A DNA stretch of 64,000 nt from Pirellulales bacterium (GCA_040901795.1 JBBDYH010000130.1:16881-80880); one strand, 5' to 3'; counted from the stretch's first letter, positions 1-64,000 are shown. Notes: a model not told the origin generated them from the sequence alone. A program made the numbers and translations.

Positions 1-1168
1 GCTTTGAGATCGGCTTGACGGGCGGGTCGCGCCGCAGCTCGTACGAGAAGGCGCCGAGTAAACCGCCGCGCTCCGCAGTATGACAGTCGAGGCACTGCCT
101 GGTCGCACGCACCGCACCGAGCATGTGAATCCGATTGAGCGTGGCCTCTGCGGCAAGTTCATCGCCGCTTTGCAAGGTTTGCAGGGCCTTTCGCTCAAAA
201 TCGCTTAATTCGCGAATCCGGGTCTGATTCAGCTCCGTCATCCGCGGAAGGTGGTCGGATACATAGACTACAGGCTTGTCGTGCTTGAGCAGGCTGACGA
301 GCTCCAACCGCGTGACCTGCCACGGATGCTTCGGATCTGGTTCGGCTGGACGCCGATCTTCCTTCGAAGCGCGCGGCTCGACGAGCGTCGGCAAATAGCT
401 GAAGGCATGCCCTCCGAAGCCGGCCACGTGCTCTTTGTCCTTGACGACGCCCCAGCCGGAAACGCTCAAGAAACCTGAACTGCCCCCTAGGTGAAATACG
501 CGGAGCATCGACAGCGAGGGAAGCCGGCTGGGCGCTTCGCCGCGGTCGGGGAGCGTGGAAGGGATCGGCATAAGCCGGGCGCCATCTTGTTCGAGCGCCT
601 CGGATGACACGCTGGCAAACTGGATCGGCGGAGACTCCGGCAGTTCCAGATGATTCGGCGTTGGCGTGGGCAGCCGCGCTAATCCAAACCCTTCTCGGCT
701 GATGAACTGCTCCACGCGATCGGAATGCAACGCTTGAAGCGCGCGGGTGCGAAGATCGAAGCGACGTTGCGACTCGATGGAGGCTTCCATCGTGTCGAGC
801 GCCTTCTTCGCCGCCTCAGAGAGCGGTTGCGCATGGGCGATCACGCGAACGCTGTTGCCGTTCCCGCGTTTGTCTTCATAGGCCAACCGCTCGGCAAGTG
901 AGGCAAAACCAAACCGTTTGCGCAGCTTCTCGGCGTCCCAGGAGACAGGGCTGCCGTGATTTCGGACGAGACGGGGGACCGTCACGCTGACGGCATCGGC
1001 ATCCACGATTTGATCTTCGTTAGCCGGAGCCAAAACCGCTTGCCACATCGCCCATGCGAACGCAATTGCCATCAGTGGGCCGGCTTGATTCAATGTCCGC
1101 CTCAACCAGCGCCGAAGACCGTGCCCCAAACCAGGTACAGCCGTCTCAACCGAGGATTTCAATCGCAT
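1..1168 (-). CDS. hypothetical protein with DUF3365-like c-type haem (CXXCH) domain; 3-prime end lies outside the window
   Basis: Absent from the ORF track because there is no stop in the window. My reverse-strand translation from ATG 1168-1166 reads MRLKSSVETAVPGLGHGLRRW... and stays open to position 1. It ends ...ELSDFERKALQTLQSGDELAAEATLNRIHMLGAVRATRQCLDCHTAERGGLLGAFSYELRR. CLDCH is a CXXCH motif in the context I associate with DUF3365/Tll0287-like domains. Confidence 0.55.
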   Translation of the reverse strand, partial: MRLKSSVETAVPGLGHGLRRWLRRTLNQAGPLMAIAFAWAMWQAVLAPANEDQIVDADAVSVTVPRLVRNHGSPVSWDAEKLRKRFGFASLAERLAYEDKRGNGNSVRVIAHAQPLSEAAKKALDTMEASIESQRRFDLRTRALQALHSDRVEQFISREGFGLARLPTPTPNHLELPESPPIQFASVSSEALEQDGARLMPIPSTLPDRGEAPSRLPSLSMLRVFHLGGSSGFLSVSGWGVVKDKEHVAGFGGHAFSYLPTLVEPRASKEDRRPAEPDPKHPWQVTRLELVSLLKHDKPVVYVSDHLPRMTELNQTRIRELSDFERKALQTLQSGDELAAEATLNRIHMLGAVRATRQCLDCHTAERGGLLGAFSYELRRDPPVKPISK

Positions 1169-1539
1169 GATCCAATCTCCTGGCTCGAAGCGTTTGTCGC
1201 TAAGACAGCACGATTGTAGGGCGAGTTCGAATCGGCGCGTGTAACTGCTCGGTAACAAAGGGCGCAAATTCGCTGCATAGCCATCGAGACAGTGTCGTCG
1301 CGGCTTCGGCAAGCGACCTCGGGACGGCTACGTGGCAAAAGCCTTTCAACGCCAATTCGTTGCCAAGGCAGGTCCCCGGCGCTACAATGCGGCAGTCCGC
1401 ATGGCTGGCGGCGGGCGCGTCGCAGGGAACAGGAGGCGTCTCTTACCACGGATCTTCGTGGGCAAGCGCTTTCCGGCGCGTCGTTGCGCAGAAGGACGTA
1501 CACCTCCATTCCACTGCTACGCGAGTTGGGAGCGGTTCC

Positions 1540-3873
1540 ATGCGATGCGGACGCTGGTTCGAGTTGGCCTGCCTGGTCACATTCTTATTGCTCCTTCCGA
1601 CGGCGAAGGGACAGACTCTCAGCCTGGAGCCGATTGTCACCAGCGGCATCGCCAACCCGATGTTTGTGACCTCGCCACCGGGCGATCCCAGCCGACTGTT
1701 TGTTGCCGAGCGCTCCGGCAGGATCCGCATCATTGACCTGGCGACGAACACCGTCAGTCCAACGCCGTTTCTGAGCATCCCCGTCTCAACCGATGGTGAG
1801 CGCGGCCTGCTGGGCATGTCGTTCGATCCCGAGTACGCCACGAACGGTCGCTTCTACGTGAACTACACCGTAGCGTCGGGCGCAGACGTTGGCGATCTCG
1901 TCATCGCCCGTTACACGGCCAACGGCGATCCGCTGACCGCCACGACGGCCAACCCGGCCGAATTCCGCTTGCTGCGTCTGGACCGGCCGAGCACCAGCAC
2001 CTCGAACCACAATGGCGGCTGGATCGGATTCAGTCCAAACAATCCGAACAACTTGTACATCGCGGTCGGCGATGGCGGCGGCGGGAACGACACTTTTAAC
2101 ACCGCGCAGAACCTCAATTCGCCGCACGGCAAGATGCTGCGGATCGACGTCAATAATCCCAGTGGCGGACAGAATTACGGCATCCCGGCCGGGAACCCCT
2201 TTGCGACCGGTGGCGGGCTGCCCGAGATCTGGTCGGTAGGGTTGCGGAATCCCTGGCGGAACAGCTTCGATCGGGAGACGGGTGATTTGTGGATCGCCGA
2301 CGTAGGACAGAGCGCGCGGGAGGAAATCGATTTTCAGCCGGCGGACGCTCCCGGTGGTCTCAACTACGGCTGGGCATTTCGCGAGGGTGACATCGCCGGA
2401 CCGAAGGCGCCGCCAACGCCCACGCCCGCCACTGTCAATCCCATACACGTGTTGCCTCGCAGCCAAGGCGCCTCGGTCACCGGCGGCTATGTTTATCGCG
2501 GCGGCATCGAGAGCTTGCAGGGAACGTATCTGTTTGGCGACTTTATCAGCGGTCGCACTTGGACGCTCAAGTACGACGGCGCCACGGTGGGTGGCCTGAC
2601 CGAACGGACCAGTCAACTGGATCCCGACGGCGCCGGCGCATTTGGCTGGGGCGGTCGGTTGGCCAGTTTCGGCGAAGACGCCAACGGCGAGCTGTACATG
2701 GTCGCGCTCACCTCGGTTGGCGGCAATGGCGCGATTTACCGCGTGGCATCCGTGCTGACCTGGAACGTCGATGCCGACGGAAACTGGTCGCTCGCCGCGA
2801 ACTGGACGGGCGCGGTTCCCAATGCCGCCGGCGCCAGGGCAGTGTTTGGCAGCGCCATACGAGCGCCGCGAACGGTGACGCTCGATGTACCCATTACGCT
2901 TGGCCGCCTCGATTTCGACAGCGCCAGCGCATACACGGTCGCCGGCGCCAGCGCGCTTTCGTTCGACGTCACCAACGGCGCCGCGCAGCTCAACGTGACG
3001 CGCGGTAACCACACGATCGGCGCCCCGCTCATGCTAGCCGACAACACGGTGATCAGCGTATCGCCCGCCAGCAATTTGTCGCTCCAAGGGGGTGTGAGCG
3101 CCGACGGAGTCAACCTGGCAAAGGCCGGCGCCGGTACGCTTGTGTTGAACCAGATCGAAGCCGCCGGACTATCCATCAACGCCGGCAGCGTGCAGATCGC
3201 TTCCGCTGCCGGCGCGCCAGGAACAAGTCCGTCGGTGTTAGGCGCTCTCTCCATCGCCGGCGGCACCGCGCCGACGGGGAGGCTCGATTTGACGGACAAC
3301 GCGATGGTCATCGATTACAGCGGCGCCAGTTCCGTCGCCACCGTCCGCCAGCAGATTATCACCGGTCGTGGCGGGCCAGGCCTGGGCGGGAGCTGGAATG
3401 GTACTGGCATCACCAGCAGCACTGCCGCGGCCGCCAACGCCACGGCGCCGGACTCGCGCTCGGTCGGCTATGCGGAGAACAGCAGCTTGCCGCTGGGCAG
3501 CTATACTTCGTTCCGCGGTCAACCGGTCGATGACACGTCGCTACTCTTGACCTATGCGCGCACGGGCGACGCAAACCTGGATGGAGTCGTCAACGACGAC
3601 GACGTGACGATCGTCGGCGCCACCTACGCGCCCGGTGTGCCGCAACCGCACTGGGGCCTCGGGGACTTTGACTACAACGGCTTTGTGGATGACGATGACG
3701 TCACGCTGTTGGGAGTGTTTTACGATCCCAGCGCGACCCCGCTGACCGCCGCCGCACAAGGCCAATCGACCGTGGCGCCTGTTCCGGAGCCTTCGACGCT
3801 TTTGCTGCTCACCTGCTGCCTTGCTTTTCTTCTCACCCCGCGGCTGGCACCTCGAAGGTGGTCACCGAAATAG
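1540..3873 (+). CDS. secreted PQQ-dependent sugar dehydrogenase-like beta-propeller fused to autotransporter-type beta-strand repeats, dockerin-like repeats and a PEP-CTERM anchor
   Basis: ORF 1360..3873; the likely start is the in-frame ATG at 1540 (MRCGRWFELACLVTFLLLLPTAKGQT signal peptide). SGDH-type motifs: LFVAERSGRIRIID, GLLGMSFDPEY, HNGGWIGF, GLRNPWR. Also WNVDADGNWSLAANW...LGRLDFDS repeats, DANLDGVVNDDDV / DFDYNGFVDDDDV, and a C-terminal VPEPSTLLLLTCCLAFLL plus basic tail. Confidence 0.8.
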   Translation: MRCGRWFELACLVTFLLLLPTAKGQTLSLEPIVTSGIANPMFVTSPPGDPSRLFVAERSGRIRIIDLATNTVSPTPFLSIPVSTDGERGLLGMSFDPEYATNGRFYVNYTVASGADVGDLVIARYTANGDPLTATTANPAEFRLLRLDRPSTSTSNHNGGWIGFSPNNPNNLYIAVGDGGGGNDTFNTAQNLNSPHGKMLRIDVNNPSGGQNYGIPAGNPFATGGGLPEIWSVGLRNPWRNSFDRETGDLWIADVGQSAREEIDFQPADAPGGLNYGWAFREGDIAGPKAPPTPTPATVNPIHVLPRSQGASVTGGYVYRGGIESLQGTYLFGDFISGRTWTLKYDGATVGGLTERTSQLDPDGAGAFGWGGRLASFGEDANGELYMVALTSVGGNGAIYRVASVLTWNVDADGNWSLAANWTGAVPNAAGARAVFGSAIRAPRTVTLDVPITLGRLDFDSASAYTVAGASALSFDVTNGAAQLNVTRGNHTIGAPLMLADNTVISVSPASNLSLQGGVSADGVNLAKAGAGTLVLNQIEAAGLSINAGSVQIASAAGAPGTSPSVLGALSIAGGTAPTGRLDLTDNAMVIDYSGASSVATVRQQIITGRGGPGLGGSWNGTGITSSTAAAANATAPDSRSVGYAENSSLPLGSYTSFRGQPVDDTSLLLTYARTGDANLDGVVNDDDVTIVGATYAPGVPQPHWGLGDFDYNGFVDDDDVTLLGVFYDPSATPLTAAAQGQSTVAPVPEPSTLLLLTCCLAFLLTPRLAPRRWSPK

Positions 3874-3878
3874 GTGTT

Positions 3879-3963
3879 GGGTGGGACCAGGCCGCCGCGG
3901 CCGCGGGCCCACCACTCGGATCGGTGGGCCGTCGCCCGCCGCGGCGACGGACTCGTCCCACCC
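3879..3963. repeat. nested GGGTGGGA/GGCCCACC//GGTGGGCC/TCCCACCC element, copy 1
   Basis: The four 8-mers are at 3879-86, 3906-13, 3923-30 and 3956-63. Outer and inner pairs are perfect complements. Lies between the convergent stops 3873 and 3978. Confidence 0.85.
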
Positions 3964-3977
3964 TACCGGTCTACACG

Positions 3978-4457
3978 TTACGCCACCGGCTTTCCCAACA
4001 TCTCCCGTTTCTGCCGGATGAACTTGAGGTGATGATCCAGATGATCGGCCATGCTGACGACGTAGTCGCCCAGCGCGATCTTGCCGCGCTCGCTGTGGAT
4101 GCCGCTCCGCTGAAACGCTTCGTCGGGCAGCCGGCGCAGAATTTCGGCCGTGAGCAGGCGGTTCTTTTCGACCATCTCACAGGCCAGAGACGCCTCGAGC
4201 TCTTGATAAAACAGCCGATTTGCGAAAGCGGTCTCGTCGTAGCCAATGAGCAGCGGATTCTCCATAGCAATGATCCGCTTCATCCGATCGCCGGCGATCA
4301 GCTCGCTATCCAGCATGTGAAACACAATCTGCTGAATGCTCCACGTGCCGGGCACCGGGTAAGCGGTCAGCTCACTTTTCGTCAGCCCCTCGATGGCCGC
4401 CCCTAACGCCTTCGCATCCTTGGCATAACGCTCGATGAACGATCGGTCCATGTTCAA
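3978..4457 (-). CDS. DinB/YfiT-like metal-dependent hydrolase family protein
   Basis: 159-aa ORF. Four-helix DinB pattern with His triad context (WSIQQIVFHMLDSE ... DHLDHHLKFI). Confidence 0.8.
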   Translation of the reverse strand: MNMDRSFIERYAKDAKALGAAIEGLTKSELTAYPVPGTWSIQQIVFHMLDSELIAGDRMKRIIAMENPLLIGYDETAFANRLFYQELEASLACEMVEKNRLLTAEILRRLPDEAFQRSGIHSERGKIALGDYVVSMADHLDHHLKFIRQKREMLGKPVA

Positions 4458-4600
4458 TCCCTCGAATCCACATGCTGGCAGGAAATCGCGGTGTCACGGC
4501 CTAGACAGCGGCCGGGGCGAACAGGTTCGCGCACGGAGCCGCTCCTGGCCACGCCACCGATAACATAGGATGGACGCCCGCGGCCGAGTGGGTGGATTAC

Positions 4601-4623
4601 GTTGGCGTTCAAGCTTCAGCTTG
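4601..4623 (+). repeat. fifth copy of the 23-mer (GTTGGCGTTCAAGCTTCAGCTTG)
   Basis: Two mismatches to 46506-46528. Sits in the non-coding stretch upstream of the DinB gene. Confidence 0.8.
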
Positions 4624-5190
4624 CTGTTGCCGCCAAACGATCCGAGGGCAGGTCGGGCCTTTGTGACGGTCATTCTGCCAGACGAATCACTGCGCATCGG
4701 GACCGAATTTCGGCGAAAAATAAATAAATCCCGGATTTTGCGCAGTAATTCGGGCACTGATTGAGGACGCGACTTGGCGTAAGCTCCTGTGGCAAGCGGA
4801 GTTGGAGTCTTACTGCGCGGTCCTGGCGGCGGCACTTGTTGCGCATTTGAATGCGTCTTATTCTGCGCCGCTGGAGCCGGAGGCCGAGTTTCCTCAGTTC
4901 GCCGAGATATTGCACAGAAACGAGGGTTGAGCGGAAATAAGTTCAGTCGCCGGAGATCCACGTTTCGATGCTAACTCTTAGGCATGCCGCTGTTTCGGTC
5001 CATGGGAACGGTTGGGCGCGCCGGAGATTATTTCAATTTTGAGCGCACTTTGAAGTCGACGGATTGGAAGTGGGGGGGAACCGCCGAGGCGCCGTTCGAC
5101 CGGCGGCTCACGACAGGCCGAGACGCAGAGCAAAATCCGGGAGGCCCTAAACGCGACAGCGCACGCTGGCTGGTCGCAGAAGCGGATTGT

Positions 5191-5280
5191 CGAATTGTCA
5201 AAGAGCGGAGTGGCGGGGGGCGAGTACCTTAGTGGTCATTTGTATAAACGATAAATGGCACAGTTGTCAAGGGGGGCAGG
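5191..5280. repeat. copy A of a ~90-bp dispersed direct repeat (CGAATTGTCAARGAGCGGAG...TAGTGGTCAT...GTGGCACRGTTGTCAAGGGGGG)
   Basis: Aligned by eye to 5766..5857. On the minus strand it reads TTGACA-N18-TATACA. Confidence 0.85.
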
Positions 5281-5765
5281 CGATTCGTGTCGGTTGAAGT
5301 TGCGCGCCAAAGCACGCCAGTTGTTGTCCGCAGATTTCGCCGATGGACGCCAATTGGGGCAGGGACGATTGTGCAATGCGGTTTTGATCCCGTCTTGCGC
5401 GCCATCTTGCAGTGCGTCGTGGGCGGAGTGCGCGGAAAATCACGCAGAAGGCACACAAATTCGCGCCTGGTTCGGAGTCCAATCGGCGCCAAGTTCTCTC
5501 GCGGGTTAAGCTTGCGAAGCGCAAGGGTGCTGCGGGTGCAGGGGGAATTCAGGGACGAAACGGCGCATGGCGAGCGGGAAAACGTTGCTTGTTTGGATCG
5601 GGTAGGACTTTCGAGCCTCTTGGTCGGAAATGTTTCACGCCAAGCCGCAAAGACGCCAAGAGGATTCAACACGGACACGCTGAATTAGCGCGCCAATCAG
5701 CGCCAATCGACGCGACAGCGACGTGATCCGCGGCAGGCGAGCGAACGCCGGGAAATGACCCTCTA

Positions 5766-5857
5766 CGAATTGTCAAGGAGCGGAGCGGCCCGGTTGAGCG
5801 ACATAGTGGTCATCAGTATATACACTAGAAGTGGCACGGTTGTCAAGGGGGGGAAGG
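5766..5857. repeat. copy B of the ~90-bp direct repeat
   Basis: Same conserved blocks as 5191..5280. The minus strand reads TTGACA-N17/18-(G)TATATA. It lies ~80 nt beyond the 3-prime end of the Y1 transposase ORF. Confidence 0.85.
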
Positions 5858-5938
5858 CTCAACAGAAGATAACGAATCGAACGAAGAAGAGGATCCGCGA
5901 ATCGGCCACAGATATACGCTGATGGACACAGATAACGG

Positions 5939-6796
5939 TCAAACGCGGGCCGAAACAATGCCGGCCGATGAATCGTCCGGGCCATGAGCTGAAGCAAGCC
6001 TTGCTGCGACTATGACCAATGGCTTATGTGCGTGGCATTCGGCTACGTACCAAGTTTGCCCCCAACGTGCCGCGCTAAATGTACCTGTCCCCTTTTTCCG
6101 CCCGATGACGGATTTGCGTGGCCGGCCGCGCGGGCGGATGGTCAAGTCCAGCTTCAGCCGTTTGGCCAATCGCTTGACCCACGCCTCGTCGCCGTACGGC
6201 AGGCCCGTGGCGCTGGAACGGCGAATAGCGTCGACGATTTCTTTATCCATCGGCAGATGCACCTTCTCCGCCCATTTCCGTTGCCGCACCTTGGCCAGCG
6301 GCGATAGCTCGTCGTAGGTGATCAGCGGATCGATGAGGTCGTCCGCTTCGCCCAGGCCGTGCATCCGGTAACTGCTCCAGGGGTACTCGTCCGCGCGCTT
6401 CACCAGCGATGCGCGCAACGGGTTGGCCTCGATGTACCGCAATACCGCGAGCAGGTGCTCGTCGGTTTGGATCACGGGACTCTTGAAGCGTCCCTGCCAG
6501 ACATGACCGCCCGAGCGGTAGTGGCGATGGTATCGCTGCGTGTGCGAAACCAGCAGGCTCTGCATGATCCGGCTAATTGTCGAGCCGGTCGGCCGCAGCA
6601 GCAGGTGAAAATGGTTGTTCAAGAGGCAGTAGCCATAAAGCTCAAACGGCTTGCGCTCTTTAAGCTCGGCCAGCGCCGACCGAAAGGCCTGGAAGTCGGC
6701 CGGCTTATGGAAGACGTCCTGCCGGTTGTTGCCACGATTGATCACGTGGTAGACGAGGCCATCGTCAATCGGGCGCAAGGGTCGGGGCATGCCCAC
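5939..6796 (-). CDS. IS200/RAYT-like Y1 (HUH) tyrosine transposase
   Basis: 285-aa ORF (GTG 6796 or ATG 6790). YHVINRGNNRQDVF, HUH motif NNHFHLLLRP, VWQGRF, and the catalytic-Tyr helix RYIEANPLRA. A basic RPRGRPRK tail follows. The last ~60 aa look like read-through into repeat DNA. Confidence 0.8.
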   Translation of the reverse strand: MGMPRPLRPIDDGLVYHVINRGNNRQDVFHKPADFQAFRSALAELKERKPFELYGYCLLNNHFHLLLRPTGSTISRIMQSLLVSHTQRYHRHYRSGGHVWQGRFKSPVIQTDEHLLAVLRYIEANPLRASLVKRADEYPWSSYRMHGLGEADDLIDPLITYDELSPLAKVRQRKWAEKVHLPMDKEIVDAIRRSSATGLPYGDEAWVKRLAKRLKLDLTIRPRGRPRKSVIGRKKGTGTFSAARWGQTWYVAECHAHKPLVIVAARLASAHGPDDSSAGIVSARV

Positions 6797-6834
6797 AGGC
6801 TACCAGAACCGCCGTTGCCAGTCAACTAAAATCG

Positions 6835-6995
6835 TTCTGACCCCTTTTCAAGTCATTCTGACCCCTTTTCAAGTCATTCTGACCCCTTTTCTCTTCAGTT
6901 CTGACCCCTTTTCTCTTTCAGTTCTGACCCGTTTTCTTTTCTTTTTCCTGCTGACCCCTTTTTCCGTGCCGTGTGACCCCTTTTTCCGCCCTTTT
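6835..6995 (+). repeat. array of seven direct (T)TCTGACCCCTTTT repeats, iteron-like, directly upstream of the Y1 transposase start
   Basis: Core CTGACCCCTTTT starts at 6837, 6858, 6879, 6901, 6924 (CTGACCCGTTTT), 6951 and 6973 (GTGACCCC). Spacings are 21, 21, 22, 23, 27 and 22 bp. A related CTGTCCCCTTTTT sits at 6085-6097 inside the 3-prime part of the same gene. Confidence 0.9.
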
Positions 6996-7029
6996 TCCAT
7001 TTCGCCTCTGTCCGGTTTGACCGCGTGGA

Positions 7030-7506
7030 TTAGCGGCGGCATCGGATTGCAACACGACGAATGTTTTTACCCGGTGCTGAATTATCTAACTCGAGTGTTC
7101 CATTTAACACCTTGGTGCAGGCGCGAACGGTGAGTCCATCGTAAGTCTCGACCAATAATTCTTTGAATCCGTCCCACTTAATTGCGCCCAGTGTGTACTC
7201 CTCGGAACGAACACGAGATGCAAGGCGCTCAAACGTTACATGTTCAATAAAGGCGAACACCAGTCTTGCTTTCCACCTGGGAGTTACTTTCCAACAGAGT
7301 GGACCAAGTAGGGGCTCAAAGTATCCTCGATTCCAGTCGGGCCACCAGACCTCACAACAAAGCGTATTTGTAGATGAGCGGTACTCAATGGAACGATATG
7401 GCAAGACCGCATCGCGAAGCAAGTCCGAGCATTGCGCGAGTGTATCCACATCGTTAATCACGATTTGGCGACCCGCCCCCGTTTCGGAGTCCATCATGAC
7501 CGACAC
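7030..7506 (-). CDS. hypothetical protein, candidate immunity protein for the RHS C-terminal tail
   Basis: 158-aa ORF, 20 nt downstream of the RHS stop on the same strand. G+C looks lower by eye. No family recognised. Confidence 0.5.
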   Translation of the reverse strand: MSVMMDSETGAGRQIVINDVDTLAQCSDLLRDAVLPYRSIEYRSSTNTLCCEVWWPDWNRGYFEPLLGPLCWKVTPRWKARLVFAFIEHVTFERLASRVRSEEYTLGAIKWDGFKELLVETYDGLTVRACTKVLNGTLELDNSAPGKNIRRVAIRCRR

Positions 7507-7528
7507 CTCGATGGGTATGGTGTAATCA

Positions 7529-8086
7529 ACGCCAGGGCCAATGATGCCATCCTAGGGGTGGCGAATCGATATGTGGAGTTCTAGGGCCGCCAGGACGAAT
7601 GGGGTGGAAATCGATGCGAATTATTGGTGGACTTCCGGTCGGACGAATCTGGAATATCCCACCGCTTCCAAGCCTTCCGCCGCCCAAGAGCCCTTCGACG
7701 AGAATCGATTGATTTCCGAAGAAGACAACCTCTGCGACACCAACGGCAGCGGCAGCAGCCGTGAACACGGTAGCTGTGCCGAGCGCGACGTTCACTCCTG
7801 TGCGATAACCAGGGGCGTCCTTCGTCTGGCCGAATACGCCTTCGTCATAGGCCTCCTGATAGAGTTGATTGGCATAACTATCGTCGTCGCCGCCCCAAAT
7901 GTCGGCCCCGATCGCCCCAGCGCCCGTCTGAATGGAATCAAGGCTCTGTCCAATGGAATCCCAAAAACCCTCTGGGATATTGGGCTTCGTGGGAACGGCG
8001 AAAATAGGAGGCGGGGTCAGGTCAATCCTGACCAACGGAATCCGAACCTGAAATACGGTCACAGCGAACTCAAATACGGGAAACGC
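7529..8086 (-). other. 186-aa variable C-terminal tail (putative toxin domain) of the RHS protein
   Basis: Begins right after ...TDPDG. Contains the hydrophobic stretch GTATVFTAAAAAVGVAEVVFFGNQSILVEGLLGGG and ends IIRIDFHPIRPGGPRTPHIDSPPLGWHHWPWR. Confidence 0.5.
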
Positions 8087-18280: not shown

Positions 18281-18715
18281 GTGCCTTGGCTCCAACGGAC
18301 TATTCAGCTTCGCGAGCGGCCCCGCGGCTTTCATCTGATCACGCAGGAGGTCGTCGAGGGACTGCCGGAATTGCGCGAATTCGAGATTGGCCTGCTGCAT
18401 GCCTTCATCCAGCACACTTCGGCCTCGATTACCATCAATGAGAATGCCGACCCGGACGTTCCGGCCGATCTGGAATCGTCGCTCAACGCAATTGCACCGG
18501 AAGATTTTGCGTATCAGCATACAGTCGAGGGGCCGGACGATATGCCGGCCCATGTGAAATCGGTGCTGATCGGCAGTTCGGTCAGTGTGCCGATCCAGCA
18601 GGGGCAACTAGCGCTCGGTACGTGGCAGGGGATTTACCTCTGCGAGCATCGCGATCGTGGCGGCAGGCGGCGGCTCGTGCTGACGCTTCAGGGAGAAAGC
18701 CGCGGCAAACCGTAG
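18281..18715 (+). CDS. YjbQ/UPF0047 family protein (secondary thiamine-phosphate synthase-like)
   Basis: GFHLITQEV..., HTSASITINENADPDV, DDMPAHVKS, LALGTWQGIYLCEHR. Confidence 0.85.
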   Translation: MPWLQRTIQLRERPRGFHLITQEVVEGLPELREFEIGLLHAFIQHTSASITINENADPDVPADLESSLNAIAPEDFAYQHTVEGPDDMPAHVKSVLIGSSVSVPIQQGQLALGTWQGIYLCEHRDRGGRRRLVLTLQGESRGKP

Positions 18716-18722
18716 CACTGGA

Positions 18723-18827
18723 GGGTGGGAGTCGCCGCGGCGACCCGAAGGACGCGCTGGCCCACCATTTTTTACCACCGAGTGCACAGATCGGTGGGCC
18801 GTCGTCGCTGCGCTCCTAGTCCCACCC
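18723..18827. repeat. nested GGGTGGGA/GGCCCACC//GGTGGGCC/TCCCACCC element, copy 2
   Basis: The same four 8-mers are at 18723-30, 18759-66, 18793-800 and 18820-27, with different intervening sequence. Lies between the convergent stops 18715 and 18827. Confidence 0.85.
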
Positions 18828-19915
18828 TACACTTCGACCAATGCTCCGCTGCGGGCAAGCCGGAGATCATCGAGCCACGCTTCCAATAGCGTCGCTTGAT
18901 TCGCGTTCCGGTCGATATGACTGAGGGCTTCCAGCGAACGTTCGATGCGTGCGGCCGTGGCCTCAGGATCTTTCTGGCCGCGTTTTAGCGCGGCCGAGAC
19001 GTGACGCTCGGCATCGTCGTCGCCGGCGAATCGATCACCGGTGCGTGGCGCGTCGTCGGCGACCTGCCGGTAGAGCAGCCGGCGGTAAAAGCTAATCGCA
19101 AAGCCGATCAGCAACCTCGCGCGGGCTCTCCGCGGCGGCGCTTCCTTACCGGCGGCATCGACAAATGCCACCACCGAGGGCGCGAGCCGGAAGTTTTCGA
19201 TCGGCTCCCCAGCGAGTTTCGCCAGCAGTTCTCCACGGAACCGCCAGAGCTCCGGGTCGGACAGCTCGATGGCCCGCGACAGGCTGCCTTCGCTGAATGC
19301 TGCCAGACGGTTGGCTTCCGCCGCATCAGCGACGAGCTGCTTCTCGACCAGCAACCGGGCCACGGTTTCTTGGCTCAATGGCTCGAAGCGGACAAGCTGC
19401 GCGCGCGACCGGATCGTGGGCAACTGCTTGGTTGCGCTGGTGCCGATCAGAATGATTACTGATCGCGGCGGCGGCTCTTCCAGCGTCTTTAGCAGGCAGT
19501 TTGCCACGGCCGGCGTGTTGAAGTAATCGGCGTCATCCAGAATCGCGACCTTGCGGTTGCCCATGAATGGCTTGAGCGAGATATCGTAGCACAAGCCTTC
19601 GCGCATCCGCGTCTCGTCTTCGCCAATCAGCAGTTTGATGGGAATGCTGGACTTTCCCTCGGGTAGTCCCAACACGTACAGGTCCGGATGCGTACCAGCC
19701 TCCACTTGCACGCAACTGGGACAAATGCCGCAAGGGTCCAAAAGCGCCTCATCGCGCCGCTCGCAGAGAAGCGACTTCGCTAGCGCCAACGCGAACGACC
19801 GCTTCCCCACGCCCGGCGGCCCCACAAACAGAAAAGTGCTCGCCAGCCGCCGGCGTTCGAGCGCCCTGCGGAATCGGGCAACGACCGCGTCATGTCCTTC
19901 AATGCCTTGCCACAT
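18827..19915 (-). CDS. holB: DNA polymerase III subunit delta-prime
   Basis: ORF 18827..20032; likely start ATG 19915 (MWQGIEGHD). FLFVGPPGVGKRSFALALAKSLLCE, CGICPSCVQVEAGTHPDLY, TLEEPP, SRAQLVRF. Confidence 0.85.
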   Translation of the reverse strand: MWQGIEGHDAVVARFRRALERRRLASTFLFVGPPGVGKRSFALALAKSLLCERRDEALLDPCGICPSCVQVEAGTHPDLYVLGLPEGKSSIPIKLLIGEDETRMREGLCYDISLKPFMGNRKVAILDDADYFNTPAVANCLLKTLEEPPPRSVIILIGTSATKQLPTIRSRAQLVRFEPLSQETVARLLVEKQLVADAAEANRLAAFSEGSLSRAIELSDPELWRFRGELLAKLAGEPIENFRLAPSVVAFVDAAGKEAPPRRARARLLIGFAISFYRRLLYRQVADDAPRTGDRFAGDDDAERHVSAALKRGQKDPEATAARIERSLEALSHIDRNANQATLLEAWLDDLRLARSGALVEV

Positions 19916-20049
19916 GAGTTTAGCAGTCGCCGGAACGGCGACTTTGGAACCTGATCTGAGGTTTAAATACAGAAATGCGGATTGGGGACTGGCTCCCGGC
20001 TTCAGCCGTCGGTCTGTCGGCTTGAACCACAAATGCTGATGGCTGAAAG

Positions 20050-20688
20050 CTATAATATCTTCTCCACTGCGGCGCGGATGTCGGCCTGGACGTTTTCAAT
20101 GCTCTGCGCGGCGTTGATTATTTCAATTCCATGCGGATCATCGGCTGCCTCGGCTAAGAATCCCTCGCGCACGCGACGCGAAAAATCGTCGCCTTGTTCT
20201 TCCATCCGATCGCGCTGGCGATGGATTCGAGCGGCCGCAGCGTCGGGCGGCATGTCCAGCACCAGCACCAGCTTGGGTAAGAGTCCCCTCGTCGCAAACT
20301 GGCCCACGCGCCAAATTTCTGCGGGGTCCAGCCCGCCCCCGTACCCCTGATACACGACATTCGCCAACAAATACCTGTCAGAGACCACGGTCCTTCCCGC
20401 GGCTAGTTCCGGTTCGATCACTTCTGCGACCAGTTGCGCCCGCGCCGCCATGTAGAGCAGCATTTCGGAGCGACGGTCGATCGGCACGCTTTCACGTGAC
20501 AGGAGGACCGTGCGAATTCGCTCGCCCAGCGCCGTCGTCCCCGGATCGCGGCACGCCACCACGTCGTGTCCTCGCTCCCGCAGCCAATCGCAAAGCAGCC
20601 GCTGCTGCGTCGATTTGCCCGTGCCGTCGAGGCCGTCGAGAGCGATGAAAAGATTTTTGGCGAAATTCATCGGTTGTTCGACCGGCAT
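20050..20688 (-). CDS. tmk: thymidylate kinase
   Basis: ORF 20050..20769; likely start at 20688 or 20670. FIALDGLDGTGKSTQ, RDPGTTALGERIR, SDRYLLANVVYQG. Lies 17 nt upstream of holB on the same strand. Confidence 0.9.
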   Translation of the reverse strand: MPVEQPMNFAKNLFIALDGLDGTGKSTQQRLLCDWLRERGHDVVACRDPGTTALGERIRTVLLSRESVPIDRRSEMLLYMAARAQLVAEVIEPELAAGRTVVSDRYLLANVVYQGYGGGLDPAEIWRVGQFATRGLLPKLVLVLDMPPDAAAARIHRQRDRMEEQGDDFSRRVREGFLAEAADDPHGIEIINAAQSIENVQADIRAAVEKIL

Positions 20689-20915
20689 GATCGTGAGTGG
20701 TTGGTGGCACTGCTCGCGGCGAGCAGTGGCACACAGCCTTAGGTTTGTACGACGAACGCATCGTACCATGCGCCTTTCCGAAGCTCTAGGCGATGCATCG
20801 CGTCATGTTTTCGTTGTCATTCTGGTTTTGTGCCCCTACCGCTAGAATACGATTGTCTAAGCCGCGCCCTTTGTATCGACGCGGCAACCACTAACCCCAC
20901 AGGACCTATCTGGAG

Positions 20916-22946
20916 ATGCCTCTCAAAGTCAAACTGCCCGACGGCAGCGTGCGTGAATACAAGCAGCGAGTGCGCTCGCTCGATATCGTACAGGAAATCG
21001 GCCCGGGCCTGGCAAAGGCCGCCATCGCGGCGGAGGTGAACAGCGAAACCGTCGACCTGTCCACAATGCTGCCGGCCGACGGCGAAGTCGCGCTTCGCAT
21101 CCTCACCAAGAAAGATCCCCAGGCGCTCTCGATCATGCGCCATTCCTGCGCGCACGTGATGGCGCAGGCCGTGATGCGGCTCTTTGACGGCGTGCAGCTC
21201 GCCTTCGGGCCGACGACCGAGAACGGGTTCTATTACGATATGCGGCTGCCGCGCCCCCTATCGGAAGATGACTTTCCGGCGATCGAAGCCGAGATGCAAA
21301 AGATCGTCAAGGCCAACCTCGAGTTTGAGCGGATCGAGGAGCCGCGCGATAAGGCGCTCACGCTTTGCCGCGACCTCGGCCAGTCGTTCAAGGTCGAGCA
21401 CATCGGGGAAGGACTCGCCGATCATCAAACATTGTCGTTCTATCGCCAGGGAGAGTTCGTCGACCTTTGCCGCGGCCGCCACGTGCCCAGCACCGGCGCG
21501 ATCGGTGCTTTCAAGCTGCTTAACGTTGCCGGCGCCTATTGGAAGGGCGATCAGTCCCGCGAGCAGTTGCAGCGGCTCTACGGCACGGCGTTCTTCAGCA
21601 AGGAAGACCTCGACAGCTACTTGCAAGCGGTCGAAGAGGCCAAGCGCCGCGACCATCGCGTTCTCGGCCGGCAACTCGAGCTGTTCACCACCAGCCCGCT
21701 TGTCGGCCAGGGTTTGATTCTCTGGCTGCCCAAGGGTGCGACCATTCGCGGATTGCTCGAGTCGTTCGTCAAGGAAGAGTTGACCAAGCGCGGTTATCTC
21801 CCGGTATACACGCCGAACATCGGTCGCGTGGAGTTATACCAGATCTCGGGCCATTATCCGTATTACGCTGACAGCCAGTTCAAGCCGATCGTGATGTCGG
21901 ACGAGGAGAAGTATCTGCTCAAGCCGATGAATTGTCCGCACCACATCATGATCTACAAGAGCAAGCCGCGGAGTTATCGCGAGCTGCCGGTGCGGCTGGC
22001 GGAGTTCGGCACCGTCTATCGCTACGAGCAGTCGGGCGAGCTGGGCGGCATGACGCGCGTCCGCGGCTTCACGCAGGACGACGCTCACATCTTTTGCACC
22101 GAGGAGCAAGTGGCGGAGGAGTTTCGCGGCTGCATTGATTTCACGCAAACGGTGCTGCGAGCGCTGGGGCTGGACGACTATCGCGCTCGGCTCGGCTTCC
22201 GTGACCCGGCCAGCGACAAGTACGTTGGCAGCCCCGAGGCCTGGAACCGGGCCGAGGCGGCGATCGAGCGTGTGGCCCGCGAGATGGATCTGCCCGGTTG
22301 CCAACCCGAGCTCGGCGAGGCGGCGTTCTACGGACCCAAGGTGGACTTTGTCGTCCGCGATTGTATCGGCCGCGAATGGCAGCTCGGCACCGTGCAGCTC
22401 GATTACAACTTGCCCAGCGCGGAGCGTTTTGCCTTGGAATACACCGCCGCCGACAACCAGCCGCATCGGCCGGTGATGATCCACCGCGCGCCGCTGGGTT
22501 CGCTCGAGCGGTTCATGGGCGTGCTGATCGAGCACTTTGCCGGTGCGTTTCCCCTGTGGCTTGCGCCGGAGCAGGTGCGCGTGCTCACCGTCAGCGAGAA
22601 GAGCGAGAGCTACGGCCGCCAGATCGAATCACAGCTTGCCGCTTCGACTGGCTCAGGGCAGGCCGCGGCCGGCTTCCGCGTCACCGGAGACTATCGGGCC
22701 GAGAAGCTCGGCGCCAAGGTCCGCGCGGCGCAGCTTGAGCTGATCCCGTACATGTTCGTGGTCGGCCCGCGCGATGCGGAGCAGGGAACCGTCTCGGTGC
22801 GTGATCGGATCGAAGGGGACTTAGGCTCGATGCCGCTGGCCAGCGCGGTGGAAAAACTCACGGAAGAGGTGCGCTCGAAGCGCGTGCGGCAAGTTGTGAA
22901 GAGCAAGGCCACCTTGAGTGATCATGGAACGGGGCATGAGTACTAG
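20916..22946 (+). CDS. thrS: threonine--tRNA ligase
   Basis: 676 aa. TGS domain [26 protein letters not shown], class II motifs ([31 protein letters not shown]) and the anticodon-binding end. Confidence 0.95.
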
Positions 22947-22950
22947 GCCA

Positions 22951-23046
22951 TTGGGGAATGATCGAGTGGGGAATGGGGAATGCGCGAGTTTTCGATTCGA
23001 TCGTGCTTTCCATTCCCCATTCCGCATTCGCCCCTTCCCCATTTCT
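22951..23046. repeat. GGGGAATG-heptamer imperfect palindrome (family E, copy 1)
   Basis: TTGGGGAATG-ATCGAGT-GGGGAATGGGGAATG ... loop ... CATTCCCCATTCC-GCATTCGCCCCTTCCCCATTTC. Starts 5 nt after the thrS stop. Confidence 0.9.
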
Positions 23047-23123
23047 CCTGTTAATCCCCACATGCCATTTTGCGCCGTTTTGGAGCGGGAATTGCTCCCG
23101 TTCTAGGGCGGAGATATTTGGCA

Positions 23124-24167
23124 ATGAAACGAATCCTGCTTTTCGCCGTCGTAGCATGGACGCTTGTCACATGTTCCGCCGCCGAAGAGGACCCCTCTTC
23201 TCAACAGCCGCAGCGAGGCATCGCTGAAGTTCTGCAAGACATGCTGGCCGGCGAGCCGCTGCCGGGCGACGTCATCTATGTTCATGTGTCGGATCAGGGG
23301 TTGCGCAAGTTGTTGCGTCGCGAAGTTGCACAGCAGACGGCAGTCAACGACACGATCATCGGCACGCCCGTGGAAGGAATCGCAAATACGGTTGGAATCA
23401 CCGGCGTGCGACTTGTGCCCGCAAAGGGCCGCGCAATTGTTGATCTGTTATTTACCGGAAATGTTGCAGCGCGAACGACAGGCGACGGGGGATCGGTGCG
23501 CGTTCACTCGTCGAGCAACACACGCTTCTCGGCTATCAAGCGGCTGACAATTGACGAACAAGGCATCAGGATCTCGCCTGCGCGGGTCGCCGCTCGAGCA
23601 TCGATTACGATTGAGCGCGTGACCACCGATTTACCGGGTCTGCGCGGGCGGATCGTGCAGCGTATCGGTAGCCGGCGTGCCGCCGAAACTAAGCTGGCGG
23701 CGGAATCTGAGTCGGCGCGCAAGGCCGAAATCCGGATTGCCCAACACTTCGATCGCGAAGTGGCCAAGGATCTGGGCAGGGCTCAGAGCAACCTGTCACG
23801 GTCTCTTGCGGAGTTGTCGAATGGGGAAGGCGCTTTCCGCGGCCGGCTGCGGTTCTCTACCTCCGGCCGCCACCTTCAGGTGGCGATTCACCGCGGCGAA
23901 GGCAATCCGACACGCCGTGCACCCCCCGCGTTGGCCGACCTGGGTACACCGGATGTGGCGATTCATGTCCATCGAGCGCTGGTGAACCGAGTGGTGCGGA
24001 GCACGATCGTACATGGGCCGACCAGCCCTTTGGTAATCGCGTTTCTGGGCGAGGAAGAACAGCGGTACGTCAGCGTGGCTCCGGACGAACCACAGAGGCA
24101 GCTCAAACAGTCGACCGACGGTCACTGGTGGTCGCTGGTGATTCCGCAGATCAAGCTGAAAATGTAG
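23124..24167 (+). CDS. hypothetical secreted protein
   Basis: ORF 23070..24167; ATG 23124 gives the signal peptide MKRILLFAVVAWTLVTCSAAEE. No family recognised. Confidence 0.6.
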   Translation: MKRILLFAVVAWTLVTCSAAEEDPSSQQPQRGIAEVLQDMLAGEPLPGDVIYVHVSDQGLRKLLRREVAQQTAVNDTIIGTPVEGIANTVGITGVRLVPAKGRAIVDLLFTGNVAARTTGDGGSVRVHSSSNTRFSAIKRLTIDEQGIRISPARVAARASITIERVTTDLPGLRGRIVQRIGSRRAAETKLAAESESARKAEIRIAQHFDREVAKDLGRAQSNLSRSLAELSNGEGAFRGRLRFSTSGRHLQVAIHRGEGNPTRRAPPALADLGTPDVAIHVHRALVNRVVRSTIVHGPTSPLVIAFLGEEEQRYVSVAPDEPQRQLKQSTDGHWWSLVIPQIKLKM

Positions 24168-24190
24168 ACCACCCGCCGCGGCGTGCGGAA

Positions 24191-24264
24191 GTGTAGCACT
24201 CTCGCTCCGCGAGAGGAACATCACGCGGAGCGTGATGACTACACGACGGCACACGGAGTGTGCC
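24191..24264. repeat. three-helix structured element, copy 1, plus an extra GGA-loop hairpin
   Basis: GTGTAG..-CTCTCGC-TCC-GCGAGAG-GAAC-ATCACGC-GGA-GCGTGAT-GACTACAC, then GGCACAC-GGA-GTGTGCC. Lies between the convergent stops 24167 and 24279. Confidence 0.85.
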
Positions 24265-24278
24265 TACTACATCGACTC

Positions 24279-25826
24279 TTAGCGGCCCAGCTCCGTCAGC
24301 AACCGACGGATTTGATGCTGGTATTCCTGCCGCTCGTGCTCCCAGTCGAAGCGCTGTTTATCGACCAGATCGCGCTGCCGATCGATTTGGCACTCACGCT
24401 TCGCTAACCGTCCGGCGTCGGCCTCGCCCTCGGCGGTGCGCTCGCGGAGCCATTGCTCCAGCTCGCGCTTTTGTGCCGCCAGGCGAGTGTGCTGTTCAGT
24501 AATCTGGGCGGCCAGTGTCTCCAATTTCCGCCGCTGGCTCACCAAGTCCTCTTGCTGCAAGCGATAACAGTCGCCCAGGCGGGCTCGCGAACGCGCAATT
24601 TGGTGCGAAAGCTGCGCCGGAGGAATCGCGCCGGCCAGTTGCGCCAACAGCTCCTCGGCTGCCAGGCGGTTCTCGAGCGCCTCGCGCTGGACCATCGTCA
24701 GCTCGGCTCGCATTTGATCGACGGCCGCTCGGCGGACCTCCAACTGCTGGCTCGCGGCCTCGAGCGCTTCTCGGCGGCGCTGCAAATCGGCTTCGCCACG
24801 GCGGCGGAGCTCCGCGTGTCGCTGTCGGTCGCCTTGCCGTTCGCCCTCGAACTGCTTGCGGTCCGCCAAGAGTGCCAGGTGCAGCTCGGCCACTTCGTTC
24901 TGGGCGCGCTCCAAAAGCGCTTCCGCTTGGGCGATGTGCTCACGGCGCGATTGCAGCTCAGCGAGCAGGTCGCCGAGTTGATCGAACTCATCGCCAAGCG
25001 CGCGGCCATCGCGAGACAGTATGCCGCCAGCCAGCCCTTCGGATCGCTGCCGCTGAGACGCGACGTACTGGACCGCCTCGTTACGGCCAGGATGCTTGGG
25101 TCGCGCCGGCAGCACCGCCTCGCCGGCCAAAAAACGCGCGAGCATCTCGAGCGTGATGCCGCGCCGCGTATCGAAGTCGTTCAGCCGCCGCTCCAGGTCG
25201 CCTACTAATTCGTCATGTGCGAGGCTCGCATCCCGCAGCGCCGCGGCAGCGGCCTGCACTTCGAGCAGCCGCTCGCGCGTCTGTTCGTCAATGTTGCGGC
25301 TGGCGGTTTCGCGGCGGTCGAGCGCGGCACGGCGAGCCTCGAGCTCCTCTTCTCCCGACCGGCGGATCGCTGCGATATTCTGTTCCAACTGTTCGATGTG
25401 CCCTGCCCGCTGCTGAAGCTCGTCCTCGCGTGTCTTGAGGGCGGCGTCGCGATCCGCGAGCTCCTCGTGCTGGCACTTGAGCCAGAGCCGGTTGTTTCGC
25501 TCCTGCTGTTCGAGGCGCGCCGCGTGCGCCTGGAGTTCCGCTTCACGCCGGTCGAGATCGGCTTGCTGCTGGCCAAGATGTTCGGAAAGCTGCTGTGCTT
25601 GGAGTCGAAGCTGTTGCACCATTGCCAGCGAGGCGATCCCAGCCTCCGCATCGTCGGCGGGATTGTCGGGACTGGCTGCGAATAGTCCCTCCTGCGACTG
25701 CGATTTCTCATCGCGGCCGTTGGCCATTTGGTGAGGCGGGTCAATGCGGTTCTCGCGTCCGGCCAACACCGTCGGTTCGGCGGTTGCGGCGATCCGGGAG
25801 CGACTGCTTATCTCAGGCATGAGCAA
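24279..25826 (-). CDS. hypothetical long coiled-coil protein (E/R/Q/A/L-rich)
   Basis: 515-aa ORF with heptad-like ELQ/RREAL repeats throughout. Divergent from the SNF2 helicase gene. Confidence 0.6.
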   Translation of the reverse strand: MLMPEISSRSRIAATAEPTVLAGRENRIDPPHQMANGRDEKSQSQEGLFAASPDNPADDAEAGIASLAMVQQLRLQAQQLSEHLGQQQADLDRREAELQAHAARLEQQERNNRLWLKCQHEELADRDAALKTREDELQQRAGHIEQLEQNIAAIRRSGEEELEARRAALDRRETASRNIDEQTRERLLEVQAAAAALRDASLAHDELVGDLERRLNDFDTRRGITLEMLARFLAGEAVLPARPKHPGRNEAVQYVASQRQRSEGLAGGILSRDGRALGDEFDQLGDLLAELQSRREHIAQAEALLERAQNEVAELHLALLADRKQFEGERQGDRQRHAELRRRGEADLQRRREALEAASQQLEVRRAAVDQMRAELTMVQREALENRLAAEELLAQLAGAIPPAQLSHQIARSRARLGDCYRLQQEDLVSQRRKLETLAAQITEQHTRLAAQKRELEQWLRERTAEGEADAGRLAKRECQIDRQRDLVDKQRFDWEHERQEYQHQIRRLLTELGR

Positions 25827-26201
25827 AAGATCCGCTGAAGGGGTCGCGGCCGTGCTTGCGCGCCGCTACAACCGTTCCAGATTGACTCGGCTATTTCATC
25901 GTCAAAGTCACCGCTCTGAATTGAGTGGACCGGCAAAGTCGCCGCATTTTTCCGCATTTGCGCTTCCAGAAGCGCGAAGCTGGGAGACCTGGGGCCAGCA
26001 GGCAAACCCACAGTTTTGTTTTACTCCCGCAGCCGAAGACGAGGACCACGGCTGCCTCGCCTTCGGCTGCGAGTTAAACGAGGCGGAAGCTGCTGCATGG
26101 AGACTTGAAAGACACAAAGTTGCTCGCACGTGGACACTTTATCGGCGAGTCGCTAAGGTAATGCCATCACGGCAGTTGGACCCGGAAAGGAGTCTCTCGT
26201 C

Positions 26202-28928
26202 ATGACGACGACCGTTTCCCGCACACGCCCGGCCGCGAAGCTGTCGCTGCGCGACCGGCTCTCGCGGCTCACGTTTTTGGAGGCCTGCAAGCTCTTGGGA
26301 CCGCAGGGTAAGGAGCTGATCCAGCGAAACGCCAACCGCTGGGAGTTCAAGATCGCCGAGGACGTGTACTTCGGCGGCGATCTGTTTCGGCTGCGGTTTC
26401 CCGGCGAAGAGAGCGCGGGCAACGCCGTGACCGTTACGATCACGCTCATGGCCGAGGCGCGCCAGCGCCTGCACTGGCGTTGCAACCGCTGTGAGGTCGC
26501 CTGCGAGCACGTCGGAGCGGCATTCTCGCTGATTCTCGAAGACAAGCTCGCGCTGGGCCTGGCGGAAAAGCCAAAGCCGCGAACGCCGATCGAGAGTCTG
26601 CCGGAGGACGACCTGGTGGCAGGTGCTCTGGCCGAACGCGCCGAACGCGCCCAGACCGAGAAGATGATTGTGCAGTCGACCGATCCGAAACGCCCTTGGA
26701 CCGATTACACGGTCACCAACCGCGCCAGCGGCAAGACGTATCGTGTCGCGCTGCGCGGCGCCGAGGCGGGCGAGTCGTACTGCTCGTGCCCAGACTTCCG
26801 TACCAACACGCTGGGAACCTGCAAGCACGTGATCCGCGTGTTGAGGGTGGTGCGGCGTCGATTCGATGCGCAGGTCTTGCGAAGGCGCTACGTACCGCAA
26901 CAGATCGCTGTGTACTTGAAGTATGTCGGCGAGGTGAGGCTTTGGTTGCAGGCGCCCAGCGGGCTTGCCGACGAAGTGCGCTCGGTCATCGAGCCGGTTC
27001 ACGGCCGGCCGATCAGCGATCTCTCGGACTTGCTCAAGCGGCTGGCGCGGCTGGCGCAACTCGGTCAGGAGGCGATTGTCTATCCCGACGCCGAGGAATT
27101 CATTCAACAGCGGTTGTTTCAAGAGCGGATGCGCGAGAAGACGGCGGTCATTCGCCGCGACCCGTACAACCATCCGTTGCGGAAGACGCTGTTGAAGGTT
27201 CCGCTCCTTCCCTATCAGCTCGATGGCATCGCGTTCGCAGCGGGCGCCGGGCGCGCCGTGTTAGCCGACGACATGGGGTTGGGAAAGACAATTCAAGGCG
27301 TGGGCATCGCCGAGTACTTGTCGCGTGAGGCCGAAGTCCGCAAGGCGCTCGTGGTCTGCCCGGCATCGCTCAAGTCACAGTGGCGCGGCGAGATTCACCG
27401 GTTTTGCGAGCGCGACGTGCAGCTCATCGGCGGCCGCACGGCAGAGCGCCTGTCGCAGTATGATAACTCGTGTTTCTTTACGATATGCAATTACGAGCAA
27501 GTGCTGCGCGACATCCTGGCCATCGAGCGCGTCGGTTGGGACCTGATCATTCTCGATGAGGGTCAACGAATCAAGAATTGGGAATCGAAAACCGCCGCCA
27601 CGATCAAGGCCCTCCGATCGCGGTTTGCGCTAGTGCTTTCGGGCACTCCGCTGGAGAACCGGTTGGACGACCTGTTTAGCGTCGTGCAGTTCGTGGACGA
27701 CCGCCGGTTGGGCCCGGGCTTTCGCTTCTTCAACCAGCATCGCGTGATCGACGAAAAGGGGAAGGTGCTCGGCTACAAGAACCTGACGTCGCTGCGCGAA
27801 ACGCTGCGGCCGATTCTGCTGCGCCGCACGCGCGAGAGCGTGCGGCTGGAGCTGCCGCCGCGGACCATGGAGTTCATTCGCATCAGCCCGAGCCAGGAGC
27901 AGCTCGAAACACACCGCACGCACATGCAAATCGTGGCCACAATCACGCGCAAGAAGTTCATCAGCGAGATGGACCTGTTGCGGCTCCAGCGGTCGCTATT
28001 GATGTGCCGGATGGCGGCCGACAGCACGTACCTTGTCGATAAGGAGCCGCCCGGCCACTCAACCAAGCTCGATCGGTTGGACGAATTGTTCGAGCAGCTC
28101 TTCGAGGAAGAGGATCGCAAGCTCATCGTCTTCTCTGAGTGGACCACGATGCTCAACTTGATCGAGCCGCTCTTGAAAAAACGAAAGATCGAGTTTGTGC
28201 GGCTAGACGGCAGCGTGCCGCAGCGGCAGCGGCAAGAGCTGGTTCACCGATTTCAGACGTCGGCCGAATGCCGGGTGTTTTTGACGACCAACGCCGGCTC
28301 GACCGGACTCAATCTGCAGGCGGCCAACACGGTGATCAACGTGGACTTGCCGTGGAACCCCGCCGTACTGGAGCAGCGAATCGCCCGGGCGCATCGCATG
28401 GGTCAAAGCCAGCCGGTGCAGGTCTATGTGCTGGTAACCGAACAGACGCTCGAAGAGAATCTGCTCGCGACACTTGCGGCGAAAAAAGACCTAGCGCTGG
28501 CCGCGCTCGACCCCGAATCGGACACCGATCAGGTCGATGTGGCCAGCGGAATGCAGGAGTTGAAGAGTCGCCTGGAGGTACTGCTCGGCGCCGCGCCCGA
28601 AGCGCCGATCGACGGAACGGTCCGCCAGCATACGGAAGACGAGACGCGCTCGATCACCGAGCGCCACCGCGAGCGTGTTGCGGCGGCCGGCGGGGAACTG
28701 CTGGGCGCGGCATTCAAGCTCCTCGGCGAGCTCGTCTCTCCGGCGGCGACGGCGCCCTCCGAGCAGCTCGTCAGCACCGTCCGTGCCGGTTTGACTGCCT
28801 GCGTCGAAAACGGCGCCGATGGTGCGCCGCGACTGACGATCGCGCTGCCGGATCGCGGCGCCCTGGAGGGACTGGCGCAAAGCCTGGCCAAGCTGCTGGC
28901 GGTAGGCGCGGCAACGCCTGGGTCGTAA
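26202..28928 (+). CDS. SNF2-family helicase with N-terminal SWIM zinc finger
   Basis: SWIM motif YCSCPDFRTNTLGTCKHVIRVL. SNF2_N motifs: LLPYQLDGIAF, LADDMGLGKTIQ, ILDEGQRIKN, LSGTPLENRL. Helicase_C motifs: LIVFSEWTTML, GLNLQAANTVINVDLPWNPAVLEQRIARAHRMGQ. Confidence 0.9.
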   Translation: MTTTVSRTRPAAKLSLRDRLSRLTFLEACKLLGPQGKELIQRNANRWEFKIAEDVYFGGDLFRLRFPGEESAGNAVTVTITLMAEARQRLHWRCNRCEVACEHVGAAFSLILEDKLALGLAEKPKPRTPIESLPEDDLVAGALAERAERAQTEKMIVQSTDPKRPWTDYTVTNRASGKTYRVALRGAEAGESYCSCPDFRTNTLGTCKHVIRVLRVVRRRFDAQVLRRRYVPQQIAVYLKYVGEVRLWLQAPSGLADEVRSVIEPVHGRPISDLSDLLKRLARLAQLGQEAIVYPDAEEFIQQRLFQERMREKTAVIRRDPYNHPLRKTLLKVPLLPYQLDGIAFAAGAGRAVLADDMGLGKTIQGVGIAEYLSREAEVRKALVVCPASLKSQWRGEIHRFCERDVQLIGGRTAERLSQYDNSCFFTICNYEQVLRDILAIERVGWDLIILDEGQRIKNWESKTAATIKALRSRFALVLSGTPLENRLDDLFSVVQFVDDRRLGPGFRFFNQHRVIDEKGKVLGYKNLTSLRETLRPILLRRTRESVRLELPPRTMEFIRISPSQEQLETHRTHMQIVATITRKKFISEMDLLRLQRSLLMCRMAADSTYLVDKEPPGHSTKLDRLDELFEQLFEEEDRKLIVFSEWTTMLNLIEPLLKKRKIEFVRLDGSVPQRQRQELVHRFQTSAECRVFLTTNAGSTGLNLQAANTVINVDLPWNPAVLEQRIARAHRMGQSQPVQVYVLVTEQTLEENLLATLAAKKDLALAALDPESDTDQVDVASGMQELKSRLEVLLGAAPEAPIDGTVRQHTEDETRSITERHRERVAAAGGELLGAAFKLLGELVSPAATAPSEQLVSTVRAGLTACVENGADGAPRLTIALPDRGALEGLAQSLAKLLAVGAATPGS

Positions 28929-28977
28929 CCGGCTGGTGTCGTAACCGGCTGGTGTCGTAATTAGCCGCTCGTGGGCC

Positions 28978-29080
28978 GTCATCCTGAGCGAAGCGAAGGA
29001 TCTCTGTGGGTGCCAGATCCTTCGCTGCGCTCAGCATGACAGCGTGAGCCGGCCAGATGCTTCGCTGCGCTCAGCATGTC
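28978..29080. repeat. long palindromic element GTCATCCTGAGCGAAGCGAAGGATCT / AGATCCTTCGCTGCGCTCAGCATGAC plus a second right arm
   Basis: Left arm 28978-29003, right arm 29015-29040, and a duplicated right-arm-like copy at 29055-29080. It is downstream of the helicase stop. Confidence 0.9.
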
Positions 29081-29231
29081 CAGTGCTATCTCGTTCCTCT
29101 GCCTGTTGTTCCCCGCCTTCGCGCATGCTATTTTGGCCAATTGCTCTGCGCGGCTGCGGGCCGAGCGGAGCGTTGCCACCATGCCTGACTTAGCTGATCG
29201 CTGGTGAGGCGACCTCGCACGGAACAGTTGT

Positions 29232-31745
29232 ATGGCCGCAAAGCTCGCGGACGCGGTGTCGAACGGCACAGCCCCGCGCCCAAAGACTTGGTGGCTGGGT
29301 CTGAACTTCGCCCTCACCATCTTCGTCAGCGCGTTTTTGCTGTTTCAAGTGCAGCCGCTGATCAGCAAGTTCATCCTCCCCTGGTTCGGCGGCAGTCCGG
29401 CCGTTTGGACCACGTGCATGCTGTTCTTTCAGACGCTGCTCTTCGCGGGCTATGCCTATGCGCATTTCAGCGTCAGGTATCTGGCGCCAGCGCGTCAGGC
29501 CCTGGTCCACGTGATGCTGCTGGTGGCGGCGCTGGCCGTCACGCTGCCGTCGATCGCTCCTTCGGCGAGCTGGAAGCCGGAGGGAAGCGACTCTCCCACC
29601 TGGCAGATCATGGCGCTGTTGGTGATGAACGTCGGCCTGCCGTATCTGTTGCTCTCCTCGACGGGACCGCTGTTGCAAGCCTGGTTTGCCCGCTCGTTTC
29701 CCGCCCGCTCGCCCTACCGCCTCTACGCGCTTTCGAACGTCGGTTCCCTGTTGGCCCTGGTCAGTTATCCGTTTCTCGTCGAACCCGCGCTCGATAGTCA
29801 TCAGCAATCGCGCATCTGGTCCTGGAGTTTTGCGCTCTTCGTGGTGCTTTGCGGATATGCAGCCGTCCACATGTGGAACTTGGGGCGGGCGAAGGGCGCG
29901 ACGGCACACACTGGCGGAGCCAGTGGCACACGCCCAGTTCAGCTCGTCAGCGGCGTCGACGAGCCGACACCGGCCTGGTATCAGCCGCTGTTGTGGATCA
30001 CCTTGCCGGCATTCGCCTCGATGATGCTCTTGGCCACGACCAACCACGTTTGCCAGGACGTCGCGGTGATTCCCTTTTTGTGGGTGGTGCCGCTGAGCTT
30101 GTACCTGCTGTCGTTCATCATCTCGTTCGATCACGAGCGCTGGTACGTGCGTCCGTTCTTCGCGCTTGCCGGGCTGGTCTTCGTTTATCTGGCTGCAGCC
30201 GCGCCCGACTTTCCCATCGAGTTTGGCGAGGACGAGACGAAGTCCAAGGTCACACTGACGCACTTCGCGAAGTCGACCGTCGAGTGGTGGCACACGCGAA
30301 CGCAACCCAGTCGCGACGACGACGCGGACGATGGCGACGAAAATGGCACGGCCGCAAACGACGAGGGCAACACGATCCCCTCCCTATTCGAACCCGAGCT
30401 GGATTACGTCGGCGAGCTCGTGGTCCACTTCGCGGCGCTGTTTTGTATCTGCATGATCTGTCACGGCGAACTGGTGCGCATCCGGCCTGCCCCGCGGTAT
30501 CTCACTTCGTTTTACCTGATGATCTCGGCGGGCGGCGCCCTAGGTGGCTTGTTCGTGACGCTGATCGCCCCGCGAGTTTTCGAAACCTATTACGAGTGGA
30601 AGCTGGGCATCTTTGGCGGCGTGATCCTGACGGCGGCGACGTTCCTGCTTAGCACCGGCATCTTCCAGCACTTCGACGATGTGGCCGGCCCTCCAACCAA
30701 CAAGCGCGGCTGGTCACTGGCCCGCTGGTCGATCATGCTCCTGGCCTGCGCGGTGCCGGGGCTGGTGCTCTCGGGCATCGCCTGGAGCGACGTTGCCAAA
30801 ATGCTCAAGGCCGACGATGAAGAGAGCGGTCAGGGCAATTATCGCGACGTGGTCATTGCGCGGGTGCGGAACTTCTACGGCGCCGTGCGGATCGAGGAAC
30901 GGCTGCAAACCGAGTCCGACACGGACGAGATGAAGCCGTACAGCCGCACGCTCTACCACGGCCGGATCATCCACGGTCTGCAGTACCTCGACGAAGACGA
31001 GCGCCTGGCTACAACCTACTACGCCACCGAGAGCGGCGTCGGCCGCGCGATTGGCTTTTTCAAACCCAACCCCAACATGCGCGTGGGCGCGGTAGGCTTG
31101 GGCACTGGGACGCTGGCCGCGTATTGCACCGAGCCTGGCTATTACTTCCGCTTTTACGAAATCAACCCCAGAATCGAAGAGCTCTCGAACGAGTACTTCA
31201 CCTACCGCAAAAACGCCGCCGGCAAAGTGGACATTATTATGGGCGATGCGCGGCTGTCGCTGGAGCGCGAAGCCGACGAAGCTTCACAGCGGTTCGACGT
31301 GCTGGTGCTCGACGCCTTCAGCGGCGACGCCATCCCCACGCACCTGCTCACGCGCGAGGCGTTCGAGATTTATCTCAAACACGTCGACATCGACAGCGGC
31401 ATCATCGCCGTGCACATCTCGAATCGCTACCTCGACCTGGTGCCCGTCGTCCGCGGCTTGACCGAAGAATTCAACCTCGGGTCGCTGCGCATCCATAACA
31501 GCGAATCGTCCGGCGGCGTGTATAGCTCCGAGTGGATTTGCGTCACGAACAACCGCGAGTTTCTGGACCTGCACGCCGAAGACGACGAGTATGACAGCAA
31601 GTGGCTGCCCCAATACATGTTTTACGCCGGCGAGCGCCAGCCGCACGCCGCCTTCGAAACCATCCGGAGCTGGCCCCGCTCGATTCTCTGGACCGACGCC
31701 TACAGCAATTTGTTTGATATATTGATTCGGAAGGAAGAGGACTAG
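29232..31745 (+). CDS. fused polytopic membrane domain / spermidine synthase-like methyltransferase-fold protein
   Basis: N-terminal multi-TM region (ILPWFGGSPAVWTTCMLFFQTLLFAGYAYAH). C-terminal part: VGAVGLGTGTLAAY, FYEINPRIEEL, GDARLSLE, FDVLVLDAFSGDAIPTHLLTREAF. Confidence 0.8.
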   Translation: MAAKLADAVSNGTAPRPKTWWLGLNFALTIFVSAFLLFQVQPLISKFILPWFGGSPAVWTTCMLFFQTLLFAGYAYAHFSVRYLAPARQALVHVMLLVAALAVTLPSIAPSASWKPEGSDSPTWQIMALLVMNVGLPYLLLSSTGPLLQAWFARSFPARSPYRLYALSNVGSLLALVSYPFLVEPALDSHQQSRIWSWSFALFVVLCGYAAVHMWNLGRAKGATAHTGGASGTRPVQLVSGVDEPTPAWYQPLLWITLPAFASMMLLATTNHVCQDVAVIPFLWVVPLSLYLLSFIISFDHERWYVRPFFALAGLVFVYLAAAAPDFPIEFGEDETKSKVTLTHFAKSTVEWWHTRTQPSRDDDADDGDENGTAANDEGNTIPSLFEPELDYVGELVVHFAALFCICMICHGELVRIRPAPRYLTSFYLMISAGGALGGLFVTLIAPRVFETYYEWKLGIFGGVILTAATFLLSTGIFQHFDDVAGPPTNKRGWSLARWSIMLLACAVPGLVLSGIAWSDVAKMLKADDEESGQGNYRDVVIARVRNFYGAVRIEERLQTESDTDEMKPYSRTLYHGRIIHGLQYLDEDERLATTYYATESGVGRAIGFFKPNPNMRVGAVGLGTGTLAAYCTEPGYYFRFYEINPRIEELSNEYFTYRKNAAGKVDIIMGDARLSLEREADEASQRFDVLVLDAFSGDAIPTHLLTREAFEIYLKHVDIDSGIIAVHISNRYLDLVPVVRGLTEEFNLGSLRIHNSESSGGVYSSEWICVTNNREFLDLHAEDDEYDSKWLPQYMFYAGERQPHAAFETIRSWPRSILWTDAYSNLFDILIRKEED

Positions 31746-31751
31746 GCAAAT

Positions 31752-31847
31752 GCGGAATGTGCGAATGGGGAATGGGGAATGAGACCCGTTGGCACTGCTT
31801 CGACAAATCCATTCCCCATTCCCCATTCAAATCATTCCCCATTCCGC
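31752..31847. repeat. family E, copy 2
   Basis: GCGGAATG-TGC-GAATGGGGAATGGGGAATG / 28-nt loop / CATTCCCCATTCCCCATTC-AAAT-CATTCCCCATTCCGC. It fills the gap between stop 31745 and the ridA start 31857. Confidence 0.9.
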
Positions 31848-31856
31848 CTGAACCCT

Positions 31857-32318
31857 ATGTCGTACGACTCTCGCATTGCCGAACTCGGCCTCACGTTGCC
31901 GCCGTTCCCCAAGCCGCAAGGGGTCTATCGCCCAGCGGTTCAAGTGGGCACACTGGTATATCTCTCCGGTCATGGCCCACTGAAAGCGGACGGCAAACTC
32001 ATCACCGGCCGTTTGGGCGCGGATTTGGATACAGCGGCCGGTAAGGAGGCCGCGCGGGTCACGGGGCTGGCGCTATTGGCCACGCTCAAGCAGCACCTTG
32101 GCGCGCTGGACCGCGTTCGCCGCGTGATCAAGACACTGGGACTGGTGCAGTCCGCGCCAAACTTTACCGAACACCCCGCGGTGATCAACGGCTGCAGCGA
32201 GCTGTTCGCCGAAGTGTTTGGCCTCGAGAATGGCATCGGCGCCCGCAGCGCCTTTGGCGTCGCCGCGCTGCCCGGCAATATCGCGGTTGAAATCGAAATG
32301 ATCGTCGAAGTCGAATGA
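31857..32318 (+). CDS. RidA/YjgF family protein
   Basis: ORF 31779..32318; ATG 31857 (MSYDSRIAELGL). YRPAVQVGTLVYLSGHGP, GKEAARVTGLALLATL, ARSAFGVAALPGNIAVEIEMIVEV. Confidence 0.85.
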   Translation: MSYDSRIAELGLTLPPFPKPQGVYRPAVQVGTLVYLSGHGPLKADGKLITGRLGADLDTAAGKEAARVTGLALLATLKQHLGALDRVRRVIKTLGLVQSAPNFTEHPAVINGCSELFAEVFGLENGIGARSAFGVAALPGNIAVEIEMIVEVE

Positions 32319-32325
32319 CCTGAAA

Positions 32326-32418
32326 AATGGGGAATGGACGACTGGGGAATGGGGAATGCAAAGTCGCCTCTCGTTGATCAATTCATTCCCCATTCCCCAT
32401 TCCTATCATTCCCCATTC
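32326..32418. repeat. family E, copy 3
   Basis: AATGGGGAATGG-ACGAC-TGGGGAATGGGGAATG / 25-nt loop / CATTCCCCATTCCCCATTCC-TAT-CATTCCCCATTC. Starts 8 nt after the ridA stop. Confidence 0.9.
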
Positions 32419-32460
32419 TGACCACCGACCAGACACCAGGCCACCAACCACCAGCTTTCC

Positions 32461-33633
32461 ATGCCCTCCTTCACCGCCGCCTTTTCCACCGCCGAAGACA
32501 CCGCCGACGCTCTGGAGCAAGTCTGCGCCGAAATCCGCCTGCAGCTTGCTGGCGCGGCCGACTTGGCGCTGGTCTTTGTCTCGCCCCACCATGCCGACCA
32601 CTTGGAAAAGATCGCCGCGGCGGTCTGCGACGTCGCCCGCACCGAGAACGTGCTGGGCTGCACCGGCGAATCGATCGTCGCCGGCGAACAGGAGATCGAA
32701 GGCCAACCGGCCCTCGCCGTGTGGGTGGCTCAGATGCCCGGCGTCCGCGTACGTCCGTTCCATCTCTCCTTCGAGCGCAAGCCCGACGGCGGCGTTTTCA
32801 CCGGCTGGCCGCCCGAGCTCGCCGAGGGCGCGCCGCCCAGCAGCACGCTCTTGTTGCTCGGCGAGCCGTTCAGCTTTCCCGCCGACATCCTGATCGCCGA
32901 GCTCAACGAAAACGAACCTGTCGTGCCGGTGGTCGGCGGCATGGCCAGCGGTGGCTGGGGGCCGGGCCAGAACAAACTCCTGCTCGGCCGCGAAGTCCAC
33001 GACGAAGGGGCCGTGGCTGTCCTCGTCGACGGGCCCGTCCGCATCCGCACCATCGTCTCGCAAGGCTGCCGCCCGATCGGCCGACCGTACGTGGTCACGA
33101 AGTCCGACCGCAACGTGATCCTTGAGCTCAGCGGGCAAACGGCGATGCAGCGGCTGCACGAGGTCTACGAGACGCTCAACGACCGCGAGCGGGAGCTCGT
33201 CCGCAGCGGGTTGCACGTCGGCCGCGCCCTCTCCGAGTATCAGGACGAGTTCCGCCGCGGCGACTTTTTGGTCCGCAACGTCCAGAGCGCCGACCCCAAG
33301 AGCGGCGCGATCGCCATCGGCGACTACGTGAAGACGGGCGCGACCGTGCAGTTTCACATCCGCGACGCCGACACGGCCGACGACGACCTGCGGGCGCTGT
33401 TGGCCGACGCGATGGACTCAGGCGTCGAGCCGGCCGGCGCTCTCCTCTTCACCTGCAACGGCCGCGGCACGCGCCTGTTTACCGAAGACCACCACGACGC
33501 CCGCTGTGTGCAAGCCGCCTTCAATGGCGTCCCGCTCGCCGGCTTCTTTGCCCAAGGCGAGCTCGGCCCCGTGCACCAGAAAAACTTCCTCCACGGCTTC
33601 ACCGCCAGCCTCGCTCTCTTCGAGCCGAAGTGA
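32461..33633 (+). CDS. FIST domain signal-transduction protein
   Basis: 390 aa. N-terminal LALVFVSPHH..., VLGCTGESIVA; C-terminal GALLFTCNGRG..., PLAGFFAQGELGP. Confidence 0.8.
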   Translation: MPSFTAAFSTAEDTADALEQVCAEIRLQLAGAADLALVFVSPHHADHLEKIAAAVCDVARTENVLGCTGESIVAGEQEIEGQPALAVWVAQMPGVRVRPFHLSFERKPDGGVFTGWPPELAEGAPPSSTLLLLGEPFSFPADILIAELNENEPVVPVVGGMASGGWGPGQNKLLLGREVHDEGAVAVLVDGPVRIRTIVSQGCRPIGRPYVVTKSDRNVILELSGQTAMQRLHEVYETLNDRERELVRSGLHVGRALSEYQDEFRRGDFLVRNVQSADPKSGAIAIGDYVKTGATVQFHIRDADTADDDLRALLADAMDSGVEPAGALLFTCNGRGTRLFTEDHHDARCVQAAFNGVPLAGFFAQGELGPVHQKNFLHGFTASLALFEPK

Positions 33634-33827
33634 CGCCGCTTCTCGCCACCGCCCGGCTTGCCCAGGCGGAGCGCTGTTCCCAACCAGACCATCTCCTATC
33701 ACACATCACCCGCCCCTATCCCGCTCGTCCGGATGGAGCGCTGTTTTGCCAACCAGATCGCCCGCCTAATACAACGCCGCGGGCGGCGCCTTTCTCTTAA
33801 TCATTGCCTGAACGGAGGAGGTTCTGC

Positions 33828-34091
33828 TTAAGAACTTCGCCGCGTCCTACGCCCCTTGCCGGCTGGCCCAATTGGCTCGAGGCGGTTAATATGCGACAGG
33901 CTCAGGCGAACGGTCTTGTCCGCCGGCTCGTCGGGTGAACGCTCAGCCGGCAGTGAGACAAGCATCTTACTCCGTTCGACAATCGCCATGGCCGGATGGC
34001 GGACCTCATAGGAGCTTCCATTGCTCATGTGAACCGCGAAGGGCACAAACGGATCCTCGCGGAGTACTTCAAGAATGTCCTGAGGCTGCAT
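33828..34091 (-). CDS. hypothetical small protein
   Basis: 87-aa ORF with non-repetitive composition, convergent with the FIST gene. No family recognised. Confidence 0.45.
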   Translation of the reverse strand: MQPQDILEVLREDPFVPFAVHMSNGSSYEVRHPAMAIVERSKMLVSLPAERSPDEPADKTVRLSLSHINRLEPIGPAGKGRRTRRSS

Positions 34092-34589
34092 GCTCGATTC
34101 CGACGGGCTAATTGCGCACGTGCGCTGGTACGATTACCATTGCAGCGTGGTCAAGATAAACTACTTCGCTAATATACTAACACGAATCCGATCCAGCGGG
34201 TGTGTCCACCCTACACGCAGACCGGTCGAAAATGGGGGATTGGCCGTGCGGCGAGCCGGCACGCGCTAGCGGTTCCCAGACCGATTACTGCCGTATTGGT
34301 CCTGACTGCTGGGCACGGCGGCAGTCGAGCTGAATCTGTTCCGACATGTGGGCACGATTTTCCCGCCGTCGATGACGCTGATATGCTGAGAGGTATGGAC
34401 GACAACCCCTACATCGCGCCCCAAACGCCTCAGCCGCAAGGCATCCAGCGCGCTAGAATTCCGCGAGCCGGCTACGATCCACTCGAATTGCAGCGAAAGG
34501 TCAGCCGCCGCTTCTGAAGTATTGTCTTCCTCATCTATCTCTCCGCGGCGCTCGGCACAGTGATCCTATCGCTTCGGTAGCGTGAACCA

Positions 34590-35039
34590 ATGGACGACAA
34601 CCCCTACCGAACCGCCCAATCGCCGAGACGGTTCCAATACGGCATGCGTGCGATTTTTGCATCAGTCGCTATGCTTGCGCTGGTCTTTGCGGCCGTGGCC
34701 GCGCTTCGTCGATTCGCCATCAACGAGAAAGGACCACGCCGACCGTTTGTGGCTTCTCTGTGGAAGCAAACGGCCTCAACGCATCCGTGTCAGCGAACAA
34801 TTCGAAGCGAAATGGTCGACGACTTGTTGAATAAGTACGACTTCACCGGATGGTCGCGCACTCAAGTCGTCGGTCTGCTTGGGTCGCCTTCGCCACCGTG
34901 GTCAGGGTTTGAGCAGTGGGACATGTACTACGTTCTGGGTCTTGAAAGAGCCGGCGCGTACTCGCTTGACGACGAGGCTCTCGGATTCAAGTTAAACAAG
35001 GCCGGCCTTGTTATCGAGTTCGGCATTTCCGTTAATTGA
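34590..35039 (+). CDS. hypothetical membrane-anchored protein (MDDNPY N-terminus, one TM, BamE/SmpA-like C-terminal fold suspected)
   Basis: MDDNPYRTAQSP..., TM helix IFASVAMLALVFAAVAAL, C-terminal GWSRTQVVGLLGSP...WDMYYVLG...LGFKLNKAGLVIEF. Confidence 0.6.
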   Translation: MDDNPYRTAQSPRRFQYGMRAIFASVAMLALVFAAVAALRRFAINEKGPRRPFVASLWKQTASTHPCQRTIRSEMVDDLLNKYDFTGWSRTQVVGLLGSPSPPWSGFEQWDMYYVLGLERAGAYSLDDEALGFKLNKAGLVIEFGISVN

Positions 35040-35130
35040 GCTAGCCGCAAATGACACGCCGATAAACGCAGATTCGACGGCGGAACGGCACGTCAAGGAC
35101 GTATAATGTCTACCGGAAGGCAATTCTCGA

Positions 35131-35382
35131 ATGATCAACGGGGAAGTTATGAAAGTCACCGAAATCGTACGCGCGAACGGTTCTCAACTGGTGAAGCTTC
35201 CGGAGGAATTCCATCTGGAAGGAGACACCGTATCCATTCGACGGCAAGGCGAGGCGATTGTGCTGGAACCGGTTAAGGCGGCGGCCTGGCCGGCCGGCTT
35301 TTTCCAGAACATCCGCGTCGACGATCCTGCGTTCGCGCGTCCATCTCAAGGACTCCTTCCGCCGGCTCCGCGATTGGAGTGA
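35131..35382 (+). CDS. vapB: AbrB/SpoVT-type antitoxin VapB
   Basis: ANGSQLVKLPEEFHLEGDTVSIRRQGEAIVLEP...W..FF is the VapB/MvpA-type pattern. The alternative start ATG 35149 follows GGGGAAG. Confidence 0.8.
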   Translation: MINGEVMKVTEIVRANGSQLVKLPEEFHLEGDTVSIRRQGEAIVLEPVKAAAWPAGFFQNIRVDDPAFARPSQGLLPPAPRLE

Positions 35383-35391
35383 GATTGCTCC

Positions 35392-35802
35392 ATGCGCTAT
35401 TTGCTGGATACGAACACCTGTATCGCCGCGATGCGCCAGGATGCACCGGTGCTGCAGCGCCTCGGTGTTCTCACGCCCGCCGACTGTGTGATTTCGACGA
35501 TCACGACCTACGAGTTGTACACCGGCGTTAAGAAATGTGCCGATCCAGCGAAGGAATTGGGCAAGGTCAAGCTGTTGCTCGATACCGTGGGCGAGTTGGT
35601 TTTTGACGGTCAAGCTGCCAGGGAAGCGGGCCGCGTACGCGCACTGCTCGAATCGCTAGGAACCATGATCGGTGCGTATGATGTCCTATTGGCGGGCCAT
35701 GCCCTTTCCACCGCACTAACGCTTGTGAGTGCCAACACCGCGGAGTTCAGCCGTGTGCCAGGCTTGAGTCTGGAGAACTGGCAGTTGCCGCGAGCACGAT
35801 AA
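35392..35802 (+). CDS. vapC: PIN-domain ribonuclease toxin VapC
   Basis: MRYLLDTNTCIA (first acidic residue), TTYELYTG, YDVLLAGHAL, LVSANTAEFSRVPGL. Starts 9 nt after vapB. Confidence 0.85.
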   Translation: MRYLLDTNTCIAAMRQDAPVLQRLGVLTPADCVISTITTYELYTGVKKCADPAKELGKVKLLLDTVGELVFDGQAAREAGRVRALLESLGTMIGAYDVLLAGHALSTALTLVSANTAEFSRVPGLSLENWQLPRAR

Positions 35803-35867
35803 GCCCATGTCTTAAGGATCGATCTCACCCGCCGCCGCGACGATGCCCGGCTCAGAAATAGAACCCT

Positions 35868-36701
35868 ATGACCGAGGAGCCAACAATCCGGCGCTTTCCC
35901 CGCCTGCTGCGGCTGCCCTCATTTGGCGTCGCGCTGGGCGCGTCGGTCGCGGCGCTTTTGGCCTTCGCGATCTGGATGTTCGTCGATGCGTCGTTCCTCG
36001 TGATGTTGGACGTCGTTCGCATCGACCTGGGCCTTGAGAAGCACCCAGGCGTCGATATGTCTGACGTCTACGCATGGGACCAGCTCGGGTCGCGCCTGGT
36101 GCTGTTCGCCGTGCTGGTCGGCATCGGTGTTCTGACGACGCTCTTGGTCTTCTACCGCATTCTCTTCGGCAGGCGCCAGAGCCGCTCGCTGCGTTCGCTG
36201 TTCCTTGCCGTGGCACTGGTCGGCCTATGGCTCGCGCTTGGCGTCTCACACGAAAGGCTGGAATCCGCCGCTTTGCAGTGGCGGCTCGGCCGCGCCGTGC
36301 AAGGGCTTAAGCAAGACGCGGCGATCCTGACTGCAAATTGGCCGACGACCGAGGGCGTACTGCCGTACTTGGGGCAATACGTTGTAGCGGATGCATACCT
36401 GCTATTGGTCGAATGGCCCCAGAACGATCATTATTCGATGAGGGAGATCGTCGGCCCATGCATCTCCAGATCGCCCAACGGTGCTCTAAGAGTCGACTTT
36501 CTACCTGATAAGATCGAGTATCATCCCAACGGTGGAAAACCAACCTCCTTTATGGAGTTACCGAACGACAACAGAGGGTTTCCGAACGACGGCCTCGATA
36601 CTCGATATGTCCTCGAAAGCTACGTAGAGCTGGAGCCAAACTGGTTCTTGGTCTCCTATCTTCCAGACATCGAACTGCCCCCCGAGGACTCCCAACCATA
36701 A
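35868..36701 (+). CDS. hypothetical membrane protein (about 3 TM plus a soluble C-terminal domain)
   Basis: 277-aa ORF; the 3-prime half looks lower in G+C by eye. No family recognised. Confidence 0.55.
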   Translation: MTEEPTIRRFPRLLRLPSFGVALGASVAALLAFAIWMFVDASFLVMLDVVRIDLGLEKHPGVDMSDVYAWDQLGSRLVLFAVLVGIGVLTTLLVFYRILFGRRQSRSLRSLFLAVALVGLWLALGVSHERLESAALQWRLGRAVQGLKQDAAILTANWPTTEGVLPYLGQYVVADAYLLLVEWPQNDHYSMREIVGPCISRSPNGALRVDFLPDKIEYHPNGGKPTSFMELPNDNRGFPNDGLDTRYVLESYVELEPNWFLVSYLPDIELPPEDSQP

Positions 36702-36737
36702 TCGGCAGCCGGCAAGCTTGGACATCCAACCGACTAA

Positions 36738-36878
36738 TGGTTCGGATTCTCGCAATGGAACCTAATTTTCGTTGTAAGTCTGGAAAGACTCGGCGCGTGG
36801 TCGCTTGACGATGAGCCCCTCGGCTTCAAGTTCGATAGGACCGCGCGGGTTGTCAGATTTGGCACGTCGGCCAACTAA
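36738..36878 (+). pseudogene. C-terminal fragment of a paralogue of the 34590..35039 gene
   Basis: The frame opens after TAA 36735-36737 with no start codon. WFGFSQWNLIFVVSLERLGAWSLDDEPLGFKFDRTARVVRFGTSAN* aligns to WSGFEQWDMYYVLGLERAGAYSLDDEALGFKLNKAGLVIEFGISVN*. Confidence 0.6.
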
Positions 36879-36906
36879 GACGGTGTTTTTGATCCAACCG
36901 CTATCC

Positions 36907-37512
36907 ATGGTCAAGCTGTTCGTAATCCCTGCACGCGATGAGCCGACCGCGATCATCCTGCGTCGCGGGCCGTCGGACTGGTATCACCTCATCCAGTGGC
37001 ACACGCGCAGGGATGCATTCGCCCAGGGTGCATGGTTCAAGGGACGGATTTACGGAGAGAAATGCGACCTGTCACCGGACGGACGCCTCTTAGTGCATTT
37101 TGTGCTGAAGGGCTCGCGGAGCGGGACGGCGTTCAGCCACGCCTGGACGGCGGTCAGCCGTCCACCTTGGCTTCACGCGCTTGTGCTCTGGCCGCAAGGA
37201 ACGACCTATGGCGGCGGAGGGCGATTCGTTGACAATCGGACGTTGCATCTGCGCGGCATCGTTGATCCACCGCACAAGGATTTTCCGCTCCGTGGATTGA
37301 CGGCCGCCAACGGCGATGCACCGCTTCACGCCTCAACCGATGAAGTTCCTGGCGCGGACTGGTGCGGCTGGGATCACCGCGGCTCGATTGTCTTTACGCG
37401 CGGCGGTCAGTTGTTTCGTCGAGTGGGCTCGAAAGATAAACTGCTGGCGCACTTTACGGATCTGGTGCCCAAACCAGAGCCGCCACCCGATTGGGCGACG
37501 CGGCCGCTGTAG
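36907..37512 (+). CDS. hypothetical protein
   Basis: ORF 36805..37512; likely start ATG 36907 (MVKLFVIPARDEPTAIILRRGPSDWYHLIQWH...CDLSPDGRLLV). No family recognised. Confidence 0.55.
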   Translation: MVKLFVIPARDEPTAIILRRGPSDWYHLIQWHTRRDAFAQGAWFKGRIYGEKCDLSPDGRLLVHFVLKGSRSGTAFSHAWTAVSRPPWLHALVLWPQGTTYGGGGRFVDNRTLHLRGIVDPPHKDFPLRGLTAANGDAPLHASTDEVPGADWCGWDHRGSIVFTRGGQLFRRVGSKDKLLAHFTDLVPKPEPPPDWATRPL

Positions 37513-37574
37513 CAAACATTGAACGACGCGATTTACTGGGGCGACGGGATGACTCCGGTTTGGAGATCAAGCCG

Positions 37575-37832
37575 ATGTTCGGCTTCTTTTTTGGCCTCAA
37601 CGCAATTGACGTGGCGATTATCGCTTTCGCCGCGATTCAGTTCACGTTCGTTTGGCTGGCTCTAAGAAGCCGACGCCGCGAGGAGATTGTGTTGAAGCTG
37701 AGCAAAGTTGTCTTTGACTTAACTGCACCGCTTCCCATGAGCCTTCGACCGGTCGTCTGCGGAACCGTCGGTGGCTTGATCATTGTATGTCTGACTTTCG
37801 GACCGATTTTGTTTTTGATGTGGTTTTGGTAG
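37575..37832 (+). CDS. hypothetical small membrane protein
   Basis: ATG 37575; MFGFFFGLNAIDVAIIAFAAIQFTFVWLAL plus a second TM helix. Confidence 0.4.
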   Translation: MFGFFFGLNAIDVAIIAFAAIQFTFVWLALRSRRREEIVLKLSKVVFDLTAPLPMSLRPVVCGTVGGLIIVCLTFGPILFLMWFW

Positions 37833-37898
37833 CCGCTCGCGCTCGTCGCGGCGGCGACAAGTCTGTACGTAGGCGCGGCCAGCGGTTACCGTGAAATC

Positions 37899-38870
37899 AT
37901 GGCCACTCAGACCGCTACGGAACGAGAAGCAACTGCCAGCGAGCCGCGGGTTCTGCATGCTGTCGTTGAGGACAAACTTCAGCGAAGCGGCCGGATGGAG
38001 CTACGCAGGCGGCTGCTCGAAGCGATCGTTAGTGGCCGGGAAACCGTAAGCTGGGAGTGGAAAGACAAACGGCTGCGCTCGACCTATTTCCGGCAAGACG
38101 TTGACCTGCAGTATCCCGCGCCCGATGAAGACTGGCCGAGTGAAGGGGCCCGCTGCTTGTTCGATCTGTGGACCGACGATGTCGGTTATCTCGCCCGTTG
38201 GCCGCGCGAGGCAAAACAGGCTGCCGGCTCCTTCACCTTCCGCATTGAAGAGTGTCTCGTTCCTGTTCGCGCATCCTACGCTCATACCAATGACGCCGAG
38301 CGTGTTGACATCGAGTTGGAAGAAGTGCCCACGCGCGCTCAAGAAGCAGCGAAGCGTGCACTCCAATGGCACGACGAGTACCGGCTGGGACACTGCCCCG
38401 TCTCGCCGTTTAAAGAACAGTCGCCATCACAGCCGCCGAACCCTCGAAGCACCATCTGGGCATTTTTGCCGGCGATCTGCATCACCGCTTTGTTGGCCGC
38501 GCTGGCTATCGCGTCGTTTGCGGCGTTCGCCTGGCCTATAGTCGTTGGTTCGTTCGTCTGGGGTCTGACGGCCGTGCCGCTCTCAGGTTGGCTGGCCTTG
38601 AACTCATACGCTGCCCTTTCTATACCGGACGAATATGCCAGACTTGCCGCATTCCAGGCAACAGCGCGCCGCCGAGCATGGTCGGCAGGATTGCTGATCG
38701 TCCTGTTTTTCGCAGCGCTACTGCTACCCGCGATCGTCGCTGGTGTTTGGCTCCGCGAACCGGAGGCCGTTAGCCTGGCGATCGCGACGTTCTTTGGGTT
38801 CATGATGTTTATTTGGGGCGGACTACTCTTCCACCATTCCCGGCGCGAGCCAGATGTGGAGCCGTTATAG
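37899..38870 (+). CDS. hypothetical protein, soluble N-terminal domain plus about 4 C-terminal TM helices
   Basis: 323-aa ORF. No family recognised. Confidence 0.55.
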   Translation: MATQTATEREATASEPRVLHAVVEDKLQRSGRMELRRRLLEAIVSGRETVSWEWKDKRLRSTYFRQDVDLQYPAPDEDWPSEGARCLFDLWTDDVGYLARWPREAKQAAGSFTFRIEECLVPVRASYAHTNDAERVDIELEEVPTRAQEAAKRALQWHDEYRLGHCPVSPFKEQSPSQPPNPRSTIWAFLPAICITALLAALAIASFAAFAWPIVVGSFVWGLTAVPLSGWLALNSYAALSIPDEYARLAAFQATARRRAWSAGLLIVLFFAALLLPAIVAGVWLREPEAVSLAIATFFGFMMFIWGGLLFHHSRREPDVEPL

Positions 38871-38923
38871 TGCTGCCGATCGAGCTTGAGACACGACGGA
38901 ATGAGGATGTTGCCTCCCGTGGT

Positions 38924-39130
38924 AATGTCGCCCCTCCGGGACTTTGGTTGGTTTTGTTGGGATGTTGGCCGGGGGCTGGCGCCGCCCGGCTACAGAATGT
39001 CGCCCCGCTGGGGCTGGCTCGTGTTGCGGCCCGTTGGGCCTTGAAGATCAATCGGTGGGTGCGGACCCAGTGCTGCGCACTGGGCTATCGAGTTTGGGGC
39101 CTTCAGCCCCAGGCGGCATCTACTTCGTTA
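38924..39130 (+). repeat. degenerate repeat DNA (AATGTCGCCCCNCNGGG units 72 bp apart; translates NVAPPGL/NVAPLGL)
   Basis: AATGTCGCCCCTCCGGG at 38924 and AATGTCGCCCCGCTGGGG at 38996. Track ORF 38813..39583 merely reads through it. Confidence 0.7.
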
Positions 39131-39263
39131 TCGCTGAATATTTCGCCGAACCGATGTGAGCGCTCACAGCTACGGACGATGTTTTCCTTGAGTATCCCGT
39201 CCGCTAGGACTAGGGTTAGCCTTGGTGGGACAACCATTCGGCCTTGCCAAGGAGGAACCTCAT

Positions 39264-40094
39264 ATGAAGACGCTTTTGCGCACCATCGCTCATGCCGTCA
39301 ACGTCAGTCTCGCCGCCGCCTACCGAGCGCGTCTGGCGACCGCGTGCGTCGCGGTTCTGGCCATCATCCAAGTCCAACCGACCAGCGCCCAGACAAACAT
39401 CCCTATCGTCAACCCGAGCTTCGAAGCCGACTTCCTGCAGGACGGCTTTTGGATCGACGGCTTCTTGACCGGCTGGCAGGTGTTCGGCTTCACCGCGGGC
39501 CCGCAGAACTGGACCGACGCGCAGTACCCGGGCGCCAACGACAACGACGCTATTCCCAGTACCGTGCCCGACGGCCGCAATAGCGCCTTCATCCGCTCGC
39601 CGCTGGCCGGCATTCAACAGACAGTCAACGCCACGCTGCAAGCCAACACCGAGTATCGGCTCGACTTCTTCGTCGGCGATCGGTTCGACACCATCATGCC
39701 CAACTGGAGCGCGGACCTGTTTGCCGGTTCCACCGAGCTGGCCTTTAACGACACGGGCGTGCGGCCTGGCGAAGGACGATGGCTGCCGGCTTCACTGATT
39801 TACACGACCGGTCCGACTCATCCACAGCTCGGTCAGCCGCTGGCGATACGGTTTTTTACGTATGGCTTCACGGACCCGCCGGGACGGCCGGGACTGTATC
39901 AAGTCGGCATCGACCAGGTGCGCTTGACGGCGACGGCGATTCCGGAACCAGGGACTTTGTTCATCGGCTGCATTGGGGCGGCGTTTGGATGGGCTTGTAT
40001 GAAGCGTTGGCGATTCACGAAGCGGAGCTTCGGGGTCCGCCGCGGCGGACGTTCCCAGGCGGAGCTTGGGAACGAGTTCAACCCTGAACCCTGA
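39264..40094 (+). CDS. PEP-CTERM-anchored secreted protein
   Basis: AAGGAGG lies 9 nt upstream of ATG 39264. Signal peptide present; NPSFEADFLQDGFWIDGFLTGWQVFG; C-terminal IPEPGTLFIGCIGAAFGWACMKRWR. Confidence 0.8.
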   Translation: MKTLLRTIAHAVNVSLAAAYRARLATACVAVLAIIQVQPTSAQTNIPIVNPSFEADFLQDGFWIDGFLTGWQVFGFTAGPQNWTDAQYPGANDNDAIPSTVPDGRNSAFIRSPLAGIQQTVNATLQANTEYRLDFFVGDRFDTIMPNWSADLFAGSTELAFNDTGVRPGEGRWLPASLIYTTGPTHPQLGQPLAIRFFTYGFTDPPGRPGLYQVGIDQVRLTATAIPEPGTLFIGCIGAAFGWACMKRWRFTKRSFGVRRGGRSQAELGNEFNPEP

Positions 40095-40104
40095 ACCCCG
40101 CACC
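40076..40104 (-). repeat. G-rich heptamer array (CAGGGTT)n on the minus strand
   Basis: The minus strand after the kinase stop reads TAG-GGTGCGGGGTTCAGGGTTCAGGGTTGAAC. The plus-strand version encodes the PEP-CTERM ORF tail EFNPEP*. Confidence 0.9.
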
Positions 40105-42335
<2,231 letters not shown>

Positions 42336-42336
<1 letters not shown>

Positions 42337-44309
42337 CAGGCGAGCTCGCTTACTCCCGCCGCGGCGGGCTGGGGTAGAGAAATATCGATGGCGGGCAAGG
42401 CACGTTTTTCGGTTTCGGCGGGGGACTTCAGCGGCAACGTGAGCGTGAACACGGCGCCTTGCCCGCCGCCGCCGCTATGGACTCGAATCGCGCCGCCCAT
42501 CTCGTTCATGGCGATGGCCGACGAGTGCAAGCCAAAACCATTGCCGTTGGTCTTGGTCGTAAATCCGAAGCGGAAGATGCACTTGAGCTGTTCCTCCGTG
42601 ATGCCGTGCCCGGTGTCCGCGATGGTGATCGACAGCTCCTGGCCTTCGCATTGGCTGGTGATCCGCAGCACGTGTTGCGTCTCGCGCTCGGTGATTTGCA
42701 TCGACTCCAAGGCGTTCTTAATCAGGTTGTCGAGCACCTGCAAGAGTTTGGATTTCTCGATCGTTACCTTAGGCAGCGAGGCGAATTTGCGCTCGACCTT
42801 GACTTCGTTTTTCGAAATTGCCGGCCCATGCATTGACAGCAGGTCTTCAATCAAATGGTGCAAGTCAATCGATTCCTGGAAGCAAACGCGGCGCGTATAG
42901 TTCTGCTGGGCGCTGATGATGTTTTTGATGTGCTGGACCTTCTCCATCAGGTTGCTCAATTCCGATTCCACCTGCCGTTGCTCCTCGGCCAGCGAACCCG
43001 ACAGCAAGTCGAGGTACTCGGGCAGCTTCTGGATCTTGGGGTCGCTGGTGGCGGCGGCCAGTGCGGGCGCCTGTTCCCTCATCAGAGCCGCGACCCGGGA
43101 TATGCTGGACGACTTTGATTTGCGGACGCTGTCATTGATCACGCTGATCGACACGTTGACGCTGTTGAGCACGTTACCCACGTTGTGCAACACGCCGGTG
43201 GCGATCTCGGTCATCCCCGCGCGATGCGCCACGTCGACCAATTGCGACTGCATCTCCTTGACGTCGGTTAGGGCCGTTTCCAGCTCGTTGTTCCGCTGAT
43301 CGAGTTCGGCGTGCAACAACCGCAAGCTCAAGGTGCGTTCTTCGACCTTGCGTTCCAAGTTCATATTCAAGTCGCGGATTGTCGCATCGTGCTGGGCGAG
43401 CCTTTGCACCATGGAGTTGAACTGCCGCGTCAGGTTGTCGATCTCGTCGTTGCCCGTGGCGCGGAGCTCTTCGGAGAACGAGCCGCGCTCGACGCGCTTC
43501 ATGGCCTGCACCAGGCGAGCGACGCGCGAGGCCACCGACTGGCTGATAGCCGTCGAAAACGCCAGGCCGACGAAGATCGCGGCCAGCGTGATGTAGGTCG
43601 TGTGGTTGCGGAGGTTGGCTACCGCCGCGTTCTGATTGTCCGGTTGCTGGATGATGTCCGCCGCCCGCTGCCGCGCGAGCGTGCCGATCATCAAGGCCGA
43701 AATCAGGATGATCAAGCCGAAGCAGAGGTTCAGCCGGGCTTGCAGGCGGTTCGTTGGCAGGCGATCGAAGTCGATCGGCACGTCGCGATCGAGCAAGTAC
43801 CGCACCACCGGCTGCATCAGCCGCTCGATCACGAAGAACGTCGACATCAGCGCCAGACCAATGCCCATGAACACCGCGAGCGAGACGTTGCCGAGCGTCG
43901 CCAGGTCGGCATGGTCCACGTACCGCAGCAAGAGCAGCACCGGCAGCAAGGTCGTGCACGGCACCAGCCAAGCCTCGTTGCGATGGTGGCGGACGGGGAA
44001 CACCACAGCCTCGCGTCCGGCTTTGATTGCCGTCTCGTGGTCGGCGGTTTCGCCAGCCCGAAGCAGCTTCAGGACGGTGCAGAGATGCCGCGTTTCCCAG
44101 CGCGCAAGCAGCAACGACAGCAAGATCGCCAAGGTCACCACAACCGCGCAGGCGATCACGAACCGCGTCTGCATCGGCTCGGGGAAAGTGACCGTCAGGT
44201 TGATGTAGTAGACGACCAGCAAGCCGCCGATCGAGCCGGACAGGCGCGTGGCCAACAGCATCGCCCCGATGTAATGGTGGCCCAGGCGCTCGAAGAGCCG
44301 GTTAAACAT
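42336..44309 (-). CDS. membrane sensor histidine kinase with HAMP domain
   Basis: TM helices, HAMP ([21 protein letters not shown]), coiled coil, [36 protein letters not shown]. Its stop overlaps the downstream kinase start by 1 nt (TGATG). Confidence 0.85.
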
Positions 44310-44314
44310 TTACA

Positions 44315-44339
44315 GGGTTCGGGGTTCGGGGTTCGGGGG
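44315..44339 (+). repeat. G-rich heptamer array (GGGGTTC)n
   Basis: GGGTTCGGGGTTCGGGGTTCGGGGG, 5 nt upstream of the minus-strand kinase start codon (44309). It is therefore C-rich in that mRNA leader. Confidence 0.9.
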
Positions 44340-44400
44340 CCGTGGGAGTTCAGGCTTTGGCCTGTGTCGCTGCGGCAATTTAAATCTCGAATTCCAACGC

Positions 44401-44460
44401 AGAGAAGCAAGCTAAAGCTTGAACTCCAACGGAAGAACAAGCTAAAGCTTGAACTCCAAC
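44401..44460 (-). repeat. two tandem 30-mers containing CAAGCTAAAGCTTGAACTCCAAC
   Basis: 44401-44430 and 44431-44460, directly downstream (minus strand) of the terpene-synthase-like stop at 44463. Confidence 0.95.
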
Positions 44461-44462
44461 TG

Positions 44463-45563
44463 CTATTTGTAGCCGCGGCTACCGAGGTGTAAGCGGATCA
44501 ACCGTTCGTAGCCCACCAGCAGCTTGTTCAAATCGACGGTGCGGACGCGCGGCGCAAGCTCCACCAGCCGCTGCCGCAGCGTGCCCCAGCGGGCGAGGAA
44601 GTAGTCTTCGTGGCCGCCGGCGCGGATCGCGCGTGCGATCGCTTCGCTGTCCTGGGCTCGGAGCATCTCAAGCGTGACGTCTCCTTCCCCCAAGGCCCGC
44701 GCATAGACGCCGCTGGTATAGTCGCCGTCGCCCAGCTCGCGCTCCCAGGTGGTGATCAGATTGCCAATGCGGCCCATGAACTGCGCATGCCAGATGGCGT
44801 CGCGCAAACGGCCCAGCTCCGCGCGGTCGAAACCCGGCGAGCACATCAGGTCTACGGTGGACGAGACGATAATGTGCATGTTGTGCGGCGAGTACAGGTC
44901 GTGCTCGGCGGCGTTCAACAGCGCCGGGTCCTCGTTGACCATGTGCGAATACCGCATGCCGTTGAAGAGCTGCAGGTAGTCATAGCGCCAAATCGTGGCG
45001 AACTGATCGAACAACGGCAGCAGCCGCGTGCGGCGCTTGATTTCCTGCCAGAGATCGAGCGTGTATTCGGCATAGGCGCGGTCTTCTGGCGCGACGTCCG
45101 TCAGCCGGGCACGTTCGGCGTCGAAGGGTACGTTGAGAAGCTGTTCCAGCAGACGGGCATCGCCACGCCGGTCGGCGATGTCGTCGAGCAGCACGTCCAG
45201 GACAACGCCCATCACCTTGGTGTCGCAGGCGAAGTCGAACAGCTTCGGATCGACGCTCGACAGCGTGGTGACTTCCACACCCTGGCGGACCCATTTCCAC
45301 AAGTACATGTTGCGCTTACCAACTTGCGCATATCCATCGACCCAGCGCATCAAGTCGGGATTGAGCTGCTTGTTCAAGACGTGCTGGATCTCGCCTTGAA
45401 TCTCTTCGGCCGTGGGAAGGCGAACCGCTGGCGCCGGTGCCCGCGTGGTTTGCCGCGCGACGGGCGCCTGAGGCGGCACCACCGCCACGAAGGTAGTGTC
45501 CGTCATCGAACCAGCTTGTAGCGCGCACATACAATATCCCCGTCGGGTTTCCCAATGAATCAA
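44463..45563 (-). CDS. class I terpene-synthase-like protein (DDxxD plus NSE/DTE-type motifs)
   Basis: VLDVLLDDIADRRGD (DDxxD), and about 140 aa later IGNLITTWERELGDGDY (N-x3-T-x3-E). Predominantly helical composition. The start may be ATG 45506 (MTDTTF). Confidence 0.5.
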   Translation of the reverse strand: MIHWETRRGYCMCALQAGSMTDTTFVAVVPPQAPVARQTTRAPAPAVRLPTAEEIQGEIQHVLNKQLNPDLMRWVDGYAQVGKRNMYLWKWVRQGVEVTTLSSVDPKLFDFACDTKVMGVVLDVLLDDIADRRGDARLLEQLLNVPFDAERARLTDVAPEDRAYAEYTLDLWQEIKRRTRLLPLFDQFATIWRYDYLQLFNGMRYSHMVNEDPALLNAAEHDLYSPHNMHIIVSSTVDLMCSPGFDRAELGRLRDAIWHAQFMGRIGNLITTWERELGDGDYTSGVYARALGEGDVTLEMLRAQDSEAIARAIRAGGHEDYFLARWGTLRQRLVELAPRVRTVDLNKLLVGYERLIRLHLGSRGYK

Positions 45564-45849
45564 AAACGCTACAGGTATGTAGGTTATGTCCCGGCATCCG
45601 TCAAAACGGTGGATTGCACGGGTGGCACTGACAAACCCGGTTTGTCAGTGCAGGCTGGGAAGCTGAACGACGACTGACTAGGACGGGCCACCCGGGGTGT
45701 GCTTGCCTAACCGCAACCGCATGCTAACTTTGCTCGTCCGTTGTGGTTTGCCGCATCTGGCGCGCGTGACCGTCAATGTCGCCGGAGAAACGGCCTTACG
45801 TCCATCGAGCCCTCGGTATTCCGTTGGGACGACCTTCTCGGAGCACTCC

Positions 45850-46497
45850 ATGAACTCCCCCCTCTGCCGCATTGAAGACGCCTTGGAAGCGCTGTCAGTT
45901 GGCCTGTTGGTCATCGTTGTCGATTCTGAGGAACGGGAGAATGAGGGGGATTTTGTCGTTGCCGCTGAAAAGGTCACTCCGCAGACGATTCACTTCCTGA
46001 TCAGCCAAGGTCGCGGCCAGGTCTGCATGCCGGTCACGCAGGAAACCGCGGGGCGTCTGCAGTTCGAGCCGATGGTCGCCGGTCAGGGGCATGATGTGCC
46101 CAACTTCACCGTGCCGGTCGATCATGCCACGTGCAAGACCGGCATCAGCCCTTTCGAGCGCTGCGCCACGATCCATGCGGTCGTCGATGAAGCGAGCAAA
46201 TCCAGCGACTTTGTGCGGCCCGGCCACTTGTTCCCATTGGTGGCGCGCGACGGCGGCGTGCTGGTTCGCCCCGGTCACACGGAAGCCTCGGTCGATCTGG
46301 TCCGCCTGGCCGGCTTGCGGCCGGCGGCGGTGCTCTGCGAGATCTGCTCGAACGACGGCCTGAACATGGCCACGCGTGACGAGCTCTTGGAGATGGCGGC
46401 CGACTACCGGCTGCCGATCGTCACCATCGACGCCTTGGTGGAATACCGCCGCAAGGAAGAGGCGGCTCGATTGCGCACCGTCGCAGCGGCGCGGTAG
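45850..46497 (+). CDS. ribB: 3,4-dihydroxy-2-butanone-4-phosphate synthase (stand-alone, no GTP cyclohydrolase II domain)
   Basis: ORF 45697..46497; ATG 45850 (MNSPLCRIEDAL). VVDSEERENEGDFVVAAEKVT, RPGHLFPL, RPGHTEASVDLVRLAGL. Confidence 0.9.
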   Translation: MNSPLCRIEDALEALSVGLLVIVVDSEERENEGDFVVAAEKVTPQTIHFLISQGRGQVCMPVTQETAGRLQFEPMVAGQGHDVPNFTVPVDHATCKTGISPFERCATIHAVVDEASKSSDFVRPGHLFPLVARDGGVLVRPGHTEASVDLVRLAGLRPAAVLCEICSNDGLNMATRDELLEMAADYRLPIVTIDALVEYRRKEEAARLRTVAAAR

Positions 46498-46505
46498 GCC
46501 GATCT

Positions 46506-46560
46506 GTTGGAGTTCAAGCTTTAGCTTGCCGCCTGTGGTTGCAGTTCACGCTTCAGCTTG
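46506..46560 (+). repeat. inverted copies of the same 23-mer (GTTGGAGTTCAAGCTTTAGCTTG plus a degenerate second unit)
   Basis: 46506-46528 is the exact reverse complement of the 44408-44430 core. 46535-46560 is a degenerate copy. The pair starts 9 nt after the ribB stop. Confidence 0.95.
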
Positions 46561-46686
46561 CCACGGCCGCAGGCTACTTCGTCGGGCCAAATCTTGGCCC
46601 GCCCCCTGGCTTTGACCGGGCATTGGCGACACACTGGCAGAGCCAGCGGCACGCAGAGTCGTAAACTTTGTCCAACGGAGCCGGGC

Positions 46687-48948
46687 ATGAATCTCCGCTT
46701 GTTTTGGATTGTGTTATTCGCCGGCCTCACCAGCGTCGCAGGTTTTACTATGCAACAGACCGCACAACTTGCGGATGCTGACGATGCGCGCGCAGATGTC
46801 CATCCCGTTGCAGTGCAAGCCACAAACGAGGAATTTCTCCGCCAGTACGCCGAAACATATCGCTTCTCGCTAGGCCGGCCTCGAAGCGCGACGGTCACGC
46901 CCGATGGAAGTGCGGTACTCTTTCTGCGCTCGCAGCCGCGGTCGTTCGTGCAGAATCTGTACGAATTCGATTGCCGAACCCGGAAGGAGCGCGTGCTGTT
47001 GACCGCCGAGCAAGTCCTGGGCGGCGGCGAGGAGACCCTTTCGGAGGAAGAGAAGGCGCGGCGCGAACGGCAGCGACTGGCGGCTCGGGGCATCGCGAGC
47101 TTTGACCTCTCGAAGGACGGCAGCAAGATTCTCGTGCCGTTGTCGGGCAAGCTGTTCGTCGTGGAACGAACGAGCGGCAAGAGCCGCGAGATCAAGTCGA
47201 GTTCATCCGCCTTTCCGATCGACCCGACGTTTTCTCCCGACGCTTCGCTGCTCGCCTGCGTTCGCGACGGCGAAGTGTTTGTCACCGATCTGGAGTCGGG
47301 CAGCGAGCGAAAGATCACCCGCGGCGCCGGCGGCGCCATCTCAAACGGCACGGCGGAGTTCGTGGCTCAGGAAGAAATGAGCCGCCACCACGGGTACTGG
47401 TGGTCGCCCGACAATAAACTCTTCGCGTATCAGCAGACGGACACAGTGGGCGTCGAAACGTTTCACATCGCCGACCCAGCCAAACCCGAGAGCGAGCCGA
47501 GCGAGTGGCCATACCCTCGTCCAGGAAAGAAAAACGCCGACGTCAAACTTGGAATCGTTCCAGTGGCGGGCGGTGATACCGTGTGGGTGACGTGGGACCG
47601 CGAAAAATACCCGTACCTGGCGACGGTGACCTGGGAAGAGAACGCGCCGCTGACGATCGTTGTGCAGAGCCGCCAGCAAACAGACGAGATCGTCTACAGC
47701 GTCGACCATAAGACCGGCGCGACGACCGAGCTGTTAAATGAGTACGACATTGCATGGATCAACCTTCAGCAGTCTTGCCCATGTTGGCTCAAAGACGGCA
47801 GCGGGTTTCTTTGGCTAACCGAGCGCAGCGGCGAATGGTCGCTCGAACTGCGGTCGCGCGATGGCAAACAGGTGAGGACGATCACGCCCTCTGGCCTGGG
47901 ACTGTTGGACCTCGCCGGACTGGATGACGATCGCGGCATTGTCTATTTCGGCGCTGCCAGCGACCCGACGCAGGTGCATCTCTACAGCGTGCCGCTCGCC
48001 GGCGGCAAACCGCAGCGGCTGACGACCGAACCGGGGATGCATGGCTACAGCTTCGGTGAAAAGGCGGACGTTTATCTTCACGGTTACAGCCTGGCCGACG
48101 GCCGCACGGGACTGCGTGTCGAGCGTTCGGGCGGAGAATCCATCGGCGAGCTCAAGAGCGTTGCCGAGGAGCCGCCGTTTTTGCCAACGGTCGAGTTAGT
48201 GACGGTTGGAGATGACAACTTTCGAGGCGTCATCGTGCGCCCTCGGTCGTTCGATCGCTCGAAGTCGTATCCGGTCGTGGTTGAGGTCTACGGAGGACCG
48301 CAGGCGAACACGGTCAATGCGGCATCGCGCGGTTACTTGCTCGATCAGTGGCTGGCGGACCAGGGATTCATCGTCGTCTCGATTGATGGTCGCGGCACGC
48401 CGCGGCGGAGCCGCGAGTGGGAGCGTACAATCAAGGGTAATCTGATTGATGTTCCTTTAGAGGATCAGGTCCGCGGTTTGAAATCACTCGGCAAAAAGTT
48501 TCCGGAGATGGATCTGTCGCGCGTAGGAATCGGCGGTTGGTCGTTTGGCGGATATTTCTCGGCGATGGCCGTGATGCGGCGGCCCGACGTGTACAAAGCC
48601 GGCGTGGCGGGTGCGCCCGTGTGCTCGTGGGAGGACTACGACACGCATTACACCGAGCGCTACCTCGGCCTGCCGGCGGCGAATCAGTTCGGTTATGAAT
48701 CCTCAAATGTGCTCACGTACTGCAAGGACCTCTCCGTGCCGCTGTTGATCGTCCACGGCACGTCGGACGACAACGTGTATTTCATGCATTCGTTGAAGAT
48801 GACCGAAGCGCTCTTCCGCGCCGGAAAAGAATTCGAGTTTCTGCCGCTGGCCGGCTTTACGCACATGGTGCCCGATCCCGAAGTGACGGTGCGGCTTCAT
48901 TCGCGGATCGCTGCGTTTTTCAAGCAGCACCTGGGCGAGCCGCGGTGA
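46687..48948 (+). CDS. S9 family peptidase (DPP-IV-like N-terminal beta-propeller plus prolyl-oligopeptidase catalytic domain)
   Basis: ORF 46558..48948; ATG 46687 gives the signal peptide MNLRLFWIVLFAGLTSVAG. FSPDASLLA, YWWSPDNK, GIGGWSFGGYFS (GxSxGG), HGTSDDNV. Confidence 0.9.
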   Translation: MNLRLFWIVLFAGLTSVAGFTMQQTAQLADADDARADVHPVAVQATNEEFLRQYAETYRFSLGRPRSATVTPDGSAVLFLRSQPRSFVQNLYEFDCRTRKERVLLTAEQVLGGGEETLSEEEKARRERQRLAARGIASFDLSKDGSKILVPLSGKLFVVERTSGKSREIKSSSSAFPIDPTFSPDASLLACVRDGEVFVTDLESGSERKITRGAGGAISNGTAEFVAQEEMSRHHGYWWSPDNKLFAYQQTDTVGVETFHIADPAKPESEPSEWPYPRPGKKNADVKLGIVPVAGGDTVWVTWDREKYPYLATVTWEENAPLTIVVQSRQQTDEIVYSVDHKTGATTELLNEYDIAWINLQQSCPCWLKDGSGFLWLTERSGEWSLELRSRDGKQVRTITPSGLGLLDLAGLDDDRGIVYFGAASDPTQVHLYSVPLAGGKPQRLTTEPGMHGYSFGEKADVYLHGYSLADGRTGLRVERSGGESIGELKSVAEEPPFLPTVELVTVGDDNFRGVIVRPRSFDRSKSYPVVVEVYGGPQANTVNAASRGYLLDQWLADQGFIVVSIDGRGTPRRSREWERTIKGNLIDVPLEDQVRGLKSLGKKFPEMDLSRVGIGGWSFGGYFSAMAVMRRPDVYKAGVAGAPVCSWEDYDTHYTERYLGLPAANQFGYESSNVLTYCKDLSVPLLIVHGTSDDNVYFMHSLKMTEALFRAGKEFEFLPLAGFTHMVPDPEVTVRLHSRIAAFFKQHLGEPR

Positions 48949-49000
48949 GGGGGACAGACTGGGAGACTGGGAGACAAGGAGACTGGGAGACTGGGAGACT
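48949..49000 (+). repeat. G-rich octamer array, copy R2
   Basis: GGGGGACAGACTGGGAGACTGGGAGACAAGGAGACTGGGAGACTGGGAGACT, immediately after the S9 peptidase stop. Confidence 0.95.
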
Positions 49001-49001
49001 T

Positions 49002-49067
49002 GAACGCAACGATGAACGATGAAGGATCAATGATGTACATCGTTCATCGTTCACCATTCATCGTTTC
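49002..49067. repeat. GATGAAC-heptamer palindrome (same architecture as family E, different unit)
   Basis: AACGATGAACGATG (49008-49021) pairs perfectly with CATCGTTCATCGTT (49038-49051) across a 16-nt loop. An extra CATTCATCGTT unit follows. It overlaps the EEP gene's last codons. Confidence 0.9.
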
Positions 49068-50027
49068 TGTAACGGTGATCTCCGCCATCACCGGTAAGTG
49101 GTCGCTGGGAAAGCGGCCATCCCAATGGTCGGCCAGAATCACGTGTTGCTCAATCGTGATCGGTCCGCGGAAGAAGATATGATCGATTTTTCGCCCAGGC
49201 ACAAGCGCCTTGAATCCGTTCCAGGTTGTTGTCGGGCCGTGGTGTGGATGTCGCGTATGCAGCATCGCGTCGGCCAGCGCCCCTGGTGCCGGAACCGCCT
49301 CTTTTGGCGGAATGGGCGCCTTCTCTGTTTTGACATTGGCGCCCTCGGTGGCCGGCGGCGGCGGTTCCTTGCCAATGAGCCATTGATACGGCGGCGAGCC
49401 CGGTAGGCAGTTGAAGTCGCCAATGACAACGACCGGATGATCGCCGGCGATTTCAGCAACCTTCGCTCGCAGGAGCTTGGCGCTCTCGAGGCGCGCGAGG
49501 AGGCCCATGTGATCGAAGTGAGTGTTGAAGACGATGAATTCCATTTTCTCGCCTTCGCTTCCTGCGCGAGGGCGAAATCTGGCCCACGTCGCGATGCGCG
49601 GCAGTGCCGCATCCCAACCGCGGCTACCCGCCTGGTCGGGAGTTGGAGAGAGCCAAAACGTCTTTTGATCCAGCAGCTCCAGGCGGTCTCGGCGGTAGAA
49701 GATCGGCGTGAATTCGCCAGCGTCTTTGCCGTCCTGCCGGCCGACACCGAACCATTCGTACTTAGGCAACCGCTTCGCCAAATCGTCGATCTGATTTCGC
49801 TGCGCCTCTTGCATGCCGACGATGTCAGCGTCGTAGAGGCGGACCATGCTGGCCACCTTGTCCTTGCGGTTGACCCAAATGTCTTCGCCGTCTTGCGGGT
49901 TGTCGTAGCGGATGTTGAACGTCATCACGCGCAACGGCTCGGCTTCAGCGGCTGTAGCCTGAGTCGATATGCTGACGAGGATCGCCGCGAGTGCGGCCAA
50001 GACGCGGACCAAGGGATGAACATGCAT
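49044..50027 (-). CDS. endonuclease/exonuclease/phosphatase (EEP) family hydrolase, secreted
   Basis: ORF 49044..50141; ATG 50027 (MHVHPLVRVLAALAAILV signal peptide). LRVMTFNIRYDN, DIVGMQEA, VIGDFN, SDHLPV. Confidence 0.85.
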   Translation of the reverse strand: MHVHPLVRVLAALAAILVSISTQATAAEAEPLRVMTFNIRYDNPQDGEDIWVNRKDKVASMVRLYDADIVGMQEAQRNQIDDLAKRLPKYEWFGVGRQDGKDAGEFTPIFYRRDRLELLDQKTFWLSPTPDQAGSRGWDAALPRIATWARFRPRAGSEGEKMEFIVFNTHFDHMGLLARLESAKLLRAKVAEIAGDHPVVVIGDFNCLPGSPPYQWLIGKEPPPPATEGANVKTEKAPIPPKEAVPAPGALADAMLHTRHPHHGPTTTWNGFKALVPGRKIDHIFFRGPITIEQHVILADHWDGRFPSDHLPVMAEITVTETMNGER

Positions 50028-50193
50028 TTGTGACTTCTCCGTCGTGTCGCTGGCGTATTTATGTAGCAGGCGCACTCCGTGTGCCGTTCCGTCCGCCGCG
50101 GCGGACGGTCTACGATGGCCGACCTTGTGAATCCCCTGCAAAACCCTTACCTTAGTTGCTTACTTTCGCGGGAACAAGCGTATCCTTTTTGCT

Positions 50194-51336
50194 ATGAGCA
50201 TTCGTCCGTCCACGGCGCCAATTCGAGTGGCCATCATCGGCGCCGGCAAGGTCAGCGACTACCACCATGTGCCGGCCATCCGGCTCGACCGGCGTGCCAC
50301 GCTCGTCGCCGCTTGCGACGCCGATCAGCGGCTGCTCGACCAGCGGCGCACCGACTGGCAGATCGACAAGTTGACAACCGACTTCCAGGCGATTTGTCGG
50401 GATCCTGAGATTGACGCGGTCGTCATTGCCACACCGAACTTCACGCATAAAGCTATCGCACTTGCCGCCGCCACAGCCGGGAAGCACATCATGTGCGAGA
50501 AACCGCTGGGGCTCAACGCGGGCGAAGTCCGCCAGATGTACGAGGGGGCGCGCGACCACGGCGTCGTACATATGACGGCGTTCACGTATCGCTTCGCACC
50601 TTCGATGCGATACTTGCGGCACTTGCTCAAGAGCGGCGCGCTGGGTGAACCACGGCACTTTCGCAGTCAGCGGTTTTTGGATTGGCCCGAGACGAGCTGG
50701 GCCTGGCGCCAATACCAGAAGCTGGCCGGCGCGGGTGACTTGTTCGACATGACCATCCACCGCATCGACTTTGCGATCGATTTGCTCGGTCCGCTCAAGT
50801 CGGTTTGCGGCGCGGTCGCACGGTTTTGCGCGCGCACGCAAACAGCCGACGGCCAATCCTGCGAGCCATCGGACGTCGATGACTGGTCCGGACTGATCGG
50901 CGAGTTCGAGAACGGCGCAACGGGTGTCTGGGAAGGCACGACGCTGGCCAAGGGATATCATCGCAACGGCTTTGGCCACGAATGGGCGGAGGTCAACGGC
51001 TCGGAGGGTTCGGCAGTGTATCGGTTGCACGAACCGAATGCGATTTTGCTGGGCAAAACTGGCGAGGATCTTCATCCCGTTCCCGTGCCGCCCGAGTTCC
51101 TCGCGCCGGCCGGCAGCCCGCGCGATCCAAATCAGGGCGAACCGGCCACGGTGTTCCGCTATGATTTGATGTGGGAGTTCGTTTCGGCAATCGTCGAACG
51201 GCGCGACGCGGCGCCGAGTTTTTACGACGGGCTCAACGCCCAACTCGTGGCCGATGCAGTGTTGCAGTCGCACGCCGAGCGGCGGTGGATCGACATGAAG
51301 AAAATGGGGATTGAGGGAATGGGGAATGGGGAATGA
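50194..51336 (+). CDS. Gfo/Idh/MocA family oxidoreductase
   Basis: IRVAIIGAGKVSDYHH Rossmann start, VVIATPNFTHKAIALAAATAGKHIMCEKP. The last ~11 codons (KMGIEGMGNGE) lie inside a GGGGAATG repeat arm. Confidence 0.85.
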   Translation: MSIRPSTAPIRVAIIGAGKVSDYHHVPAIRLDRRATLVAACDADQRLLDQRRTDWQIDKLTTDFQAICRDPEIDAVVIATPNFTHKAIALAAATAGKHIMCEKPLGLNAGEVRQMYEGARDHGVVHMTAFTYRFAPSMRYLRHLLKSGALGEPRHFRSQRFLDWPETSWAWRQYQKLAGAGDLFDMTIHRIDFAIDLLGPLKSVCGAVARFCARTQTADGQSCEPSDVDDWSGLIGEFENGATGVWEGTTLAKGYHRNGFGHEWAEVNGSEGSAVYRLHEPNAILLGKTGEDLHPVPVPPEFLAPAGSPRDPNQGEPATVFRYDLMWEFVSAIVERRDAAPSFYDGLNAQLVADAVLQSHAERRWIDMKKMGIEGMGNGE

Positions 51337-51392
51337 AAGAACGTATCCATTGCGACACACCATTCCACATTCCCCATTCGACATTCCCCATT
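51303..51392. repeat. family E, copy 4
   Basis: AATGGGGATTGAGGGAATGGGGAATGGGGAATG / 25-nt loop / CATTCCACATTCCCCATTCGACATTCCCCATT. The left arm supplies the last codons and the stop of the oxidoreductase ORF. Confidence 0.9.
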
Positions 51393-51443
51393 AGCACCAC
51401 AGTGATCGTGACTTCTTAGCCGACGCACACAAAGTAGATCCTC

Positions 51444-52463
51444 GTGTCCGAACGCGTCATTCAAACTTCGAGCGCACCCATGCGGCGGCTGACCGGCGTG
51501 CAGGTCGTCGGGACGGGGAGCTACGTACCGGACAACGTCGTGCGCAACGAGGACCTGGCCGCACTCGGCTGCGATCCCCAGTGGATCATTCAGCGGACGG
51601 GGATCCGCGAGCGTCGCCACGCGCCACCCGAAATGGCCACGAGCGACATGGCGATCGCTGCGGCCGAGCGTGCGATGCAACAGGCGGGGGTCAAAGCGAG
51701 CGATGTCGATCTTGTCGTGGTGGCCACCTTTACGCCCGATTGGCCGGTGCCCGCCACCGCCTGCCAGGTGCAAGCTCGCCTGGGCATCAACGCGCCCGCG
51801 ATGGACATCCAGGCCGCCTGCGCCGGGTTCATCTACGGGTTGATCACCGGTATGCAGTTCGTCGCCACCGGCTGCAGCCGGCTGGCCCTGGTGATCGGGT
51901 CGGACACCAACTCGCGCGTGATCGATCCGGACGACAAAAAGATCTACCCGCTTTTTGGCGACGGAGCGGGGGCGGTGGTGCTCACTGCGGGTTCGCCGGA
52001 ACAAGGCATGATGGCGTACACCATGGGCTCGGAGGGATCGGGCGCGGATCTGCTGTATACACCGATGGGCGGCTCGCGGATGCGGCCATGTGCGTCCGGT
52101 TTCGAGGCGAAGCAGCACTATCTGAAGATGGACGGTCGGCCGGTTTTCAAATGGGCAGTGCGGCTGCTGACTCAAACGATTCGGGAAGTTCTCGACGCGG
52201 CGAACCTCTCGCTCGACGACGTCGCGCTGGTCGTGCTGCACCAGGCGAATGTGCGGATCATCGATGCGGCGGTCGAGGAGCTTGGCTTGCCGCGCGACAA
52301 GGTGCTGATGCAGATCGAGCGATACGGCAATACCTCAGCCGGCAGCATCCCCCTCGTGCTCGACGAGGCGAACCGCGCCGGACGGCTAAAACGGGGGGAC
52401 GCGGTCTTGATTAGCGGGTTTGGGGCCGGACTGGCTTGGGGAACGGGGGTGTATCGGTGGTGA
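51444..52463 (+). CDS. fabH: beta-ketoacyl-ACP synthase III
   Basis: GTG start. GSYVPDNVVRNEDL, active-site ACAGFIYGL, LHQANVRII, GNTSAGSIPL. Confidence 0.9.
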   Translation: MSERVIQTSSAPMRRLTGVQVVGTGSYVPDNVVRNEDLAALGCDPQWIIQRTGIRERRHAPPEMATSDMAIAAAERAMQQAGVKASDVDLVVVATFTPDWPVPATACQVQARLGINAPAMDIQAACAGFIYGLITGMQFVATGCSRLALVIGSDTNSRVIDPDDKKIYPLFGDGAGAVVLTAGSPEQGMMAYTMGSEGSGADLLYTPMGGSRMRPCASGFEAKQHYLKMDGRPVFKWAVRLLTQTIREVLDAANLSLDDVALVVLHQANVRIIDAAVEELGLPRDKVLMQIERYGNTSAGSIPLVLDEANRAGRLKRGDAVLISGFGAGLAWGTGVYRW

Positions 52464-52494
52464 GTATCCTTCGAAGAGCACTATTTGGTTGTTT

Positions 52495-52532
52495 CCAGAC
52501 AGGGAGACAAGGAGACCGGGAGACAAGGAGAG
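52495..52532 (+). repeat. G-rich octamer array, copy R3
   Basis: CCAGACAGGGAGACAAGGAGACCGGGAGACAAGGAGAG, 32 nt after the fabH stop. Confidence 0.9.
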
Positions 52533-52541
52533 ATTCGAGCT

Positions 52542-52778
52542 ATGAATGGATACTCTGCGGTGCTGGCCGCCGCACAGCAGCTGCCGGATGAGGATCGTCT
52601 TCGATTAATTGATGCGCTGTGGGCTACTCTGCCGCCGGAAGCGACAGTTGCGATCTCTGAGGAATGGGGTCTGGAGATCGAGCGACGCGTCGCTGAACTC
52701 GATGCCGGCATCGCTGAAACGGTACCGTGGTCGAAGATTCACGCCGTCGCATTGGGGAAGATCGACCGTAACTTATGA
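52542..52778 (+). CDS. addiction-module antitoxin-like component (TIGR02574-like), no partner toxin
   Basis: ATG 52542. LPDEDRLRLIDALWATL...EEWGLEIERRVAELDAGIAETVPWSKI. Its stop overlaps the pepF start (ATGA). Confidence 0.65.
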   Translation: MNGYSAVLAAAQQLPDEDRLRLIDALWATLPPEATVAISEEWGLEIERRVAELDAGIAETVPWSKIHAVALGKIDRNL

Positions 52779-54568
52779 AAACCCTTCCCCCTCGCAACAA
52801 AGTCAAACCCGCCGACTGCTGGGATCTCGCGTCGCTGTTCAAAAGCGACGACGAGTGGGAGCAGGCATTCAAACAGTGGGAAAGCGACATTCCGGGCTAT
52901 ACATCGTTTGCCGGCACGCTTGGCAAAAGCGCCGAGCGGCTGGCGGAGCTGTTCGAGTTCGACATTGCCGTTGACCGGGCCGGTGACCGGCTGTCGACGT
53001 ATGCATTTCTGAAGACGGCAGAAGACGTCAGCGACAGCAAGTATCAGGACATGATGGGCCGCTATCGGCATGCGGCCACGCGGGCGGGCGAATTGGCGAG
53101 CTTCATCCGGCCGGAGATCCTGGCGATTGCCACGGCCAAGATGAAGCGTTTTCTCGCCGACGAGGCCCTGGCGCCGCATCGCATCACGCTCGAGAGGATT
53201 CTACGTTATAAGCAGCACACGCTTAGCCCCGCCGAAGAGAAGCTGCTGGCGATGCAGGGGCAGATGGCCGAGACGTCGAATCATGTCTTCCGGCAGCTCA
53301 ATGACAGCGATCTCAAGTTCGGCTTCATCAAGGACGAGAAAGGCAAGAAAGCCGAGTTGAGCACGGCGACGTTTTCCGTGTTTCTCCATTCACCGAAACG
53401 GTCGGTGCGGAAGGACGCCTTCCACCAGTTCTATGAGGAGTATAGCGCTCACGAAAACACGCTGGCGGCCGCGCTCGCCGGCTCAATCCACCGCGATGTC
53501 TATTACGCCAAGGCGCGCAACTACCAGAGCGCTCGTGCCGGCGCCTTGTTCGCCGACAACATGCCCTTGTCGGTGTACGACAACCTGATCGCCTCGGTCC
53601 ACCGGCGCTTGCCCGGCCTGTATCGTTATTACGATGTGCGGCGGCGGAAGATGAAGCTCAAAGAGATCCACCACTATGACACGTATGTGCCGATCCTGAG
53701 CGAGTTGGAGACTCGCCACACCTGGCAGCGGGCCGTGAAACTCGTGGTCGACGCTTTGGAGCCGCTGGGCAACGACTACTGCGGCGTGTTGGAGCAAGGC
53801 CTCGACAATGGCTGGTGCGACCGCTATCCGAACAAGGGCAAGCAGAGCGGCGCTTTCTCCAGCGGCATGTACGACAGCCAGCCGTACATCCTGATGAATT
53901 ATCAACCCGACGTGCTCGACCACGTGTTTACATTGGCGCACGAGGCTGGGCACTCGATGCACACGCATTACTCGGCCAAGAGTCAGCCGTACCAGTACTA
54001 TCATTACACGATCTTTGTGGCGGAGGTGGCCAGCACGTTTAACGAGCAGCTCCTGAGCCGGCACATGCGCCAGCGTGCTGGGAGCGACGAGGAGCGGGCC
54101 TATCTCATCAACCGCGACATCGACGCCATCCGAGGCACGATCTTTCGCCAGACGATGTTCGCCGAGTTCGAAAAGATCACGCACGAGTTGGCCGAAGCGG
54201 GCGAGGCGTTGACTGTGGCGAAGTTCAAGACCATCTATCGAGAGTTGCTCAACCAATACTTCGGGCCCGACTTTGCCATTGATGAGCAGCTTGCGCTGGA
54301 GTGCTTTCGCATCCCGCACTTCTATCGGGCGTTTTATGTCTATAAGTACGCCACGGGGCTTTCGGCAGCCATCGCGCTTTCCGAGCGCGTGACCAGCGGC
54401 GGCCAACGTGAGTTGGAAGACTATTTGAACTTCCTCCGCGGTGGGTGCAGCAAGTGGCCGCTCGACCTATTGCGCGATGCGGGCGTGGACATGGAGAAGC
54501 CTGAGCCGGTAGGTACCGCGCTAGCGCACTTCGATCGGCTGGTGGAGGAGCTGGACGAGCTAGTGTAG
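52775..54568 (+). CDS. pepF: oligoendopeptidase F (M3B)
   Basis: 597 aa. Zn motif FTLAHEAGHSMH, EVASTFNE, FYVYKYATG. Confidence 0.9.
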   Translation: MKTLPPRNKVKPADCWDLASLFKSDDEWEQAFKQWESDIPGYTSFAGTLGKSAERLAELFEFDIAVDRAGDRLSTYAFLKTAEDVSDSKYQDMMGRYRHAATRAGELASFIRPEILAIATAKMKRFLADEALAPHRITLERILRYKQHTLSPAEEKLLAMQGQMAETSNHVFRQLNDSDLKFGFIKDEKGKKAELSTATFSVFLHSPKRSVRKDAFHQFYEEYSAHENTLAAALAGSIHRDVYYAKARNYQSARAGALFADNMPLSVYDNLIASVHRRLPGLYRYYDVRRRKMKLKEIHHYDTYVPILSELETRHTWQRAVKLVVDALEPLGNDYCGVLEQGLDNGWCDRYPNKGKQSGAFSSGMYDSQPYILMNYQPDVLDHVFTLAHEAGHSMHTHYSAKSQPYQYYHYTIFVAEVASTFNEQLLSRHMRQRAGSDEERAYLINRDIDAIRGTIFRQTMFAEFEKITHELAEAGEALTVAKFKTIYRELLNQYFGPDFAIDEQLALECFRIPHFYRAFYVYKYATGLSAAIALSERVTSGGQRELEDYLNFLRGGCSKWPLDLLRDAGVDMEKPEPVGTALAHFDRLVEELDELV

Positions 54569-54617
54569 TCCTCTCGCTCCGCGAGAGGATCATCACGCGG
54601 AGCGTGATGACTACACT
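54563..54617. repeat. three-helix structured element, copy 2
   Basis: GTGTAGTC-CTCTCGC-TCC-GCGAGAG-GATC-ATCACGC-GGA-GCGTGAT-GACTACAC; all three helices are perfect. It overlaps the pepF stop codon and lies between convergent genes. Confidence 0.9.
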
Positions 54618-54639
54618 ACCGGCCGCCGCGGCAGGCGGT

Positions 54640-55455
54640 CTACATCGGCAGTGTCGTTCGCACCAGCCGATAACCGCACATCTGAAAGACCCACAACGTG
54701 GCGGCGACGAGGAACCAGTGAACGCTATACGACAGACAAAGCTGCTGGCCTATCTCGTGACCTAACGTATTGGTCAGGAATATCGCAATAAAAGCGGCGA
54801 AGATAATCTGGATCACGAGCCAACGTTGGCACTGCATCCCGACCGCTGCCGTCAGCGTAAAGGCCGAAAGCGGAGCCACGACGACCGCCAGCATGGCGAA
54901 AACGCCGGCATCGCCGCGGACCGCCGTGGGCGGTTCCATCCTCAGTACCCAGGAAACGGCAATCGCGACCGCGAGCGCAGCGCCGAACAAATCGAGAATC
55001 GTAAACTGTCGTCGCGATCGCTCGGTTTCTTCGGTGGGCTCGTTGCGGGCAAGATTCTCGATCCTCTTGCCGCGGAAGCGCAGAAAGCCAACCACTGCGG
55101 CCGTTGTCAATCCATGCGCGACGTACGCTGCCAGTACCACCCCCATGACGTCGTTAAAGTTGTGCATGTAAAGCACCAGACCCAAGCCGCTAAGCCCGCA
55201 CAGCGACCAGGGGAATCGCCGAATCCAACGGCTGCTTCCGAGCACCAGCCAGATTACAATTAAGTCGGCCTGTGCAAGTAAGACGGCCGCATCGCGCACG
55301 ACGGCAAAGTCGTGTTTCGACGATCGCGAGTTGACTCCGACCACGTCGGCCACACAGAAATGTGCGATGACCGCCAGCCAAGCCACCGCGGGCGGCCAAT
55401 AGGCGCTTTGCCGCTGTTCGATTGATGTTGCCGTGTTTAAGGCGATGCCAGGCAT
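54640..55455 (-). CDS. hypothetical polytopic membrane protein
   Basis: 271 aa, multiple TM helices. The central RRQFTILDLFGAAL motif is shared with its neighbour (tandem paralogue). Confidence 0.55.
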   Translation of the reverse strand: MPGIALNTATSIEQRQSAYWPPAVAWLAVIAHFCVADVVGVNSRSSKHDFAVVRDAAVLLAQADLIVIWLVLGSSRWIRRFPWSLCGLSGLGLVLYMHNFNDVMGVVLAAYVAHGLTTAAVVGFLRFRGKRIENLARNEPTEETERSRRQFTILDLFGAALAVAIAVSWVLRMEPPTAVRGDAGVFAMLAVVVAPLSAFTLTAAVGMQCQRWLVIQIIFAAFIAIFLTNTLGHEIGQQLCLSYSVHWFLVAATLWVFQMCGYRLVRTTLPM

Positions 55456-55486
55456 GTAGTGAGTAAATCGCTAAGCACGGTGAAAT

Positions 55487-56290
55487 TCAATGAACGAGCC
55501 AACCGCCAGCGGTTTTGTGAACAAGGCGCATGCCGGCGCGTCGATAAATGGCCAGCAGTCCGGCTAGAGTTACACTATAAACCACGCCGACCAGCGGCAC
55601 GCCGGCAATGCTCCAGCGAAACAGTTGCTGCGTACCCAATGCTGCGATCAAAAGAGCGGTGGTCGGCAGCAGCAGCAAGCGCAGCCAGACCGCCCCCGGC
55701 CGCAACATGGCCCAGAGAGTGGCAATGGCGACCGCCGAAACGGCCATCGCCGCGAGCAAAGAGTGCATGCGAGGCACTAACGAGGCCGTGTGAAACAGAC
55801 TCAGCGTGGCGGCCGCCAGAGTCGTCCACCAGAAGAGCTGGCTTAGGGTAAATCGCGTCGACACGGCGTACTTCTTCTCCGCCGCGGTGTCGTACGGGAC
55901 CACGCGAAGTCCGATGAGGTGCATGATCGCCAGAGGCAATGACGCCGTCAGCACGGCTTCCGCCAAATAGCTTAGCGGCAACACGCCTGGCGAGGATGGA
56001 GCGAGCAGCATCGAAACGACAACCAGCGCGCCCAGCGCGACCAGGCACCAATATAGCGACGCGGCCATCAGACACAGCCAGATGGCCAGCATGCTGAGCT
56101 GCGCTCCGAGGATTCCGATCGCGACGTAGCGGAGTAGCTCACCCGCGGCGCGATCGCTGATGAACATCGAGAGAAGAGGGCGCAGGTATCCGCCCAGCGG
56201 AATCATCAAAAAATCGATCGCCACGCAGGCGATGATCGCCAGGAAACCAGGCGAGTTGCGATATGCTGTGCGTGCGGTTGCCGGTTGCAT
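55487..56290 (-). CDS. hypothetical polytopic membrane protein (paralogue of 54640..55455)
   Basis: 267 aa, with STRFTLSQLFWWTTL in the equivalent position. Confidence 0.55.
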   Translation of the reverse strand: MQPATARTAYRNSPGFLAIIACVAIDFLMIPLGGYLRPLLSMFISDRAAGELLRYVAIGILGAQLSMLAIWLCLMAASLYWCLVALGALVVVSMLLAPSSPGVLPLSYLAEAVLTASLPLAIMHLIGLRVVPYDTAAEKKYAVSTRFTLSQLFWWTTLAAATLSLFHTASLVPRMHSLLAAMAVSAVAIATLWAMLRPGAVWLRLLLLPTTALLIAALGTQQLFRWSIAGVPLVGVVYSVTLAGLLAIYRRAGMRLVHKTAGGWLVH

Positions 56291-56460
56291 GATGATCTCT
56301 AGCGCCTTGAGTTCTCTATCTTATCACGCGGTCGACGCTGCTGGCCGCGCCTTTTCCGCGTTGCAACGATTCGGCCGGCAAGCGAAGATGGGATCATCGT
56401 ACTGGGCAGGCCGGGCTTCGAAATTTTGTCCCCTCTCCCCTGACGCCTAACGCCTCATTC

Positions 56461-57306
56461 GTGCACTCCTCGCTTCAAGAAATCACGTTCCTCTTTGGCC
56501 AGCCGGTGGCTGGAAATCCCACGCAGTTCATGATGGAGCGCGCGTTCGCGGCGGCGGGCCTCGACTGGCGCTATCTCACCCTGGAAATCGCCCCCGAGCG
56601 GCTCGGCGAGGCGGTGCGCGGCGCCCGTGCGATGGGATTTCGCGGCGGCAACATTACGATGCCGCACAAGGTCGCCGTGATCGAGTTCCTCGACGCGCTG
56701 ACTGACGCCGCCGGCTTGATGCAGGCGGTCAATTGCATCAAGAACCACGACGGGCGATTGATCGGCGAAAACACCGACGGCAAGGGGTTCGTGCAATCGC
56801 TACGCGCACTGGCCGACCCAGTGGGAAAGAAAGTCGCCGTGCTTGGCGCTGGCGGCGCGGCGCGGGCGATTGCCGTTGAGTTGGCGCTGACAGGCGCGGC
56901 CGAGTTGACCATCGTCAACCGCTCGACCGAGCGCGGTCAGCAGCTCGCGGAGCTACTCCGTGAAAAGGCCGCGACCAGGTCCAACTTCATCGAATGGACC
57001 GAGGACTTCGCGCTGCCTGCGGAAGCCGACGTCGTAATCAACGCCACATCGATCGGGCTCTTTGACCGCGATGCCCGCGTGCCCATCAAGCTCGACAGCT
57101 TGCGGCCCGGTCTGGTGGTCGCGGATGTGATCTTCAACCCGAACGATACTCGGCTGTTGCGCGAGGCCCGCGATCGCGGCTGCGCGACGCTCGACGGACT
57201 GGGCATGCTCGTCAACCAGGCGGCGATTGCGTTTCAGCTCTGGACCGATATCGCGCCCGACAAAGCGCTAATGCGCGAAGCCTTGGAGGAGTTTCTCAGC
57301 GTGTAG
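56461..57306 (+). CDS. aroE: shikimate dehydrogenase
   Basis: GTG start. GNPTQFMMERAF (SxS-region variant), GGNITMPHK, NCIKNHDGRLIGENTDG, VLGAGGAARA, DGLGMLVNQA. Confidence 0.9.
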   Translation: MHSSLQEITFLFGQPVAGNPTQFMMERAFAAAGLDWRYLTLEIAPERLGEAVRGARAMGFRGGNITMPHKVAVIEFLDALTDAAGLMQAVNCIKNHDGRLIGENTDGKGFVQSLRALADPVGKKVAVLGAGGAARAIAVELALTGAAELTIVNRSTERGQQLAELLREKAATRSNFIEWTEDFALPAEADVVINATSIGLFDRDARVPIKLDSLRPGLVVADVIFNPNDTRLLREARDRGCATLDGLGMLVNQAAIAFQLWTDIAPDKALMREALEEFLSV

Positions 57307-57308
57307 TG

Positions 57309-57337
57309 GCTCCCAGTCTCCTTGTCTCCCAGTCTTT
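57309..57337 (-). repeat. G-rich octamer array, copy R4 (G-rich on the minus strand)
   Basis: The minus strand reads AAGACTGGGAGACAAGGAGACTGGGAGC directly after the GNAT stop (57339-57341). It lies in the 32-nt gap to the convergent aroE stop. Confidence 0.9.
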
Positions 57338-57338
57338 G

Positions 57339-58868
57339 CTACGCCTGCGCATCGTCCCATTTCGGTCGCCAGAGAGGTAAACGGGGAAAGAGCTCGCCCG
57401 CCGTTTCCAGTGCGATCTGTGTCGAGGGGATGATTCGCCCCTGCTGGACTGATTCGGCGATGTCGTTGTGTCCCAGCAACATCCGCGTGAACTCGTTGTC
57501 TTTAAGCGCCAGATAGCTGCGGCCTAGCCTACCGCTGCTGAGCCGCACGCCACGGCGAGTCACAGTGAGCACCTGCCTGGTCCCCTCGATGAACAGCCCC
57601 AGCTCGCAGACTGGCGGCAGATTGGCCGTGCGGGCTCGCTCGGCGAGCTCCGGTTCGATAGCCCTGACAAACTGTGCGGGATTCAGGACCTTGACCATCT
57701 GCACTTCGCTGCCGTTGCTCTCGCTGGCGTTGGTCATGCCACCTGCCTCAACGACAAGCTGGTGCAGGGAATCACCTGGCGGCGCTTCTACGGCGATCGT
57801 CTGCCGGTTGCGTTCGATCGAGTCGCCGCAGGCCCGCGCGAGTAACTGGACGGCTGCGGCGGAGTGATCGGGCGACGTTAACAGTTCGACCACGCGGTCC
57901 TGGCAAACCACGGCGTAGCCCACGATCGGGGCATTCGTGTCGACCAGTTCCATCCGGTCGCGTCCGTGAATCGCTACGATGATGTGGTCGAATGCCTTAC
58001 GGCTGATGAGCCAGCGCCAGTAGGCTTCGCTCCGCTCTAAAGGGCCGTAGCCCCGTACGGTTTGCTGCGCGTAGATGCGCATCAGTGATGGTAGCTCGAC
58101 GTGTCGCCACAGCCGGATGCTCAACGGAGGGCGCGGCTCGGACGCCGCTGAAAGGTGGGCGAGAATGTCTCGAGCCCGGTTGAGCGAATAACTCTCCCGC
58201 CCGCACACGGCCCAGCCGGCGCTCCGGAAAAACTGCGGAATTCGCGTCCGCAGGACGCCCAGGGTGGCGCCGGAGTTGCGCATTTCCTGCTCGGCACGGT
58301 GCAGCAGTCGCGTGGCGTACCCTCGCGAGCGGAATTCGGGAAGCGTGCCCACCCATTGCAACTGCGCAATCGGCAATTGCAAGCCGCCAAACCACATCTT
58401 CCGGTGCGACAACTGCAAGTGCGCTGCAATTCGCCCCTCGCGCTTGATGAGCAGGCGCTGCGCAGGGTCGTACGTCGGCTCGTCTTGCACCGCGTGAAAC
58501 TCTTCACGCGATGGCGCTTGAAAGACCGCCAACAGAAACTGATAGATCTCGGGGTGGTCCCCTGCGCGCGCAGAAACCAACTCCTCCAGCGGCGCACGGG
58601 TGCGGCGACGACTTCGCAGACCGACTTGTGGGCGTTCCGAGCCCAGGCGCGCAGCGCGAGCCGCGAGGGGCTTTTCAAGGGGAGGTAAGACTGACCGCGA
58701 AGTGCGGAGAGAATCGCCGTTGCTGTTGGCAGGCGAGTGGCGTCGGTCAGTCAGTTGTCGCTGCGTAGTTTGTGGCAGCGTGGGGTCGAGAGTCCGTTTC
58801 GCGCGGGCGGCTTCCTTGGCCGCTGGTCTGCCGTGCGAAACGGCCGGCGTCGTATCCGCTCGGCTCAT
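57339..58868 (-). CDS. Eis-like GNAT N-acetyltransferase (GNAT + GNAT-like + SCP2-like C-terminus) with a basic, disordered N-terminal extension
   Basis: IAQLQWVGTLPEFRSRGYATRLLHRAEQEMRNSGATLGVL is an acetyl-CoA pocket-like motif. The C-terminal LFPRLPLWRPKWDD matches the Eis-type end. The true start may be an internal GTG near VSARAGDHPEIY. Confidence 0.7.
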   Translation of the reverse strand: MSRADTTPAVSHGRPAAKEAARAKRTLDPTLPQTTQRQLTDRRHSPANSNGDSLRTSRSVLPPLEKPLAARAARLGSERPQVGLRSRRRTRAPLEELVSARAGDHPEIYQFLLAVFQAPSREEFHAVQDEPTYDPAQRLLIKREGRIAAHLQLSHRKMWFGGLQLPIAQLQWVGTLPEFRSRGYATRLLHRAEQEMRNSGATLGVLRTRIPQFFRSAGWAVCGRESYSLNRARDILAHLSAASEPRPPLSIRLWRHVELPSLMRIYAQQTVRGYGPLERSEAYWRWLISRKAFDHIIVAIHGRDRMELVDTNAPIVGYAVVCQDRVVELLTSPDHSAAAVQLLARACGDSIERNRQTIAVEAPPGDSLHQLVVEAGGMTNASESNGSEVQMVKVLNPAQFVRAIEPELAERARTANLPPVCELGLFIEGTRQVLTVTRRGVRLSSGRLGRSYLALKDNEFTRMLLGHNDIAESVQQGRIIPSTQIALETAGELFPRLPLWRPKWDDAQA

Positions 58869-59002
58869 TTCGCAGTCCTCTTGCGACTTTTTGCTGGGTC
58901 AATCCATTCAGCCCTTGTAAGCGTACGATGAGCCGCCAGAAAATTCCAGCCTCTATTGACAACTTTTCGAAAAAATATTTTTGGACGACCACTGAGGACC
59001 GA

Positions 59003-60688
59003 CTAGCTCGCGCCGCTTAAGAACTCGCGTAGCTGATGCGCGGGATAGAGACAGAGGCTGTATTCGCGCGACGAAAGGACCGCGTCGGCGCGCGCCTGCC
59101 GTTCAAGCCGTTCGATGTCGGCCAACAGCTTCGCGCGGCAGTCTGAGAGCCACGGCTGCAACGCCAGATTGGCCGAGCGAATCGCCTCGTGCCGAGTGCG
59201 CGCGTTGTCTTGCGACTTCGCCATCGCGATCCACTGCCGCTTCATGTCGATCGAGCGCTGCAATTCCCAGTTCGCTGGCTTTGCCGCCGGCCCCGAACAG
59301 CGCTCGCAATGTCGTTGTTGCGAAGGTGGTTCCACGAACCGCTCAGGGTGGTAGGTCAGTTCCCGGAGCGCTTGACGCGTACGGCGAAGCTCTTCGGCAG
59401 CGCCGCGATTGTGCTCGATCGGCAGCCGCAACGTGCCCGATACCACCATGTACCCCGGCGGCTCCAAGCCGAAGAACTGCTCGATCAATACATCCGTCAT
59501 TTGGTCGTACTTGGCGCCGCCGATGCCGTGGACGAACAAGTCGCCCAGCAGCACACGGGCGAGCATCGTGGTGATCAACGCCCGCGTTCGCAAGCGCACA
59601 CCCAGCCGCGCCAGCTCCTGCAGTTGCTCGATCGCACGATCGGGATTGGTTTCGGCCGATATATCGAGCGGCTGCTCCCAGCCGGCACGGTCGGCCAGCA
59701 CAATACCGTTGTCCCGCGAGCGGACGAAAAGCCGCCGCCGCGTGGGGTCGTCCGCTCTCCATACCCAGAAGGGCGCTTCCAGCCAATCGCCTTCCGCTGA
59801 CAACTCGGGCACCGGATGGGCATGGCTGCGGACGTGGTTGGCACTGCGGTACTCAAACAGGGCAGCGTTGTAAATCTCCCACAGCCGTGGCAAATGCGCC
59901 AGCAGATGGGCGGCGAAACGATGAAACGCCGGCAGCGAGCAGACGCGGCTCTGTGGAATCTCGAGCGTCGCCGCGCCCCAGCGCCCCTCCCAGACGTGCC
60001 GCGCCTGGGCGAGACATTCGCCGAGCCGGTCGGTGTGGCGCGAGCGGCTGAGTACATCCGGCCAAAAGTCTTTGACGAGCGGTCGGGGCACGAGCGTGGT
60101 CAGCTTGTCAGCGACGCGATCGGCGAACGACTCGAACAGCGCTCGATCGACAATCCGGCGTTCCTCAAACGGCACCGCGGTCGTGGGCCGGTCGAAGAGC
60201 ACCGACTCGACGAGCGGCCGAGTTGCCGAGCCGGTTGGCACGCGCAGCGATGAGGCCTTGATCGTATCGCTATCGACCACCAGGTTCACCGCGACGGCGC
60301 CGCTGGCGCGAGCGACCGAGTGGAGCATGAAATTCTTGAGCCACACGCCCGGATGAAACAGTTCGGGCTGATGGCCGGCGAGCACCAACGAGGGCTGGGC
60401 GGCGATCCCCCCGCTTTGCTCTAAGCTAGAGACATCCCGGTAGGCCCGCGTGTAGGCCAGCGCCTCGGCTAGCAACTGGCGGCGCGCCTCAGCCGCCAAA
60501 TCCGGCAGCGATTGCCCGTGCACGTCGTAATCGCATGCTTCGAGCCGGGCGCGATGCGCGGCGATGAGTTCAGCACCCGCCGAGACAGGCGGCGCCACGA
60601 GCTTGCCGCCGTCGTCGCGCGGGGTCTGGAACCGCGGCGGTCGCGCGCGATCACCCATGCTCGGTTCGGCTTCCAGAGAGTTACACAC
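59003..60688 (-). CDS. conserved hypothetical protein, distantly BshC-like (bacillithiol cysteine-adding enzyme family)
   Basis: 561 aa (GTG 60688 or ATG 60658). LVLAGHQPELFHPGVWLKNF resembles VGGQQAGLLTGPLYTIHK as I remember B. subtilis BshC. LLGDLFVHGIGGAKYDQ resembles IPTLAFIAGPGEINYW. Similar length and a C-terminal coiled coil. Confidence 0.5.
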   Translation of the reverse strand: MCNSLEAEPSMGDRARPPRFQTPRDDGGKLVAPPVSAGAELIAAHRARLEACDYDVHGQSLPDLAAEARRQLLAEALAYTRAYRDVSSLEQSGGIAAQPSLVLAGHQPELFHPGVWLKNFMLHSVARASGAVAVNLVVDSDTIKASSLRVPTGSATRPLVESVLFDRPTTAVPFEERRIVDRALFESFADRVADKLTTLVPRPLVKDFWPDVLSRSRHTDRLGECLAQARHVWEGRWGAATLEIPQSRVCSLPAFHRFAAHLLAHLPRLWEIYNAALFEYRSANHVRSHAHPVPELSAEGDWLEAPFWVWRADDPTRRRLFVRSRDNGIVLADRAGWEQPLDISAETNPDRAIEQLQELARLGVRLRTRALITTMLARVLLGDLFVHGIGGAKYDQMTDVLIEQFFGLEPPGYMVVSGTLRLPIEHNRGAAEELRRTRQALRELTYHPERFVEPPSQQRHCERCSGPAAKPANWELQRSIDMKRQWIAMAKSQDNARTRHEAIRSANLALQPWLSDCRAKLLADIERLERQARADAVLSSREYSLCLYPAHQLREFLSGAS

Positions 60689-60730
60689 AGCGCTCGCTTA
60701 CCCCGTAGTTGCTGCGATACGGCAGATCGC

Positions 60731-61474
60731 TCAGGCACAGGACGACCGAACGGGACGCCGCTCGTGCCGCCGCTCCAGCAGCCGCGCCTCGCTGCGCTCA
60801 ATTACCGCGCGATAATGCGCCAGACGCGTGTGGGCGTCGTCGAGCGCTCCACCGAACGACCGCTTCTCGTCAAGATAGATCAATGGCACCGGCAGTTCTA
60901 CGATCCGCAGACCGCAATTTGCCGCTTGCACCCACAACTCCAGCGGCATCGCGTAGCCCGGTTCGCTCAGATCGAAGCAGGTTAGCGCCGGCACGCGATA
61001 CGCCTTGAAGCCGCAAAAGGCGTCAGTCAGGTTCAAGCCGAGCCTTCGATTCACTTCTTCGGTGATCAACCGATTGATGCGGCGACGATCGGCCGGCGGA
61101 GCGGTCTGGTCATCGAAGGTCTGCAAGTACCGACTCCCGGAGACGATATCGACCTCGTCGGTGCAAGCGGCGGCGAACTCCGGAATTCGCTGCGGCTCAT
61201 GTTGACCGTCGCAATCGATTGTCACCAGCACGTCGTAGCCTTCGGCCAGCGCATAGTCGAAGGCGCTTTTCAGTGCGGCGCCATAGCCCCGGTTTTGCGG
61301 ATGCCGCAGCAAGCGAACGTCGCGGCGCGCGGCGAGCAGATCCGCCGTGCCGTCGCTCGAGCCATCATCCACCACCAGAACATCGCTGCTATACCGGCGC
61401 ACTTCGTCGAGCACCGGCGTCACATGGGCGACTTCGTTGTAGACGGGCAAGGCTGTCAGGAAACGGCGCGGCAT
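60731..61474 (-). CDS. family 2 glycosyltransferase (soluble, DPM1/GtrB-like)
   Basis: ORF 60731..61693; ATG 61474 (MPRRFLTALPVYNE). VLVVDDGSSDGT, HPQNRGYGAALKSAF, IDCDGQHEP, SGSRY. Confidence 0.85.
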   Translation of the reverse strand: MPRRFLTALPVYNEVAHVTPVLDEVRRYSSDVLVVDDGSSDGTADLLAARRDVRLLRHPQNRGYGAALKSAFDYALAEGYDVLVTIDCDGQHEPQRIPEFAAACTDEVDIVSGSRYLQTFDDQTAPPADRRRINRLITEEVNRRLGLNLTDAFCGFKAYRVPALTCFDLSEPGYAMPLELWVQAANCGLRIVELPVPLIYLDEKRSFGGALDDAHTRLAHYRAVIERSEARLLERRHERRPVRSSCA

Positions 61475-61700
61475 CGTATGTAAGGGCTTTCCAATTTGAG
61501 GTTCTGTCCCAACGGCCGGCGGGCCGCTGCCAACGTTCAAACGCAGTCGGGTCGTCCCATTGTAGACGCTGCGCTTGCCCGGACAACCAGCACGGATCGG
61601 CACATGCACCGTAAGCCGGCCTTGCAGCGCCGCCAGTGAAAACTCGACGGCCTTGGAAGGCCGTCGTACATGCTCGACAAGCTCGGCGAACACATGCGAG

Positions 61701-62987
61701 CTAGTCGAACCTCAGCAGGGCATACTTTTTCTTGCCGCTGCGCAGCACCGTCACGGTCTCGCTGGCCAGATCGCGGGATGTAAGCGTATAGTCGAGGGAA
61801 TCGACGCGACGATTATTAATGTATGCGCCCCCTTGTTCGATCACGCGACGGGCCTCGCTCTTGTTCTTAGCCAGACTGGATTCGACGAGCGCGTCGATGA
61901 GCGACAGGCCATCGCTGGCGAGCTTTTCACGCGGCAGCACTTTGCTGGGCACGTCGGCAAAGATCTCGCCGAGCTGTGAGTCGGAGAACTCGCTGATCTC
62001 CGCGCCAAAGAAGATCTCGGTCGCGCGCTTCGCCGCCGCCAGTCCCGCCTCGCCATGGACCAGCCGCGTCAGCTCTTCGGCCAGCCGCCGCTGGCTTTCG
62101 CGTTTGGCCGGCTCGGACGCTCGTGCCGCGTCGAGAGCCTCGATCTCGTCGTGCGAAAGCTCGGTCAAAAACCGGAGACACTTGCCGGCGTCGGCGTCCT
62201 CGGTGTTGATCCAGTACTGGTAGAACTGATAGGGACTGGTGCGCGCCGGCGAGAGCCAAATGGCCCCGGCCTCGGTCTTGCCCATCTTGCTGCCGTCGCT
62301 CTTCGTCAACAGCGGACAAGTCATCCCAGAGAGCTGTACGCCGCGCATCCGACGGGCCAAATCGATGCCTGCGGTGATATTCCCCCACTGGTCACTGCCC
62401 CCGATTTGTAGCTCGCAAGCGTGATGCTCGTTGAGGTAGACGAAGTCGTAGGCCTGCAAGAGCATGTAACTGAATTCGGTGTACGACATGCCCGTGTCTT
62501 CGCGATCCAGCCGCGCCCGCACGCTCTCTTTGGCCAACATCACGTTGACCGGGAAGTTCTTGCCGACGTCGCGGAGGAATTCGAGGTAACTGAAGCGGTT
62601 CATCCAGTCATAGTTGTTGACGAGGACCGCACGCGTGGCGCTTGTGCCGAAGTCGAGAAACTGTCGCATCTGGGTTTCGATGCCCGCGACGTTGGCCCGC
62701 AGCGTATCGACCGAGAGCAACTTGCGCTCTTCGCTTTTGCCGCTGGGATCGCCGATCATGCCGGTGGCACCGCCGACGACGGCGATCGGCCGGTGCCCGG
62801 CCTTCTGAAAGCGCCGCAGCAATAACAGCGGCAACAAACTGCCGACGTGCAACGACTCAGCCGTCGGATCGAAGCCGGCGTAGAGCGTTCGCGGCTGATC
62901 CATCAGCCACTTCGCCAGCGCCGACTCCTCCTCGGTCGTCTGATGAATCAGCCCACGCCAACGAAGATCCGCGATGATGTCGTTCAT
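61701..62987 (-). CDS. tyrS: tyrosine--tRNA ligase
   Basis: ORF 61701..63392; real start MNDIIADLRWRGLI, with its ATG overlapping the ispD stop (ATGA). My hand count of the printed sequence placed it 1 nt away from the track-derived coordinate. GFDPTAESLHVGSL (HIGH), KMGKT (KMSKS), and a C-terminal S4-like domain. Confidence 0.9.
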   Translation of the reverse strand: MNDIIADLRWRGLIHQTTEEESALAKWLMDQPRTLYAGFDPTAESLHVGSLLPLLLLRRFQKAGHRPIAVVGGATGMIGDPSGKSEERKLLSVDTLRANVAGIETQMRQFLDFGTSATRAVLVNNYDWMNRFSYLEFLRDVGKNFPVNVMLAKESVRARLDREDTGMSYTEFSYMLLQAYDFVYLNEHHACELQIGGSDQWGNITAGIDLARRMRGVQLSGMTCPLLTKSDGSKMGKTEAGAIWLSPARTSPYQFYQYWINTEDADAGKCLRFLTELSHDEIEALDAARASEPAKRESQRRLAEELTRLVHGEAGLAAAKRATEIFFGAEISEFSDSQLGEIFADVPSKVLPREKLASDGLSLIDALVESSLAKNKSEARRVIEQGGAYINNRRVDSLDYTLTSRDLASETVTVLRSGKKKYALLRFD

Positions 62988-63724
62988 TTCCAGTGGTCGT
63001 CGTCGGCGAACGGGTGGGCCGGGCCGCTGAACTTCGGCTTGGGCAAGGCGTGCAGCGCTGCCTCCGCCAGGCGGAGGTCCTCGCGTGTGGTGATCTTGAT
63101 GTTGATGTTCGATCCCGGTACGACGTGCACCTTTTTGCCTAGCCGCTCGACGAGCTGGGCTTCGTCGGTGGCCGTGAAGCCGCCGCGCTTGGCGTAAGCC
63201 TCCAAGAGCAACTGCCGACGGAAGACCTGAGGCGTTTGCGCTTCCCAAAGCCCGGTGCGATCGACCGTCTCGGCAATCGCATGGTCGGCGCCCACGCGCT
63301 TCAGCGTTGCCGAAACCGGAACCGCCGGGATTGCGGCGTCGTGCTTTTCGGCCGCCTCGAAGACGGCGGTGATCCACTCGTCGACGATGCACGGCCGCGC
63401 CGCGTCGTGAACGGCGATAAAGTCGATGTCGCTCTTCACACGCGCCAGCGCCCGCTCCACGCTGTCGGCGCGCTCGGCGCCCCCCTCGACCACCTCGACA
63501 CCCAAAATCGCCGCATTGCCCGCAAACTTGAAGTCAAAAAACTCGCGATCGTCGTGCGCGATGATGAGGATGGTTTGCTTCACGTCGCTGCGATTAAGGA
63601 ACTTCTCGGCGACGTGCAGCCAGACCGCACGCCCGGCGAGTGGCGCGAACGGCTTTTTGTAGTTCTTGTCGCGGAACCGGCTACTCTTACCGGCCGCCGG
63701 CAGAATGACGGCAAACTTTGACAC
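62984..63724 (-). CDS. ispD: 2-C-methyl-D-erythritol 4-phosphate cytidylyltransferase
   Basis: GTG start. AVILPAAGKSSRF, FIAVHDAARP, TPQVF. Confidence 0.9.
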   Translation of the reverse strand: MSKFAVILPAAGKSSRFRDKNYKKPFAPLAGRAVWLHVAEKFLNRSDVKQTILIIAHDDREFFDFKFAGNAAILGVEVVEGGAERADSVERALARVKSDIDFIAVHDAARPCIVDEWITAVFEAAEKHDAAIPAVPVSATLKRVGADHAIAETVDRTGLWEAQTPQVFRRQLLLEAYAKRGGFTATDEAQLVERLGKKVHVVPGSNINIKITTREDLRLAEAALHALPKPKFSGPAHPFADDDHWK

Positions 63725-64000
63725 GGCGTCACCTTTCGCAGGTTTTGATCGGCTCCCGCGCTCATTGTCGGCTTTGGTCGCAGACCGTCAAGCGAATGCG
63801 CTAGCACGCAATCCCGGTCCAACCGTTCACCACGCGGCCGCAAAACTGGAATAAACGGAACCTCGTATCGCGAAATATTGACGGGGCACGAATCGCTTGG
63901 TTTAATAAAACACAGTCGGGGGCCAGGCTCGGCAGCACGGATCAGCGCATGCGGGGGCCCGTTCTTCTGGTTGTCCGATGGAATAAGTCTCTTCTTCTCT

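What the first reader, a model, noticed from the sequence alone, without database searches (positions are those of the whole stretch)
57339..61474. Co-directional GT2 / BshC-like / Eis-like GNAT cluster: possible uncharacterised low-molecular-weight-thiol (or related glycoside) pathway
Three consecutive minus-strand genes sit downstream of ispD-tyrS. The first is a soluble family-2 glycosyltransferase (61474..60731). After a 42-nt gap comes a 561-aa protein (60688..59003). Its motifs LVLAGHQPELFHPGVWLKNF, VNLVVDSD and LFVHGIGGAKYDQ line up with the GGQQAGLLTGPLYTIHK, FWVAGEDHD and AFIAGPGEINYW blocks I remember from BshC, and it also has a C-terminal coiled coil. After a 134-nt gap comes a multi-domain Eis-like GNAT (58868..57339). 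Glycosyltransferase plus Cys-adding enzyme plus N-acetyltransferase is the logic of mycothiol (MshA/MshC/MshD) and bacillithiol (BshA/BshC) synthesis. No deacetylase is visible here, and the glycosyltransferase is GT2 rather than GT4. As far as I know, no thiol cofactor pathway is established for Planctomycetota.
Basis: inference. Interest (0 to 1): 0.6.

Follow-up and report, generated by a model that had tools for sequence, protein, structure and literature searches.

The report
Planctomycete BshC-like ligase gene cluster
A tightly conserved gene cluster in Pirellulales bacteria pairs a sugar transferase with a previously unrecognised structural relative of the bacillithiol enzyme BshC and often an acetyltransferase; it may make the missing antioxidant thiol of this phylum, but that is unproven.

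Summary
The three minus-strand genes are real and lie where stated. The 561-aa protein matches no Pfam or NCBIfam model. Profile-profile comparison with BshC is not significant, and a BshC HMM scores no better than on shuffled controls. However, its high-confidence AlphaFold model (pLDDT 88) has B. subtilis BshC (4WBD) as its best PDB match (Foldseek E 6e-13, full length), ahead of class I tRNA synthetases. It is therefore a remote, structure-level BshC relative and not a BshC family member.

The family is large: at least 3,900 clusters at 50% identity, in at least 591 species genomes, and the ones I could inspect are Pirellulales or other Planctomycetota. A Dpm1/PpgS-type GT2 gene sits directly upstream in 75 of 78 loci, and one locus has the two fused. 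The GNAT, which has a confirmed full Eis-type fold, follows in 42 of 74 loci. No deacetylase recurs nearby.

The pathway logic of sugar transfer, amide ligation and N-acetylation is plausible. The literature states that Planctomycetes have no predicted low-molecular-weight thiol. Against that, the GT2's nearest relatives act on polyprenyl phosphate, so a lipid-linked sugar modification is a serious rival. The thiol idea is partly supported and untested.

The parts
61645..61666 (-). Terminator-like GC-rich hairpin followed by a T-run, directly after the tyrS stop codon. It separates tyrS from the cluster.
   Evidence: 9-bp stem, 7 GC pairs. This is a consensus match only.
61559..61586 (-). Sigma-70-like promoter candidate (TTGTCC-16-TACAAT), about 85 nt upstream of the GT2 ATG.
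   Evidence: This is a consensus match only, and planctomycete promoters are poorly defined.
60731..61474 (-). Family-2 glycosyltransferase, 247 aa, with no TM segment. It is a Dpm1/PpgS/ArnC-type GT-A catalytic domain.
   Evidence: PF00535 at 6e-26. Best NCBIfam match is PpgS at 2e-29, below its cutoff. Closest PDB sequences are ArnC at 2e-11 and PfDPMS at 6e-10. DxDxQH, E12, R117 and R131 equivalents are conserved; S135 is Asn and K178 is Ala. Directly upstream of the BshC-like gene in 75 of 78 loci.
59003..60688 (-). BshC-like protein, 561 aa from the GTG at 60688 or 551 aa from the ATG at 60658. It has a class-I-aaRS-type Rossmann core with inserted domains and a C-terminal long-helix domain. 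It is the founding member here of a large unannotated Pirellulales family.
   Evidence: No Pfam or NCBIfam hit. AF2 pLDDT 88.4, pTM 0.85. Foldseek top hit 4WBD BshC at E 5.7e-13, then class I LysRS and TyrRS. More than 4,278 homologs, 3,932 clusters at 50% identity, and at least 591 species.
60329..60388 (-). Motif 1, LVLAGHQPELFHPGVWLKNF (residues 101-120): strand beta-1 and the start of the first helix, which is the HIGH-motif position in class I synthetases. It corresponds to GGQQAGLLTGPLYTIHK in BshC.
   Evidence: Family invariants. hhalign pairs LAGHQPELFH with VVGGQQAGLL. Secondary structure.
60266..60289 (-). Motif 2, VNLVVDSD (residues 134-141): the second Rossmann strand followed by invariant acidic residues. 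It is topologically equivalent to FWVAGEDHD in BshC.
   Evidence: D139 is invariant and D141 nearly so. The equivalence rests on topology only; hhalign did not pair these segments.
59501..59539 (-). Motif 3, LFVHGIGGAKYDQ (residues 384-396). F-x-x-G-x-G-x-x-x-Y is invariant in both this family and BshC (AFIAGPGEINYW), and is preceded by TRAL here and TRPL in BshC.
   Evidence: Invariant columns in A3 and A2. The segments are paired in the relaxed hhalign alignment.
57339..58868 (-). Eis-type GNAT N-acetyltransferase, 509 aa. The conserved three-domain core is residues ~95-509 (57339..58586). Residues 1 to ~90 form a non-conserved disordered tail.
   Evidence: PF13527 at 2e-17. Weak matches to Eis-family NCBIfam models. 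PF13530 is present in homologs. AF2 pLDDT 83.6. Foldseek gives Eis-family structures at E 1e-22 to 1e-17 with target-normalised TM 0.73-0.82. Directly downstream of the BshC-like gene in 42 of 74 loci. GAGGA lies 7 nt before the ATG at 58868.

Best explanation
The cluster is its own transcription unit and encodes a cytoplasmic three-step pathway that builds an N-acylated amino-acid-sugar conjugate. The logic matches bacillithiol and mycothiol synthesis, but the parts are different.

Step 1 (inferred): the GT2 transfers a sugar from a nucleotide sugar to an anionic acceptor. Step 2 (inferred from fold and from genetic coupling): the BshC-like protein, a class-I-synthetase-type Rossmann enzyme, ligates an amino acid to the glycoside through an amide bond, as BshC is believed to do with cysteine and GlcN-malate. 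Step 3 (inferred; optional, since it is present in about 57% of loci): the Eis-type GNAT N-acetylates a free amine of the product, as MshD does in mycothiol synthesis.

Cysteine, and therefore a new low-molecular-weight thiol for Pirellulales, is the leading specific candidate for the amino acid, but it has not been shown.

What is shown: the genes, the folds, the size of the family, its taxonomic setting and the gene linkage. What is inferred: every catalytic step, every substrate and the product.
For: The fold of the middle protein is closest to BshC: Foldseek E 5.7e-13, probability 1.00, about 600 aligned columns, seven orders of magnitude ahead of the next hit, from a model with pLDDT 88. 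Invariant motifs of the two families correspond in order and spacing.

GT2 and the BshC-like gene are adjacent and co-directional in 75 of 78 loci from different species, and one locus carries an in-frame fusion. bshC was itself discovered through co-occurrence and occasional co-localisation with the glycosyltransferase gene bshA (PMC5790435).

The Eis-type GNAT is the commonest third gene (42 of 74 loci) and has a full Eis fold. All three proteins lack TM segments. No flippase, GT-C or other membrane protein recurs in the neighbourhood.

[quoted passage not shown] In the one locus where GT2 is replaced, the BshC-like gene abuts a GCS2 glutamate-cysteine-ligase-family gene and an ATP-grasp amidoligase gene. 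myo-Inositol-1-phosphate synthase follows the gene in two genomes.
Against: There is no sequence-level support for homology to BshC. BshC's own reaction has never been reconstituted (PMC4360819, PMC5790435), so 'works like BshC' rests on genetics alone.

The GT2 is an inverting GT2 and not a GT4. Its nearest characterised relatives all glycosylate polyprenyl phosphate, and it keeps two of the three acceptor-phosphate ligands of DPMS.

No deacetylase recurs within +/-7 kb of the gene in 81 loci, and I could not search whole genomes for one. The GNAT is absent from 43% of loci. Nothing identifies cysteine as the substrate. The GCS2 and inositol contexts each occur in only one or two genomes.
Confidence: 0.45

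Rival explanations
1. Lipid-linked sugar modification. The GT2 makes a polyprenyl-phosphate sugar, as PpgS, DPMS, ArnC and GtrB do. The BshC-like enzyme and the GNAT then decorate the lipid-linked (amino)sugar, for example by aminoacylation followed by N-acetylation, before it is flipped and transferred to an envelope glycan or glycoprotein.
For: The best NCBIfam match is the polyprenyl-phospho-GalNAc synthase PpgS at 2e-29, near full length and of similar size with no TM segment. Next come the Dol-P-hexose transferase, AglJ, ArnC and PgfS. The closest solved structures are ArnC, PfDPMS and GtrB. DxDxQH, E12 and the acceptor-phosphate ligands R117 and R131 of PfDPMS are conserved.
Against: All NCBIfam scores are far below the equivalog cutoffs (102 against 370 bits). 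S135 and K178 of PfDPMS are not conserved, and the IFH1-equivalent helix is Arg-rich and not hydrophobic. No flippase, GT-C transferase or small membrane partner recurs next to the pair in 81 loci, unlike the arn and gtr loci and ppgS (this last comparison is from my own knowledge). The only characterised protein with the BshC fold acts on a soluble glycoside.
Confidence: 0.3
2. Same pathway logic, but the ligated amino acid is not cysteine. The product would then be a non-thiol N-acetyl-aminoacyl glycoside, such as a compatible solute, siderophore-like molecule or signalling metabolite.
For: The evidence for the pathway logic is the same as above. Nothing in the sequence identifies cysteine: no cysteine-synthesis or thiol-redox genes recur nearby, and there is no CysRS or MshC-type match.
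Against: The only functional precedent for this fold is cysteine addition. There is also a recognised gap for a thiol in this phylum, and a GCS2 neighbour in L073.
Confidence: 0.2
3. It is a canonical bacillithiol (or mycothiol) pathway that was simply missed by annotation.
For: BshC is the top structural hit. One of 44 family members gives a sub-threshold TIGR03998 hit at E 0.052.
Against: No BshC, MshC or MshD model matches. The BshC HMM scores are indistinguishable from those on shuffled sequences. The glycosyltransferase is GT2 and not BshA/MshA-type GT4, and no BshB/MshB deacetylase is nearby. Identity to BshC is 12%.
Confidence: 0.03

Closest known systems
BshC (YllA), the bacillithiol cysteine-adding enzyme of B. 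subtilis; PDB 4WBD; PF10079 + PF24850 / TIGR03998
   Same: Overall architecture and length (about 540-560 aa): a class-I-synthetase-like Rossmann core with inserted domains and a C-terminal long-helix (coiled-coil) domain. It is the best structural match in the PDB. Signature positions correspond: G-x-Q after strand 1, an acidic cluster after strand 2, TR[AP]L, and F-x-x-G-x-G-x-x-x-Y. Its gene is linked to a glycosyltransferase gene.
   Different: Identity is 12%. No HMM or profile-profile signal exists. The motifs differ in detail: GHQPxLFHPGVWxKN against GGQQAGLLTGPLYTIHK, and HGIGGAKYD against AGPGEINYW. This family keeps a His-x-Gly at the HIGH position, where BshC has Thr-Gly-Pro. Its partner is a GT2 and not the GT4 BshA, and no BshB is nearby. 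Its taxonomic range is Pirellulales, whereas bacillithiol producers include Firmicutes, Deinococcus and Chlorobiaceae.
Mycothiol pathway (MshA GT4, MshB deacetylase, MshC CysRS-like ligase, MshD GNAT)
   Same: The same three kinds of chemistry are encoded together: a glycosyltransferase, a class-I-synthetase-fold ligase and an N-acetyltransferase. A myo-inositol-1-phosphate synthase gene follows the ligase gene in two genomes.
   Different: No sequence match to MshA, MshC or MshD models. MshC and CysRS structures are not among the top 50 fold matches. The GNAT is Eis-type (three domains), whereas MshD has two GNAT domains. The glycosyltransferase is an inverting GT2.
Polyprenyl-phosphate GT2 glycosyltransferases: PpgS (Rv3631), DPMS/Dpm1, ArnC, GtrB
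   Same: GT-A fold, PF00535, the DxDxQH metal and donor motif, and Glu12, Arg117 and Arg131 equivalents. Like PpgS it is short (247 aa) and lacks TM helices.
   Different: Scores are far below every equivalog cutoff. Ser135 is Asn and Lys178 is Ala. The IFH1-equivalent helix is highly charged. No membrane partner, flippase or GT-C gene is conserved beside it. Instead it is coupled to a BshC-like gene, which to my knowledge is not known for any member of this group.
Eis (enhanced intracellular survival) acetyltransferase of M. tuberculosis, and Eis-like GNATs (PDB 3R1K, 4JD6, 6RFT, 2OZG, 3N7Z)
   Same: A full three-domain fold (GNAT, GNAT, SCP2-like), with target-normalised TM 0.73-0.82 over about 430 columns. 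PF13527 matches, and homologs also carry PF13530.
   Different: Identity is 13-18%. The protein scores below the NCBIfam Eis cutoffs. It has an extra disordered N-terminal tail of about 90 residues. Its genomic context is unrelated to aminoglycoside resistance, and its substrate is unknown.

Membership tests
BshC (PF10079 / TIGR03998) | Significant match to the family HMMs | tested here: not met
   No hit for the window protein even at E 0.1. None of 38 members hits PF10079 at E<=10. One of 44 members hits TIGR03998 at E 0.052, which counts as noise because a BshC HMM scores no better than on shuffled or reversed controls.
BshC (PF10079 / TIGR03998) | Rossmann core with connecting-peptide insertions plus a C-terminal coiled-coil domain (as described for 4WBD in PMC4360819) | tested here: met
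   AF2 model with pLDDT 88. 4WBD is the top Foldseek hit at E 5.7e-13, TM 0.47/0.49 over 602 columns.
BshC (PF10079 / TIGR03998) | Family-invariant motifs GGQQxGLxTGPLYTIHK, AGEDHD and FxAGPGExxYW | tested here: inconclusive
   Variant motifs sit at the corresponding positions (GHQPxLFHPGVWxKN, DxD, FxHGIGGAKYD). Motifs 1 and 3 are paired by hhalign, but with probability below 1%. I could not obtain a residue-level structural superposition.
BshC (PF10079 / TIGR03998) | Works with BshA (GT4) and BshB (LmbE-type deacetylase) to make bacillithiol | tested here: not met
   The neighbouring glycosyltransferase is GT2 and no deacetylase recurs within +/-7 kb. Genome-wide presence of bshA and bshB could not be tested, and the product could not be tested.
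MshC / CysRS-type cysteine ligase | CysRS-like sequence with HIGH and KMSKS motifs | tested here: not met
   No tRNA-synthetase Pfam hit. The sequence has only H-P-G-V at the HIGH position (read directly from the sequence). MshC and CysRS are absent from the top 50 fold matches.
Polyprenyl-phosphate GT2 glycosyltransferases (Dpm1/PpgS/ArnC/GtrB) | GT-A GT2 domain with the DxDxQH motif | tested here: met
   PF00535 at 6e-26. DCDGQH aligns to DADLQH of PfDPMS.
Polyprenyl-phosphate GT2 glycosyltransferases (Dpm1/PpgS/ArnC/GtrB) | Acceptor-phosphate ligands Arg117, Arg131 and Ser135 (PfDPMS numbering, PMC5526996) | tested here: inconclusive
   Arg117 and Arg131 equivalents are present. Ser135 is Asn and Lys178 is Ala, judged from the pairwise phmmer alignment.
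Polyprenyl-phosphate GT2 glycosyltransferases (Dpm1/PpgS/ArnC/GtrB) | Score above the curated equivalog cutoff of a named member | tested here: not met
   Best is PpgS at 102 bits against a cutoff of 370.
Polyprenyl-phosphate GT2 glycosyltransferases (Dpm1/PpgS/ArnC/GtrB) | Activity on a polyprenyl phosphate | not testable with these tools
   Needs an enzyme assay.
Eis-family GNAT | Three-domain fold: Acetyltransf_9 GNAT, second GNAT, SCP2-like domain | tested here: met
   PF13527 at 2e-17. PF13530 is present in homologs. Foldseek matches Eis, Eis2 and Eis-like structures over about 430 columns with target-normalised TM up to 0.82.
Eis-family GNAT | Score above the NCBIfam Eis cutoffs; aminoglycoside or protein acetylation | tested here: not met
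   36.5 bits against 259, and 16.3 bits against 576. Activity is not testable here.
MshD (mycothiol synthase) | Match to the MshD model | tested here: not met
   No MshD model appears among the NCBIfam hits at E<=0.1.

The most novel reading that the evidence does not exclude
The cluster makes a so-far-unknown low-molecular-weight thiol: an (N-acetyl-)cysteinyl-aminosugar conjugate built with a GT2 and a deeply divergent BshC-type ligase. This thiol would be the missing cytoplasmic redox buffer of Pirellulales. The family would also provide a second, independent handle on the still-unsolved BshC reaction.
Probability: 0.22. Interest if true: 0.85.

Novelty: new variant of a known kind. Interest (0 to 1): 0.65.

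Why it matters
Planctomycetes are named in the literature as a major lineage with no documented or predicted low-molecular-weight thiol (PMC6282198). This cluster gives that question a concrete, testable gene target that is present in cultured strains such as Lacipirellula limnantheis I41.

Separately, it defines a very large protein family: about 3,900 clusters at 50% identity, with no Pfam or NCBIfam model, and with every source-supplied name I saw reading 'hypothetical protein'. I could recognise these proteins as BshC relatives only through structure. BshC's own reaction has never been reconstituted. A divergent family that retains a His-x-Gly at the HIGH position and is genetically welded to its glycosyltransferase could help work out what this fold does.

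If the lipid-linked alternative is correct instead, it would be a new type of modification of polyprenyl-phosphate sugars in the unusual planctomycete envelope.

Tried and rejected
- Sequence routes to BshC all failed. These were Pfam and NCBIfam on the window protein; Pfam on 38 members and NCBIfam on 44 members at E<=10; a family profile against all PDB sequences, which returned only coiled-coil noise; and hhalign against one BshC sequence and against a 23-sequence BshC alignment, with probability 0.7-0.8%.
- Global hhalign gave nonsense.
- A home-made BshC HMM scored family members no higher than window-shuffled or reversed versions. I therefore treat the single TIGR03998 hit at E 0.052 as noise.
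- The BshC alignment contained only Bacillaceae, which limits its sensitivity.
- Unbiased clustering of all ORFs within +/-7 kb in 81 loci found no recurrent deacetylase, cysteine-metabolism, thiol-redox, flippase or GT-C gene.
- The GCS2/ATP-grasp context of L073 was not found in any other locus.
- No Rfam match (riboswitch or T-box) was found in the cluster or elsewhere in the window.
- Cluster look-ups of divergent representatives gave no organism names, so the range outside Pirellulales-type genomes remains unknown.
- The exact-sequence look-up of the NCBI protein's contig failed.
- The primary BshC structure paper (PMC4303302) is not held.
- I rejected 'operon with ispD-tyrS': a terminator-like hairpin and a promoter-like site lie between tyrS and GT2, and tyrS and ispD are absent from all other loci.

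Full report
**Observation**

GT2 is 60731..61474 (247 aa). A 561-aa ORF is 59003..60688. A 509-aa GNAT is 57339..58868. The gaps between them are 42 nt and 134 nt. tyrS and ispD lie upstream and aroE is convergent downstream.

Proteins identical to the second and third ORFs are annotated in an NCBI Pirellulales MAG as 'hypothetical protein' (551 aa, starting at the ATG at 60658) and 'GNAT family N-acetyltransferase'. None of the three proteins has a TM-like segment.

A terminator-like hairpin sits directly after tyrS (61666..61645), and a promoter-like site (61586..61559) lies in the 226-nt gap before GT2. tyrS and ispD are never near the homolog in 83 other loci. The cluster is therefore its own unit, and its position after ispD-tyrS is incidental.

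**Is the middle protein BshC-like?**

By sequence, no. It matches no Pfam or NCBIfam model. None of 38 family members hits PF10079, even at E<=10. A family profile finds only coiled-coil noise among PDB sequences, which include 4WBD.

I recovered the 4WBD sequence and built a 23-sequence BshC alignment. hhalign against the family gave a probability below 1%. A BshC HMM scores family members no better than shuffled or reversed controls, so a lone TIGR03998 hit at E 0.052 in 1 of 44 members is noise.

By structure, yes. An AlphaFold2 model from a 38-sequence alignment is confident (pLDDT 88.4, pTM 0.85). It shows a Rossmann core with inserted beta-domains and a C-terminal long-helix domain. Its best PDB match is B. 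subtilis BshC (4WBD): E 5.7e-13, probability 1.00, TM 0.47/0.49 over 602 columns at 12% identity. Class I LysRS follows at 1e-6 and TyrRS at 8e-4.

BshC is described as a Rossmann core with CP1/CP2 insertions and a dimerising coiled coil (PMC4360819). A relaxed hhalign run gives a co-linear, full-length alignment. It pairs LAGHQPELFH with VVGGQQAGLL, RTRAL with VTRPL, and LFVHGIGGAKYD with AFIAGPGEINYW. F-x-x-G-x-G-x-x-x-Y is invariant in both families.

I conclude that this is a remote, structure-level relative of BshC and not a member of the BshC family.

**The family and its context**

The family is large. There are more than 4,278 hits, and every source-supplied name among the 120 best hits listed is 'hypothetical protein'. 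A profile search finds 3,932 cluster representatives at 50% identity. At least 591 GTDB species genomes carry it. The best 80 are labelled Pirellulales, Thermoguttaceae, Lacipirellulaceae, Pirellulaceae or unclassified Planctomycetota, and they include the cultured Lacipirellula limnantheis I41. One 5-kb contig is labelled Nealsonbacteria and is probably misbinned.

In 81 non-redundant loci:
- GT2 is directly upstream and co-directional in 75 of 78 loci with room to see it.
- The Eis-like GNAT is directly downstream in 42 of 74.
- The full trio occurs in 40 of 71.
- A NIF3/DUF34 gene precedes GT2 in 29 of 74.

One MAG (L051) encodes an in-frame GT2::BshC-like fusion of 759 aa.

Unbiased clustering of all neighbouring ORFs found no recurrent deacetylase, flippase, GT-C, cysteine or redox gene.

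The exceptions are informative. In L073, GT2 is absent and the gene abuts a GCS2 (glutamate-cysteine ligase family 2) gene. That gene is itself preceded by an RLAN/RimK ATP-grasp and a C39-like peptidase. This arrangement is unique among the loci. In two genomes myo-inositol-1-phosphate synthase follows the BshC-like gene.

**The partners**

The GNAT has PF13527, and homologs also carry the Eis C-terminal PF13530 domain. Its AF2 model (pLDDT 83.6; residues 1 to ~90 disordered) matches Eis-family structures at E 1e-22 to 1e-17. These include 4MY0, 2OZG, 3N7Z, M. abscessus Eis2 and M. tuberculosis Eis, with target-normalised TM 0.73-0.82 over about 430 columns. 'Multi-domain Eis-like GNAT' is confirmed.

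The GT2 has PF00535. Its best NCBIfam matches are PpgS (2e-29), a Dol-P-hexose transferase, AglJ, ArnC and PgfS, all far below their cutoffs. Its closest solved structures by sequence are ArnC, PfDPMS and GtrB.

Against PfDPMS (PMC5526996) the GT2 keeps DxDxQH, Glu12 and the acceptor-phosphate ligands Arg117 and Arg131. Ser135 is replaced by Asn and Lys178 by Ala. The IFH1-equivalent helix is Arg-rich and not hydrophobic. An anionic acceptor, probably a phosphate, is therefore likely. Polyprenyl phosphate is the default by homology, but it is not established.

**How it most likely works**

The near-obligate linkage of GT2 with the BshC-like gene, with one fusion, says the two proteins act in one pathway. 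bshC was itself found through co-occurrence and occasional co-localisation with bshA (PMC5790435).

My best reading (confidence about 0.45) has three steps:
- GT2 forms a glycoside on an anionic acceptor.
- The BshC-like enzyme ligates an amino acid to it.
- Where present, the Eis-type GNAT N-acetylates the product.

This is the logic of bacillithiol and mycothiol synthesis carried out with non-orthologous parts. Every catalytic step is inferred. Cysteine is the leading candidate for the amino acid, giving an overall probability of about 0.2-0.25 that the product is a thiol. That rests on the only functional precedent for this fold and on the stated absence of any predicted thiol in Planctomycetes (PMC6282198).

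The main rival (about 0.3) is a lipid-linked pathway in which GT2 makes a polyprenyl-phosphate sugar that the other two enzymes decorate. The GT2's homology favours it. The lack of any conserved membrane partner and the soluble precedent of BshC count against it. A canonical bacillithiol or mycothiol pathway is effectively excluded.

**Caveats**

- BshC's own reaction has never been reconstituted.
- The BshC alignment was Bacillaceae-only.
- I could not superpose structures at residue level.
- I could not search whole genomes for deacetylases or thiol-dependent enzymes.
- I could not see the distant tail of the family.

**Verdict**

This is a new variant of a known kind: an unannotated, phylum-restricted BshC-like family in a new genetic context. 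It is directly testable in cultured strains.

Noticed in passing
L051:1817-4096: A single in-frame ORF of 759 aa fuses the GT2 to the BshC-like protein. It is either a natural 'Rosetta stone' fusion or an indel artefact in one MAG.
   Followed up: partly
L073:4149-9645: In one Planctomycetota MAG that lacks the GT2 neighbour, the BshC-like gene starts one base after a GCS2 (glutamate-cysteine ligase family 2) gene. That gene is preceded by an RLAN/RimK ATP-grasp gene and a Peptidase_C39_2 gene. The arrangement was not found in any other locus.
   Followed up: yes
L013 and L005, directly downstream of the BshC-like gene (L002:7784-8902 is the same place as in L013): myo-Inositol-1-phosphate synthase occupies the position that the GNAT takes in other genomes. 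Inositol phosphate is the acceptor in mycothiol synthesis, but this context occurs in only two genomes.
   Followed up: partly
29 of 74 related loci, immediately upstream of GT2 (e.g. L001:4157-4945); absent from the window: A NIF3/DUF34 dinuclear-metal protein gene is a frequent co-directional neighbour. Its function is unknown. Whether it could be the missing hydrolase or deacetylase is pure speculation.
   Followed up: no
window 61645-61666 and 61559-61586 (minus strand): A strong terminator-like hairpin lies right after tyrS, and a sigma-70-like promoter candidate lies before GT2. Together they suggest the cluster is transcribed separately from ispD-tyrS.
   Followed up: partly
window 58586-58868 (GNAT residues 1 to ~94): The N-terminal tail is Arg/Pro/Ser/Thr-rich, non-conserved and predicted to be disordered. 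Homologs have tails of variable length. The ATG at 58868 has a GAGGA 7 nt upstream, so the tail may be real.
   Followed up: partly
window 54640-55455 and 55487-56290 (minus strand): Two adjacent multi-TM ORFs of about 270 aa have no Pfam match and are weakly similar to each other (26% over 101 aa, E 0.002). They are possibly old tandem paralogs.
   Followed up: partly
window 7526-13079 (minus strand): Two large overlapping or adjacent ORFs carry RHS repeats (701 and 1205 aa). They may be a toxin-delivery type locus or a single gene split by a frameshift.
   Followed up: no
L081 (contig JABMRB010000867.1): A 5-kb contig binned as 'Candidatus Nealsonbacteria' carries Pirellulales-type BshC-like and GNAT genes at 48-49% identity to the window's. 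It is most likely a misbinned contig.
   Followed up: no
window 29232-31745(+), 50152-51384(-), 24279-25826(-), 23070-24167(+), 44463-45563(-), 37899-38870(+): Several long ORFs have no Pfam match at E<=1e-5. I did not check whether they are real genes.
   Followed up: no
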